Shown here: positions 1 through 64,000 of the stretch, piece by piece | Numbering within the stretch: position 1 is the first letter of the stretch | Layout of the letters: each line of letters begins with the position of its first letter | From: Antedon mediterranea | Lineage: Eukaryota > Animalia > Echinodermata | Assembly: GCF_964355755.1 (NCBI RefSeq) | Contig: NC_092673.1 | Location: 19,837,648-19,901,647, forward strand | Reading direction: 5' to 3' | Length of the DNA: 64,000 nt | Made by a program: the position numbers and the translations under genes | The notes under the pieces: generated by a model | Seen by the model: only the letters and a program-made list of their open reading frames with translations | Told to the model about the DNA's origin: nothing | Database searches by the model: none

Positions 1-1782
1 GCCCCATCCCAAGGAGGTCATTGTCGTTTTCACCATGGAGTAATTCCCTTGGCATCAATGCTGTTGAACAATTATGGCCAATTATAAGGCCGACATCAAC
101 ATTCAGAAGAGGACTCAGCTCTTTCTTCATTCCTTGGAGATGTACCCAACCATTGGTTGCATCTGGTGTGGGGATTTGATGTCTGGACACTGGTATTTGA
201 TCTCGTGTGTATGCGGATGGTAACTGTATTGTCTTCTTTTCATTGAGGCCCTTTATCACCAAACCATCTATCTTTTTGGAAGTGACTGTCCCCTTCGTCA
301 TCATAGTTGATATCTCTAACCTTATGTCTGCTCCTTTAGTATTCAATCCCTTGGCAAGAGCTTCCGCAATAAAACAGGCATCTGATTGTTCATCTAGTAA
401 AGCATATATTGTTATCTGCTGCTTATCCTCATACTTTATCCATACAGGGACTATGGATGAGCAGCATTGTTCATTGGATTGGGAGTTAGTACACTGGCTT
501 GCTGCAACGAACCGATGTAATGTTGTCGGGTGATCCCCTTTGCAGACTTCGCATGTCATTCGATGCCTGCAATCTCTCCAAATGTGTCCCTTCTTTAGGC
601 AACCTCTACAGAGCCCCTTTGTTCTTACTAGTCCATCTCTTTCTTTCAACTCCATTGACTTGAACTTATCACAAACACTAACGGCATGATCTTCACCGCA
701 ACAGAAACAACCCTTCCGCCTCGACAGTCGACTGGGTAGCTTGAGTGCTGTATGACCTGGTCTTGTCCGACTTCTCAGACTTATGGCTGTCCTTAGACTT
801 CTGGGCAGATGTCACCTGGAACGACGGATCGTTACAAATCTTTGCCTCCTTGGCAATAAAATCAACGAATACCTTAAATGGCGGAAACGAAACGTCTTTA
901 TCTGCCTTGTATTTAGAACCAGTAGTGCGCCACCTTTCTTGCAGTCGGTATGACAGCTTTGCTACTGCGATGTTCACTCCCCTGGCGGTGTCAAAGACTG
1001 CTAGCCCTGGCAGCCGCTTGTCCCTTTTTGCTGCTTCGATTTCACGTAGGAGATCTGCCATCTCCTTCATCTGCTTGTTTTCTTTAATTTTCGGGAATGT
1101 TTCCAACTTGCTAAGAAGTACACTCTCGATTAACTCCGAAGCTCCATAATCTTCGTCCAGTCGCTCCCACATGGCCTTGAGTTCCTCTTCAGAATTGTCT
1201 AAATGGACAGCTTTCAATCTTAATATTGCCTTGTGGGATTCTTCACCCAACCACTTCATCAGCAGATCTGATTCTTCCCTGGCATGCAAGGACAGCTCTT
1301 TAGTAATAGCCTTGAATGTCGCCTTCCATGTTCTATAATTGATTGGGTCATCATCAAATTTAATAAGTCCATTGCTTATTAAATCCTTTTTCATCAGAAA
1401 CTTGGCGATGTTGGATTTATCTTCATCACCATCATCAGGCTTGTTCGCAGCTACTTGCGAATCCTGTCTATTTAGTTCGGCTAGATATGCCTATCTGTAA
1501 CCCTTGGGTGAACTCCATCAGTACAGATTCCATGTATTTCTCTGCTTCTTCGAATTCTGGGTCATCTTCAATAATTGCTACAAGAGCATCATGTACATGC
1601 TCAACTGCATTTGAGGCACGATTAAGTCGTTCAAGCGCATGCTCTACAACCTCCTTCTCACTTTCATCCACTGTTGCTGCCTTGAGTACATTAAGAGCTC
1701 TGGTAAAGGCTCCCTTCTTAACCTTTCTGGCATGCTTCAGTTTGTCTATTTGCTCCACCGTATCAGCAGGCATCTTTATCAC
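1..1782 (-). pseudogene. Frameshifted BEL/Pao gag-protease ORF
   Basis: ORF pieces 1782-1468 and 1394-693, then a third frame from ~715 to 1 carrying the knuckles and protease; two frameshifts (~1480 and ~720). Confidence 0.85.
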
Positions 1783-1842
1783 CGTACTGTCAGGCTTGGT
1801 TGACAGTATCTGTAATCAGGTTGCTTAACAGTCGTAATTTAC

Positions 1843-2117
1843 TGTAAGTTCACCGGCAACTAGTACTCAATGACATTTTAAAATGAACGGCACCAACGAA
1901 TTTACTGGCTCTTTGTTTTTTATTTCTTTCCATATAATTCTAGCATATTTCAGCGTTATTTCAACTTCTTGTCTTTAGCCGTAAGTTACTGAAATTAAAC
2001 ATTAACAACATAACAATAATAAGCAATGTAGAATAAATCTACAATCAACGATTATCACGGCTTCAAAGAAATACCGCATTCCTAGTACAGAGTCCCAAAT
2101 TGACCCTTGACCTTACA
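1843..2117 (-). repeat. 5' LTR (275 bp) of BEL/Pao element 1
   Basis: Inverted termini TGTAAG (1843) ... CTTACA (2117); minus-strand AATAAA near 1920; lies just upstream of gag; partner LTR is outside the window. Confidence 0.7.
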
Positions 2118-2188
2118 TGCTCACTCAAGTGGAACGACAATATGGCCATCACATAATTATTTCCTTGCAACGCACGTGCGATGAAATC

Positions 2189-2944
2189 GGTGACTACTTC
2201 TTCGCATGCAGCTAAAGTAAAATGACGTCACGTTAAAGTGGGTCGTCACAGAGTCTCATGCATATTAATGAAGCAAACTTGCTGAGAGTTTTTTCCACCA
2301 CACCACACGCGACGCGAGATTTATCGAAAATATACAACAAAATATAATTGTTTTCACTGCTGAGGATAATAAATAATATACTTTAATTTTAACATGACAG
2401 GAGAACCTAGATACTTCCAGTGCGAATAAAAAATAATAATAATGTACAATATTAGTATGTATTTTCAAATGCTGAAATAGGCTAGGCCTCCTACTGTCTA
2501 GTGGCAGCGCAGTGCATACCTGAGAGCAAGGCCAGGGTGGGTGGGCTAGTATGCTGGGTTATCTGCACAATGCCACGCGGTAACGATGAAGGGGAGGATA
2601 TGGATGGCCTGATAGTGGGTAGTGTATACTGTATTTTACTTGTCTTTAGTTAGGCCGCTAGTGAGTAGGTATCATAGAAAGTCTTTCTAGGGCTAGGCAT
2701 CTAAGTCAAATGGGTCGAATAAAAAACTATATTTAATCTGCTTCTTTGTTATCTGGAACAATATCGGATTATTTTCTGTACCACAGATCGCACCATCATT
2801 AATCACTCTGAAAACATTTTGTAAAATCATGAGCGCACAAGAAGCAGAAACAAAACAACTTTTGCATATGCATGAGACTACTCTGTGACGACACGCTTTA
2901 ACGTGACGTCTTTTACTTTAGCTGCATGCGAAGAAGTAGTCACC
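2189..2944. mobile_element. Non-autonomous TIR element (MITE), superfamily unassigned
   Basis: ~75-bp terminal inverted repeats GGTGACTACTTCTTCGCATGCAGCTAAAGTAAAA...; no clear TSD. Confidence 0.75.
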
Positions 2945-3460
2945 CACACCATCATAGTACTTTAGGCAATAATACGGTGTCTATTCTAGGCTAAATTCTA
3001 TATTAATAATAGTCAAATAAATTTCCGATACGCATCAATTACTTCTATAATGATTCTAACATTAGATGCATTATTCCATATCATGATAAATGGTCAAACA
3101 ATAAAGGTATGAGCAATCTAAAACAATGAATAACTCTCAACTACTACTGGGGTTAAAACAATATCGCCGCCAGCGGGTGTCACGAAAGCTCAGACCACGA
3201 AAGCTCAGACCCCCTAAGACCTAAGATCACGAAAGCTAAGACCCAACACCTAACTAAGATTACAAATATTTATCTTTCGCACCTGCCTTGTATTTTAACT
3301 CCTAACATTTATTCTGAATACCACACCTTAGAATTGGCACTTTCATGAAAAAGAATCACATAAAAAGTAACAAATACATTTTTAAATTGATGATTTTACA
3401 GACGTTTTTCTCGCACACAAAATGACTAGCCTACAGTACAGTAGGCCTACCCCATGGGCC

Positions 3461-6379
3461 GCGATTTTTTTTTCCGTACGTGAGTTCCTCCATCGGTTCG
3501 TTTCGGACTCAATCGACTCTCTTCGGTATTCGGTAAAGTCAGCTCACTGATGCGTGACAACATAATACAATTTACATTTACAAACCGCGAGCTTACTTTC
3601 ACACAGGCTCTCACAATAGTAAAATAAATCTACACTAATACGAGTTTTGATTTGATGACATTAATTAATATATACTAGGCCTACTTAGTAATTACATTAA
3701 GAACCCAATAGCATATTGAAGATATTTAGGTCTACGACCCAATAGTAGGTCGTATCAGATATTATTTTTTGAAGTTGAACGACATTTTGTCGCGAACGAG
3801 AGGCTCTTTTTCTTATCGTTTATGGTATTGTAGCTAGCCCATGGCTAGGCTAGCTTGTGTAAGCCTATGCAAGGTATTACTTTTGAATTTAAAATGATTA
3901 TGTACAGTAGGAATTCCTATGCACAGTGTATGTTTTTTATACCTTTTAAAATAATATTATTAAATTAATATTTATATTGTAAGGTAATGGAAATTTTACG
4001 TTAAAGGTGTACGTATTAATTATCCCCAATCTTGAAAAAAAGATTTCAGACTTTTAATAATAGGCAACTTTGGAGTTTTAATTAAGTTATAGGCCTACAA
4101 CTAATATTATTGTTTATATGTAATTTGGAAAATCATAAAAAATACATGCAAAGTAAAAAACATTCAATTACGGTACTGACACGACTGCAATAGTACAAAT
4201 ACATTTAATAATAACACATTTTCCAGGAAGCTTATAATTATATGTGATACTATCATCAATTATTAAATTAACACGATATTAAACGCGTTATAAGCAAGCA
4301 TATGTTTCTATACATAATACATGTTACTAATACTAGGCCTAAATGTATACAATTTTTCAAATGTTACACTTAAAAACCTGAAGAAAATTGTAATTTTCTT
4401 GATAAAAACATCTGTTAGTGTTACTTCTGTACATATAATTTCTAACCTACTACTTCATTTTATTAAAATAAAAAATAGTACTGTAGATGGAATATACTAC
4501 ATTGAAGCACACGTAGGGCTAGGCTAGCTGGCCTTGCTTGTGACGACCAACAAAGTGCTGCTGCTGTGTGTGTGTGTTAAGGCTGGTTTCCTGTCGACGT
4601 AAGAACATCACTTTTGTTGCGACTACGTCGATTTGTCGTAAGAAATGCGGATTTTACAGGAAACCGATTACGATCGAAAATTTACAAAATCGACGCAACG
4701 TAAGAAAAATGGTAACGACAAACGATTTTACAGGAAACCGATGACCTAACAATTGTTGCGTTATGACGTTTTCTCCCGATTTTACAGGAAACCGGGATTT
4801 TTTATCTTACGCTTGAATGAACGCCCTTGCGTCACGTTTCTTACGTCTCTTACGAAAGTTGACTTGAAGTCAACTTTTGCAAGAGACGTAAGCGCAATCG
4901 TAACAAGCAACCAATGAGCGACAAGAGTTATGACGTAATGTGTATGTCCTTATAGTGAAATAAAGCCGGACAATAACATTTGTATGTATTTACTACTATA
5001 ATTTTAGCCCACTTTACGATGTTGTACATACTTTACAAATGCACAGTAGTGTCAATAATATGCCTAATAATGTTCTAATCAGGGAGTTTACAACTCATAT
5101 CAAAATCTAATACTCTTATTTATGGACGTGCAATAAACAATCAGCATCGGTAGAAACGTCACGAAAATGAACATTTGCAACAAGATAAGATATAGAAAGC
5201 CCCTTTGTAAACAATATAATATTATTATGTAACTTTCAAAAAAAATTGTTTGCTTGATTTTGTATAATTTATATTGTTTTGTTAAATTTATTCTTATTAT
5301 AGGCCTGTAAATAATGGGTATCTTACTGCGGTAGTACTATCTCATGCTCGATTAGAGTATGCCTGGGCCAATAGGCCAAGGCCTAGCCTAGGGCCTAGGT
5401 AGGTCTAATAATAATAGGAATCCCGAAATGATTTGCCTTTTTTTAATTTTGAAAACTATTTAAGGCTATGCCTAAAGGGCCAGGATAATTCATTCATATT
5501 TTGATTCATACAATAATACATAGGCCTACTAGCCTAGGCTCCTATAGGCTAGTTTGATTAGATTTTGGTCAAATCAATTCCTATTAGTACAGTATTAATT
5601 AAGTATTATTACTAATACTAGGGCCTAGCCTATCTACTAAAAATAATATGTTGGTGTGCTGCACTGACACTGATGCTGAGTTGCACTGACACTGATGCTG
5701 AGTAGCTACAGGTACAATAACATCATTCAACATTTCGCGCGAAAAATGATAAAACCCGCTCTAAAAAGAAACACCAATCAGAGATGTTGTTTCAAATACG
5801 TCATAAATCTGACCGACGTAAGAAAAAAATTTCAACTTTCGTAACAACACTAAAATCGACGTAAGCATACGACGTGTGTTTCACAGCTAAAATTTCAACT
5901 TTCGGGAGCAGCATAACTACAGATGTTTTTCTGCGGCCCGACACGATCTTGACTAACGTCAACGACGTCAATTTTTTCTCAACTTTCGTAAGAGACGTAA
6001 GAAACGTATGAAACGCAAGAATCGTTACAAAATTCGACTTCTTACGTCGACAGGAAACCAGCCTTTACTGTTTGTGAATCTGATGGTACATACATTGGTT
6101 TGTGGCTGCCTATACAGTATTATATTATTAAAATTCTAGGACTATTATTGTTATTACAATGACGTTCAGTACTACTATTAATATTTATTATTATATTAAT
6201 TTACAGTGAGTATAGTATTAGGCCTCTAGTATAGTATGTATAAATTTGTCACTCGTGCAAAGAAGCTGCTCACGTTTTGTTGTTGCTGTCACGCATCAGT
6301 GAGTATCTGTGGCTTACCGAAGAGTCGATTGAGTCCGAAACGAACCGATGGAGGAACTCTCGTACGGAAAAAAAATCGC
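3461..6379. mobile_element. Nested non-autonomous MULE-like element (GCGATTTTTTTT termini)
   Basis: ~95-bp imperfect TIRs starting GCGATTTTTTTT; exact 9-bp TSD CCATGGGCC (3452-3460, 6380-6388). Confidence 0.85.
4580..6064. mobile_element. PIF/Harbinger-type non-autonomous element
   Basis: 26-bp TIR AGGCTGGTTTCCTGTCGACGTAAGAA, TTA TSD on both sides, three subterminal TTTTACAGGAAACCG repeats. Confidence 0.9.
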
Positions 6380-6386
6380 CCATGGG

Positions 6387-6664
6387 CCATGTTCAATGTT
6401 TTTGTTTCTATGGAACGTCAAAAGAGCAAAAATTATATAGAGGGCTGAAAACTCTGTGGAGTCCATCTACAGTGTGGATGGAACAATGTAAAATTGTAAT
6501 GATAATAGTATAATCATGCAAGTACGAAGAAATAAATACTGGCAAATAAATTTTAATTTAAAAATCATGATAAGTTTTTTTGTTTCGTTTTCTTTCTGTT
6601 TTTATACTTGTACTATTATTGTTGCTCTTTTGGCGCTCCATAGAAACAAAAACATTGAGCATGG
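6387..6664. repeat. Small inverted-repeat element (MITE-like) at the centre of the foldback element
   Basis: CCATGTTCAATGTTTTTGTTTCTATGGA...TCCATAGAAACAAAAACATTGAGCATGG arms of ~43 bp; no clean TSD. Confidence 0.6.
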
Positions 6665-8091
6665 GGAGCTCGAGGAGTTACATTACAGTATACAAAGAAA
6701 CACATCTGTAAAATCATCAATTTAAAGGATTTATTTATTTGTTATTATGTGTTTCTCCTTCTGAAAGTACTTATAAGTCCTAATTTTAATGTGTGGTGTT
6801 CAGGATAAAGTTAGTCAACAAATTTGGAGTCAAAATACAAGAAAGGCAGGTGCGTAAGAAAAACATCCTCTGAATCAACACAATGGAGTAAATATATACC
6901 AACAAACAACCCGTCAAGTTTGTTTGTTGTAAAGAAAAAATATACATTTACTCAACGGGCGAAAATAATGTGAGTTTATCTATGTTTTGCGGTAGTATTA
7001 AATTATATTTATGGTAATAAATGAAACCTACTGTGTTTAAAATTATGTATGGATAAACAAGTATTGTTTTTAAGCTGTAGTATATCTTAGTATTTGTAAT
7101 CTTAGGTGTTGGGTCTTAGCTTTCGTGATCTTAGGTCTTAGGGGGTCTGAGCTTTCGTGGTCTGAGCTTTCGTGACACCCCGCCGCCAGCCTCTCAATAC
7201 GAGCGCAATCCAACAGAATGCTAGCTCCAGGTGAGAACTTATACTCCTTTGATATCATTATAATTAACATAAAGTAAAACAGAAAAACATAGTGAACCAT
7301 GTATTACCGGTTCTGGTGTCGTAACCTTTTTACAACTTATTATTGCTCTAAAATCTTGCGAAAACATTCATTGTCAACACATCACATTCTTTCATCATGT
7401 CTGCCCAAAGGACCGCTCCAAGAGTGGGGGCGCTATAACTTTAAACTACTGAAGTCAATTCAGTACAGTGATCAATCAATCAATCAATGTATTATGTAAT
7501 TATTTTCACGTAATATTGACATTTTATTTTTCTTGTATATTTTTTATTAGGCCCAGGAGTAGGAATAACAGAAAATCCACTGTCGCCTTAAGGGCGTGTG
7601 GCTCCCTATAGATGAATGGATGCGAGTGTCAGTGGCTCTGTTTGTAGGCCTATACTAGTACTCCGGGGTCACCCTCCTACTCGTCTCGAAAGATGTTATA
7701 AACCGCCTGGCCAGTCACTCGCTTTCAAGTCGCCATGTTTTGTGACAAAGTTATGGTAATACCAAATATATTTTCTTTTGTGTAAATGTAAAAACCATTC
7801 TTACGTCATTTACATAAACCAGGAAGATGTCCTATTAGTATTACAAGTCATAACCTTCACCGATCAACCGGTACCAGAAATGACAAAACGACAACGTATT
7901 TTGAATACTAAAATGTAGTACTGTCTCGGTTCGGGAATCCCTAAACTTTGATTTGTATAAGGTTTGATGTGCAAGACCAATTCCCCAATGCAAAATATTT
8001 ATCAGTGTTTAAATATATAACATACACAATTCCACGGAATAACAATAAAAAGAATTACAATAATTACGAAGCGCCATCACACTTTGATTAA

Positions 8092-10906
8092 AGATGTATT
8101 GTCCCCCTGAACAAAAATTTTTTTTTTTTAAAGGCCATTTTAATGATACATAAAAGTTATTCACTTTGAAAAAAAATTGGATAAAAAAAAAAATGATTTA
8201 CCTTAGAAAATCGTAATTTAAAGTAAAAAATAGTCAACCGGAAGTCGGTTGGCTGGCAGCCAGCTGGCTTCCGGTTTAATTTAACCCTTGACCTGAATTA
8301 GCTTAATATGAATTATGCATATTGTATGATTCTTGTGCGTGTATGTGACCTCTAGGTCATCAGAAAAAAAATACGACGTGATATGGCGAGACGACGATGT
8401 GGGAAAGTTCTGTAGTTTAACAACAAAAAAAACAACTCCTACTGTACTTGAAGAAAAGACTATGGCTAGGCCCTAGCAGATTGGTAAGTAAGAACTGTAG
8501 TTTATATGGTGCAGCTTTGTTAGTTAGTATAGGAAGCCTAGCTAGCCCATTACAGCTGTACTGGCTATCTAGTGTACTATCCCCTATCTATTGGCTAGGC
8601 CTAGAGTAGTAGCTAGTCTAGTAGTAGTAGTAGTACTAGGCCTAGTTGTAGGCCTGAGTGAGGGTTCACCCTGAGTGAGTAGCAGGCCTAGCTAATACTA
8701 ATAGATACAACTTGTATTGTAAGCCTTATTAATAGTTATTGCCAACCTAGCTTTAAATAGGATTAGGCCTATAACATTCATCTGTGAGTAAGGAATAAGG
8801 TTTTAGCATGGAGGTATAAAAATAAAATATTTTATACCTCCATGGTTTTATTGTGACTTGTGTGAATTTCGACACCACCAACTCGTCTTATTTTTAGTAT
8901 AATACTATAATATTAATAATAGTCTTTAATTTATCATTATTCATATCACTTTTCATTCATTTTAAAACATTTAATTTTCTTTTCTATGTAGAGTTTGTGA
9001 TTAAAAAAAATTATACATAAGAGCAGCGAAACTCAAAAAGCGAAAACTTGTGAATGGCTGCCAAAAATAGAAAATAAGGTCACCACCAGGGCCAGGAGAG
9101 ATTATGGTGCTTGGTTTTTCCTTCATGATTAATTAGATTTTAATGCTAATATAAATTTGTGAAAATTGTAACTAGGCCTATACTGTACATCCAATAAGTT
9201 AAATATTTTTTGGAATGTGTACTTTACAGTACTTAGTACCGTTATGTTGAAAATTCTTCCAAAGCAATAACGTTCAAACCAACATTCACACAATTAAACT
9301 TTTTATGTACATATTTTAATAAATAATGTCTTTCTTTTAATAGGTATTAACACACTTGAATGAACAATATGAGCAAGTAGTGGAAAATGGTGAAGAAATC
9401 AACACAAAATGTGGTAGCAACATTCACAATATTTATTTGAACGTTTCTTACTATGACACTTTAAAATGGATGAACAATCACAGAAGACAAGCTATTGCTG
9501 TAATGCCACAATCAACACATCAATTAATAGTTGAAAATAAATTGTCAACAATAATGCAGAAATTCAATGAAATATACTAGTAATTAACTCATTTTTTACT
9601 GTACTGTACTGTAAATCTTCACACATTAAAATTATGGTGATTTTATCTCATATGTACTGTAGTAGTATTTTTTATTTATTTAATGCTGTATACAAATGTT
9701 ATTGCTCCGAATTATGAAAACTATACAACATTTTAAAAGCTGGAAAACAACCAACACATTTGCCTAATGCTTTATGATAGTCATCCAATATTTATCCTGT
9801 GTTCCACTACCGAGTCTACTGCCAGTTGCCTTTAAAATGCTGTATGGGTGTAACTTCTGTTCCAGTCTTCATTAGCTTAAGTCTATAAATTGAAAAACAA
9901 TGATGTATAAATACAAAAGTCAAATAGAAAAGTTAAATATTTCACAATTTATTGCTTACATATAATTATTATTTCTGTACATGAATCTGAAGTTTTCAAT
10001 TTGGGGTACTAATGTACAGTAAGGAATCCCTGAAAAGTGCATCTCCTCCCTCAAAAAGGCCTAGTCTAATTACTAGTGTTTTTGTTTTGGTTGCTATCAA
10101 CAACAATCTATTCTACCGTCAACTTCTTTGGTACTGTATGCTGATCATTTTCCAAATGTTCGTTTTTTGTCATCAGTTAGTCTTTTTTTAGACTTTAAAA
10201 TTAATTCGAGCTCCAAATGTATATCAGTGGTACATCAACATAGTAGGCCTATTTCCTGTAGCTAGTTGTGGAGTGATGGCTTAGCTAGGTGAGTACGATA
10301 TATAGGACATAGCTAGGCCTCAAAGTGGGTTCCCGTCTACTTTTCTGACCCGATTATCTGCCTGCCTACAGCTGTTGCTACACTACACTACACAGTAGTA
10401 AACTACAGTACTAACTAGGCCTAGGCCCTACTAGATAGTAGAAGTAGGCTTATATTATAGCCCTAGCCTAGATAGCTAAGCCTATAACTATACGCCAAAA
10501 ACTATTATAGGAGGATGTGTCATTCATCTAAAATAGAATTCTACTTACCAGCAAATTAACGGCAGAGCTTTTTACATCATACGATCAGGGAAACCCCAGC
10601 ACTTTCTTCTGTTCTTCGCACATGTTTGTTTACGTGGTGAACAGATCGGATCTCCCCTGTTTGGATACTCATTAACATATCATGCATATTTATGAGCTGT
10701 TAGCTAACCATCGTTATTTTGGAATTTCTGAACTTATGAGTTCGAAAAAATGGTAAACTTATTTTGATTTTTTATAAGCGAAATCAATATTTTTTCCGGA
10801 TTTTTTTTCGGCGAAAGTGAATAACTTTATTATAACTACAAAATGGTCTATTCAAAATTTGATTTTTTTCATCTTTATTTTTCATGTTTTGGGGGACAAT
10901 ACAACT
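8092..10906. mobile_element. Kolobok-like non-autonomous DNA transposon
   Basis: TTAA TSD on both sides; AG..CT termini with 16-bp TIR AGATGTATTGTCCCCC / GGGGGACAATACAACT (1 mismatch); subterminal inverted AAAGTTATTCACTTT. Confidence 0.8.
8807..8844. repeat. Micro-palindrome, probable P-superfamily excision footprint
   Basis: CATGGAGGTATAAAA...TTTTATACCTCCATG flanked by GTTTTAG / GTTTTAT. Confidence 0.55.
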
Positions 10907-11604
10907 TTAATTAATTTCGGTCAATAATATTCGTAGTTTGTTGTACAAAACGACAGCTTAAATTCATTCGTACACTATTTACAACATCTAACTTGTTGCA
11001 ATAGTATGACGTAATACCAGACTCCCGTACTCACAGTGAACCACGAGTACAAATCTCTCTCCATATGTACATATGTATGACGTTAAAGCATTACTTAATT
11101 CTATTAGTCAATCACGCATAACGGATTGTAACTAGTGCCATCACAACAAGATACTTTCAAGAAACGAAAAACAATCGTGCGATTACAGAAATTAGTGCAA
11201 GTTTTGAAATCATTAGTTAGGATCAGTACAGTAATATTGTGAGTGCTATGAATTAACTCAGTAAGTCACAGACTTGACATCGTAGTCTTCTACACCCATT
11301 GGTATATGTTAAAACTTGAATCAGTTTTGCTTCCATCATTGCCATTTCGTTGATTCGACTGACTTAAAAAGTACTCCCCATCTCGCTCAAAAAATGTTAT
11401 ATCATAACATTCGTGTGATGGTATGGCTCCGTAACTTACGAACATACTCCCTTCTAATTTAATTATTGGTGATGATGGAGTATAGAGTTCAAAATTGTCA
11501 TCAGCATCACGTGATTCCGTTCTGCTTGTGGTTATTATCATAAATACTTCTCCGCCAACCTGTAAATATAGAAAACATCTTCATTGACATAGAACACAAT
11601 ATAA

Positions 11605-11970
11605 AATATACAAATAATGAATGTTGTTTAGCGTAATGGTACAAACAATGGCATGAGGTGAATGATGAAAAGGTTATTTTTTCAACGAGGCGAAGCCGAG
11701 TTGATATATAATCATTCACCAAATGCAATTATTTGTACTATTACACGAATATAAAACATTCATTAGTTGTGAATCTAAAATATCTAAATAGGTTCTTGTC
11801 AATGAATTAGCAAGGCTAAAATGCCTAGGCCTAATACCTAAAGGCCTAGATTTTTTTTCGTACACGAAAAAAGTACTATTAAACGATTGTTTAATAGTTC
11901 GTACTATTGCACGCCATGTGACCCACAATTGTCCAATCAAATGACAGGAATTTATTTAGTTGTTATATAA
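11605..11970. repeat. Intronic palindromic repeat centred on a GCGAAGC mini-hairpin (possibly Crypton-type non-autonomous element)
   Basis: Imperfect ~160-bp inverted repeat ACAAATAATGAATGTT...AACATTCATTAGTTGT around TCAACGAGGCGAAGCCGAGTTGA; family assignment is from recollection only. Confidence 0.45.
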
Positions 11971-13816
11971 TACTTAATACAGATCTAGAAAAAACTGCAA
12001 AAAGTCACAAAGATCATCAATCAGAGAAAGTAACACGTTTTAAACTTGTTTTACATCAGAAATTTCAACATTAGAATAATTATTATATTGAACCATTTTA
12101 TTCGGTCAATTTATCAATTTCCAGAAAACAAGTAGTGTATTTCAATGTTATTTTGCCATGTAATTTTGTAGTAGTGTGAAAATGAGGAGACTGATTTCAC
12201 AGGGGTGGTACTTACTTTGAAAATCGTAGATTTCGTGGGACAATGTTCCACAGGAATATGTTGATGAATTTTAAATTCTTCAGACATCTTATCCCATCTA
12301 TACACCATTATGGTATGTGCACATTCCAATGGATTCACAGCTACTAAGTAAGTATCGCCACCATTTGTGAATGTCTCGATTCCAGTTGCCCAGAAAGCGC
12401 CTTGTGAGTAACAAAATTAAAACAGTTTACAAATTAGAGTAATAACTAGAATTTAATTCCATAAGTGATCTTACACGTACATTAATCTATGTGACATCAT
12501 ATGACCTGGATTTTTAAATAAGTTTAAAACATTATTGTGGGTCACCATTCATTCTGAAGAGCTATTCAAAATAGGTATGTTTTTATATAAATTTGCATTC
12601 AATTGCCTATTGGTGAGTGCACGATTTTACATGTGCCTTTTATTCACATTTTCTCTTCATGAAAATTATATATAGGAATATATGACTATAGGGCTGAAGA
12701 ACAAATAGCATGTATAATAATTATTTTTGATTTACATCTATGTTGTCCGCAAAGAAAATGTTTGCGCGACGCGAACAAATTCAAACGCTAAAAATTGATT
12801 TTGAGCATTTAAACAAAATGTTGATTTGCCATCATTGTCATCAATAGCAATGTCACCAGTATTGAAACTTCCTCTAATGCCTTCAAACACAATGTAGTTT
12901 TCTTTATCACCATTGTATGTACATTTTATTGTACCAGAATAACGCCATGAATCTCCTTGGTTACCACTTCTTGTCCATAACAGTTCGTCTCCCAAGTTCG
13001 ACGTTCTGTAAACGTTGAGTTTTCCAATAGTAGCTCCGTACATGTGATAGTAGAATGATAAAGATACAGTACTTTGGCTGTTTGATAGTAATGGACTTCT
13101 CAGGCGAGCTGACATCCCTTCAGTTATTGGATTTGATGTTTTAATATAAATATAATAATCTGTTGAAATAAACAAAATGGTATTTCGAAATTTAGTACAA
13201 TATTTTACTGTACTGTATCAAAAATAGAGTTACCAATAACTCCAATCACCTACAAACTTGTATGTACCTGTATGGCCGTCTGTTGGTCCAGTGTTTGTTG
13301 ATCTCGTTGCACCTTTTATCCGTGTCCAATCAAACCCATCATTATTTACTTGAGCCCAGCCATCAAAACCTGTCTGGAAATCTGTTTGAACTATAAAGAA
13401 AATGTTCATACAGAATAAGCATAAATGGACAAAAACCCTGGGCTGTAGATGTTGGCCACAACCCGTAGACGCAAGATATTGTGTGTAAAATATTCTATTC
13501 TTTTACAAGATTTATTCTCCGGCTACCAGACCTGTACCAGAAGAAATGGGTTACAAAATGTTTTATTTTTATTTTAGTAATATGTACCGTAATAACAGTA
13601 CTGTAATTCCATAATCTTTAAACAAATATATCACAACATTTCAAAGTTACATACCATCATTATATTGAATGTCATCAATTGCAATGTCACCAGTATGGGA
13701 ACTCCCTTTAATTGCTTCAAACACAATGTAGTTGTTTCCATAACTATTGTGTGTAAATTGTATTGCACGAGAATAATGCCACAAATCTCCATGGTTACCG
13801 CTTCTTGTCCATAACC

Positions 13817-14774
13817 TAGTCTGGGTTCCAGACGGAGTTTTGTCTTAATATTAGTTAAAAGATAAATATTTTGGCACATATGGCGTTTCATACGTATACT
13901 ACTTGATTTTGGATACTCCGTCTGGGGAAACACGCACAAGTCACGTGGTTTGACACCAAGAATTCTTGGTGCATACGATTATCCGGTTGACTAGTTTTAG
14001 CTGCATGCGATTGGCTACTCACTCGTACACTGTTTAAATATTCATATTTCAGAATTTCAAAGACTCAACAACTAAGATGATGCGCATGCGCTATGTCACG
14101 TTTAGACAATGTGTACTTGGGTACATTTATGAAAGTCTGAAGGCTAGAAATCATTTTATATGCCTAGTAGTCTGGTAAACATTTGATGGGATCTTTGAAA
14201 CATGAAAACTCGTCTTGATATATGATATGCTAGCTTCTCCGCAAATCAAACATTGAATGGATCATTTATTACGCGGAGATAATTTTGGTTTAATTCCCAC
14301 CCAGACCCTGTCCTGTTCTGTCTGTGTGGTGGTGTAGCCCTGTTGTGTGCCGGTGGTATGTAGGCCTACTTCATTGGCGTTTTATTTGGCAAGTCATACG
14401 TGCGAGTTGAGTAGGACCTACGAAAGAGGCCTAGACCAAGGACTAAACAATTAATAAACAAAACAACTTGGCATTACTATTTTATATTTCAACAGTCTCG
14501 ATCGTACATTAAGCACTGGTAGGCCTACGTACTCGATCTCTTTCATTTTGAAACAAAATGATCATTGGTTGATTCGAAATCCATATTTACATACCGCCCG
14601 CCCCATATAGCCAAATACGGTATGATAACCTACGTCATTCTTATCGTATGTTTGCGGTCTGCAAATCGATTTCTATACGTGTTTCACAAGTCTGTATTTT
14701 CAGACAAAAATCGCGGTCGAAATAAAAACAAATAAATAAAGAAAAAAAGATAATACAGACTTGGGGCAAGTCTA
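13817..14774. mobile_element. Non-autonomous DNA transposon with TAG..CTA ends (Academ/AcademH-like), inserted in a MAM exon
   Basis: Exact 10-bp TSD GTCCATAACC (13807-13816, 14775-14784); removing the element restores the MAM reading RLWTRSGNHGDLW; both ends carry short hairpins. Confidence 0.8.
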
Positions 14775-15455
14775 GTCCATAACCGTTCGAACCCCAAGTT
14801 CGACTTTCTGTAAACATTGAGTGTTCCAACAGTAGCTCCGTACATGTGATAGTAGAATGATAAAGATATCTGCTGCCCTTGCGATAACAATGGACTTCTT
14901 AGTCGAGCTGACATCCCAGTTGTGTGCAATGATGTTTCAATATAAACATAATAATCACCTAAGTATGTTGGAAATAAACAAAATGGTATTTTGAAATTTA
15001 GCACAATATTTTATTGTATCAAAAATAGAATTACCAATAAATCTCTAGCACCTACAAAGTTTTCTGTACCTCCTGTATGGCCGCTTGTTGGTCCAGTGTT
15101 TGTTGAGTCTGTTGCGCCGTTCATCCGTGTCCAATCAAAGTCATCATTATTTTCTTGAGCCCAGCTATCAAAACCTGTCTGGAAATCTGTTTTAACTAAG
15201 AAAAACGGTACTAAATAAAACAGAAATTTGAGTAAAACTGAAAAAGTGAAAACAATAAACAAATGACAATCATCTGTGTATTTGGAAATAAACAAACTAA
15301 ACAACAGAGAATTCGAGTTCTATGATGCTTGTTTTGCCGAAACTTAAAGTCCCATTCCCTACGTTTTATAGATCTAAAGGTCACAAACTACATTTAATGT
15401 AAAAGTAGATACTATATGGTCCTATTCAGATACCTTTTTTCTTCTTTTAACGGTT

Positions 15456-15581
15456 AACAAGATCATATACATGGCTGCAGTCGCGTGCTCAAATTTGAGT
15501 TAGTGTTTACCGACCAATCGACCAACGATCAGCCAACCGACATAGTGAGCTGTGTGGAGTCGCGTTGCATGCGACTAAAAA
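15456..15581. mobile_element. Short Helentron-associated (HINE-like) repeat
   Basis: CATGGCTGCAGTCGCGT at one end, terminal stem-loop AGTCGCGTTGCATGCGACT-AAAA at the other; inverted related copy at 19117-19209. Confidence 0.55.
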
Positions 15582-16784
15582 TGTGAAAAATAAGTCGATT
15601 CTAATCATTTTAGCGATGTTTACCAGCTAGGCCTACAAAACAAGCCTAGCTAGGCTAGGCCTAAAGACCGTCCACGAGAGAACATTTACCGCGATCTACT
15701 TGGGTAGTGCATTGTTTCTCTCTTCTTATCATACCATAAAACGTACAATTAAGACAAGGAATGACCTGGTTTAATGATTTTAAAGTATATATATGCATTA
15801 TTTTTACAAAAAGTCACAACTTGTAGGCAATGGGTCTTTAAAAATATTTTACTGTATTAAAATAGAATTAGTTTTAGTACATTCATTATATCTCAATGAA
15901 CCGGAATTGTTTCTTTTGCAACCAAACTCTTATTTCTCCATGGTTTTAGTGTATTCATTAGATCTCAAGGAACTCTAGGATGGATCACTACAATACGTTT
16001 CTCTAACAATCACAAACCTGTACGCACTTACCCATTGATGACGTATCATTTTCTTGAGTCCATTCATTAAAACCATTATTGAAATCTGTATTAACTATAA
16101 AAAACATATCCTGTATTTGAATCGATAAATTAGCATTTTTCACTGATAATGTATGATACCTTGCCTCGCGTAAGCATCATATGGCGTCAATGCGCAACAC
16201 CACTAACCATCACCTTACAGACATTCACAGATAAGAGACACGCTATATATTTCATCGTAAATGAGGTACATTATATGATAATGTAACTGAAAGGAAATAA
16301 AATTATCAACATTATATCACTTACAGTTTTCTTTTATTTTCCAAACCTCTGGAGCTGCTGCTGCTGCTGTTCCGTTTATATTTGCTATTGCCGCGTACAT
16401 TATACCATCGACTGAGAATAGTTTACCACTCACAGACCCATGACTTGGTAGCTGAGCATACTCCACGAATAGGTTACTGGTAAAATTCCATTTATACACC
16501 GTTGAGTTCATTTCGTATGATGTTTCGTTAGTCACAAGTAAATAATGATTTGTAGTCAATTCTAAATACGATGCATCACATGCGCCATGTGTTGCCATCG
16601 CCTGATGTTGTTCAAAAAAACCTAAAACAAATAGAATTACATATTTTTATAGAACAGAAATTAAAGTAGTGTGGGAAGATGGATGTTTCAGAATAAGTTG
16701 GACAGAAAAACGAAAAATGGATTGGAGAGCAAAACATACAGCAAGTAAAAATCAAGAAATCGAGACGGACAGGACAATCAATTA

Positions 16785-16935
16785 ATCAACATCCATCAAT
16801 CAATATCAATAAATATCAATCAATAAATCAATATCAATCAATCAATCAATATCAATCAATCAATATCAATCAATCAATCAATCAATCAATATCAATCAAT
16901 TAATGCCAATCAATAAATCAATATCAATCAACCAA
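16785..16935. repeat. (ATCA)n-type microsatellite in an intron
   Basis: Runs of ATCAATCAAT / ATCAATATCA. Confidence 0.9.
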
Positions 16936-17969
16936 TATACAATAATTAGTAGAGTACCCTTACCTGTATGTGAGTTAAATGTGTAGACGTAAACTATTCT
17001 GCTGTCCGCAACAAACAAAATATAGAGTTGTTCATTTATTATAAAATTCTCAACTTTTCGTACATCACTTGTTCCAGTCAAATCTTGGTAATGTTCATAC
17101 AGTTTATTAGTATTGTTGTATCTTTATATTGGAGTTCCACAAGAACTGTAAACAAAAAAATACCTCGCCTCAATACTCCAAATGTTTCCAGACCGTTCCC
17201 TTATAATGCAAGGACATAATACGCAACGCAAGCCAATTGACCAATGGCAAAAGACAGTTCGTACAATCCATCGCTTGTGATTGGTCAAATCAATTACGTT
17301 GCGTCTACGTCTTTGTGTTGGACGCAAATGGGAACCAAGGCGTTTGAATGATTTCACGTAATAAAATAATTATAATCATTAAACAAAATTACGGATAAGA
17401 ATAATAGTATAAAAAGGCGTTTAATTAAAAACTGTCTTGAATTTGAGTTTCGAGAACCATTCCTCATCTTTGCATGACAATAGAGGTTACACAGTATAGC
17501 CCTAAAGAATAGCGTTGGGTCTTTGTTTTACTTTTTTATTTTTTATTTTCCTTTTGTCCGAGTTCAAGATACTTACAATCCGCCAATCACAAGATAATGT
17601 TTGTTCTTGTGTGTGAACGCCGTATTGCTTGCTGATGATATACCAACAATGTTTGATTTAAACTCATAGTCGTGGATAAATTCTGAAAGATTCAATCTAA
17701 AGTGTCAGAGAGCTTAACTCTGCTAAAATTATACACGGCCTAAATAAGAATGGTCTGCATAACCAACTGTAAATTTAATAAACAAGGTGATAGCTAGGGT
17801 CTAATTTCATCGATTTCTGTTTGATATCCAAAGTACAGAATTAATGATTAAAAAAACTTTAAAAAATTATGTTTTATCGAACGTCAATGTTTCGTTGCTA
17901 TGCGCATATCGATTGGTGCATAGCCGCGTGGAGCGCCGGACGTGAAAACAAGTTTAAAAGACCATTTAA

Positions 17970-18092
17970 GCCTGTTTTCCGCTTGGCGATTTTATTCACG
18001 CGGAAAGAAGCGTCTACTAGAAAAGGGTAGCGCGATATCTCTGCGAAACGATTGCATACACGTGACTAAATTCGCCTAGTAGAAAACAGGTT
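17970..18092. mobile_element. Small Harbinger-like MITE
   Basis: Imperfect TIR CCTGTTTTC..GGCGA / TCGCC..GAAAACAGG with TAA/TTA-like flanks. Confidence 0.5.
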
Positions 18093-18098
18093 ATTATT

Positions 18099-18211
18099 CT
18101 GTCTACACTATAAAACTTTATGTGAAAAAAATGTGATATGCCCATTCATTATGATATCATATCACTACCATATTTGGGTATATCACTACCATATTAGTGT
18201 AGACAGAGCTT
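18099..18211. mobile_element. Small MITE (CTCTGTCTACACT family)
   Basis: TCTGTCTACACTA...TAGTGTAGACAGAGCT; related degenerate copy near 37240-37390. Confidence 0.55.
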
Positions 18212-19116
18212 TAGGCAAGAGAAGACTATGGACTGTACTTACTGTTTTCACAAAACTTCCCGTAAAAATCTGTTGGACATACACAGGTGTATCCCAGTTC
18301 TGAACAGTCATTGACACGCCTCCGTTGACGCATTTGTTTTTTGCTTGGCATGCCCCAATGTAATTCTATAACCAATAAACAAATTCTAACATCTTCGCCT
18401 CAGCATCCCAAGGAAATCGTAAGATTTACAAAATTAGAAAGCGCACAACAAATTTAAAAACATGGGGTTGGGCATCCATTAAATATTTTCGGGCTGGGAA
18501 CCGGAGTTAAAAAGTAGAAAGAGAAAACTCCATTTTAAACTTACCCGAGTAAAATCTTTTCTTTTTTGTCCCATGTCATAGAACCAGACACCAGATAACG
18601 TCTCCATGTGCTCCGGTCCAGTGACGCTATCCCGATCAAACGTCGCTCACCCTTGCGTATCAGCAGCGTACGTAAAAGCTAGGCAACGTGCGTCCTTTCG
18701 ACAAAGCTGCATACACTCGTATTGGGTTGCCTTGTAGTTGCCAAGTTCGTTTGACATTGCTGTGTTAGCGTGTCCGTTGAAGTGAGAAGGTGACGTTTCT
18801 GGTGGCTTGATATCACATTCCACATACGCGTAACAATTAGTTAACGGCAGTAGAACAAGATACGAGACTGCAAGTTAAAATATCTTGGTTTCGAACATCT
18901 TTTGTTCCTTTTGGCATTAAGTTCTCAACAAATTGTCTTTAAACTGCAGTGTTTCTTTACAAACCAATAAATATATATACTATATAATTAGCAAGCGTCT
19001 GTATATCTAGCTACACACTGACCGTTTTCGTGACTGTGACTTTACTCTAACGTAACTAAATGACTGCACAAACCTTTATACAATATGCCTCTATTTTATG
19101 ACCATTAAAACAAACC

Positions 19117-19209
19117 TTTTTAGTCGCTCACTATGTCGGTCGGATGGTTGGTCGGTCGGTAAACACTAACTTGAGTACGCGACTGCAGCCATGTTTATGG
19201 CCTTGTTTT
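19117..19209. mobile_element. Short HINE-like repeat (inverted, internally deleted relative of 15456-15581)
   Basis: Shared GCTCACTATGTCGG, GTAAACACTAAC and ACGCGACTGCAGCCATG blocks. Confidence 0.55.
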
Positions 19210-19332
19210 AAATCTACATGCTATAAACTATGTTTACAATAAATATTTATTTATAATGAAGATAAACATAAAACAACATATGGTGATTATCGTAAATAAA
19301 TTATTCATTAGATAATGCTGTATATCGGTTAT

Positions 19333-19385
19333 AGTTGATGCTGCGTCCGATTCGTCGAGTGATTGTACTAGTTCAGTAACACCAC
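19333..19385 (-). pseudogene. Orphan exon fragment of the EAR gene family
   Basis: Acceptor TTTAG followed by GGVTELVQSLDESDAAST; about 3 mismatches in 50 bp versus 36301-36350. Confidence 0.8.
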
Positions 19386-19680
19386 CTAAAGGGGAGCAAA
19401 TGACTGAAAAAATGTTTATATAAATAAATTTAAACGCCAAATTTACACTTACTACACTTAGCAAGCGTCTGTATATAATAGAAAAAACAACACCACATTG
19501 TATTATAAGCATAGGCGCCGCGATTGCACTGCGGAAAAACGGTGGTGACTATTGCGTATTTAAAAGTATAAGAAGTTGATAAACAACATTTAACACACAC
19601 GAGTGTATTCTTGCCATTTGATTGGTTACTTACGCATCACTTGCGACTGGGTATTAGTTGTACCATCTCTTTGCTTCTAC

Positions 19681-19708
19681 CATGGAGAAATAAGTTTATT
19701 TCTCCATG
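19681..19708. repeat. Micro-palindrome, probable P-superfamily excision footprint
   Basis: CATGGAGAAATAAGTTTATTTCTCCATG flanked by CTTCTAC / GTTCTAC. Confidence 0.55.
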
Positions 19709-20416
19709 GTTCTACCTAATGGAAAAGTGATATCTAATGACTGGTGATAAATAATAGTTCTAATGCATGTTCAGCCTTTTGTTCCCTCAGGAAAAACTCC
19801 TTTATTTTTAACGGACCTTTTTTTGGAATAATTTATCCTTAAACAAAATCATTAAAAACCTTACAAGAAATATTTAACCATCAATATACATCAGATAGTT
19901 ATTAAGTTGGCTCCTATGGATTTTTTTTGTTGATAATAAACTATATTTTATGATTTATTAAATGTGGAATAATAAAATGAATGAATGTTTTCGCGTATGA
20001 AAAACAAAATGTAAAGGCCAACTAAAGGTCAATTTACACAGGCGAACATATAGATGTTATTCCTTATGACCATTTACACACTACGCCTATTAAACGATTG
20101 TTAACTATGCGTTTTGAAAATAATAAATTATATACTCTCCAAAAACATGAACATGAATACTAAAATAACAAACAAGCAGTAACGGTCGTCCAGAACGACG
20201 GAAACATGTCAACAATAAATAAAAATAACAAACATAGCATATTATTTGGTAACAGGTTAACACTAAAATTAGTATCGTGAATTATTAGTAATGTATTTTA
20301 ATATGGAAACATTTTAAAGCTTATATAGCGTTTAACCGGACCAGTGGCGCAACACAGATGCCTGACGCCCGTGGTTTAGCAACCCTAAGTGACATTCCGA
20401 CGCTGGATCCAGACGT

Positions 20417-20604
20417 TGTACTGAAGAAAGGCCCATAAATAATATATACATATACGCAAGAACTTTCTTATTTTTTATTATCTTTTATTTTCACACTTCT
20501 TACCAACCACGCTGTCGGTATTCTTCTATCTATGACACGCCAAAACGGCCTTTTACACCCTATACAATAGCGCCCTCATTATTCTTTTGTTGTTCTTCAG
20601 AACA
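20417..20604 (-). repeat. 3' LTR of BEL/Pao element 2
   Basis: Direct repeat of 23645-23832; preceded on the minus strand by polypurine tract GAGGAAGGGGAGA (20606-20618). Confidence 0.95.
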
Positions 20605-20940
20605 TTCTCCCCTTCCTCGACATACAGTTGTTTGTCGATCCCTTTATTAAAATCTCAAATAACTTTTAACATAATAATAAATATCATGAAACATCATTAT
20701 CAACAAAAAACCTATCACTCATATTCACTATAATTATATAACATCATTTCTAAATTAAAAACTATTTTTACTGATATTAATATTCACATTGAACTTGTTG
20801 ATAACTCATTTAACATCACTGTCCTTATTTGAACATTATCCAACAATGTATAACAATTATATGATCAATTTCTACACTATTCACTTTAACATAATTCAAC
20901 TCTAAACTTATTAACACTAAAACTTAAACATTTGTGCTTC

Positions 20941-23469
20941 TTAATATAACACCTTTCTATATCTTGATAACACATCGAATAAATCGTTCTGCAATTTAGG
21001 CCCGGGATAGATCATGTCATTCAAACATCTTCTCCCATAACGCGCCGCGGCGTCAAACACTAACCTAACTTTCGTTGTTTCCCTATCGGGTTTAACTACT
21101 GGGAAATGTGGTAGAAACCATTGATTTAGTTCTGTTAGGGATTGGTCTATTTTTCTGACATAGCCTTTGGATCTGTAATTATCTAAAACATTTTGATAAT
21201 TATCGCCTAACATCTTGTCTCTAGTTAATTTTCTTTCTAGACACTCTAATCTCTTAAATGCCATCTCATAATTGTTATCCATATTTAATCCTTCTTCCCG
21301 CCACAGAATATTCACACTGTATCGCCCATCAACAGCTGTCAATGACTCTGACACTTTTTGAATCACTCTTTCATCTTCAGCTTTATATATTTTCAAATCA
21401 CTTACTCCACAACTATCTACTTCCCAAAACTTCCTCATTAACTCGTCCACATCATTACTTCGTTCACTACTGGTTTTGTAAGTATTCACATGTAGTGATG
21501 TTGTTCGCCAACTTCTACTCAAAGGACCAACACACGTCCAACCTAACGGTGTTCTTCTCGCAACAGGTTCTCCAGGACCCCCACATTTCTCTTCTAATGC
21601 TGTATGCAACTCTGGACAATCCACTCCAATCAGTAAATCTATCTGTTTTCTCTGACTACTTATTACTGAAAATTCTATGTCTCTCAAATGATCCCAATCC
21701 TTACTAACACTACTCCAATCTAACGCTTCTAGTCTACCAGTAACATCACTTATAGTCACTGCATTCACTTTAAATTTCTTAGATCCATCCAACGGTAATA
21801 CAAATATCTCAACTGGCTTAGTCACAAATCTTTCCTCCTTACCACGTAACAAACTCACAACCATCTCTTCTGTTACTCCACTGAGACCCAACTCTCCACA
21901 TAACTCTTCATTAACATATGTCTGAGTACTACCATCATCTAATAATGCATTCACCTCTATTCTTTTCTTTCCATTACTAACTATGATTGGTATGGTTCGC
22001 AAAGCAATAGTGTTTGTCCCTGTTTCTGTTTTAGTTACTTTACGCTCCCCTTCCCTGGCAACTCCTACCTCTACAGTTTCAAAATTACTTTCCTTTTTTA
22101 CTTTTTCTCTATGTAACAACCTATTATGGTCACTCTTACATCCATTTATACCACAGGACATAACCCGTTTACAATCAACTGCCCTATGTTTACATAGACA
22201 CTTAAAGCACAATTTTTCTTGGCTAGCAATATTCCATCTCTCATTGATGGATAGTTGTCTGAATTTTACACATTCCCATAACCTATGGTTTTTCTTACAA
22301 CATACACATTTGAACAAAGGTGATTCACTAGGCTTTTCCCCTGTGGGTGTACAATTATGACTGTAAGCCTTTTTTCCTCTAAAATCTGTGTTTACTACTC
22401 GACTCTTATTTTCATTAGCTGTAGTGCTAATATTTCTTCCAAACATATTGCTGTTTACTGCAGCTTGACTCTCTACAAATTTTAACATATCCAAGAAACT
22501 TGGTTCCCTTTCACTAAGTATTGATTGTGCAGCATTAGCCCATTTAGCTTGCATAAATCTAGGTAATAGCCCTTGAATTTTTAATAGGTTGGAGGTACTG
22601 TTTAAATCATTTGTGTACCCCATTTTTGTTAGTATTAGTTGAAATTTTTTCATGTCACTGACTAGTCCCCATAACTCTTCATGGTTTCCTGCATTAATCT
22701 CTTTTCTGTTGGTTAACTTAAGCATCAATGAGTTTAAAACTAGATGGGGCTGCCCAAACTGCCTTTTAAGAATCTCTAAAGCCTGCTTATAACCTTCTTC
22801 TCCTAATAGAGGACAGCTTACTATACTTTCCTTTGCCTTATTTTTACATAACTGTAGAAGGTATTGTAATTTTGCATTATCTGATGTTAACTTACTTGCT
22901 ACATTTATCTCAAAATTTTGTACAAAAGCCAAATAGTTTCCCGGATCCCCATGGAATTCTATCACTTCCGCTTTTGGAAGTTCTAGGGCTAATTTGAATG
23001 CGGCCATAGCATCCATATCATTACTGTTAACCTTATTATTACCATCTTTCTCTCTCTGATCAACGTTTTCACTGTCCTCTTCTACCATAACTCTGTCAGT
23101 CTCTTCTGTCACTGTTCCCCTGACTGGCGGCTCCAGCACCCTCTTAGTCTCATGTATCACCTCTAGAAAATCCTTTTGGCAATCTTGCATCCACTTCTCC
23201 GCTTCCTCAAATTGTTCTTCATCTTCCAAATTTATCATTTCCACAATCTGCTCGTGAGCCCTCTCTACTGTTTCAAATACCTCGTTTGCTTTCTTTAATA
23301 AGTTCTGTATTAACTCAATGTCCCTCTCTAGTTCCTCCTTCTGACACAAAACATTTATTGTGTTTGTAATCCTTGTTAACTGTCCTTTTCTATTTCTTCG
23401 TAGTATTTTTATATCTTTTTTTTGTTTCTCCATGTCTTCCATTTTGTTTGACTTTTCGCTTAGAAGCAT
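20941..23469 (-). CDS. BEL/Pao Gag-protease with truncated RT start (842 aa)
   Basis: DUF1759-like region (FHGDPGNYLAF), three Cys/His knuckles, protease ALLDDGS, RT N-terminal motifs WFLPHFPV / VRLVFDAA / GPKLQNDL, then a stop; no YxDD, RNase H or integrase. Confidence 0.9.
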   Translation of the reverse strand: MLLSEKSNKMEDMEKQKKDIKILRRNRKGQLTRITNTINVLCQKEELERDIELIQNLLKKANEVFETVERAHEQIVEMINLEDEEQFEEAEKWMQDCQKDFLEVIHETKRVLEPPVRGTVTEETDRVMVEEDSENVDQREKDGNNKVNSNDMDAMAAFKLALELPKAEVIEFHGDPGNYLAFVQNFEINVASKLTSDNAKLQYLLQLCKNKAKESIVSCPLLGEEGYKQALEILKRQFGQPHLVLNSLMLKLTNRKEINAGNHEELWGLVSDMKKFQLILTKMGYTNDLNSTSNLLKIQGLLPRFMQAKWANAAQSILSEREPSFLDMLKFVESQAAVNSNMFGRNISTTANENKSRVVNTDFRGKKAYSHNCTPTGEKPSESPLFKCVCCKKNHRLWECVKFRQLSINERWNIASQEKLCFKCLCKHRAVDCKRVMSCGINGCKSDHNRLLHREKVKKESNFETVEVGVAREGERKVTKTETGTNTIALRTIPIIVSNGKKRIEVNALLDDGSTQTYVNEELCGELGLSGVTEEMVVSLLRGKEERFVTKPVEIFVLPLDGSKKFKVNAVTISDVTGRLEALDWSSVSKDWDHLRDIEFSVISSQRKQIDLLIGVDCPELHTALEEKCGGPGEPVARRTPLGWTCVGPLSRSWRTTSLHVNTYKTSSERSNDVDELMRKFWEVDSCGVSDLKIYKAEDERVIQKVSESLTAVDGRYSVNILWREEGLNMDNNYEMAFKRLECLERKLTRDKMLGDNYQNVLDNYRSKGYVRKIDQSLTELNQWFLPHFPVVKPDRETTKVRLVFDAAARYGRRCLNDMIYPGPKLQNDLFDVLSRYRKVLY

Positions 23470-23620
23470 GCACTGTACTCACGTGTATGTGTGACGTTCG
23501 CTCCCTAGCTAGAAGCATGCACTTTACTCACGTGCTCCGTTGCAACTAACTATAGGCTCACAACTTTCAGCCTAAAAATGTTGGTTCTTTAAAGTTTAAT
23601 TTGTTTAAATTGGTCTATCT

Positions 23621-23638
23621 AACCTCGCTCTGCTACCA
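23621..23638 (-). promoter_or_regulatory. Primer-binding site for initiator tRNA-Met
   Basis: TGGTAGCAGAGCGAGGTT, 6 nt inside the 5' LTR; complementary to the tRNAi-Met 3' end (CUCUGCUACCA). Confidence 0.85.
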
Positions 23639-23644
23639 TTTTCT

Positions 23645-23832
23645 TGTACTGAAGAAAGGCCAATAAATAATATATACATATACGCAAGAACTTTCTTATT
23701 TTTTATTATCTTTTATTTTCACACTTCTTACCAACCACGCTGTCGGTATTCTTCTATCTATGACACGCCAAAACGGCCTTTTACACCCTATACAATAGCG
23801 CCCTCATTATTCTTTTGTTGTTCTTTAGAACA
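23645..23832 (-). repeat. 5' LTR of BEL/Pao element 2
   Basis: Direct repeat of 20417-20604. Confidence 0.95.
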
Positions 23833-24556
23833 GACGTTTTTAGCTTTTTCGACATACTTGAATGCCTAATTGTTTCTCGCTCATAGCCACTGCGCAACGT
23901 AAAGATTTGAACAATCACAAGCGATAGATTATTCGAACCATCGCCTGTCATTAGTTAACTCACTTGCGTTACGTCTTTATTAGATGAATTTCATTTTTTC
24001 GTTTTGTTGGCTTGACCAGGGTTATTTTGAAATGGAATGGAAACATCATATCAAGTCATCGGTCCTTGTAGGTCTACCATGGATAACATAGCACAAGGAT
24101 ATGCATCAGCGGTGAGATCAAACGATTATCCAAACGCGCTAAAGCACTGCTGCCAATCAAACAAACACGCACTTTGATCACCATGTCTTTTACCGCGGCC
24201 CTTTATAGAAAGTTGCGAATGAACAAAACGATACACATGCAGACGACGTATGCGCAGATTGATTGTTCTATTGATTGTTTGCGTCGATGATTAATTGACA
24301 ACAAGAAGATATTTCTGAACAACTATTTTTAATATCATCAAAATAGGACTACGAAAAGTTCAATTTCAAGAAAGTACTTTTAAGTAGTTTATATAATATA
24401 TAACAAAATATGCATTTTTTATATTTGAATCATAATTGTTCCGGAAATATCCAGAAATTAAAAATTAAGCGATAGGCCTGGACTATACTTACCGTGTACA
24501 GTAAATATACGGCTAAGCAGCGGGTTTTTTTTGTTATGAATCTAAAGAAAGTTTCT

Positions 24557-26055
24557 AATGAATTATTCATGAGATAATGCTGAAAAGTTTGTATTGAATT
24601 ATTCATCAGATAATGCTGAAAAGTTTGTATTTAATTATTCATCAGATAATTCTGAAAAGTTTGTATTTAATTATTCATTAGATAATGCTGAAAAGATTGT
24701 ATTGAATTATTCATGAGATAATGCTGAAAAGTTTGTATTTAATTATTCATGAGATAATGCTGAAAAGTTTGTATTTAATTATTCATTAGATAATGCTGAA
24801 AAGTTTGTATTTAATTATTCATCAGATAATGCTGAAAAGTTTGTATTTAATTATTCATTAGATAATGCTGAAAAGTTTGTATTTAATTATTCATTAGATA
24901 ATGCTGAAAAGTTTGTATTTAATTATTCATTAGATAATGCTGAAAAGTTTGTATTGAATTATTCATTAGATAATGCTGAAAAGTTTGTATTTAATTATTC
25001 ATCAGATAATGCTGAAAAGTTTGTATTTAATTATTCATTAGATAATGCTGAAAAGTTTGTATTGAATTATTCATGAGATAATGCTGAAAAGTTTGTATTT
25101 AATTATTCATCAGATAATGCTGAAAAGTTTGTATTTAATTATTCATTAGATAATGCTGAAAAGTTTGTATTTAATTATTCATTAGATAATGCTGAAAAGT
25201 TTGTATTTAATTATTCATTAGATAATGCTCAAAAGTTTGTATTTAATTATTCATTAGATAATGCTGAAAAGTTTGTATTTAATTATTCATCAGATAATGC
25301 TGAAAAGTTTGTATTTAATTATTCATTAGATAATGCTGAAAAGTTTGTATTTAATTATTCATTAGATAATGCTGAAAAGTTTGTATTTAATTATTCATTA
25401 GATAATGCTGAAAAGTTTGTATTTAATTATTCATTAGATAATGCTGAAAAGTTTGTATTTAATTATTCATTAGATAATGCTGAAAAGTTTTTAATGAATT
25501 ATTCATTAGAAATGCTGAAAAGTTTGTATTTAATTATTCATCAGATAATGCTGAAAAGTTTGTATTTAATTATTCATTAGATAATGCTGAAAAGTTTGTA
25601 TTTAATTATTCATCAGATAATGCTGAAAAGTTTGTATTTAATTATTCATCAGATAATGCTGAAAAGTTTGTATTTAATTATTCATCAGATAATGCTGAAA
25701 AGTTTGTATTTAATTATTCATTAGATAATGCTGAAAAGTTTGTATTTAATTATTCATTAGATAATGCTGACAAGTTTGTATTTAATTATTCATTAGATAA
25801 TGCTGAAAAGTTTGTATTTAATTATTCATTAGATAATGCTGGAAAGTTTGTATTTAATTATTCATTAGATAATGCTGAAAAGTTTGTATTTAATTATTCA
25901 TTAGATAATGCTGAAAAGTTTGTATTTGATTATTCATTAGATAATGCTGAAAAGTTTGTATTTAATTATTCATTAGATAATGCTGAAAAGTTTGTATTTA
26001 ATTATTCATTAGATAATGCTGAAAAGTTTGTATTTAATTATTCATTAGATAATGT
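24557..26055. repeat. 36-bp tandem satellite, ~41 copies
   Basis: Head-to-tail AATTATTCATTAGATAATGCTGAAAAGTTTGTATTT with few substitutions and no spacers. Confidence 0.95.
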
Positions 26056-28003
26056 TAAAAGTTTTAAACAATCAATATATATATATATAAGGCATTCATT
26101 AAGTAATGCTAAAGTATTACACAATCAATATATAAGGTATTCATTAGGTAATGCTGCTGTGCTAAGTTGACATTTTCTGCAACACTGCCATAAAAGAAAA
26201 AAAAAACAACACTTTTGTGTTTTTGTATAGTGTTTTTAAATGATTAAATACGCATGCTCAAGTTTTTCTCTGATGAATATTCTTGACATTACCAGAACCC
26301 TGTCTACTACTAGACATGTAACTCGTCACTTTGACGAGTTTGGTTATCCGCCGCGCAAGTGGTGCAACATAAACATTAAGAGGATAGGTTGAGGACAAAA
26401 GGAAGTGTTCACGTTGGCATTATGACCTGAACTGAAGAATATGATATGTTGTTATTGCTGAATTTTATTATTTAAATTCATATATAGTATACACAGTATC
26501 TGTATCCATATCACATACAGTGTAGAATAGGTGAAATTACGGGACCCGCTATTTATTGCAATTTTTAACATGTTGACGGTTTTAAAATGAAACGCGAAGG
26601 TAGCAATTCCGAAAGGAAATTATCTCAGCAACAACGTATTAGCGTGTAGAAGAAATTTGAATACGTGAAATATTGATGCGCACTCTTTTAAATGTAATGA
26701 ATTATGACGCAAAAGATGAAAATACGACCTTTTTTGTTTAACTAGCCATATGATGACGTCACAACATCCGATTGGCAACATTTTTACATAATTTCGTATC
26801 TAAAATCCAATAGCTTCCAGAAAAAGTTTTAATCGTGATTATCACATTTTATTCTTACGAGCTATAACAGATTAAAATTTACTGTAAAGATGAAATTAAT
26901 GCCACACGTGATTTAAATTTTTAGGCATGATGACGTCAAAAAAATTAAAATATTTTTAACTCATGCGAAAGATACTTGATTGACCTAGACAATATCAAAA
27001 TCGGGGTGAAAATGGAAAACTAATAAGTGGAGATGCGCTCTATTCAATGTGATGAGCTATGACGAAAGATACAAAAATCCTAAATTTTATATTCGTGTGG
27101 CCATACAATGACGTCACAATGTCCAGTTAGCCATATTACTACCTGATTCGATATCTACAACTCATCTACTTCCAGAATATGCCATCCACAAAAAGTTGAC
27201 CGTCTAGTTTAGAAATTACGACTGTTTAAAAAAAGGCATATTTTAAACGAATTTTTTAACCTTTTCATAAAAAACGCGCGCCAATTGTCCAATTCGACGT
27301 GCTCGTATGACGTATCTTTAAGTCGAAATTGTTTAAAATTTGGTAAAATTACTTGAAAAAGCTGGAACAACATAAATCACGCGAAAAAAATACGTTTTCA
27401 ATGCTACGTGCGCACCGCACACGTAAAAATGTGCGCACGCGTGGGAATTTTTGACATGCTTAAAATGACATGAAACGCGTAGAAAGTTGATTATAAATTA
27501 ATTTTGCGCATTTTGAAATTTTATATGCGCGTGCGCGCGTAACTTTGTGTAAAACACGCAATTTTTTTTCAACAGAAAGTTAGCGCATGATATAAATTAA
27601 ATTTTTGCAAAGTTTCAAGTTGAAATGTTATTTGGTTGTCGAGCTATGTTAAATACGACAAAATCGTTAAATCGCGCGTAGGTCACGTTGCGCAATTGTA
27701 AATATCATGAAAAGCTTCGCTGCACATCTTCATGTGCATGACGATATGTTGAGAAAGTTACAAAATGTTATGTTTGCAAGTTTTCGAGAAAAGCGTTCCA
27801 CAAAAATCATACAGAAAGAAAGAAGAGAAACTAGATCTTAAACTCGTCACTTGAGGACGAGTTTGGTTATCCGCCCGCAACAAAACGTATCTTGCGTATT
27901 AAAGTACTTCTCAGTTATGACTTTTCCAAAAAAAAGTAGCCTATTCAAAAGTAAAACTGCCCTTTCGGTGTAATAACCATTTAAATCCTGTTATTTAATT
28001 ACT

Positions 28004-28076
28004 TTCCCGTGATGGGATTGGAACCCGGTACCTCTGATACCAAAGTCGGTGGCACTACACATTGAGCCATACGAGC
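28004..28076 (-). other. tRNA-derived (Pro-TGG-like) degenerate sequence
   Basis: Minus strand GCTCGTATGGCTCAATGTG..CTTTGG..AGAGGTACCGGGTTCCAATCCC: A-box and B-box-like motifs at tRNA spacing; stems imperfect. Confidence 0.55.
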
Positions 28077-28910
28077 ACCTGCTGAAGAGAATCCGAAGAA
28101 AGTTAACTCGTCCATTCGGTATGTCGTGAACCACTCGATGCAAATAGATTATTACTTACCAAACTATATCATTAATTTTCACTATGATGAAATCTTTACA
28201 AATTTTAACCAGTGACATATTATGAAAGTGCATACTTTTTAGTTTATATATTAACATGTGAAGAAAAAAGATAAACGTTATGTTTATTGTTTTGCTCTTT
28301 GAAAAAGTTTATGTTTGTTTGATGATAAAAATTTCAAAAATTATATTTAATATGCAAATAATGTAGCCATCAAACACGTTTTAACATTCAACACTATAAT
28401 AAATCAGACCTATGATTCATACACTGCAATAAAATAAAATAAAAAATAGGGGTAACCTTGCATTCTGATGAACTGTATCATTTTTAAAAGTATACATATT
28501 TTGCAACATTTTCCCAATTTTTTAACATATTACGTGCGCAACCAGTCATGTTTAACGTGCTCGTAGAACGCCATTTTAAGTTGAAAAGTGAATAAAATAA
28601 CGTAAAATTGTTAACCGAAGATTGAAAAACACAAACCGTGCAAAATAAATGCTCATACGTGTTTCCTGCACCGTGCGCGCGTAAAAATGTGCGCACCTGG
28701 TGGCAATTTTTCAAACGCTTAAAATGAACTGAATCGTGCTCTAATTTAATCAGAAATTGATTTGGAGCATTTTAAAATTTCAAAAGCCGTTTACGCGCGC
28801 ACTTTCCAATGTTTCAACTTTCGGTTATGACTTTTCCAAAAAGTAGCCTATTCGAAATTAAAACTGCCCTTTCATTGTAATAACCAAATAAATCCTTTTA
28901 TTTATTTGTT

Positions 28911-28983
28911 TTCCCATGACGGGATTCGATCCCGGTACCTCTGATACCAAAGTCGGTGGCACTACACATCAAGCCAGATGAGC
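28911..28983 (-). other. Second tRNA-derived degenerate sequence
   Basis: Duplicate of 28004-28076 with B-box-like GGGATCGAATCCC. Confidence 0.55.
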
Positions 28984-30127
28984 ACCTGCCGAAGAGAATC
29001 CGAAGAAAGTTAACTCGCCCATTCGGTATGTCGTGTACCACTCGATGCAAATAGATTATTACTTACCAAACTAAATCATAATTTTCACTATGATGAAATC
29101 TTCACAAATTTTAAACAGTGACATATTATGAAAGTGCATACTTGTAAGTTTTATATATTAACATGTGAAGAAAAAAGATAAACGTTATGTTTATTGTTTT
29201 GCTCTTTGAAAATGTTATTGTTTGTTTGATGATAAAAATTTCAAAAATTATATTTAATATGCAAATAATGTAGCCATCAAACACGTTTTAACATTCAACA
29301 CTATAATAAATCAGACCTATGATTCATACACTGCAAGAAAATAAAATAAAAAATAGGGGTAACCTTGCATTCTGATGAACTGTATCATTTTTAAAAGTAT
29401 ACATATTTTGCAACATTTTCACAATTTTTTAACATTTTACGTGCGCAACCAGTCATGTTTAACGTGCTCGTAGAACGCCATTTGAAGTTGAAAAGTTAAT
29501 AAAATAACGTAAAATTGTTAACCGAAGATTGAAAAACACAAATCGTGCAAAAGAAATGCTCATACATGTTTCCTGCGCCGTGCGCGCGTAAAAATGTGCG
29601 CACCTGGTGGCAATTTTTGAAACGCTTAAAATGACCTGAATCGTGCTCTAATTTAATCAGAAATTGATTTAGAGCATTTTAAAATTTCAAACGCCGTTTA
29701 CTCGTGCACTTTCCAATGTTACAAATTTCGGTAGCGATAAAAAAGTTAGCAATTGATGTGAAGCAAACATGGCTGAAAATTACGTTAAAAAATATTCATC
29801 TGTTTCGAAGTTATGATCAACTTAGGATTTTCTGAAAATCGCGCGTTACTTACGCTACGCGGCTCTGCCAGCGTCCAAAAGCTTGGCTGCACATCTTCAG
29901 CTAAATGTCTAAATGTTTACCAAGTTACAACATGTTATGTTAACAGGTTGCAGAGAAAAGCTGAACACAAAAATCGGCGGAAATAGAGAAGAATAATAAA
30001 AAAAAAGTAACACTACAATTCCAAGGGCTTATCCGCTTGAGGCGGATAACCAATAAAAAGTTGATGTTGATGATGATTTCGTACAATCACAAGAGGTTAT
30101 CCTGCAACTTCGTTGCGGATAACCAAT

Positions 30128-30660
30128 AAAGAAGGAAGTAGACATAAAGAAGGAGGTAGACATAAAGAAGAGGGTAGACATAAAGAAGGAAGTAGACATA
30201 AAGAAGGAAGTAGACATAAAGAAGGGGGTAGACATAAAGAAGGAGGTAGACATAAAGAAGGAGGTAGACATAAAGAAGGGGGTAGACATAGAGAAGGAGG
30301 TAGACATAAAGAAGGAAGTAGACATAAAGAAGGGGGTAGACATAAAGAAGGAGGTAGACATAAAGAAGGGGGTAGACATAGAGAAGGAAGTAGACATAAA
30401 GAAGGAAGTAGACATAAAGAAGGAAGTAGACATAAAGAAGGAAGTAGACATAAAGAAGGGGTAGACATAAAGAAGGAGGTAGACATGAAGAAGGGGGTAG
30501 ACATAAAGAAGGGGGTAGACATAAAGAAGGAGGTAGACATAAAGAAGGGGGTAGACATAGAGAAGGGGGTAGACATAAAGAAGGAGGTACACATAAAGAA
30601 GGAGGTACACATAAAGAAGGGGGTAGACATAAAGAAGGAGGTAGACATAAAGAAGGAGGT
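30128..30660. repeat. 18-bp minisatellite, ~29-30 copies
   Basis: (AAGAAGGAGGTAGACATA)n with GGAAG/GGGGG variants. Confidence 0.95.
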
Positions 30661-31846
30661 GCAAACGGCTTTAAAATGGCAAAGTTTAAACAAATTTATG
30701 TCATATAATTATATGATACCAGGCAAGTTACTGTTTTATTAAAAATTATTTTGTTAAATATATGATAACACCTATAATCGAATGCAAATAAACAAACCTT
30801 CTCTTACAACACATTTCTAAAAATATAGTTAGTGGCCGCTTTGTGTGTCTAAATCGAAGGCATTAGCGCGGAGCAACTACAACCATTGGTATATGTTTAA
30901 TGCGGCATTACTTAAGCCACCATTAACATTTCGTTTATTTGACTGACCTAAAAAGTACTCCCCATCTCGCTCAAAAAATGTTATATCAAAACAGGCATGT
31001 GATGTCATGGCTCCATATTTTATGAACATAGTTATACCCTCGAGTTTAAATATTGGAGATGACGAAGTATATTTATCATTACTACTTCCACCTCTTTCCG
31101 ATCTGGTTGTGGCTATTATTATAAACACTTCTCCGCCAACCTGTAAAAACACGAACAAAAAACACCCCAATATTATCATTATGGGACATTACAACTAATA
31201 AATCAAATAACGCTTTATATGTTAGCACCTTTTATAATAACAGAAAAAGTTCAGCTCATTTCCCAAAGTCCTTAATTATCGTAGAAATTCCTATAGAACG
31301 CCGCTTGCTTGCCTTCAGTTAGTCCACCTTTCCAATTGAATACAAATTCTCTATCCATTCACTTCTTCTCTCTCACCTTTATTTTGCAAATATATTTTCC
31401 TATTTTGTTACCATCAATCAACAAGCGGTCACTCCTTCTTTTCAAAAAACCATACTTTCTCAACTTTTGTCTTTTTACTATAACTTCCAGCTACACCGTT
31501 GTCAGTAGACACACAACTCAATCATTGTCTTTATTCAGTCCAACCGAAGTTTCGGACTCGAAAGTAGAGTATTACATTCGATTGGTTTGAAGTGAAAATT
31601 TTTGGCGTTGGCTATTTATGGTAAAAATAAAGGGCACTTTGTACTTACCTTGAAAACGGTAGATCTGTAGAGATCGAGAAGCGATGCGAGTAAGACGTGT
31701 CGAATAATCGCTCCTGGAAATCAAACATTTCACGTGTCACACCAGCTGAATGCATTGTTACACATAGTCGCAACCTACGTTTACTATTGTTCATTTACCT
31801 CAAGGAATTTTGTTTACTAGATTTCAGTGTTTTATTTGCCCGCAAC

Positions 31847-32671
31847 ATGGGCGGTGGTAAGCCAAAGGGAGGACAGAGGGACGATTCGCCTGCAGCCAGG
31901 CCACGTCGTAACCAAAAAGAGGCTGAAGGAAAAGGCATCCCTTGCCTTGAAGATAAGTTAGATAAGTCCAATTGCGACATAGACTCTAAGGAAATCGCTG
32001 GCATTATCCAATCTGAATTGAAACTCTTATTTGATGGCAAATCGGACATATTGGATAACTTAGCGAAACAAATAACATCGATGATCAAGGACCAACTGGC
32101 TGAGCATATTATGCAAATTGTTAGTAAAGCCACTATGGATGCTCTTAGATTTGAACTTGACGAGTCGAATGATTGCATGAAGAAAATGGAACAGGAAATC
32201 GAGGACATTAGGGAATCACTGGATGAAAGTGAACAATATTCCAGGAGGAACTGTTTGGTGATACATGGACTGGAGGAGAAAGTAGGTGAGAATACCGATA
32301 ATATTGTTACACAATTATTTAGTTCTAAGATGAACTTTACGGTGAATCATAATGACATTGATAGGAGTCACAGACTAGGCCCCAAGAAACCAAGTAACGG
32401 CAAGCCCCGGGGAGTTATTGTGAAGTTCGCTCAATACAATAAAAGAAATGAAGTTTATAAAGCAAAAAGAAAACTGAAAGGTACCGATACCTTTATACAC
32501 GAGAACCTAACAATGAAAAGGATGAAATTGTTAAGAACCATCAAAACCCAGCATAATTCCGCCTTGACCGCAGTCTGGACCCAAGATGGACGCATACATG
32601 TACTAACTAAGAATAATAAGAAGATTGTCGTAACAAAATTTTCCGATCTCAACAAACTGCATTCCACCTAA
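31847..32671 (+). CDS. LINE ORF1p (coiled coil + RRM + CTD, L1/Tnp22-like), 274 aa
   Basis: EQYSRRNCLVIHG, IDRSHRLG, PRGVIVKF, FIHENLT and WTQDGRI motifs; ATG at 31847 chosen over the upstream GTG. Confidence 0.85.
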   Translation: MGGGKPKGGQRDDSPAARPRRNQKEAEGKGIPCLEDKLDKSNCDIDSKEIAGIIQSELKLLFDGKSDILDNLAKQITSMIKDQLAEHIMQIVSKATMDALRFELDESNDCMKKMEQEIEDIRESLDESEQYSRRNCLVIHGLEEKVGENTDNIVTQLFSSKMNFTVNHNDIDRSHRLGPKKPSNGKPRGVIVKFAQYNKRNEVYKAKRKLKGTDTFIHENLTMKRMKLLRTIKTQHNSALTAVWTQDGRIHVLTKNNKKIVVTKFSDLNKLHST

Positions 32672-32937
32672 TTTACCGTGTGGTAGTACATTAAATGTGA
32701 AATTGTGAGATTTCTTGTTTTTGCCCTGAAACCAGAATTTTAACTATTGTATACATTATAGACTGCAGCATTAACTGTTTGGTGTGTGTGCTTTATTGTG
32801 ATTCTTTTTATTGTAAATTGTGTTTTTATTTATTATTGTATTGCTAACCTGCCGGTTTTTAGTCATTTATTTGAACACCATTTTGCTTAACAGCTTTGGT
32901 GAATTGATTGTATTTTGTTCTTTTCCAATACTACTTT

Positions 32938-35928
32938 ATGAGCACGACTCAATATGAAAATAAATCGAGTCCTACACATTCCTTAGATTGCTTTGAAAGT
33001 GACGAGGCTGGTTTATGCAAATATTTCACTCCAACACAACTAAATGAGCTACAGGCGCAAATTGATAACGATGGTATCTTTACAACGTTACACATGAATG
33101 CACGTAGTCTTCCAAAACACTTCGACGAAATTAGCATTATGTTAGATACGATAGGTCGTGCGTTTGATGTACTTGGTTTCTCGGAAACCTAGATAAATAA
33201 GAACACGCCAATTGACTTATTAAATATCAATGGATACAATATGTACACTTGTAATAGAGAAGGTAGAGTCGGTGGTGGAGTTTGTCTATATTTAAAAGAA
33301 CAAATCAACACCGTAACACGTGATGATTTTGTATTTAATGATAACTCCATTGATTCACTTTTTCTAGAAATAATAAACACAAACGGCAAAAATACTATTG
33401 TAGGTATGTTATATCGACCACCAAATTCAAACGTCAACTCATTTAACTCTGATCTGGAAGAAATCTTACATAAACTTAATCGCGAAAACAAAAACTGCTA
33501 TATCTTAGGAGATTTTAATCAAGACTTATTAAAATATGACATTCAAAAAACAACACAGGAATTCACAAACATTATTTAGTACTCAACATCTTTTAATCCA
33601 TTAATCAACTTACCCACCAGAATAACATCGTCTTCTGCTACAATTTTAGATAATATTATTACAAATGATGATAACATTTCGCATTGTGGAGTAATAGTCA
33701 CTGACATTACCGATCATCTACCCATTTTCATGACAACACACTTGTCAATAAATACTAACACACAAGCTCCAATTACAAAACAAAAAATAATTAATGATAC
33801 AACATTAAATAACTTGCTTATTGCTATTTCTAATGAGGATTGGGGTGAACTATATTTATGCACAGATACCAATACATCATATAACCTATTTATTAAAAAA
33901 CTATCCAATCTCATAGATAATAACATACCTACAAAAAGTAATAAGCCAAATGGTAATACAAAGAAAAAACCATGGATCACAACAGGAATTTTGATTTTAA
34001 TAAAAAAGAAAAATAAACTTTATAAAAAATACTATAAAAACCCAACACAATTATTAAAAAATATATATAAAAAGTACAAAAATAAATTAACTCATTTAAT
34101 TAGAATTCGGAAAAAACAATATTATTCCAAAAAACTGGATGCAGCTCGACACGATTCAAAGCAAACATGGAAAGTTTTAAATGAAGTTCTAAATAGAAAA
34201 AAATCGAGTGTTAAGCCAAATGAGGTAATTAACCATAGTAATAAAACTTTGGTATGTGATCCAAAAGGTATGTCTGACGCTTTTAATGACTTCTTCTCCA
34301 ATATTGGAAATGAATTAGCAAACAAAATATCAAATGTAAACAATTCTGACTTTAAACAATATATGAAAGAGAGTCAATCCCAATCCATATTTTTCAATCC
34401 TACGAATGAAGAAGAGGTCATTGAAATAGTTAGTCAAATCAAAAATTCAAATTCAGAAGGTGTTGATAACTTAAGTAATCGCATTCTAAAACATATTATT
34501 GCTGCTGTGGCATCTCCTCTTGTACATATCTTTAACCTCTCTCTTGAGACAGGCATGGTCCCTGATAGTATGAAAGTAGCTAGAGTAGTTCCAATTTTTA
34601 AATCTGGCAATAAAAGTGACGTTAGTAATTATAGGCCGATCTCTATTCTGCCTACCGCTTCAAAAATACTTGAACAAATTGTTCAAATTAGAGTAAATAA
34701 TTATATCACAAAGTTTAACATCCTTATTAATGCACAATATGGTTTCAGAAAAAACAGTTCTACTTTTATGGCCGTTATAGATCTGGTTGAACGAATAACC
34801 GATGCGCTTGATAAGAAAAAAAATACCATCGGAATATTTATTGATTTGTCAAAAGCGTTTGACACCATCAACCATGATATACTTCTTAAAAAATTGGAAC
34901 ACTATGGCATAAGAGGCACGGCCCTTAAATGGTTTAGAAACTATATTAGTGGAAGGAAACAATTTACGTCTATTGATAACACAAGTTCGTGTTTGATGGA
35001 TATAAATTGCGGTGTACCACAGGGTTCAATTCTGGGGCCTCTACTTTTTATTTTGTACATTAACGATGTATTTAATTGCTCAAACTCGTTATCTTTTGTT
35101 TTATTTGCTGACGACACAAACATATCTGCATCTCACGAAAACTTGGATACGCTCATAGAACTAGTTAATGGTGAACTAAAAAATGTTTCGGATTGGTTCA
35201 TGTGCAATAAACTATCAATCAACGTTAAAAAAACTAATTACATAATTTTCCGCAATCAGCGAAATCCAAGTAATTTGGAGAATGTAAATATTTATGTCAA
35301 CAATAAAAGAATAGATAGAGTTAAATCGACTAAATTCCTTGGAGTACATATTGATGAATTTCTCACATATAAGAACCACATCAATGTCACAGCTAGGAAA
35401 ATATCTCGATATGTAGGAATACTACTATATAAAGTAAGACATTTTTTACCAACCTATACTCTCTGGACAATATACAAATCACTCATTGAACCAGTATTAA
35501 ATTATTGCAACATAATATGGTGTAGCACATTTCCAAGTTATTTAGATGAGTTATTTAAACTCCAGAAAAGGGCATTACGAGCTATAACATGGTCAAAGTT
35601 TAATTTTCAATGTTTCTATAAATTTAAACTTCTTAAAATTGCGGATATCAATAAGTACCAAATTGGGCTTTTTATGTATAATGTTACTACTAATCAGGAC
35701 GTGCGTTTTTCATCGCTCTTTATTAAAAATGGTTCTTACCATAATTATAATACAAGATCTAAAGACAAAATGAGACTCAGAAAACGTAATCGTACTTCTA
35801 CTAGTTTTACTGTGTCATGTGTGGGACCCAAATTGTGGAATGACTTGAATTACGAACTACAAAGTACCAAATCAATATATATATTTAAATCATTGTTTAA
35901 AGAACATTTATTATCATTTTACAAATAA
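32938..35928 (+). pseudogene. LINE ORF2 (AP-endonuclease + reverse transcriptase) with two in-frame stops
   Basis: Single frame; NARSL, FSET*, YRPP, GDFN, TDH; NYRPISIL, DLSKAFD, GVPQGSILGP, FADD; TAG at 33190-33192 and 33577-33579. Confidence 0.92.
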
Positions 35929-37405
35929 TTTTAAAAATAATACTTGTTGCAGGATTTAGCTTTTTTTATTATTTATGTTTTAGTTTTTTAGGCTAGTTAG
36001 GGACATAGGGGGACACAACTAATCAAGCTCTTTTGAGTTTTTATGTGTTTCCTTTTCATCTTTTTTATGTTCTCATATATGGTTGTTGTATATTTTCATG
36101 ATTGAGGATGAATAAAGAATATTTGAATTTGAATTTGTAGGCGCAATGTTCAACAGGAATACGTTGATGAATTTTAAATTCATTAGTCGACTTGTCCCAT
36201 CTATAAACTATTGTGTTCTGTGCACAATCCATGCCCAATTTATTGACACCTACTAGGAAAGTATCTCCGTCATTTGTGAATGCATCGATTCCAGTTGATC
36301 CTGCGTCCGATTCGTCAAGTGACTGTACTAGTTCAGTTACACCACCTAAAAAGTGACAGTATGGAATAGAATTCCCTGAAAATGCTGCGCATTTCACGTG
36401 CACGTGGGCAATAAAGTACGATTTTCTGCCTGGACTAAACTGTAACACCACAATTATTTTGTATTCTGCGGCACGCGCGCAGTCAATTGTCACCGACACG
36501 TCGCCAACTAAGTTATTTTCTATTCTCAGACTCTTTGTCGGTCTGGTTTACGTCGTTTGTTAGCTAAATTATTAGCATTTGACAAAAGCATAGCCTCACT
36601 TATTGTCTTCTGTCATTCGAGACTGCAGTGAGAACGAGGATCATTATACGTTTCTAAAATTGCATTTCACTTACCTTGTTTTAGTTTCCAAACGTGAGAT
36701 TTAATCGTGTATTCATTCGTTGTTGTGAGATAGTTTGCCATTGCCGCGTACAATACACCATCCATTGAGAATAGTTTACCACTGTGGCCACCACGAACTG
36801 GTATTTTAGCATACTCTACAAATTGGGTATTGTTAAAATTCCATTTATATAGGCCTACTGTTGAGTTGACAACACTATGTTGCTCACGATAATCAACCAC
36901 AAGTAAATAATGATTTGAATTCAATTCTAAATACGATGCGTCATGTCCACCCCATGTGTCTAACGTTTGATGTTGAGCGAGGAAACCTAAAACACAACAA
37001 ATGTATAGTGTAGCAATCTCGGGACTTCTAGACGGCGTTTCGACTTATTGATAACAATAAAAATTCTAACTGGTGACACTTGGAAAAACATCATAAAAAG
37101 GACAATAAGATAGATACAAACGTAGGAACTACAAGATGGTGAGGTGGTATACATATAGTAACTATAGTTACACAGATCACAGGCACATAACTATACTACA
37201 CAGCGGGAACATTTCTTATAAGCATTTCGTTCACAACCTAAAGCTCTGTTTACACAGTCTCTAGGTCACATACAAAAAATGCCAAATATGGACACAGTAA
37301 TATTATACGTGTACACTATCAAACTAGTTTGACAAAAAAGAGTGATGTGCCTAAATATGTTTAAGTGATAAGACATCATCGTAAAGCTTTAGAAAACTAG
37401 TTTTT

Positions 37406-37582
37406 CCGGCACAGTTCCGGTCAGGCGACGGCAAATCAAATTGAACGTCAGGGTTTTGTTTTCAGGACGCTCCACGTGGTTATGCACTTAGCGATCTATT
37501 GGCGCATAGCCGCGTGGAGCGTCGTGAAAACGAAACTTCAGGTTCGATTTTATTTGACGGCGCCGAATCGGAACTGTGCCGG
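37406..37582. mobile_element. Palindromic MITE
   Basis: CCGGCACAGTTCCG...CGGAACTGTGCCGG with an inner GACGCTCCACG/CGTGGAGCGTC arm; partial related copy at ~17880-17950. Confidence 0.65.
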
Positions 37583-38415
37583 ACTCAAAAGATGTGAGTC
37601 GTAGATCGTCTATTATATTATGAGCCGTACAGAAACTAGCAGAAAGCTAGATTGAGTGAAAGTAAAAAAGTGAAAAAAAAACCATTATTGAATGTGCGCA
37701 CATCCAACTAAAATAATACAAGTCTTGCAGAGGTGACCTTGACAACGAAGGATACACATTGATCTTGTCATAAAAAAAAGAATAAGATAAAAAAACAGTT
37801 ATCTGGAATATACCCCTTCTCCCCATTCCATCACAGTGATACTGTCAATTGGGATGCAGGGTCTGTCTTCTTTAAATCAAAACAGATTATACACTTACCT
37901 GTTCGTGAATCAAATATGTAGATGTAGGAGTCTATGTTTTTCTTTTCACATACAATTGTCTATTAATGACATTCATTTGCTTTTTTATACATATTTACAA
38001 TAAATTACAAATAAAACAAGTTTAAACAAATAGTTAATAGAGACATTGTTTGTTATAACTAAACCTTTATTAATAAACATTCTTTTTGTTTTTTATAAAT
38101 ACATAACATAATATATAAATACAATAAAATGGCCCTGTAAAGTTTATAATTCTATATAATACATATAATATCTTTCTTTTTCGGTTATTTTATAATTCAT
38201 AAATATTTTTTATAGTATATTTACATGTAGCACATCTTAAATTTTATACAATTAAGTAAATACAATTTTTTTTAAAGCGTAAAACAAATTGCATAGATTT
38301 ACAATGATAATAATAATAATGTATTTCATACTCCTGTGTCTTGATTTGTTTTATGTCTCATGGGTATAATGCTTATGTTCTCGTGCGTTAATCTTATAGG
38401 TTCCGTTACGGATTT

Positions 38416-38890
38416 TTGGTTATCCGCCTCAAGCGGATAAGCCCTTGTTATTGTAAGGATCTTTTTTTTTTTTTTTTTCTTTATTAGTTATCCACTTAGT
38501 AGCGGATAACTCCTTGTAATCGTCCTGTTTCATCATATTTTTTTTGTTGGTTATCCGCAACTAGTAAGTTGCGGATAACCCTTGTTATTAGTTATCCGCT
38601 TAGTAGCGGATAACTCCTTGTAATCGTCCTGTTTCATCAAATTTTTTTTGGTTATCCGCACTTGGCGGATAACCCCTTGTTATTGTCAGGATCTTTTTTT
38701 TGGTTATCCGCACTTGGCGGATAACCTCTTGTTATTGTCACGATCTTTTTTTTTTTTTTGGTTATCCGCACTTGGCGGATAACCCCTTGTTATTTTTTTT
38801 TGGTTATCCGCACTTTGGCGGATAACCCCTTGTTATTGTCAGGATCTTTTTTTTTTTTCTTTTTGGTTATCCGCACTTGGCGGATAACCT
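38416..38890 (+). repeat. Stack of nine Helentron left-terminal hairpins
   Basis: GTTATCC(G/A)C-loop-GCGGATAA at ~38418, 38488, 38549, 38591, 38650, 38702, 38760, 38802 and 38865, most followed by CCTTGT.AT and a T-tract. Confidence 0.9.
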
Positions 38891-41800
38891 CTTGTTATTG
38901 TCACGATCTTTTTTTTTTTTTTTTTTTTTTTTCTTTCTTATTCTTCTTTCTTTCCCAGAATTTTGTTGCGCGTGTATCTCTAAATGTTATCAACATAACA
39001 TTTTATAACTTTATCAGAAGATTGACCTCTATCTGAATATGTCGTAATAAGGTTTTTGGTCTCGTCCGAGTTGCGCAGCGTAAGTTACGCGCGATTTTGT
39101 GAATTTCGCATATTTACCATAGATCGAAAACCAAAAAACAATTTAAATTGAAACTTGGCAAAACTGTAATTAATATCCTGCGCTAACTTTCTATGGATTA
39201 AAAATGGCGGTTTTCACAGAAAATTACGTGCGCACGCGCGTTTAAAATTTCAAGATGCGAAAAATCAATTTCTAATCAACTTTCTACGCGTTTCAGGTCA
39301 TTTTGAGCATTTCAAAAATTCCCACACACGCGCAATTTTTTTACGCGCGCGTGCGCACGTAGCGCAAAAACATATTTGTTTTGGTTGATTTTTGTTTTTT
39401 CAGCCTTTTCTAGTAAATTTACCAATTTTCAATCAATTTCGACTTAAAATCACGTCATACGAGCACGTAGAATTGAATAATTTGCGCGCGTTTTTGATGA
39501 AAAAGTTCAAAAATTTGTGAAAATTATGCCTTTTTTTAAACAGTCATAGATTGTAAACTACGTGGTGAACTTTTTTAAAATTACATATTCTTGAAGTAGA
39601 TGAGTTGTAAATATCGAATCATGCATCGATATTGCTAACCGAACATTATGATGTCATCGTATGGCCACTCGAATATAAAATATAGGATTTTTTTCTCTTT
39701 CGTCATAGCTCATCACATTTAATAGAGCGCATCTCAACCTTTCCGTATTCCATTTCCCCCTAATTTTTTATATTGTCTAGGTCAATCAATGACCTTTCGC
39801 ATGATTTACAATTTGTAAAATGTTTATGACGGCATCATGTGCAAAAGCGTCAATAACTTTGGTCACTTATTTTCACCTATTCTGCACTGTATGTAGTACG
39901 TATACAGTATATATTGTATACTGTATATTCTTAGACGTGACACAAAATAGAGAGCTGACTATAATTTTTTTCAATTGCATAATCGTTTTTCTGTGTGCAA
40001 TATTCTAACGTATGATGTGCACGTGGCGTTTGCGCTGCGGTAAACCTGAATCAAATTTGTTAATTGTTTTCTTTTTTTTTTCTATTCTTCTTTCTTTCAA
40101 CGAATTTTGTTCACAGCGTATCTCTACTTCTGGTCAACATAAGATTGTATAACTTTGTCATAAGATTGACCTGTAGCTTTAGATGTGCAATGATGTTAGA
40201 GTCGCGCAGCGTAAGTTACGCGTGATTCTATGGAATTTTATGGTTGCTCATAAATTTTTAAGACAAAGTTATTTTTCAATGAAACATTACGAAAGTTTAT
40301 TTCATAATATTGTGCAACTTTTGAAATGATAAAAATGGCGTGCTACGCAAAAAATTTTGCGAGTACGAGTGAATTTTTAAAATGCGCAAAATTTATTTCT
40401 ATTTAATTTGCGTACATTTTAGATCATTTTGAGCTTTTCAAAATTGTCTAAATTGTTTGCGTTTTGTGCACGCACTTGTGCACACAGCTCGTACAAAGCG
40501 TAGAAAATGTGTTTTGCAATTGATTTTGTTCATATGCCTACGTTTTATAGTAGATTTCATTCATTTTCATGAATTTTTATTGCAAATTAACGATGCACGT
40601 GCATGTTAAAGTTTAGAAATCGTGTGCTAAAGAATGGGTAATATAATACAAATTTGTGCAAAAATATTCCTATTTTTATTCAGTTATAGCTCCTCAGGAT
40701 GGCAGGTTACCCCATCTATTTGTTATGTATTATGAAAGCTAATGAGTTGTAGATATCAATTAATGTACAATTTGTACCTAAAGGATGTTCTGACGTCACC
40801 ATATGGCCACTAAAATTTTGAAAATAGATTTTTTTCTCTTTTGTATTAGTTAATCCCATTTAACAGAGCGCATCTCACTAATGCGTTTCTATGTTCTTTA
40901 CAAATCAATTTTCTTCCACACATTAGTTAACAAAGTGACCCACGTGATTAAAACTTATGGAAATGGTTGAATTGTGGTTTCATGACGTCATCATATGGCC
41001 AGTTAAATTTAAATAGTCATATTTTTAACTCTTTCCTAAAACTTAATCGTGTTTAAAATAGAGCGCATCTCAGCTTAACGATCCCAAAATTCTTCAAATT
41101 TGTATTGACGTGTAATTATTTAGATAATTAAATTATATAACATATACAGTGTATTCTGTAATATGCTGTCAGCACTGTAAATATATTTATGTCACTCATA
41201 GGATGGCATAATAATTGCCAGCGTGCCCAAAATTCTTCAACTTCTAAGAATGTAATTATTACATAATTGTTCTCTAAAATTGTTACTTTTATGTTTTATG
41301 TTGATGACGTCATTTAAATTGGAATAAGAATATGGGTCTCGTAATTTTTTTATGCTTCACTGTATCTAAATATAGACGTATGACACAAAATAGACACAAT
41401 TCATTAAAATCGTTTTTAAAAGACCGCGCCTCTCACTTTTACCTGCCTGAATTTCCTCAAAATGTCAACATTTTGTTGCTCATAAAAATGTTCCTGTCGG
41501 ATGCTGCAAGGTCATGCTATGGGGTCATGCTATAAGGTCATCCTATGGCTAGTAATTGGAAAGGTAATTGGAAAGGTAGGATATTTGTTTGTTGTTGGCA
41601 TAGTTCATCACTTCAACATATTACGCATCTCAGTTGTACGTGCCAAATTTAATTATATTATTTATATTATATTATTTAATTATGTTATCGTTGAGATGAA
41701 TTATTTTCCGAAAATGGACATACTTTTATGTTTCATTTTGATGACATCAAACATTGTTTTTCCCGTAATTTTAGGTCACACCATAATATAAAACAGTACA

Positions 41801-42401
41801 ACCAGTTACATGTGTGAATAATAATAATACCATTTCTTGTCTCCTCTGCTCTGTGATTTGATCTAATGGATTACTGAAATTTATCTCAGTTACCAGTGGA
41901 ACTTGCTCCAATAGATATAACATTTCTGATAAAACTAATATTATCACACCATAACTGTTAAAGATAATCTTTTATTTCAAACAAATTGAAGAAAACACAC
42001 AAATCTGTATAAAATGTATACCGGTATTTATATAAGCTTTCATTGGTTATTGCAAATGATACAAAATTTTCAACATTATAGTAGGCTGTTTATACTATAC
42101 AGTAGTTCATCAACCTTTTGGTGATCAGTAATTTTACTTAGTACATTATTTACATGGTAATTTGTTAGTTGAGGATTCATTAAACGCATATTTATTGATC
42201 TATTTATAGAAGATTATTATTTTTTAACAATCATCAATATGATTAATAATTTAATCATTTGCCGAGTTTAGACAATAATTGTTATGAAAGAATGACTGCA
42301 TTAGTGGATGCCTAAAACTCCGGTTCCCATTATAATTGAAGAGATGAAACCATTCCATTGAACACCTAAAAACCAAAACAAAATAAATTAATTATTCTTG
42401 C

Positions 42402-43090
42402 AAATGAGTAGATTACTGTATTAGTAATTCATGTGGACCTGTATTGATAGAAAAAAAAATGAAATTATGTATAGAATGAAGTATTGGTAATCGTATAAAA
42501 TAAAACGTATTTTCTTCTTCTGTAAACTTTTTATTTTCAACTTTACTTGAATACCGGTAGATATTGAAAGATTTTTATCTGCACAGATTGCAACATTGCA
42601 TATTCAAATTCAGAACAATATTTATAATAATATAACTCACATAAAAACAAGATTAAAATGTGATTACTCACCAGATATTGTTTCTCCTATACAGGAGAAT
42701 GACATGGGTTGAAATTACAGATTATTCGCTGCCCCTCTTGCATCGATAATAAATTGATTATTTTTCCAAATGAGTAGATTACTGTATTAGTAATTCATGT
42801 GGACCTGTATTGATAGAAATGTATAGAATGAAGTATTGGTAATCGTATAAAACAAAACGTATTTTCTTCTTCTGTGAAACTTTTTATTTTCAACATTACT
42901 TGAATACTGGTAGATATTGAACGATTATTATGTACAGAGATTGCAACATTGCATATTCAAATTCAGAACAATATCTATAATAATATAACTCACATAAAAA
43001 CAAGATTGAAATGTGTTTAGACACCAGATATTGTTTTTCCTATACAGGAGAATGACATGGGTTGAAGTTACAGATTGCTCGCTGCCTCTT
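42402..43090. repeat. ~365-bp tandem duplication downstream of the Helentron ORF
   Basis: AAATGAGTAGATTACTGTATTAGTAATTCATGTGGACCTG recurs at 42402 and 42768. Confidence 0.9.
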
Positions 43091-43225
43091 GAGCATAGAG
43101 GGTCATAATGATTTTCAGCTTGTTTTTACCAAATTGGTTTTTTTTATTTCTATCCAGTTCTATTTTCAATTCCTAAAAAGTTTTTACAGAAATATAATTC
43201 AAATACTTAAAAACCATTGATGCAA

Positions 43226-46200
43226 TTAAAATTTAATTTGAATGGCTTCATGATAGCTATAATAAATTGGAATTACTTCAGCCTGTACTGAATCAAGACC
43301 TTTGCTATAAACATGATCAATCAATGTATTGTTTTCAGTAGTAGAACATGTAACATGTTGTTTGTACTCATTCTCTGCCATTAAATTATTCACTCTGGAA
43401 GATTGTTTGAAAAGATTTTCATTAAAATCACCCATTACAATACATTTTGTGCTCATTTTATGTAACTCTTCCAAATGTTTTCTCAAATTTTGACAGAATT
43501 GATTAATATCATAACTTGGGGGTCGATAAATTACTGACACGGCAACAGAAATCGGACTTGTTATTAAAAATGAAACTGCTTCTATATCATTATTACATAT
43601 GTTTAATCTGCTTGAAGACGTATTCTTTGCATACACTGCAACGCCACCATGAGCCTGATGTTTTATTTTGGAACTGAGATCATTTGTATTAGAATACGAA
43701 TCATACCTTGCTTGGTGATACAATTTATACGGCTCAATGCGTACGTCAAAAAAATCATCATCCTTGTTTAACCATGTTTCAGTTAGACATATGACATTAG
43801 AATTCATAAACAAATCATTACACTGAAGATCAACAAAATGTTGTTTAAGCCCTTGAATGTTATGTAACATTATTGAAAATCTAGAAGCCGAATCATGACC
43901 TTGTTTATCACATTGTACGTATGAATCCATATTATTTAAGCACTTCTTTATGTTTGGATCACAATAAATCAGACTAGGTTTAAAATTTTCAATAGTAAGT
44001 CCAGTTATTGAAGTAACACGACTGAGGCCTACATATGCTTGACCATGCGTAAAAGTATCTTTAAGGCAAACCACTGCTTTATCCATTGTCATTCCTTGCA
44101 CTTTATGAACTGTGCATGCATATGCTAATTTGAGAGGAAATTGTTTTCGACTGTATTTTTTCCCCATAGATTCTTTAAACATTTCAATTGCCTGAATACC
44201 AATGTCATTATTGTCAAATTTAACTTTAATAGATACTGGTTCGGTGTTATGATCAGGTTTGACTATTTCATCAACATGTCCCATACATCCATTCGTTAAG
44301 CCTTTTTTAACATCTACATTTTTAATCAACATCACTCTGGCATTAATTGCAATCCACAAATAATTTAGTAAACTAGTTTGACGTGAATTCCGAGGTTTGT
44401 CACAATTTTTGCTCTGTTTCTTGCTATTTACTACACTATCTTCTGCTTTAATGCATACAATGTCTGTACAGGTTTTGTGCAACATTTTTTTATTCCATTC
44501 ATCAACTTGTTTGTTGCGTGGGTAAATATGAATAGCATCTTCACATTCTTCACCTGTTTCACGTGATTTTAGAACTAATAAATCGTTATCAGACAAACAA
44601 TCATGTTTTTCTTTTGTACGCAATTTGTTTAACAATAAAGCAAATTCTTTATCTTCTTTTTGCCTCATGATTTGATCTAACTGTACTTGCTTAAAGTTAT
44701 CTATCCACAGTGAGCTTTCCAATGTGTCTTTATATAACGAACTGCCCATCACCGGGGGTAACTGATAAAAATCACCAACAGCAATTACTGAAATGTTACC
44801 AAATGGACTATCGTTGCGTACTTGTTTTATTTGCCTTAATCGTCCGTGGATATACCAAAGTAACCTTTGATTTACCATTGATATTTCATCTATAATAACA
44901 ATTTGCAACTGACCCAATTTATTACGAAGTGCACTTATTTTTTCTTCTCCAAGTGGTTGATACGGAAGTGAAATATTAATCGGGATAGACAAAGCGCTAT
45001 GAATTGTTTGGCCTTTAATATTATATGCTGCGATTCCTGTAGGAGCTAATTTCAATATTGACAAATCATCGGGATTTTCCATAATCTTTCCAAGAATACG
45101 TGTCGCTTCATTATAAATACAATTTACCAAATGACTTTTTCCTGTACCAGCGCCTCCAGTTATGAAAGTGTAAAATGCTTCAGGTTTTTTACCATTAACT
45201 TTGTCTAAACACCATTGTCTTGTCTTATAAAATATATGTTGTTGTTTTTCATTTAAAGATCGAATCATTTTATTCAATTCTGGTCTTGGAATATTAGATG
45301 AATTAGACTCTACTTTAGATGTATGATTTTTTTGAATTCCAAAATCTGGAATGAAAAATTCATCTTCTTCATCATCAACCTCTACATTTGGCTTTGGGTT
45401 GTCTAACCTTTCTTTTTCGCTTTCTGGACATAATAGGCTCCATGCATCTTCTTGTGGTCCAAATTTTGATAAACATTCCTGTGCTTCTTCAACTTCATCA
45501 GAACTTTTTTCATATTGTTCCATGTTTCCATGAACTATTGACTTTACCGTTTGTAATTGACAGCCACATAATTTCACACATCCTTTCTCATGAAATTGTT
45601 CATACGTTTCAAAATTTGGAGGTTTTAACTGTTCATCTTTTCGAAATGGTAGAAATAACTGAAGTACACTCAAAAAATATTTCTCAGGTGCTGTATCCAT
45701 TGGAAATCGAGGGTATCTTACTATAGCATTACTAGTTCGTGTTCTTTTTTGGATGAATCCCAGCTGTTTTTTTAACTGAAATACATTCTTTTTTTGTTTA
45801 TTTCCTTTCATTTCTGATGAACTCAATATTCTATATTCTGAACAAAATTTTGCCAGGCACATTTTATTAAATTCAGAACTATTAGGTCGAGCTTTATATT
45901 TGTCGATCTTACTTGGCAACCATGCACTTACATCATCATCTGCTTTGTTTTTAATTACACTTAGTGGTAAACTCATTCTGACAGGATTAGGTCCTACTGG
46001 GATAAATTCAACTTTTCTTGAACATTCTTTTAATCTTAAACTACAAACACGATAAATACTTTCTTGTGCAGACACTTCTCGGTTATTCATATAAACATTA
46101 CCAAGTTTTCGCAAACTTTGTCTAGCATCTTCATTGCCTTCTTTCACTTCTGATGCTGCATGAGATAAAAGTAAGCCCATTTCCCGTTCAGATTTCGACA

Positions 46201-49200
46201 TATATCCTATAACGTAAATAATACATGCATATACATTTGTAATATACTGAATATCCATATTAGCATTCCATGCTCTCAATAAGGAAGGATTATATTGATT
46301 TACCCACACATCTTGAGGGTTTCTCTTTATAACAATCTTTTCCTCAGTAGCTACACTATTATTTGCTTTCTCAAATGCACTCTGTGTAATACCTAAACTT
46401 TGAAAAAGTTCTATTGCATTTTTATATGTTTCTTCATTAGTCACAGCATCTTTTACTGAAGTTAATAGCTCCATTGCTTGTTTATTGTCATCATTATCAT
46501 CATTGTCTTTATCCACAATTGTAGGTCTCATAACAAATGTATTTCCAGAAGGTTGTCTAGGGAAGTTAAATCTGCAGTTTGTTCCCTTTTTTTTACATGA
46601 TTTAGAATGTCTTTTACTATGAATTTGCACACTTTTAACAATTTCATTCATTTCAGGATCTACAGTTTCACATGGCACAGCACAAGAAATATATTTATCG
46701 ACAAAATTAATAACTTCTTTATCTTTATCTGTACCAAAAATAGGAGCATTTTCAACCCATACTAACATATGAACATGTGGACTTCCTCTCATTTGAAATT
46801 CAATTCGGTAAAAATAATCTACGACTTTACCAATAGGCTGTGCTTCAGACAAAATTACATTTTTCAAAAAAGTATGAAAGCGTTTATCAAACATTCTGGC
46901 AACAGTCACTGGATTTGATTTCAACAAATTACATTTATCTGCCCATTCTAATTCTTCAATGTTTCTTTGGTCTCCAGACTGACTTAGCAATGTCGTCATT
47001 ATTTCTTTCCAACGGAAATCAGCACTTGAGAATGAAAGAAAGAATGTTGGTTTTCCAATCTGTCGAACCATTGCTATTATATCTTTTTGTGTAGCTTGCC
47101 AGTACGGTGGAGTTCCACGAATTTGTTTTAGAAATTTATAACCCCTATCAGATTTTAAAATTTCCTGAATTTTGGTAACATTTTTCAAATCGGATACAGT
47201 AACTTTGCTAAAATCATCCTTTTTACTTGACCCTTTTCGCAATGCAATGGAAATACTTGATAAAATTTGTTGAAGTTCATATAAAGATTGAGAATAAAAT
47301 ATGTATTCTGTGTTTTGTGCAAACCTGTTATCTATATGCATTAATCTATTATGAAAATAACGTCCGAGTGTTATTTTAACATCTCTCGTATCATGGAATG
47401 TTGGTTGGCCTGTTGGAAATAAAACTGGAAATGATTTTGCTTCATTGCTTTTATTACTTAATAATGCAATAGGGCTATTATTTTCACACGGTGCACAACA
47501 AATTATGTCATTAAAATATTCATCAACCAAATTTTGTCGCCTGTCAACAGGTTGGAGACTTGTATCAAAGATAGCACCGTACAATCGGTCTTCTACTTCT
47601 TCCTCTTCTTCTTCATTGTTTTCTACACATGTTTGATTTTCATGTACCTTAGTATTTGCATTTTCGCTGTTTTCTTCAGATAAATAATTATGCCAATCTT
47701 CATTAATAGCTATATCAAAATAGCACTTGTTATGATCTTGTAGAAATCTAAGAGCTTGAATAACATTGGCAGTATTAACAAATTTATATTTGTAATAACC
47801 TTTGTAAGACAACTTTCGCTTCAATTTTACAGATATTAATTGATCATCAACTTGTGGTCTAGGCAGCATTTTTACAGTTTCAATAGTATTTGAAGGTACA
47901 CATACAACAGGTCCATGTATTCCATGCTGTCCACCTTTAGGTAAATTCATTAATTTCATAAAAGGAATGTTTAATCCAATCAAATGCTGCTCTAAATTAT
48001 TTAAACACCTGAGCTCAGGAGGAATATCGTGTAGTTGTAAATTGTTTGAATTGGCTTCTGCAGGGACTTTCCCTTTTAACAATTTCCTGTGGCATGTAAA
48101 ACAAATCCATAAACGACATCTTGGTGATTCGATAAATTGACAAGGTTTATTACATTCATTGTTGCAAATATGCAAATACTTTTCATTTATACAAGCCTTA
48201 TTTTTGTACTTAGCTTTGGTACACTTCATAACTTGATCTTTGAATAACATTTTAAAGCATACACAACAAACATATTCAGGACCACGAGAAACTGTTTCCC
48301 TGAAATTTTCTAAAACAAACTCAAAATTGCTGTTTTCTTTTTTCTTTTTTTCCCTGTTTTTCATGTTTTTCTTCATAACATTTTTTCGGAACTCTTCGTC
48401 ACCATGATACTTTTCTGCAAATCTTTGCTTACACCTTTCCTTAATACTTTGACGAAATTTTAAATTACCTCGATATTTCTCTGCCAATTTTTGTTTACAC
48501 TTTTGTCGAAATTCCAAATTACTCCGATACTTATCTGCCAATTTTTGCTTGCAGTTTTGACGAAAGTTCAAATTTCTCCGATACTTATCTGCTAATTTTT
48601 GTTTGCAGTTTTGACGAAATTTCAAATTTCTCCGATACTTATCTGCCAATTTTTGTTTGCAGTTTTGACGAAATTTCAAATTACTCCGATACTTATCTGC
48701 CAGTTTTTGTTTGCAGTTTTGACGAAATTTCAAATTACTCCGATACTTCTCTGCCAATTTTTGCGTAACGTTTTTTCTGAATTTTGAATTATTACGATAC
48801 TTCGCTCCTAATTTTTGCTTCAAATTTTGTCTGAATTTTGAATCATTGTGATACTTTTCTGCATTTCTTTGTTTATTATTTTGTATAGTTTTATGTCTAA
48901 ATATTATATCATTATTGTATCTATTCTTCAATTTTTCTTTCAAATTTTGCGCAAATTTTTCATTACATTTATAATTTAACAGATTGTTGACTTGTTTGGT
49001 TGTTCGATAATCCAAATCAATATTGTAGTTATGTCTCGCTTTATTTCGTACTTTTATATTATATTCAGGTTCACATCTATACATTTTTTGTTGTCTTTCT
49101 TTGTTTTCCTTCCTTTTTTGGAATTTATAATCATCATCAGCATATCTTATTTGTTGTGCCTCTTTTACTTTACGTTTCTTTTCTTCTCTGTATACAGGAT

Positions 49201-52200
49201 CACTTTGATATTTGTTTCTATTTTCATTTTTTTCTATTGAATTATCTTTTTCTTCTCTTCTTCTTTTCATTCTCTGACGATTCTTTTCTTTTTGCTTTCT
49301 ATTTTCGTAAGATATTTTTCTTTTTCTTCTAAATGTTTTTACTTCATTTCCAGAACAAGGTCCCTCAGCAGTTTTACTCTTTTTGTGTTTTGGTTCTTTG
49401 TCTTCAAATGTGTGACATTCTTTTCTCATTTGCTTTCGTTTCTGTGTTGTATAATTCTTTTGGGATGTCACATCCATATCAACTTGTCTTGTTGTTTCTT
49501 GAAAATTATTTTGACTTACATTGACAGATTCCACCACATTAAAATGCACATTCATGGTGTACAAAATATATATACCATTGTCAGTTGTAACATCATCTAT
49601 TCTTCCCGGCTTTTTAGCAGAAAACAATTGCCACGTCAAAAGTTGATCATTAAATGAATAAATATCTGTATTAAGCAAGTTTGCCATTGCACTTATTTCA
49701 GCATTGGATGCCCACGTTCCATTATCCATTACTCTTTTTTTAAACACATATTCTTTAACTGATCTATATTCGTGACTAAATGTATTAATAAATAAGTCAT
49801 CAGTTTCCAATAAATGATTAGTAATTGCTCTTCTTAAAAGTAAATGATTATCTTCAGTCCCAGAAATAATGTATGAAATTGCACGATAAAAACAATTACC
49901 ATCACCTGTAATATTTGTAATTTGAAGAGGATGTCCAATCTGACTAGCTCTGTTAATACCACAATTCATATCGATATGTTCACAATGAATGCCTAATTTA
50001 TTACACATGTTTTTCTTTTGTTCTTCTAAGATCGGGACAAATTTAAAATTCTTGTCAGGTCTTTTTCCATACTGAACATTAACAATTTCAATATCACTAT
50101 CATTTTGCCATCCATTACTTGATGAGACATGACCTTCTTTATTATGTTTTTTGCCTTTAACTTTAGAATCAATATTCTTGTCTGGTAATCGTGTACTACA
50201 TTTATACTGATAAGACGTACTAGGTTCATCAACATCGACGTTTCCCAAGTTTCTTTGTTCACAATTATCATCGAGCACAGAAGCGGAACATAACATCATA
50301 GACTTATTTTCAATATTTACACCAGTCAGTTCAAACTCGGTTTCATGTAAATTACAGTTCATTGACCTTGCTAATCTTATACAATAATCGTACACACTTT
50401 GCCAAGATGGACTGTAAAGTAAAATACTCTTTCCATGTTCACTAACACAACCAAATCGATCTCTTGCATGTGGATCAAATATAAGAAATCCATTTACACG
50501 TTTGATAATAGAAAATGTGCTTCTGTTGAAATTCATAAAAAATGCATCATGTTGGTGTAATTCTTTTTCAAGAGCTTGGTTTAATGACAAGGCTCCATAT
50601 TCAGCCATAAATTCGAGATTCCCATCTATTATGCCAAAAACTGATTCTTTGGGAGATATTACAAATGTGTTATCCAAGATATCCAATTCTTTCGGCAGTT
50701 CAGAAATCATTAAAAGGTCCTCGTGCATAGTGGAATCTTTCTGAATGTAACGGTACAACTCGTTTCCAAGAGTCAATATTGTATCAAGGTCTTTGGTGTA
50801 AAATTCATTTCCATTCCTCTTTGTAGAATAAAGAATAGCTACAAGACTATTTGCAACACACTGTTTACCACTTGCAAAGCCAAATCTATAATTCCCTTGA
50901 TTAAAATTACCCTGTGCTACAGTTATATTTTCATTACTATTATATACTTGTAATTCATTTATTGATTGTGTTTTCTGCCTTTTTCGTGTATTTTTTTGTT
51001 TTGGTACATCATCGATTATCAATTCTTCCGAAAAATTATTTTTTTTTAAAACTTCAATATCCACATCGATAGTATGTTGGTCACATTTAGGTTTAGTATG
51101 GGACCTAATTTTTTCAGTCACTGCTTTTTTGCATCCGTCATCAATTATCAATACTTCATTTTCCTCAAATTCACAACTTGCATTTTTATGATCTGTACCA
51201 TTACTATCAATTATTCTACTTCTGTCATTCATTTTGCTATTATTTTGTGCTTTCGCATCGTCAGTCGCTGTGTTGTCGTTTTCTACAGTACATTCCATTT
51301 TAAAATCCTCGTCAGTTTTCGTTTCAGAATTGTCATTATTACCCATGTTCTTTATATCTTTGATAGTATCGCAATCATTCTTTAAATTCACATTACCTTG
51401 TGCTTTTTTGTTATCAATCTTCTTAGTTTTGACAAAACGACCCTTGTTATTTCGTAAACGTTTCGAACCACCACCTGATTGTTGTTGTATTCCGTGCGTT
51501 ACTTTTGTATTTTTCAAATCATCACACATAGGCCTACCACTGTCGTCAATTATTGTTTGTGAATTTCCCAATATATTCGTTTTACCATTTTCTTTGTTGT
51601 ATTCTCTGTAAGTAGTTGTATTCATATTCCATTCCATTTTGTTATTATTTTGTCTTTCATAGAAATCTTTTACACCTTTGCCAATATATTTTACACCTGG
51701 TTCTATACTTATACCATTTATAACGCGCTTTCTCCTTTTCTTATTTCCTCTATTTTTACATCTTTTTTTTCTGTTGTCGGTTCTTTTCTTTGATCTTACT
51801 CTGATCCAATCACTACCAAGTAAATCTTCACTTCCTGTTTGTTGACATTTTAATATTGCATTATTACAACGTTTTTCTTTATTTTTCGTTAATTCTGGAA
51901 AGTCTGAAGTGACAGATTCATCAGGTTCTAGAATCGTATATCTATTGAAATGACAGGGAATACCTATTTCGCCAAACATGTTATCAACAAAATTATTATT
52001 CCCACACATTGAACAAATCCAAATTACCCGGGAATTACATAGTTTGTCTTCAAAAACATCTCTTACACATTTCACATGAAAATATTGACTACAACAGTCA
52101 CATGTTATGCAATTGTCGTCTACTTTCACTTCAATATTACAGAAATCGCATGTATCATCAAACTCTGAAGTGACCTCTGTACCATAAGATAATATGTTTA

Positions 52201-52516
52201 TGATATCATCAATTATTCCTTTAAATTCTGTTGTATCTTTCATAAATTCACAATTGACATTACCTGTATCATCATTTCTGTCGTCTTTGACATTCTCAGT
52301 TGAACAGCATTCATCAAGTAGGTCCAAGATGTCATTAACAACTATTTTAAATTCTGCTGTCTTATCCATAAGTCCATTATTAACATTACCAGTTGTATTG
52401 ACAAAAATCTGCTTTTTACTTGTAACTTCTTTATTCACATTCTTACACAAAAAAATTATCATTATAAAGATAATCAACAAAAAGATACCAACTAATGTTA
52501 TGAATTCCATATCCAT
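43226..52516 (-). CDS. Helentron Rep/helicase/endonuclease polyprotein (3096 aa) with PHD, herpes-tegument-like protease and OTU domains
   Basis: Uninterrupted ORF. HUH EFQMRGSPHVHMLVW (~46775) and YVIGYMSK; PIF1 motifs GGAGTGKS (~45145), IIDEISMV, GDFYQLPPV, TVHKVQGMT, GQAYVGLSRV; EEP endonuclease HNIQGL, CLTETWL, IYRPP, MGDFN, LIDHVY; OTU GDGNCFYRA..HF; PHD C4-H-C3. Confidence 0.95.
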   Translation of the reverse strand: MDMEFITLVGIFLLIIFIMIIFLCKNVNKEVTSKKQIFVNTTGNVNNGLMDKTAEFKIVVNDILDLLDECCSTENVKDDRNDDTGNVNCEFMKDTTEFKGIIDDIINILSYGTEVTSEFDDTCDFCNIEVKVDDNCITCDCCSQYFHVKCVRDVFEDKLCNSRVIWICSMCGNNNFVDNMFGEIGIPCHFNRYTILEPDESVTSDFPELTKNKEKRCNNAILKCQQTGSEDLLGSDWIRVRSKKRTDNRKKRCKNRGNKKRRKRVINGISIEPGVKYIGKGVKDFYERQNNNKMEWNMNTTTYREYNKENGKTNILGNSQTIIDDSGRPMCDDLKNTKVTHGIQQQSGGGSKRLRNNKGRFVKTKKIDNKKAQGNVNLKNDCDTIKDIKNMGNNDNSETKTDEDFKMECTVENDNTATDDAKAQNNSKMNDRSRIIDSNGTDHKNASCEFEENEVLIIDDGCKKAVTEKIRSHTKPKCDQHTIDVDIEVLKKNNFSEELIIDDVPKQKNTRKRQKTQSINELQVYNSNENITVAQGNFNQGNYRFGFASGKQCVANSLVAILYSTKRNGNEFYTKDLDTILTLGNELYRYIQKDSTMHEDLLMISELPKELDILDNTFVISPKESVFGIIDGNLEFMAEYGALSLNQALEKELHQHDAFFMNFNRSTFSIIKRVNGFLIFDPHARDRFGCVSEHGKSILLYSPSWQSVYDYCIRLARSMNCNLHETEFELTGVNIENKSMMLCSASVLDDNCEQRNLGNVDVDEPSTSYQYKCSTRLPDKNIDSKVKGKKHNKEGHVSSSNGWQNDSDIEIVNVQYGKRPDKNFKFVPILEEQKKNMCNKLGIHCEHIDMNCGINRASQIGHPLQITNITGDGNCFYRAISYIISGTEDNHLLLRRAITNHLLETDDLFINTFSHEYRSVKEYVFKKRVMDNGTWASNAEISAMANLLNTDIYSFNDQLLTWQLFSAKKPGRIDDVTTDNGIYILYTMNVHFNVVESVNVSQNNFQETTRQVDMDVTSQKNYTTQKRKQMRKECHTFEDKEPKHKKSKTAEGPCSGNEVKTFRRKRKISYENRKQKEKNRQRMKRRREEKDNSIEKNENRNKYQSDPVYREEKKRKVKEAQQIRYADDDYKFQKRKENKERQQKMYRCEPEYNIKVRNKARHNYNIDLDYRTTKQVNNLLNYKCNEKFAQNLKEKLKNRYNNDIIFRHKTIQNNKQRNAEKYHNDSKFRQNLKQKLGAKYRNNSKFRKNVTQKLAEKYRSNLKFRQNCKQKLADKYRSNLKFRQNCKQKLADKYRRNLKFRQNCKQKLADKYRRNLNFRQNCKQKLADKYRSNLEFRQKCKQKLAEKYRGNLKFRQSIKERCKQRFAEKYHGDEEFRKNVMKKNMKNREKKKKENSNFEFVLENFRETVSRGPEYVCCVCFKMLFKDQVMKCTKAKYKNKACINEKYLHICNNECNKPCQFIESPRCRLWICFTCHRKLLKGKVPAEANSNNLQLHDIPPELRCLNNLEQHLIGLNIPFMKLMNLPKGGQHGIHGPVVCVPSNTIETVKMLPRPQVDDQLISVKLKRKLSYKGYYKYKFVNTANVIQALRFLQDHNKCYFDIAINEDWHNYLSEENSENANTKVHENQTCVENNEEEEEEVEDRLYGAIFDTSLQPVDRRQNLVDEYFNDIICCAPCENNSPIALLSNKSNEAKSFPVLFPTGQPTFHDTRDVKITLGRYFHNRLMHIDNRFAQNTEYIFYSQSLYELQQILSSISIALRKGSSKKDDFSKVTVSDLKNVTKIQEILKSDRGYKFLKQIRGTPPYWQATQKDIIAMVRQIGKPTFFLSFSSADFRWKEIMTTLLSQSGDQRNIEELEWADKCNLLKSNPVTVARMFDKRFHTFLKNVILSEAQPIGKVVDYFYRIEFQMRGSPHVHMLVWVENAPIFGTDKDKEVINFVDKYISCAVPCETVDPEMNEIVKSVQIHSKRHSKSCKKKGTNCRFNFPRQPSGNTFVMRPTIVDKDNDDNDDNKQAMELLTSVKDAVTNEETYKNAIELFQSLGITQSAFEKANNSVATEEKIVIKRNPQDVWVNQYNPSLLRAWNANMDIQYITNVYACIIYVIGYMSKSEREMGLLLSHAASEVKEGNEDARQSLRKLGNVYMNNREVSAQESIYRVCSLRLKECSRKVEFIPVGPNPVRMSLPLSVIKNKADDDVSAWLPSKIDKYKARPNSSEFNKMCLAKFCSEYRILSSSEMKGNKQKKNVFQLKKQLGFIQKRTRTSNAIVRYPRFPMDTAPEKYFLSVLQLFLPFRKDEQLKPPNFETYEQFHEKGCVKLCGCQLQTVKSIVHGNMEQYEKSSDEVEEAQECLSKFGPQEDAWSLLCPESEKERLDNPKPNVEVDDEEDEFFIPDFGIQKNHTSKVESNSSNIPRPELNKMIRSLNEKQQHIFYKTRQWCLDKVNGKKPEAFYTFITGGAGTGKSHLVNCIYNEATRILGKIMENPDDLSILKLAPTGIAAYNIKGQTIHSALSIPINISLPYQPLGEEKISALRNKLGQLQIVIIDEISMVNQRLLWYIHGRLRQIKQVRNDSPFGNISVIAVGDFYQLPPVMGSSLYKDTLESSLWIDNFKQVQLDQIMRQKEDKEFALLLNKLRTKEKHDCLSDNDLLVLKSRETGEECEDAIHIYPRNKQVDEWNKKMLHKTCTDIVCIKAEDSVVNSKKQSKNCDKPRNSRQTSLLNYLWIAINARVMLIKNVDVKKGLTNGCMGHVDEIVKPDHNTEPVSIKVKFDNNDIGIQAIEMFKESMGKKYSRKQFPLKLAYACTVHKVQGMTMDKAVVCLKDTFTHGQAYVGLSRVTSITGLTIENFKPSLIYCDPNIKKCLNNMDSYVQCDKQGHDSASRFSIMLHNIQGLKQHFVDLQCNDLFMNSNVICLTETWLNKDDDFFDVRIEPYKLYHQARYDSYSNTNDLSSKIKHQAHGGVAVYAKNTSSSRLNICNNDIEAVSFLITSPISVAVSVIYRPPSYDINQFCQNLRKHLEELHKMSTKCIVMGDFNENLFKQSSRVNNLMAENEYKQHVTCSTTENNTLIDHVYSKGLDSVQAEVIPIYYSYHEAIQIKF

Positions 52517-53055
52517 TATTCAAAATTTGTATAAGAAACAAATCTACAAATTTCTTCAAATTAATAAACTTTGTATTCTGCAATTCCAATGAATATTACA
52601 ATTAGGTTCTTTTTATCAATTCAAGAAATTCTTGCTAAAACAAAATAAATTATTAAAATTCCAAAAACAATTCAATTTTATATTGTCTTTTGTTTCTATG
52701 ATTTTTAATTTTTGTCCTAATTTTTTTTCTTTTAATATATTTTTTTTTTTGTCTGCTTTTTTTTCAATAGTTCAATTTCACTGAATTAAAAAATTAGCTT
52801 CTGCTTAATATTGGCTTGATGAAATACTTTATATTATTTTAAACTTCTCTTTAATACTTGGTTATGCTAAATAGTTTCAGATTCTAATTTTTATTCTTTT
52901 TACAATTCTACTTAATAACAGATTCAAATAAAAGTGATCTTTAAATCTTCTTTAATTAATTCTTTTGTAATAAACTCTGTTTAATATTTATTTCTTTATA
53001 ATAAGCTTCTGTTTTATTCTTCAAACTTTTGTTTGTATAATCAAACTTTAACTTT

Positions 53056-53322
53056 ACACTTTTGCTTTTGCAAAAATGGTTTTGTAATAAACTTTTGTTT
53101 ATTAGTTGTTTCCTTGTGATTAACTTCTGTTATCTTCAAGGTTTGACACTTTTGCTTTTGCAAAAATGGTTTTGTAATAAACTTTTGTTTATTAGTTGTT
53201 TCCTTGTGATTAACTTTTGTTATCTTCAAGGTTTTACACTTTTGCTTTTGCAAAAATGGTTTGTAATAAACTTTTGTTTATTAGTTTTTCCTTGTGATAA
53301 ACTTCTGTTTACTTCAAGGTTT
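53056..53322. repeat. 90-bp tandem repeat x3 upstream of the Helentron ORF
   Basis: ACACTTTTGCTTTTGCAAAAATGGTTT at 53056, 53146 and 53236. Confidence 0.9.
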
Positions 53323-53392
53323 TATTGAATGTTTCAAAGATACTTTTAAAAAATGTTTAAAAAGAAATTGTGCATAAATATTAAAATTCGGT

Positions 53393-53468
53393 AACCCCTC
53401 GTAGAAACTCTCTTTGGAGAGTGGATCTTTTTCTAAAGACCCGGATCTCTTCTGAGATCCAGTGGGTT
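53393..53468 (-). other. Candidate structured RNA element (three abutting tetraloop hairpins closed by an outer stem)
   Basis: GGAUCUC-AGAA-GAGAUCC, GGGUCUUU-AGAA-AAAGAUCC and ACUCUC-CAAA-GAGAGU, enclosed by AACCC/GGGUU. Confidence 0.6.
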
Positions 53469-54039
53469 TATATAAGACAGTCACCTACAATAAAAGAAAA
53501 AAAAAAGAGTTAGTTATTAATTTTAAGATACACTGTACAGTACTAAGAATTACAGTCAAACAATTATATTGAATCAGTAGATAAATCAGTGTTTTTACAA
53601 ATACCTAAATAATAATATACACATCCCCCCTGTGGAATGTAACATGATCTATTGGGCCTAGCAAAACAAATTAGGACCAACTCATTACTAAATTCAGGAT
53701 AGACCCATTTTATAAAATTGCAAATTTATGTCTGGAGAAACTGACCACCACATTTATGTTAAAAAGGATGATTGTCCCAAATTTTGAAGTAAATTGTGAT
53801 AATATATTTGTGACTTTGGTTTATACAATATAAATAAATCACTATAGAAGATATTTTGACCTAAAAATATGTCAAAACTTCATTACATGGAATGTGTCGG
53901 AAACAAATTCTTTCATAACAATTTCACCTTCAAAATTAATCTGAAAATAGGTTTAATTATTCAATGTTCTAATAAAATAGAATTTTATACACAAAAATAT
54001 TTGGTCACTCAGTATAGTAAATTTACAAACAACACATGT

Positions 54040-57000
54040 TTATCAATTATTGGAGGGCATAAAGTAAGGAAAATATGTTTTTTCCGTTTTACAGATAATT
54101 TTCTAATACTCACAGCTGTAACTGGCACTGTATATTTTCTGTACAACTACAATCTAAAAAATAAAAGGAAAATCATTAATAATGGCAATAAACAACATTA
54201 ACACTTTTTCAAAATCAACATGCTTCTTAATCAATGTCTGAAAAATTAAGAAATTTTCTCAAAATGAATTTGGGTATTAGACAGCTGGTTAGGGCCTACA
54301 TGTTGTCTCAATGCTAATTTCATTTAATATTTTATTCACAAACCATAAAATCTGATTTATGTAAATGTTTCATAATAGAACATGCCTACAAAATAACAGG
54401 CAACGGTTCACAAAGTAAAGAAAATATGTTTTATCCGTTTAACAGATAATCTACTAATACTCACAGCTGTAGCTGACACTGTATATGTTCTACAATCTAA
54501 AAAAAAAAAACAAGGAAAAACATTAATAATTGGCAATAAACAACATTAATACTTTTTCCAAATCAACATGCTTCTTAATCAATGTCTGAAAAATTAAGAA
54601 ATTCCTCAAAATGACTTTGGGTATGAGACAGCTGGTTAGGCCTACATGTTGTCTTAATGCTAATTTCATTTAATATTTTATTCACAAACCATAAAATCTG
54701 AATGATGTAAATGTTACATAATAGAAAATGCCTACAAAATAACAGGCAACGGTTCACAAAGTAAAGAAAATATGTTTTCTCCGTTTAACAGATAATCTAC
54801 TAATACTCACAGCTGTAGCTAACACTGTATTTTTTCTACAATCTAAAAAAACAAAACAAGGAAAAACATCAATAATTGGCAATAAACAACATTAACACTT
54901 TTTCCAAATCAACATGCTTCTTAATCGAGGTCTGAAAAATTAAGAAATTTCCTTAAAATGACTTTAGGTATGGGACGGCTGGTTAGGGCCTACATGTTGT
55001 CTCAATGCTAGTTTCATTTAATATTTTATTCACAAACCATAAAATCTGAATTATGTAAATGTTTCATAATAGAAAATGCCTACAAAATAACAGGCAACTG
55101 TTCACAAAGTAAGGAAAATATGTTTTCTCCGTTTAACAGATAATCTACTAATACTCACAGCTGTAGCTAACACTGTATATTTTCTACAATCTAAAAACAA
55201 CAAGGAAAAACATTGATAATGGCAAAAAACAACATTAACCCTTTTGTTAAATCAACATGCTTCTTAATCAATGTCTGAAAAATTAAGAAATTTCCTCAAA
55301 ATAACTTTGGGTATGGGCCGGCTGATTGGGGTCTACATGTTGTCTCAAAACTACTTTCATTTAATATCTTATTCACAAACCATAAAATCTGAATTATGTA
55401 AATGTTTCATAATATAAAATGCCTACAAAATAACAGGCAACAGTTCACAAAGTAAGGAAAATATGTTTTCTCTGTTTAACAGATAATCTACTAATACTCA
55501 CAGCTGTAGCTGACACTGTATATTTTCTACAATCTAAAAAAACAAAACAAGGAAAAACATCAATAATTGGCAATAAACAACATTAACACTTTTTCCAAAT
55601 CAACATGCTTCTTAATCAATGTCTGAAAAATTAAGAAATTCCTCAAAATGACTTTGGGTATGAGACAGCTGGTTAGGCCTACATGTTGTCTTAATGCTAA
55701 TTTCATTTAATATTTTATTCACAAACCATAAAATCTGAATGATGTAAATGTTACATAATAGAAAATGCCTACAAAATAACAGGCAACGGTTCACAAAGTA
55801 AAGAAAATATGTTTTCTCCGTTTAACAGATAATCTACTAATACTCACAGCTGTAGCTAACACTGTATATTTTCTACAATCTAAAAAAACAAAACAAGGAA
55901 AAACATCAATAATTGGCAATAAACAACATTAACACTTTTTCCAAATCAACATGCTTCTTAATCGAGGTCTGAAAAATTAAGAAATTTCCTTAAAATGACT
56001 TTAGGTATGGGACGGCTGGTTAGGGCCTACATGTTGTCTCAATGCTAGTTTCATTTAATATTTTATTCACAAACCATAAAATCTGAATTATGTAAATGTT
56101 TCATAATAGAAAATGCCTACAAAATAACAGGCAACTGTTCACAAAGTAAGGAAAATATGTTTTCTCCGTTTAACAGATAATCTACTAATACTCACAGCTG
56201 TAGCTAACACTGTATATTTTCTACAATCTAAAAACAACAAGGAAAAACATTGATAATGGCAAAAAACAACATTAACCCTTTTGTTAAATCAACATGCTTC
56301 TTAATCAATGTCTGAAAAATTAAGAAATTTCCTCAAAATAACTTTGGGTATGGGCCGGCTGATTGGGGTCTACATGTTGTCTCAAAACTACTTTCATTTA
56401 ATATCTTATTCACAAACCATAAAATCTGAATTATGTAAATGTTTCATAATATAAAATGCCTACAAAATAACAGGCAACAGTTCACAAAGTAAGGAAAATA
56501 TGTTTTCTCTGTTTAACAGATAATCTACTAATACTCACAGCTGTAGCTGACACTGTATATTTTCTACAATCTAAAAAAACAAAACAAGGAAAAACATCAA
56601 TAATTGGCAATAAACAACATTAACACTTTTTCCAAATCAACATGCTTCTTAATCAATGTCTGAAAAATTAAGAAATTCCTCAAAATGACTTTGGGTATGA
56701 GACAGCTGGTTAGGCCTACATGTTGTCTTAATGCTAATTTCATTTAATATCGTATTCACAAACCATAAAATCTGAATGATGTAAATGTTACATAATAGAA
56801 AATGCCTACAAAATAACAGGCAACGGTTCACAAAGTAAAGAAAATATGTTTTCTCCGTTTAACAGATAATCTACTAATACTCACAGCTGTAGCTAACACT
56901 GTATATTTTCTACAATCTAAAAAAACAAAACAAGGAAAAACATCAATAATTGGCAATAAACAACATTAACACTTTTTCCAAATCAACATGCTTCTTAATC

Positions 57001-59770
57001 GAGGTCTGAAAAATTAAGAAATTTCCTTAAAATGACTTTAGGTATGGGACGGCTGGTTAGGGCCTACATGTTTTCTCAATGCTAGTTTCATTTAATATTT
57101 TATTCACATACCATAAAATCTGAATTATGTAAATGTTTCATAATAGAAAATGCCTACAAAATAACAGGCAACTGTTCACAAAGTAAGGAAAATATGTTTT
57201 CTCCGTTTAACAGATAATCTACTAATACTCACAGCTGTAGCTAACACTGTATATTTTCTACAATCTAAAAACAACAAGGAAAAACATTGATAATGGCAAA
57301 AAACAACATTAACCCTTTTGTTAAATCAACATGCTTCTTAATCAATGTCTGAAAAATTAAGAAATTTCCTCAAAATAACTTTGGGTATGGGCCGGCTGAT
57401 TGGGGTCTACATGTTGTCTCAAAACTACTTTCATTTAATATCTTATTCACAAACCATAAAATCTGAATTATGTAAATGTTTCATAATATAAAATGCCTAC
57501 AAAATAACAGGCAACAGTTCACAAAGTAAGGAAAATATGTTTTCTCTGTTTAACAGATAATCTACTAATACTCACAGCTGTAGCTGACACTGTATATTTT
57601 CTACAATCTAAAAAAACAAAACAAGGAAAAACATCAATAATTGGCAATAAACAACATTAACACTTTTTCCAAATCAACATGCTTCTTAATCGAGGTCTGA
57701 AAAATTAAGAAATTTCCTTAAAATGACTTTAGGTATGGGACGGCTGGTTAGGGTCTACATGTTGTCTCAATGCTAATTTCATTTAATATCGTATTCACAA
57801 ACCATAAAATCTAAATTATTTAAATGTTTCATAATATAAAATGCCTACAAAATAACAGGCAACAATTCACAAAGTAAGGTAAATATGTTTTCTCCGTTTA
57901 ACAGATAATCTACTAATACTCACAGCTGTAGCTGAAACTGTTAATTTTCTACAATCTAAAAAAAACAAGGAAAAACATTAATAATGGCAATAAACAACAT
58001 TAATACTTTTTCCAAATCAACATGCTTCTTAATCAATGTCTAAAAAATTAGGAAATTTCCTCAAAATGACTTTGGGTATGGGCCGGCTGATTGCGGCCTA
58101 CATGTTGTCTCAATGGTAATTTCATTTAATTGTTTGATCACAAACAATAAAATCTGAATTACGTAAATGTTTCATAATAGAAAATGTCTACGAAATAACA
58201 GGCAACAGTTCACAAAGTAAGGAAAATATGTTTTCTCCGTTTAACAGATAATCTACTGATACTCACAGCTATAGCTGAAACTGTATATTTTCTACAATCT
58301 AAAAAAAACCAAGGAAAAACATTGATAATGGCAATAAACAACATTAACACTTTTTCCAAATCAACAAGCTTCTTAATCAATGTCTGAAAAATTAAGAAAT
58401 TTCCTCAAAATGACTTTGGGTATGGATCGGCTGATTGGGGCCTACATGTTGTCTCAATGCTAATTTCATTTAATATTTTATTCACAAACCATAAAATCTG
58501 AATGATGTAAATGTTTCATAATAGAAAATGCCTACAAAATAACAGGCAACAGTTCACAAAGTAAGGAAAATATGTTTTCTCTGTTTAGCAGATAATCTAC
58601 TAATACTCACAGCTGTAGCTGACACTGTATGTTTTCTACAATCTAAAAAAAAAACAAGGAAAAACATTAATAATTGGCAATAAACAACATTAACACTTTT
58701 TCCAAATCAACATGCTTCTTAATCGAGGTCTGAAAAATTTAGAAATTCCTCAAAATGACTTTGGGTATGAGACAGCTGGTTAGGGCCTACATGTTTTCTC
58801 AATGCTAATTTCATTTAATATTTTATTCACAAACCATAAAATCTGAATGCTGTAAATGTTTCATAATAGAAAATGCCTACAAAATAACAGGCAACTGTTC
58901 ACAAAGTAAGGAAAATATGTTTTCTCCATTTAACAGATAATCTACTAATACTCACAGCTGTAGCTAACACTGTATATTTTCTACAATCTAAAAACAACAA
59001 GGAAAACATTGATAATGGCAATAAACAACATTAACCCTTTTTCCAAATCAACATGCTTCTTAATTAATGTCTGAAAAATTAGGAAATTTCCTCAAAATGA
59101 CTTTGGGTATGGGCCGGCTGATTAGGGCAAGCAACAGTTCACAAAGTAAGGAAAATATGTTTTCTCCATTTAACAGATAATCTACTAATACTCACAGCTG
59201 TAGCTGAAACTGTTAAATTTCTACAATCTAAAAAAAACAAGGAAAAACATTGATAATGGCGATAAACAACATTAACACTTTTTCCAAATCAACAAGCTTC
59301 TTAATCAATGTCTGAAAAATTAAGAAATTTCCTCAAAATAACTTTGGGTATGGGCCGGCTGATTGGGGTCTACATGTTGTCTCAATACTACTTTCATTTA
59401 ATATCTTATTCACAAACCATAAAATCTGAATTATTTAAATGTTTCATAATATAAAATGCCTACAAAATAACAGGCAACAGTTCACAAAGCAAGGAAAATA
59501 TGTTTTCTCCGTTTAACAAATAATCTACTGATACTCACAGCTGTAGCTGAAACTGTATATTTTCTACAATCTAAAAAAAACAAGGAAAAACATTGATAAT
59601 GGTAATAAACAACATTAACACTTTTTCCAAATCAACAAGCTTCTTAATCAATGTCTGAAAAATTAAGAAATTTCCTCAAAATAACTTATTTTATTCACAA
59701 AGAATAAAATCTGAATTATGTAAATGTTTCATAATAGAAAATGCCTACAAAATAACAGGCAACAGTTCAC
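54040..59770 (-). repeat. ~345-bp tandem array (17 units), each with a putative 32-nt micro-exon
   Basis: ACTCACAGCT recurs 17 times from ~54108 to ~59533; the minus strand reads pyrimidine tract-AG / 32 nt / GTGAGT. Confidence 0.9.
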
Positions 59771-60322
59771 TCCCAATCATGAAACCATTAATCATCTCTA
59801 CAAACTATTTATTTAATATACACTACTTACAATATTCTAGAGATACTAAAGTAGAAACAATTGTGTATCTCTTCCAACAGCTACAAGACAAAAATATATT
59901 ATTATTATAAATATCAATACAAATTGTGATCAAAACATCCACAATATTTGTAACAATGACAGGTGCGAAAGGGAACTGCGCTGACCTACGTCACTACTAC
60001 TAGGACTACTGGAGTAAGCCTAGACAACATGCTATTGTAAGAAGAACGAGTCATTGTTTCTTCTCTTTAAGAATTTATACAACTAAAAATTAAGCTAGAG
60101 TTAATATAATATAAGCCAGGTGCAAAAGGGAACTAGCGCCGTTTAGTCCTACTAAAAACAGCAAGTATTCTTGTACAGGCTAGGCCTAGGTACACTATGA
60201 ATGTAGCAGACATATTTGTTCGTATTTACCGGGACCGTATTTAACATACACATGGCCATACACGATTGTCGTGCTGCTACGAAAGCCATCGGGCTGAAAA
60301 ACGTCACGACGTTTGCCGGCCA

Positions 60323-61374
60323 GCGATTTTTTTTTTCGTACATAAGTTGGGGACCCCATCATGAAACGTCACAAAATAAACATGAATAATTCATCAGTTA
60401 AATTTTCTTGTACCGTGTGCACCCAAGCGTATAGCAACAAGAAGTGATTACACAAGTGCGGTACGATTCTAGGCCTATCTCCGCTGTTGAAGAATAGCGG
60501 CGTTTTGTGTGGATTGTCGAAATAATCGGCCTTTAGTTTATGGTGTTTTTAATATAATTTATTACTAAAGAATTACGTGTTAAAATTATAGTTTCTATTA
60601 ATACTATTAGGCCTAATTATTAGTCTCTAAACCCATGTCTATTCTAGTAGTAGCTGTGTGGATGTGTGTGACGTGTGTGTGTGTTAGGTATGACCAAAGA
60701 TAGTTACACTATCTTTGGTATGACACAATCCGAGTAATAAGTCAGCAAAATTAAACAATAAACATTACACAAAAATACATTTTTTATTCTCGTGGGTCAA
60801 ATCTTCCCATCTCATGTGTTCATATACGCGCATTTTTAAAGTTCCTTTGAGTACATTGCATATTGTTTGATAATTGATAGCAGAATTAAAAAAATACAGT
60901 ACACAAATTATACACATTCTTTATTCTTGTGGGTCTGAGCTTTCTTTGGGCTATGTCCAAGAACGCTTGGGTGCACACGGAACAACAACTGCGATACGAT
61001 TCTTTCTACAATAATAGGCCTAGGATTCTAGGTCAATTCATGATATTGCCTTCGCGCACTCTTCTTCACACACACGTCCACTATGCAAAATGTGTCGAGG
61101 CTAATCGACAGCTAGGCAAGACATTAAACTAAGTAGTAATTGGACATAGCCCAAAGACACAAGTCACACACACCCACTACTAGAATATAATACTCTATTA
61201 TGAAATCAGCGGAGATAGGCCTAGAATCGTACCGCACTTGTGTAATCACTTCTTGTTGCTATACGCTTGGCCGGGTGCACACGGAACAAGAAAATGTAAC
61301 TGATGAATTATTCATGTTTATTTTGTGACGTTTCATGATGGGGTCCCCAACTTATGTACGAAAAAAAAAATCGC
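60323..61374. mobile_element. MULE-like MITE nested in the Helentron
   Basis: ~165-bp TIRs starting GCGATTTTTTTTTTCGTAC; exact 9-bp TSD TGCCGGCCA (60314-60322, 61375-61383); same termini as 3461-6379. Confidence 0.88.
60695..60717. repeat. 23-bp micro-palindrome, probable P-superfamily excision footprint
   Basis: CAAAGATAGTTACACTATCTTTG flanked by the exact 7-bp direct repeat GTATGAC. Confidence 0.6.
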
Positions 61375-61845
61375 TGCCGGCCATCTCTGAAAATCTGACA
61401 TCCTTCCGTATATCTATAGTAGGCTAGGGTATCGTTAGTAAGTAGCAATTACAAAACAACTACAAATCAAACAATCCACATAATTTCTTACCTATTTCTT
61501 ATAGTATATCAATTCTCAACAAACTTGAGTTTGTTATTTATTTATTTAATCGTTGAAGTTCGACGATATAAAATGGTATTTGTAACAATATTATCAGAGA
61601 GCGACTCTTAAAAACCAACATGGAGTTTACCAACGACATACCACAACACAACACGTTGTCGAATTTTCTCGAAATTCGGTTCACCTACAGTATGGCATGC
61701 AATCCTCGCCAAAATTACCAATATTTAACGAATAACGAAAATTAGTTTTCACGTCAGACCTATTATATGTATTCTACGTGTATATTAGACGTTGCGTTTT
61801 CGCGGATAACCTAACTCGTCCGCAGTGACGAGTTCAAATCTAGTT

Positions 61846-62992
61846 TTTCTTTTTTCTTCTTTCTTTCCCAGAATTTTGTTGCGCGTGTATCTCAAAATCT
61901 TCTTAACATAACATTGTATAACTTTATCAGAAGATTGACCTCTATCTGAAGATGTCGTAATAAGGTTTTCGGTCCAGTCCGAGTTGCGCAGCGTAAGTTA
62001 CGCGCGATTTTATGAATTTCAATGATTGATCATATATTGAAAACCAAAAGTCATTTTTTATTGAAACTTGGTGAAAGTTTAAGTCTTATCAAGCGCAAAC
62101 TTTCTATGGATTAAAAATGGCATGTTTTACATAAAGTTACGCGCGCACGCGCGTTCAAAATTTCAAAATGCGCAAAATTCATTTCTAATCAACTTTCTAC
62201 GCGTTTTATGTCATTTTGAGCATTCCAAAAATTCCCACGCGTGCGCAATTTTTTTACGCGCGCGTGCGCACTTAGCGCAAAAACATCTTTTTTTTGCTTG
62301 ATTTTTGTTTTTTTCAGCCTTTTCTAGTAAATTTACCAATTTTCAATCAATTTCGACTTAAAATCACGTCATACGAGCACGTAGAATTGAAAAATTTGCG
62401 CGCGTTTTTGATGAAAAAGTTCAAAAATTCGTCAAAATTATGCCTTTTTTAAAACAGTCATAGATTCTAAACTCCGTGGTGAACTTTTTTAAAATTTCAG
62501 ATTCTGGAAGTAGATGAGTTGTAGATAACAAATCATGTATCGATATGGCTAACCGGACATTGTGACGTCATCGTATGGCCACTCAAATATAAAATATAGG
62601 ATTTTTGTCTCTTTCGCATAGCTCATCACATTTAATAGAGCGCATCTCCACTTATCCGTATTCCATTTCCCACCATTTTGTTATATTCTCTAGGCCAATC
62701 AATTATCTTTCGCATAATCTACCATTTTTTAAATTGTGATGACGTCATCATGTCCAAAAGCGTCAATAACTTTGGTCCCTTATTTTCACCTATTCTGCAC
62801 TGTATGTAATACGTATACAGAATATAGTGTATACCGTATATACTTTGACGTGACGCAAAATTGAGAGCGCACTAACATTATTTCAATGGCGTAATCGTAT
62901 TTCTGCGCGCAATATTCTAACGTATGACGTGCGCGTGGCGTTTGCGCTGCGGATAACCTAACTCGTCCGTAGTGACGAGTTCAAATCTAGTT
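61846..62992 (+). mobile_element. Non-autonomous Helentron body lacking its left hairpin, with an intact right end
   Basis: Starts in the T/CT tract (TTCTTTCCCAGAATTTTG); homologous to 38930-40050; ends GCGGATAACC-AACTCGTC/GACGAGTT-CTAG (62987-62990). Confidence 0.85.
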
Positions 62993-64000
62993 GGTTATCC
63001 GCACTTGGCGGATAACCCCTTGTTATTGTCACGATCTTTTTGGTTATCCGCACTTGGCGGATAACCCCTTGTTATTGTCACGATCTTTTTTTTTTTTTTT
63101 TTTTTTCTATCTTATTCTTCTTTCTTTCCCAGAATTTTGTTGCGCGCATATCTCTAAATATTCTCAACATGACATTTTGTAACTTTATCAGAAGATTGAT
63201 CTCTATCTGAATATGTCGTAATAAGGTTTTCGGTACCGTCCGAGTTGCGCAGCGTAAGTTACGCGCGATTTTATGAATTTCGCGTATTTAATTTAGATCG
63301 AAAACTATTAAACCATTTAAATTGAAACTTGGCAAAAGTTTAATTTATATCATGCGCTAACTTTCTATGGAGAGAAAATGGCAAGTTTTACAAAAAGTTA
63401 CGCGCGCACGCGCGTTTAAAATTTCAAAAAGCGAAAAATCAATTTCTAATCAACTTTCTATGCGTTTCATGTCATTTTGAGCATATCAAAAATTCCCACG
63501 CGTGCGCACTTTTCTTACGCGCGCGTGCGCACGTAGCGCAAAAACATCAATTTTTTCCTTGATTTTTGTTTTTCCAGCCTTTTCTAGTAAATTTACCAAT
63601 TTTCAATCAATTTCGACTTAAAATCACGTCATACGAACACGTAGAATTGAACAATTTGCGCGCGTTTTTGATGAAAAAGTTCAAAAATTTGTGAAAATTA
63701 TGCCTTTTTTTAAAAAGTCATAGATTCTAAACTATGAGGTGAACTTTTTTTAAATTACACATTCTGGAATTAGATGAGTTGTAGATATCGAATCATGCAT
63801 CAATATAGCTAACCGGACATTGTGACGTCATCGTATGACCACTCAAATAAAAAATATAGGATTTTTTTCTCTTTCGTCATAGCTCATCACATTTAATAGA
63901 GCGCATCTCCACTTATCCGTATTCCATTGCCCTCCATTTCTTTATATTGTCTAGGTCAATCAATTATCTTGCGCATGATTCTCCATTTTAAAAATTGTTA
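62991..64000 (+). mobile_element. Further non-autonomous Helentron(s): two left hairpins plus a body, running off the window
   Basis: GGTTATCCGCACTTGGCGGATAACC at 62993 and 63042, followed by the same body. Confidence 0.85.

What the first reader, a model, noticed from the sequence alone, without database searches (positions are those of the whole stretch)
49530..50925. Two unrelated deubiquitinase-type proteases in tandem in a rolling-circle transposase, one herpesvirus-tegument-like
Seen: QGNFNQGNYRFGFASGKQCVANSL...LDTILTLGNELY...FLIFDPHAR (~50925-50310; Cys codon 50858-50860), followed by OTU GDGNCFYRAIS...W..NAEI..MA...HF (~49920-49530), with catalytic residues apparently intact. Knowledge: the first pattern matches herpesvirus large-tegument deubiquitinases (UL36/BPLF1/M48, peptidase C76: Q..G.QC and FDPH); OTU is a known Helentron accessory domain. 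Inference: a virus-like counter-defence or polyprotein self-processing module fused to PHD-Rep-helicase-endonuclease, and a possible transposon-herpesvirus domain exchange. I cannot confirm how often this combination has been reported.
Basis: partly seen in the sequence, partly recalled or inferred. Interest (0 to 1): 0.85.

Follow-up and report, generated by a model that had tools for sequence, protein, structure and literature searches.

The report
Helentron with two deubiquitinase domains
This is a multi-copy rolling-circle transposon whose single large protein carries two intact-looking domains that likely remove ubiquitin, one of herpesvirus-tegument type; that design is already published, so this is mainly a well-preserved new example.

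Summary
An unbroken 3,096-aa ORF (52516-43226, minus strand) reads PHD-like - VTD (Herpes_teg_N) - OTU - DUF6570 - Rep - PIF1 - AP endonuclease. The VTD triad C553/D681/H683 and the OTU residues C875/H991/N993 are present. The predicted VTD fold matches the zebrafish Helitron VTD 8ADD best (Z 29.0, rmsd 1.8), ahead of MCMV M48 (Z 22.7). Erven et al. 2022 (PMC9741609) described this: 121 Helitrons with VTD plus OTU, DUB activity shown for zebrafish VTDs, and a proposed transfer from Helitron to herpesvirus. Here 21 of 25 RepHel-bearing relatives among the best 150 clusters also carry OTU. The scan noted the same design before in a mussel (e1-9353158). Two extras were not found in print: an invariant Gly-Gly site upstream of the VTD (13 of 13 aligned; L/V-x-G-G in 12 of 12 relatives, Q in this family) and an N-terminal membrane-like segment. 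Self-cleavage therefore stays a minority reading. Verdict: new member of a known kind.

The parts
43226..52516 (-). Helentron transposase ORF, 3,096 aa, no internal stop
   Evidence: domains
52448..52504 (-). N-terminal hydrophobic, membrane-like segment (aa 5-23)
   Evidence: Kyte-Doolittle 19-residue mean 3.31; 2.6-3.4 in P0003, P0005-P0008; below 1.6 in the first 150 aa of the other 21 of 26 relatives scored
52004..52150 (-). PHD-like zinc finger (aa 123-171)
   Evidence: Pfam PHD E 0.0032, below the curated cut-off; Cys/His pattern aligned in relatives
51653..51808 (-). Conserved block of unknown function (aa 237-288)
   Evidence: 16 columns identical in at least 12 of 13 aligned sequences; no Pfam match
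51467..51490 (-). Gly-Gly motif (aa 343-350, G348-G349), candidate ubiquitin-tail-like cleavage site, followed by a basic cluster; inferred
   Evidence: G348 and G349 invariant in 13 of 13 aligned; the only such columns between aa 289 and 408
50291..50929 (-). VTD / peptidase C76 deubiquitinase domain (aa 530-742): C553 (50860-50858), E606 (50701-50699), D681 (50476-50474), H683 (50470-50468)
49517..49945 (-). OTU domain (aa 858-1000): D872 (49903-49901), C875 (49894-49892), H991 (49546-49544), N993 (49540-49538)
48448..48874 (-). In-frame 54-bp (18-aa) tandem repeat in the basic linker
47693..48076 (-). DUF6570, a marker of HLE2 elements
   Evidence: Pfam E 3.6e-20; marker status from PMC11417382 passages
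46193..47356 (-). Rep (HUH nuclease): Helitron_like_N, H-V-H motif at 46810-46763, Y-x-x-x-Y motif at 46216-46193
   Evidence: Pfam E 8.6e-36; motifs
44648..45256 (-). PIF1-like helicase core, Walker A at 45157-45134
   Evidence: Pfam E 6.6e-29
43298..43861 (-). AP-type endonuclease (defines Helentron)
   Evidence: Pfam Exo_endo_phos E 6.9e-9
54061..59770 (-). 343-bp tandem array upstream of the ORF with splice-like signals on the coding strand; likely inside the element
   Evidence: 33 acceptor-like and 17 donor-like sites on minus versus 2 and 0 on plus; splicing not shown
61790..61845 (.). Candidate element end: hairpin plus 10-bp subterminal repeat shared with neighbouring non-autonomous elements; inferred
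   Evidence: 90% identical over 59 nt to 62934-62992, then divergent
38418..41100 (.). Nested non-autonomous (HINE-like) copies and a stack of subterminal-repeat units; may hold the other end; inferred

Best explanation
This is the front part of a Helentron (HLE2) transposase carrying a VTD domain and an OTU domain with all catalytic residues in place, and the two domains likely act as deubiquitinases that protect the element's protein from ubiquitin-directed removal. Shown here: ORF, domain order, catalytic residues, predicted VTD fold, multi-copy family. Shown in print for zebrafish homologues: Helitron VTDs cleave ubiquitin, prefer K48 and K63 chains (DrT1 also K11 and NEDD8), and need C322, D451 and H453. 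Inferred: (1) this VTD has the same activity; (2) the OTU is active, although no transposon OTU had been tested as of PMC9741609; (3) being fused to RepHel, the domains strip chains from the transposase itself or from proteins at its DNA intermediates, so the transposase lives longer. The pair is an old, inherited and partly interchangeable accessory slot, not a fresh capture from a virus. Odds: identity about 0.97, VTD activity about 0.85, the protective role about 0.55.
For: Pfam above cut-off for both domains and for Rep, PIF1, endonuclease and DUF6570. Profile of 69 sequences hits 8ADD at E 2e-34, herpes tegument proteins at 4e-15 to 4e-8. Model pLDDT 95.2; Foldseek TM 0.84 to 8ADD and 0.72 to M48; VIA Z 29.0 (rmsd 1.8, 203 aligned) and 22.7 (rmsd 3.6, 201 aligned). 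Cys, Asp and His are kept in 25 of 25 full-length relative VTD domains (2 further rows are N-terminally truncated); OTU Cys in 29 of 30 rows and His in 28 of 30, window included. E606 aligns with 8ADD E377, which is needed to hold the ubiquitin tail (my count; paper section 8); the column is acidic in 26 of 26 rows. 12 of 17 full-length hits carry both Pfam domains; 21 of 25 RepHel-bearing clusters have OTU. VTD and OTU pairwise identities track Rep (Spearman 0.61 and 0.51 over 120 non-independent pairs of 16 proteins). The slot varies: VTD-OTU twice, OTU-VTD, VTD alone, OTU twice.
Against: No activity or expression was shown here. The single-sequence search of the VTD against PDB found nothing at E<=1; the link needs a profile or a fold. 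The residue matching 8ADD D376 is Ser here, and D376A reduced activity in the zebrafish enzyme. Active-site geometry was not measured in the model. The 40 listed differences (of 443) between this copy and related contigs are 30 non-synonymous to 10 synonymous, 4:0 in the VTD, so there is no sign of recent selection on this copy, although none hits a catalytic codon. The biological role is untested in the paper as well.
Confidence: 0.75

Rival explanations
1. One of the two proteases also cuts the element's own protein after the ubiquitin-tail-like Gly-Gly at aa 348-349. This would free a VTD-OTU-RepHel-endonuclease part, starting with a basic cluster, from an N-terminal membrane-like and PHD part.
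For: G348-G349 invariant in 13 of 13 aligned sequences within an otherwise unconserved stretch; [LV]-x-G-G in 12 of 12 relatives from about three N-terminal lineages, against a per-sequence shuffle chance of 0.06-0.15. Hydrophobic N-terminus kept through many substitutions in 5 relatives. The zebrafish VTD cleaves the short peptide RLRGG-AMC, and viral DUBs cut polyproteins at di-glycine sites.
Against: The motif was defined after seeing the data. This family has Gln, not Leu, at P4. Only 1 of 15 more distant RepHel relatives shows a hydrophobic-x-G-G upstream of the first DUB, though many are probably 5'-incomplete. No Gly-Gly lies between OTU and DUF6570. The sea-urchin motif is placed by alignment only. 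The membrane-like segment is limited to 5 of 26 relatives scored.
Confidence: 0.15
2. The domains act mainly on host targets in trans, such as cullin neddylation or ubiquitin marks on chromatin and repair proteins, as a virus-like counter-defence rather than self-protection.
For: Herpes VTDs act on signalling components and cullins, and DrT1 VTDs cleave NEDD8 (PMC9741609). A PHD-like finger is present. Many relatives have stand-alone or multiple VTDs.
Against: DrT2-VTD, from the zebrafish element with the same VTD+OTU layout, had negligible NEDD8 activity. No target evidence here. Not exclusive with the best explanation.
Confidence: 0.25
3. The VTD was captured recently from a herpes-like virus, or passed to one, by this lineage.
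For: Same fold as herpes tegument DUBs: TM 0.68-0.79 for the top 26 rows of BFVD.
Against: Identity to those viral proteins is only 12-20%. 917 clusters match at E<=0.001, many in Helentron context. VTD distances track Rep distances. No locus was returned from viral contigs (a close-relative search only). The paper proposes an ancient transfer from Helitron to herpesvirus.
Confidence: 0.02

Closest known systems
Zebrafish Helentron DrT2 (one active VTD plus OTU) and the 121 VTD+OTU Helitrons of Erven et al. 2022 (PMC9741609)
   Same: VTD and OTU in the ORF of an endonuclease-bearing Helitron, catalytic residues intact.
   Different: Closest named relatives here are echinoderm proteins (95-96% identical over the region to Antedon mediterranea entries); 'echinoderm' does not occur in the paper's main text (supplements not seen). 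PHD-like finger, membrane-like N-terminus and Gly-Gly site are not mentioned in the parts read.
DrT1-VTD2, PDB 8ADD
   Same: Best structural match (Z 29.0, rmsd 1.8 over 203 residues); Cys-to-Asp spacing 128 here versus 129; E377 equivalent kept.
   Different: 17-18% identity; Ser in place of D376; DrT1 has two VTDs and no OTU.
Herpesvirus large tegument deneddylases (UL36, BPLF1, M48; peptidase C76, PF04843)
   Same: Fold and Asp-x-His active-site order (2J7Q: TM 0.72, Z 22.7).
   Different: 12-20% identity; virion protein rather than transposase.
HLE2 subgroup b of HELIANO (PMC11417382)
   Same: DUF6570, endonuclease and Herpes_teg_N, the last reported as sharing the RepHel ORF and enriched in subgroup b.
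   Different: Subgroup placement not tested by a tree here.

Membership tests
VTD / peptidase C76 deubiquitinases | Profile match to Herpes_teg_N above the curated cut-off | tested here: met
   40.1 bits versus 25
VTD / peptidase C76 deubiquitinases | Catalytic Cys followed by an Asp-x-His motif | tested here: met
   C553, D681, H683; kept in 25 of 25 full relative domains
VTD / peptidase C76 deubiquitinases | VTD fold (8ADD, 2J7Q) | tested here: met
   Predicted model: Z 29.0 and 22.7, TM 0.84 and 0.72
VTD / peptidase C76 deubiquitinases | Acidic residues that hold the ubiquitin tail (D376/E377 in DrT1-VTD2) | tested here: inconclusive
   E606 matches E377; S605 stands in place of D376
VTD / peptidase C76 deubiquitinases | Cleavage of ubiquitin or NEDD8 | not testable with these tools
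   Needs an assay
OTU proteases | Profile match and D-x-x-C ... H-x-[ND] residues | tested here: met
   38.9-41 bits versus 23.3; OTUD5 E 5e-7; D872, C875, H991, N993
OTU proteases | OTU fold | not tested
   No model was built for this domain
Helentron (HLE2) | Rep HUH nuclease plus PIF1 helicase in one ORF | tested here: met
Helentron (HLE2) | C-terminal AP endonuclease and DUF6570 | tested here: met
Helentron (HLE2) | Subterminal inverted repeats, terminal hairpin, insertion in T-runs | tested here: inconclusive
   Candidate ends at 61790-61845 and within 38418-41100, shared with non-autonomous neighbours; not confirmed by other copies or an empty site
Helentron (HLE2) | Dispersed multi-copy family | tested here: met
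   Seven proteins at 76-96% over the region from one named species on at least four contigs of different length; 696 contigs of run X2 laid, spanning 99+ to under 90% likeness

The most novel reading that the evidence does not exclude
An echinoderm-type clade of Helentrons makes its transposase as a precursor with a ubiquitin-tail mimic, (L/V)-x-G-G, upstream of its deubiquitinases and cuts itself there; in the feather-star-type families this releases the nuclear transposase from an N-terminal membrane anchor, a virus-like polyprotein switch not found in my paper searches.
Probability: 0.15. Interest if true: 0.6.

Novelty: new member of a known kind. Interest (0 to 1): 0.17.

Why it matters
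As a discovery it matters little: the domain pair, its activity in zebrafish homologues and the herpesvirus link are published. Its value is practical. It is an unbroken, intron-free ORF with both protease sites intact, suited to two questions the paper left open: whether transposon OTUs are active, and what the DUBs do for transposition. If the conserved Gly-Gly site is cleaved, it would show a DNA transposon processing its own protein with a deubiquitinase.

Tried and rejected
Single-sequence PDB search with the VTD: no hit; superseded by profile and fold searches. No whole genome is held, so copy number and empty sites could not be counted. A first candidate end near 60155 was dropped: no partner repeat downstream of the ORF, and 8 matches against 5.4 expected by chance. 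No RNA holder was listed; run X5 is only a guessed RNA run, so expression and splicing are untested. Reads were laid only on 49400-52560, so the element's ends were not tested with other copies. The doubled VTD-OTU of P0002 was not seen as a joint in four runs; contigs cannot show absence. A search with the N-terminal region found nothing among proteins of 511-2000 aa, although known relatives fall in that range, so it is a weak search. Close-relative scans of viral and metagenome contigs returned no loci. The protein atlas gave no answer for the conserved N-terminal block. No 2A-like NPGP motif in the window or 26 relatives. No complex prediction was run. No tree with herpesviral sequences was built. 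Domestication of this copy was considered and not supported (30:10 non-synonymous to synonymous among 40 of 443 listed differences).

Full report
Observation. The region lies in one stop-free frame on the minus strand, 52519-43226, first Met at 52516, 3,096 aa. Pfam gives, in order, Herpes_teg_N, OTU, DUF6570, Helitron_like_N, PIF1 and Exo_endo_phos, all above their curated cut-offs. A PHD-like finger at aa 123-171 scores below its cut-off.

The VTD domain. A single-sequence PDB search found nothing. A profile of 69 sequences (the window domain plus 68 shorter hits chosen) hit the zebrafish Helitron VTD 8ADD at E 2e-34, three herpesviral tegument proteins at 4e-15 to 1e-11 and M48 at 3e-8. The AlphaFold2 model has mean pLDDT 95.2. 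It matches 8ADD with TM 0.84 and M48 with 0.72, and by VIA-align with Z 29.0 (rmsd 1.8, 203 aligned) and 22.7 (rmsd 3.6, 201 aligned). C553, D681 and H683 are kept in all 25 full-length relative domains aligned; two further rows lack the N-terminal half. By my count on the alignment, E606 matches E377 of DrT1-VTD2, which holds the ubiquitin tail, while D376 is Ser here (paper section 8). Side-chain geometry was not measured.

The OTU domain. It matches OTUD5, OTUD1 and OTUD3 structures by sequence (E 5e-7 to 6e-6). D872 and C875 are present in 29 of 30 aligned rows and H991 in 28 of 30, window included. No model was built.

How common the pair is. Of 17 full-length hits, 12 carry both Pfam domains; the closest are four Antedon mediterranea entries at 95-96% over the region. 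The VTD alone matches 917 clusters at 50% identity. Orders vary: VTD-OTU, OTU-VTD, VTD-OTU twice, VTD alone, OTU twice. Across 16 proteins, VTD and OTU identities track Rep identity (Spearman 0.61 and 0.51; pairs not independent), which fits long inheritance inside the element. Viral structures are 12-20% identical, so nothing suggests a recent exchange.

State of this copy. Contigs from four public runs cover 49400-52560 over a range of likeness, as for a repeat family. Of 443 differences 40 were shown; 30 are non-synonymous and 10 synonymous, none at the catalytic codons. This is what an unselected young insertion would give, but the 40 are not a random sample. Expression was not tested.

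Literature. Erven et al. 2022 (PMC9741609; seen: abstract, passages, sections 6 and 8, part 1 of 2 of section 13; no figures or supplements) found most of 1,221 non-viral VTD homologues in Helitrons with a C-terminal AP endonuclease, and 121 of these also carry OTU. They assayed DrT2 (VTD plus OTU) and DrT1, solved 8ADD, showed K48/K63 preference, proposed protection from proteasomal degradation, and proposed that herpesviruses took the domain from a Helitron. They state that transposon OTUs had not been tested. HELIANO (PMC11417382; passages) reports Herpes_teg_N in the RepHel ORF, enriched with the endonuclease in HLE2 subgroup b, and DUF6570 as an HLE2 marker. OTU in Helentrons is also noted in PMC4067079, PMC6431247 and PMC5148889 (passages). 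PMC4289320 (passages) mentions a UL36-like captured gene in a fungal Helitron and does not bear on this.

What may be extra. G348-G349 are the only columns conserved in at least 12 of 13 aligned sequences between aa 289 and 408 (the 13 were chosen for having a long N-terminal region). All 12 relatives read [LV]-x-G-G there, with a shuffle chance of 0.06-0.15 each, but they fall into about three lineages, the motif was defined after the fact, and this family has Gln at P4. Only 1 of 15 more distant relatives has such a motif upstream of its first DUB, many being probably incomplete. No Gly-Gly lies between OTU and DUF6570, so the DUBs would stay on the transposase. Residues 5-23 are strongly hydrophobic, also in 5 of 26 relatives scored. 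Three paper searches (listings only, apart from the two papers among them read as above) showed no report of such processing in Helitrons; supplements and paywalled papers were not seen. I give self-cleavage 0.15.

Element boundaries (inferred). Upstream of the ORF lie a 343-bp array with splice-like signals on the coding strand (strand composition may inflate the counts), an element with about 175-bp inverted ends at 60314-61383, and at 61790-61845 a hairpin plus 10-bp repeat shared with neighbouring non-autonomous elements. Downstream, a diverged copy of those elements at 40056-41100 has no matching start, and repeat units are stacked at 38418-38889. This fits an element of about 22 kb with nested insertions and the hairpin end upstream of the ORF; reversed ORF orientation is known in Helentrons (PMC5148889). 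It was not checked against other copies.

Verdict. Real, intact-looking and well supported, but a new member of a published kind. Interest 0.17.

Noticed in passing
window 54061-59770: 343-bp tandem array (about 15-17 copies, with a 3-unit higher-order period of 1037 bp) carrying repeated acceptor- and donor-like signals on the coding strand; possibly multiplied 5' non-coding exons of the Helentron.
   Followed up: partly
window 38418-38889, 62986-63066, 30027-30124: Stacks of 40-60-bp units with a palindromic subterminal repeat inside T-runs; look like ends left by nested non-autonomous Helentron insertions.
   Followed up: partly
window 26480-27874, 28483-30010, 38858-41100, 61844-64000: At least six copies or fragments of a 1.1-1.3 kb non-autonomous family (65-90% alike), flanking the Helentron on both sides.
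   Followed up: partly
window 60314-61383: MITE-like element with about 175-bp inverted ends, 96% complementary.
   Followed up: no
window 42382-43089: Two 90%-identical copies of about 350 bp downstream of the ORF, with splice-like signals.
   Followed up: no
window 31694-35928 (+): Reverse transcriptase ORF (RVT_1, E 2e-36) preceded by an ORF with weak baculovirus FP matches; likely a non-LTR retrotransposon.
   Followed up: no
window 20941-23478 (-): 845-aa frame with DUF1759 and a weak aspartyl protease match; likely a BEL/Pao LTR retrotransposon fragment (family label recalled).
   Followed up: no
P0002, P0089: The whole VTD-OTU module is tandemly doubled; in P0002 the two copies are both about 98% like the window's VTD, so the duplication would be recent if the gene model is right.
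   Followed up: partly
BFVD hits: Unnamed entry Q06VS9 (810 aa) ranks third (TM 0.79) among herpes proteins; I recall the accession range as an ascovirus, unverified. Giant-virus proteins (Tupanvirus, Indivirus, Catovirus, Yasminevirus) match at TM about 0.53.
   Followed up: no
window 24548-26064 and 30126-30660: Long minisatellites of 36 bp (42 copies) and 18 bp (30 copies).
   Followed up: no

Follow-up and report, generated by a model that had tools for sequence, protein, structure and literature searches.

A tandem array of micro-exons in the leader of an autonomous Helentron of Antedon mediterranea, with splice joins in one probable RNA run

In the 64,000-nt stretch of Antedon mediterranea DNA analysed here (the window), the intact ORF of an element classified as a Helentron is separated from the element's hairpin end by 17 tandem units, each made of an intron end, a micro-exon and an intron start. 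In one public run, probably of RNA, contigs end in the joins expected if these micro-exons are spliced to each other and to the terminal exon. The reading that we favour, with a probability of about 0.6, is that tandem amplification of an exon has been tolerated in the spliced 5' UTR of an autonomous Helentron. The coordinates of the features are collected in Table 1.

Table 1. Positions of the element's features in the window
Feature	Position	Strand	Remarks
Intact ORF	43226..52516	-	3,096 aa; Herpes_teg_N (VTD), OTU, DUF6570, Rep, PIF1 helicase, endonuclease
Untranslated start of terminal exon	52517..53484	-	968 nt
Last intron	53485..54113	-	629 nt, GT..AG
Tandem array of 17 units	54061..59770	-	intronic breakpoints; mean pairwise divergence 6.4%
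Micro-exon 17	54114..54153	-	40 nt (8-nt insertion); spliced to terminal exon
Three-unit higher-order repeat, units 8-16	54412..57522	-	three 1,037-bp blocks
Other micro-exons, 5' ends	59227, 58987, 58642, 58298, 57955, 57607, 57264, 56916, 56570, 56227, 55879, 55533, 55190, 54842, 54496	-	
Micro-exon 1	59539..59570	-	32 nt; loose ends of run X1 show exon-exon joins at its two edges
Predicted second exon	59831..59880	-	50 nt, AG ... GTAAGT
MITE-like insert in predicted first intron	60314..61383	.	terminal inverted repeats of ~175 bp
Predicted first exon	61492..61780	-	donor GTAAGA at 61491, 7/9 consensus matches
Helentron-type end	61802..61843	+	10-bp subterminal repeat 61802-61811; hairpin with 8-bp stem 61813-61834; end 61843, then T run

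The ORF matches the Helitron_like_N (E = 8.6e-36) and PIF1 (E = 6.6e-29) profiles and contains both Rep and helicase motifs, as expected of the RepHel ORF of an HLE2 element; it also carries the C-terminal AP endonuclease and the DUF6570 and Herpes_teg_N domains that mark this group. The HLE2 domain set, with a VTD/OTU deubiquitinase and a C-terminal endonuclease, is described in the accessible parts of PMC11417382, PMC4067079 and PMC9741609. The best protein matches of the ORF are gene models of the same crinoid, with the same domain set. At one end of the element a subterminal repeat is combined with a hairpin, and this end is identical at 52 of 56 aligned bases to that of a flanking non-autonomous family (~1.1 kb), which is found with the same end on both flanks. 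On the basis of the domain set and the hairpin end, we classify the element as a Helentron (HLE2). Domain order, subterminal repeat and hairpin, a probable T-rich site and non-autonomous partners with a common end are shared with typical Helentrons, as far as these are portrayed in the accessible parts of the sources; the difference is that here the hairpin end lies upstream of the ORF, which is inverted relative to that end and points away from it. Inverted ORFs do occur in a few Helentrons (PMC5148889, accessible part). For the other end, the search between 38.9 and 43.2 kb gave no match to the repeat; eight candidates for the left end lie among nested elements at 38418-38865. With the ORF on one side and the end at 61843 on the other, the array is inside the element, which agrees with its assignment to a Helentron leader in the first-pass annotation of this DNA.

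That annotation had described 17 tandem copies on the minus strand, and all of them were located at the place claimed. Every unit consists of a T-rich tract ending in TTTTAG, the micro-exon and then GTGAGT, the AG and GTGAGT being retained in 17 of 17 copies as had been stated. The micro-exon is 32 nt long in 16 copies and, again as described, longer in the copy nearest the ORF (40 nt). The proposed unit length of ~345 bp holds for 15 of the 17 units (343-351 bp) but not for units 1 and 3, reduced by deletions to 285 and 240 bp. The absence of ATG applies to all 17 micro-exon copies; stops in two frames, which had been attributed to the micro-exon in general, were found in 10 of the 17, the other 7 having stops in one frame only. 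Coding by the micro-exons was rejected; once joined, the exons are interrupted by stops in every frame, with a longest open stretch of 32 codons. The micro-exon donor matches 6 of 9 consensus positions. When one unit was shuffled 2000 times with its dinucleotides preserved, an exon cassette (a strong acceptor with GTRAGT 15-60 nt further on) arose 3 times; in the window it was found in 16 of 370 tiles, all 16 of them inside the array or at its edge.

The ORF region is present in five public runs, none of which is recorded as RNA; one of them (X1) is RNA by guess and three (X2-X4) are DNA-like runs of one sample. Contigs of four of the five runs were compared with positions 53330-54440, and those of X1 and X3 with 59500-60300. 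Two X1 contigs stop at 53484. Among the loose ends of this run, a micro-exon 3' end is read for 19 letters behind 53484 (two contigs, consensus) and the terminal exon for 15 letters before 54110 (one contig); the start of a micro-exon is read for 12 letters before 59539 and the end of one for 9 letters behind 59570 (two contigs each). All four strings map exactly at predicted spliced joins and differ from the genomic neighbours. Both types of join, micro-exon to micro-exon and micro-exon to terminal exon, are seen from both sides; the former has no microhomology and has GT..AG at both sides, and the latter has 4 letters of microhomology. The short sides of these joins (9-19 letters) are under the 31-letter bridging rule, and none appears in the joint table; the evidence consists of assembled contigs of one run, from which locus, direction and exon number are not assignable. 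X1 also has intron-spanning contigs. Contigs of X2-X4 are unbroken through 53484, with no spliced-join ends among the loose ends listed for these runs, nor any among the six matches listed for X3 in 59500-60300. The junctions predicted in the first-pass annotation are present as loose ends in X1, and these joins in a probably-RNA run fit the earlier reading of the units as spliced micro-exons upstream of a Helentron ORF. One joined X1 contig has 11 differing letters in 120 relative to the window and then diverges; a diverged copy or second subfamily therefore likely makes the same splice.

The other parts of the spliced leader put forward earlier, namely a 50-nt exon-like piece (59880-59831), a donor at 61491 and an acceptor before 53484, are present as sequence signals. 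Neither a TATA nor an Inr word was found near the predicted first exon. The interior of the predicted 50-nt second exon differs in other family copies, and copies in X1 and X3 also differ inside it; no joins of this exon are among the matches listed. The possibility that it is an old copy of the micro-exon was rejected, its alignment being no better than chance (P = 0.21). The untranslated part of the terminal exon contains one upstream ORF of 9 codons (ATG at 53375) and a 90-bp sequence repeated three times. If all predicted exons are used and transcription starts at 61780, as assumed in this calculation, removal of up to 19 introns would shorten the leader from 9,264 nt with 160 ATGs to 1,859 nt with 4, none of which comes from the micro-exons.

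Unique sequence resumes at 59771 and at 54060, both intronic positions. Since the unit edges are intronic at both sides, one exon must have been duplicated whole together with its flanks, and the tandem duplication of a leader exon proposed earlier is borne out in this respect. At the level of the array, the hallmarks of tandem exon duplication (adjacent homologous exons, intronic breakpoints, ability to be spliced) are all found. The three blocks of the higher-order repeat differ at 4, 8 and 12 positions (99-99.6% identity), which indicates recent turnover. Whole-exon duplication with intronic breakpoints was thus followed by block-wise expansion of three units; in the mechanism that we propose, amplification would have proceeded by unequal exchange or rolling-circle slippage. 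Transcription would start a short way inward of the hairpin. The micro-exons would be spliced to each other and to the terminal exon, as the joins in X1 suggest. Weak purifying selection may maintain usable splice sites, while a copy that lost one would simply be skipped. The array likely persists because additional ATG-free exons are tolerated, without being selected.

Conservation within the unit was expected to be higher at the splice signals than elsewhere if splicing matters. Invariant columns amount to 74% of the 343 unit columns and to 69% within the exon (10 of 32 vary); the exon is thus conserved no better than the unit, which was counted in favour of tolerated amplification. Invariance of the AG/GT positions is not significant with 4 sites (P = 0.31) or with 9 sites (P = 0.07). 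Three wider stretches of columns, picked after the data had been seen and computed on non-independent copies, gave P = 0.033, 0.100 and 0.005, the last of these for 19 columns around both splice sites, all invariant. The splice signals are therefore more conserved than the rest of the unit only weakly, and to an extent that depends on the stretch chosen (P = 0.005-0.31). We take this invariance to hint that purifying selection acts on splicing, and it carries no evidence for selection on copy number; the 19 of 19 invariant columns hint at selection stronger than the word 'tolerated' conveys.

Relatives of the element were also analysed. In a fish-type Helentron (locus L002), one giant exon is preceded by 11 short ones (57-273 nt), with 10 GT donors and 1 GC donor; joining them all gives an uninterrupted frame of 2,897 aa. 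Many small 5' exons ahead of a giant exon are, in consequence, not peculiar to the Antedon element. In a Salarias model (P0150, LOC115409845), exons 7-10 of L002, all of phase 0, recur 4, 2, 4 and 3 times; the repeats of exons 7 and 9 stand end to end, and there are isoforms without such blocks. In a Festucalex model (LOC144019426), a 24-aa unit is present seven times in the same zone, and the isoforms differ by whole 24-aa units in 14 of 14 compared, among the 15 of 29 cluster members listed. The Salarias and Festucalex data are predicted RefSeq models, DNA having been examined for L002 only; at that level, they suggest that exon duplication recurs in this zone of Helentrons and that duplicates are kept where the frame is unbroken, i.e. 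as symmetric exons in fish and as an ATG-free UTR exon here. No clean exon array was found in the isoform differences of Strongylocentrotus, Thunnus and Notolabrus. Some of these differences fall in a repeat within the ORF and may be annotation artefacts. A metagenome set yielded 80 loci, 47 with an ORF of at least 600 aa and 15 with at least 2 kb upstream; 0 of these 15 have an upstream array that bears an exon cassette (short contigs, low power), none of the 80 loci resembles the leader at the DNA level, and no relatives were found among viral contigs.

It is possible, but in our judgement unlikely, that the array is itself selected, its introns mimicking host mRNA and so averting silencing or aiding export or expression, with copy number acting as a dial. 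The splicing seen in X1, the intact ORF, the loss of AG or GTGAGT in none of the 17 copies and the two of three wider tests in which the splice sites exceed background invariance (P = 0.033 and 0.005) are consistent with this. In human cells, introns placed 5' in an ORF abolish HUSH repression and protect transgenes; in the accessible part of the same study, however, long exons are still marked and protection is obtained without splicing (PMC8770142). The copies are not independent and the minimal tests are non-significant; furthermore, the unique introns alone would already provide introns, and the turnover of copy number is fast. Since a multi-exon 5' part followed by a giant exon is ordinary in the fish-type Helentron, mimicry need not be invoked, and the adaptive role envisaged in the first-pass annotation is so far unsupported. 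The opposite effect, in which the array dampens or delays transposase output through a longer transcription unit, ~550 extra UTR bases and inefficient micro-exon splicing and thereby limits harm to the host, appears very unlikely to us. Introns can delay output. The imperfect micro-exon donor, the 160 ATGs of the unspliced leader and the intron-spanning contigs in X1 would suit such an effect, but these contigs may be DNA, the joined micro-exons contribute no ATG, and they are no stabler in folding than shuffled repeats (P = 0.14-0.54). A special fold of the joined exons, apparent against plain shuffles (z = -3), was rejected because it was gone under repeat-preserving nulls.

Still less probable is that the key product is an RNA other than the mRNA, either a circle formed by back-splicing or a small RNA that every repeated intron sets free, as in Snord116-type hosts. 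Back-splicing would likewise yield a join between micro-exons, and the unit is built as exon plus intron; the join to the terminal exon is, however, a forward one. Intronic RNAs, also among the earlier suggestions, were not found: a Rfam search of the whole region gave 3 hits (E = 1.9-4.8), none near the gathering score, and the one intron of 16 checked for boxes and folding lacks C and D boxes and does not fold stably (z = +0.8). The lowest probability of all is given to the joins stemming, instead of from live splicing of this element, from a processed retrocopy, from a deletion in DNA or from faulty assembly, with the array an ordinary Helentron satellite that has silent splice-like edges. 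X1 is RNA by guess only, the terminal-exon join has microhomology, and amphioxus is known to have splice-site repeats that are silent (PMC3087553, accessible part). Against this, the join between micro-exons lacks microhomology and is bounded by GT..AG, each join type is observed from both sides, the joins are not among the loose ends listed for X2-X4, and a retrocopy would itself prove past splicing.

Tolerated exon amplification, the reading that we prefer, can be set beside several known systems, each compared on the basis of the accessible parts of the papers cited. Internal tandem arrays are well known in Helentrons (PMC7492417, PMC4067079, PMC12001565). The oyster Cg_HINE (PMC7492417) and the Heli2Xen minisatellites (PMC12001565) resemble the present case in having a satellite-like array inside the element, whereas here the copy is autonomous and the unit is a used exon, no exons being reported in theirs. 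The mirages of amphioxus (PMC3087553, PMC3902484) also involve minisatellite-like copies of exon-intron edges with concerted turnover in a marine deuterostome; they copy a single boundary and leave the mRNA unchanged, while here the unit spans a whole exon with both of its sites, and copies are joined to one another in X1. The Snord116 and Snord115 hosts (10.1101/305557, PMC3845636) share a spliced tandem unit of non-coding exon plus intron, but their introns release snoRNAs; here, within the scope of the searches given above, no intron-encoded snoRNA or miRNA was found, and the array forms the leader of a gene for a transposase. Intronic breakpoints are likewise a feature of tandem exon duplication as it occurs in coding genes; the array differs in consisting of 17 copies of a non-coding, frame-free 32-nt exon in a DNA transposon. 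Unlike in typical Helentrons, the leader contains a spliced exon array, a feature unmentioned in the accessible parts of PMC11417382, PMC4067079 and PMC9741609; no report of such an array inside a Helentron was found in the accessible literature, on which supplements (e.g. that of PMC11417382) may bear. A broader proposition is that arrays of working exons expand under selection in the 5' spliced zone of Helentrons, exon number serving to disguise or tune the giant single-exon transposase transcript, and that such exon-intron units are one origin of the satellite-like central repeats spread by Helentrons through animal genomes; we consider it doubtful.

The array brings together two topics that are usually separate, the satellite-like arrays of Helentrons and exon duplication, in that the satellite monomer is here a spliced exon. 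Such amplification would offer a transposon a route to acquire up to 16 introns quickly, and it provides a natural copy-number series for asking whether the transcript of a transposon is protected or tuned by the number of its introns. Arrays of this kind inflate isoform counts in gene annotation, and the satellites known to be borne by Helentrons are worth checking for hidden splice sites.

The region 3' of the intact Helentron transposase ORF contains a tandem pair of ~356-bp copies (see table), one of which carries an acceptor followed by 15 nt and GTGAGT (42686-42672, minus strand); the donor of the remaining copy is altered, and additional acceptors lie 3' of the ORF at 42438 and 42365. 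The pair is possibly a small 3' counterpart to the micro-exon array of the leader. On the 5' side, the predicted first intron holds a MITE-like insert, and the 50-nt exon-like piece (59831-59880) has a longer and different interior in other copies of the family, as seen in contig loose ends. The fish-type Helentron gene at a separate locus (L002, 303-3400) has a clean 12-exon structure that includes a single GC-AG intron.

The ORF itself starts with a hydrophobic, membrane-anchor-like stretch (52457-52516, minus strand), which is common to the Antedon models P0001-P0003 and P0020 and absent from those sea-urchin and fish models that were viewed. Such an N-terminus is odd for a transposase.

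Features of the window, with positions
Feature	Position	Strand	Remark
Tandem pair of ~356-bp copies	42382-43089	-	downstream of ORF
MITE-like insert, 1.07 kb	60314-61383		inverted ends ~175 bp
Pair of DUF1759 ORFs; non-LTR element carrying a reverse transcriptase	20941-23469, 693-1394, 31847-35928		further mobile elements
Minisatellite, 36-bp x42	24548-26064
Minisatellite, 18-bp x30	30126-30660
Non-autonomous Helentron family, ~1.1 kb	38413-41100 and 61844-64000		several bodies

The DUF1759 ORFs are presumably Bel/Pao-like, and the 18-bp minisatellite adjoins a Helentron-type end. Eight candidate left ends are stacked at 38418-38865 and are followed by non-autonomous Helentron bodies, of which the diverged one at 40056-41100 may be the subterminal region of the autonomous element itself. 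Together, the stacked ends and the several bodies suggest that Helentron elements are nested inside T runs of one another.
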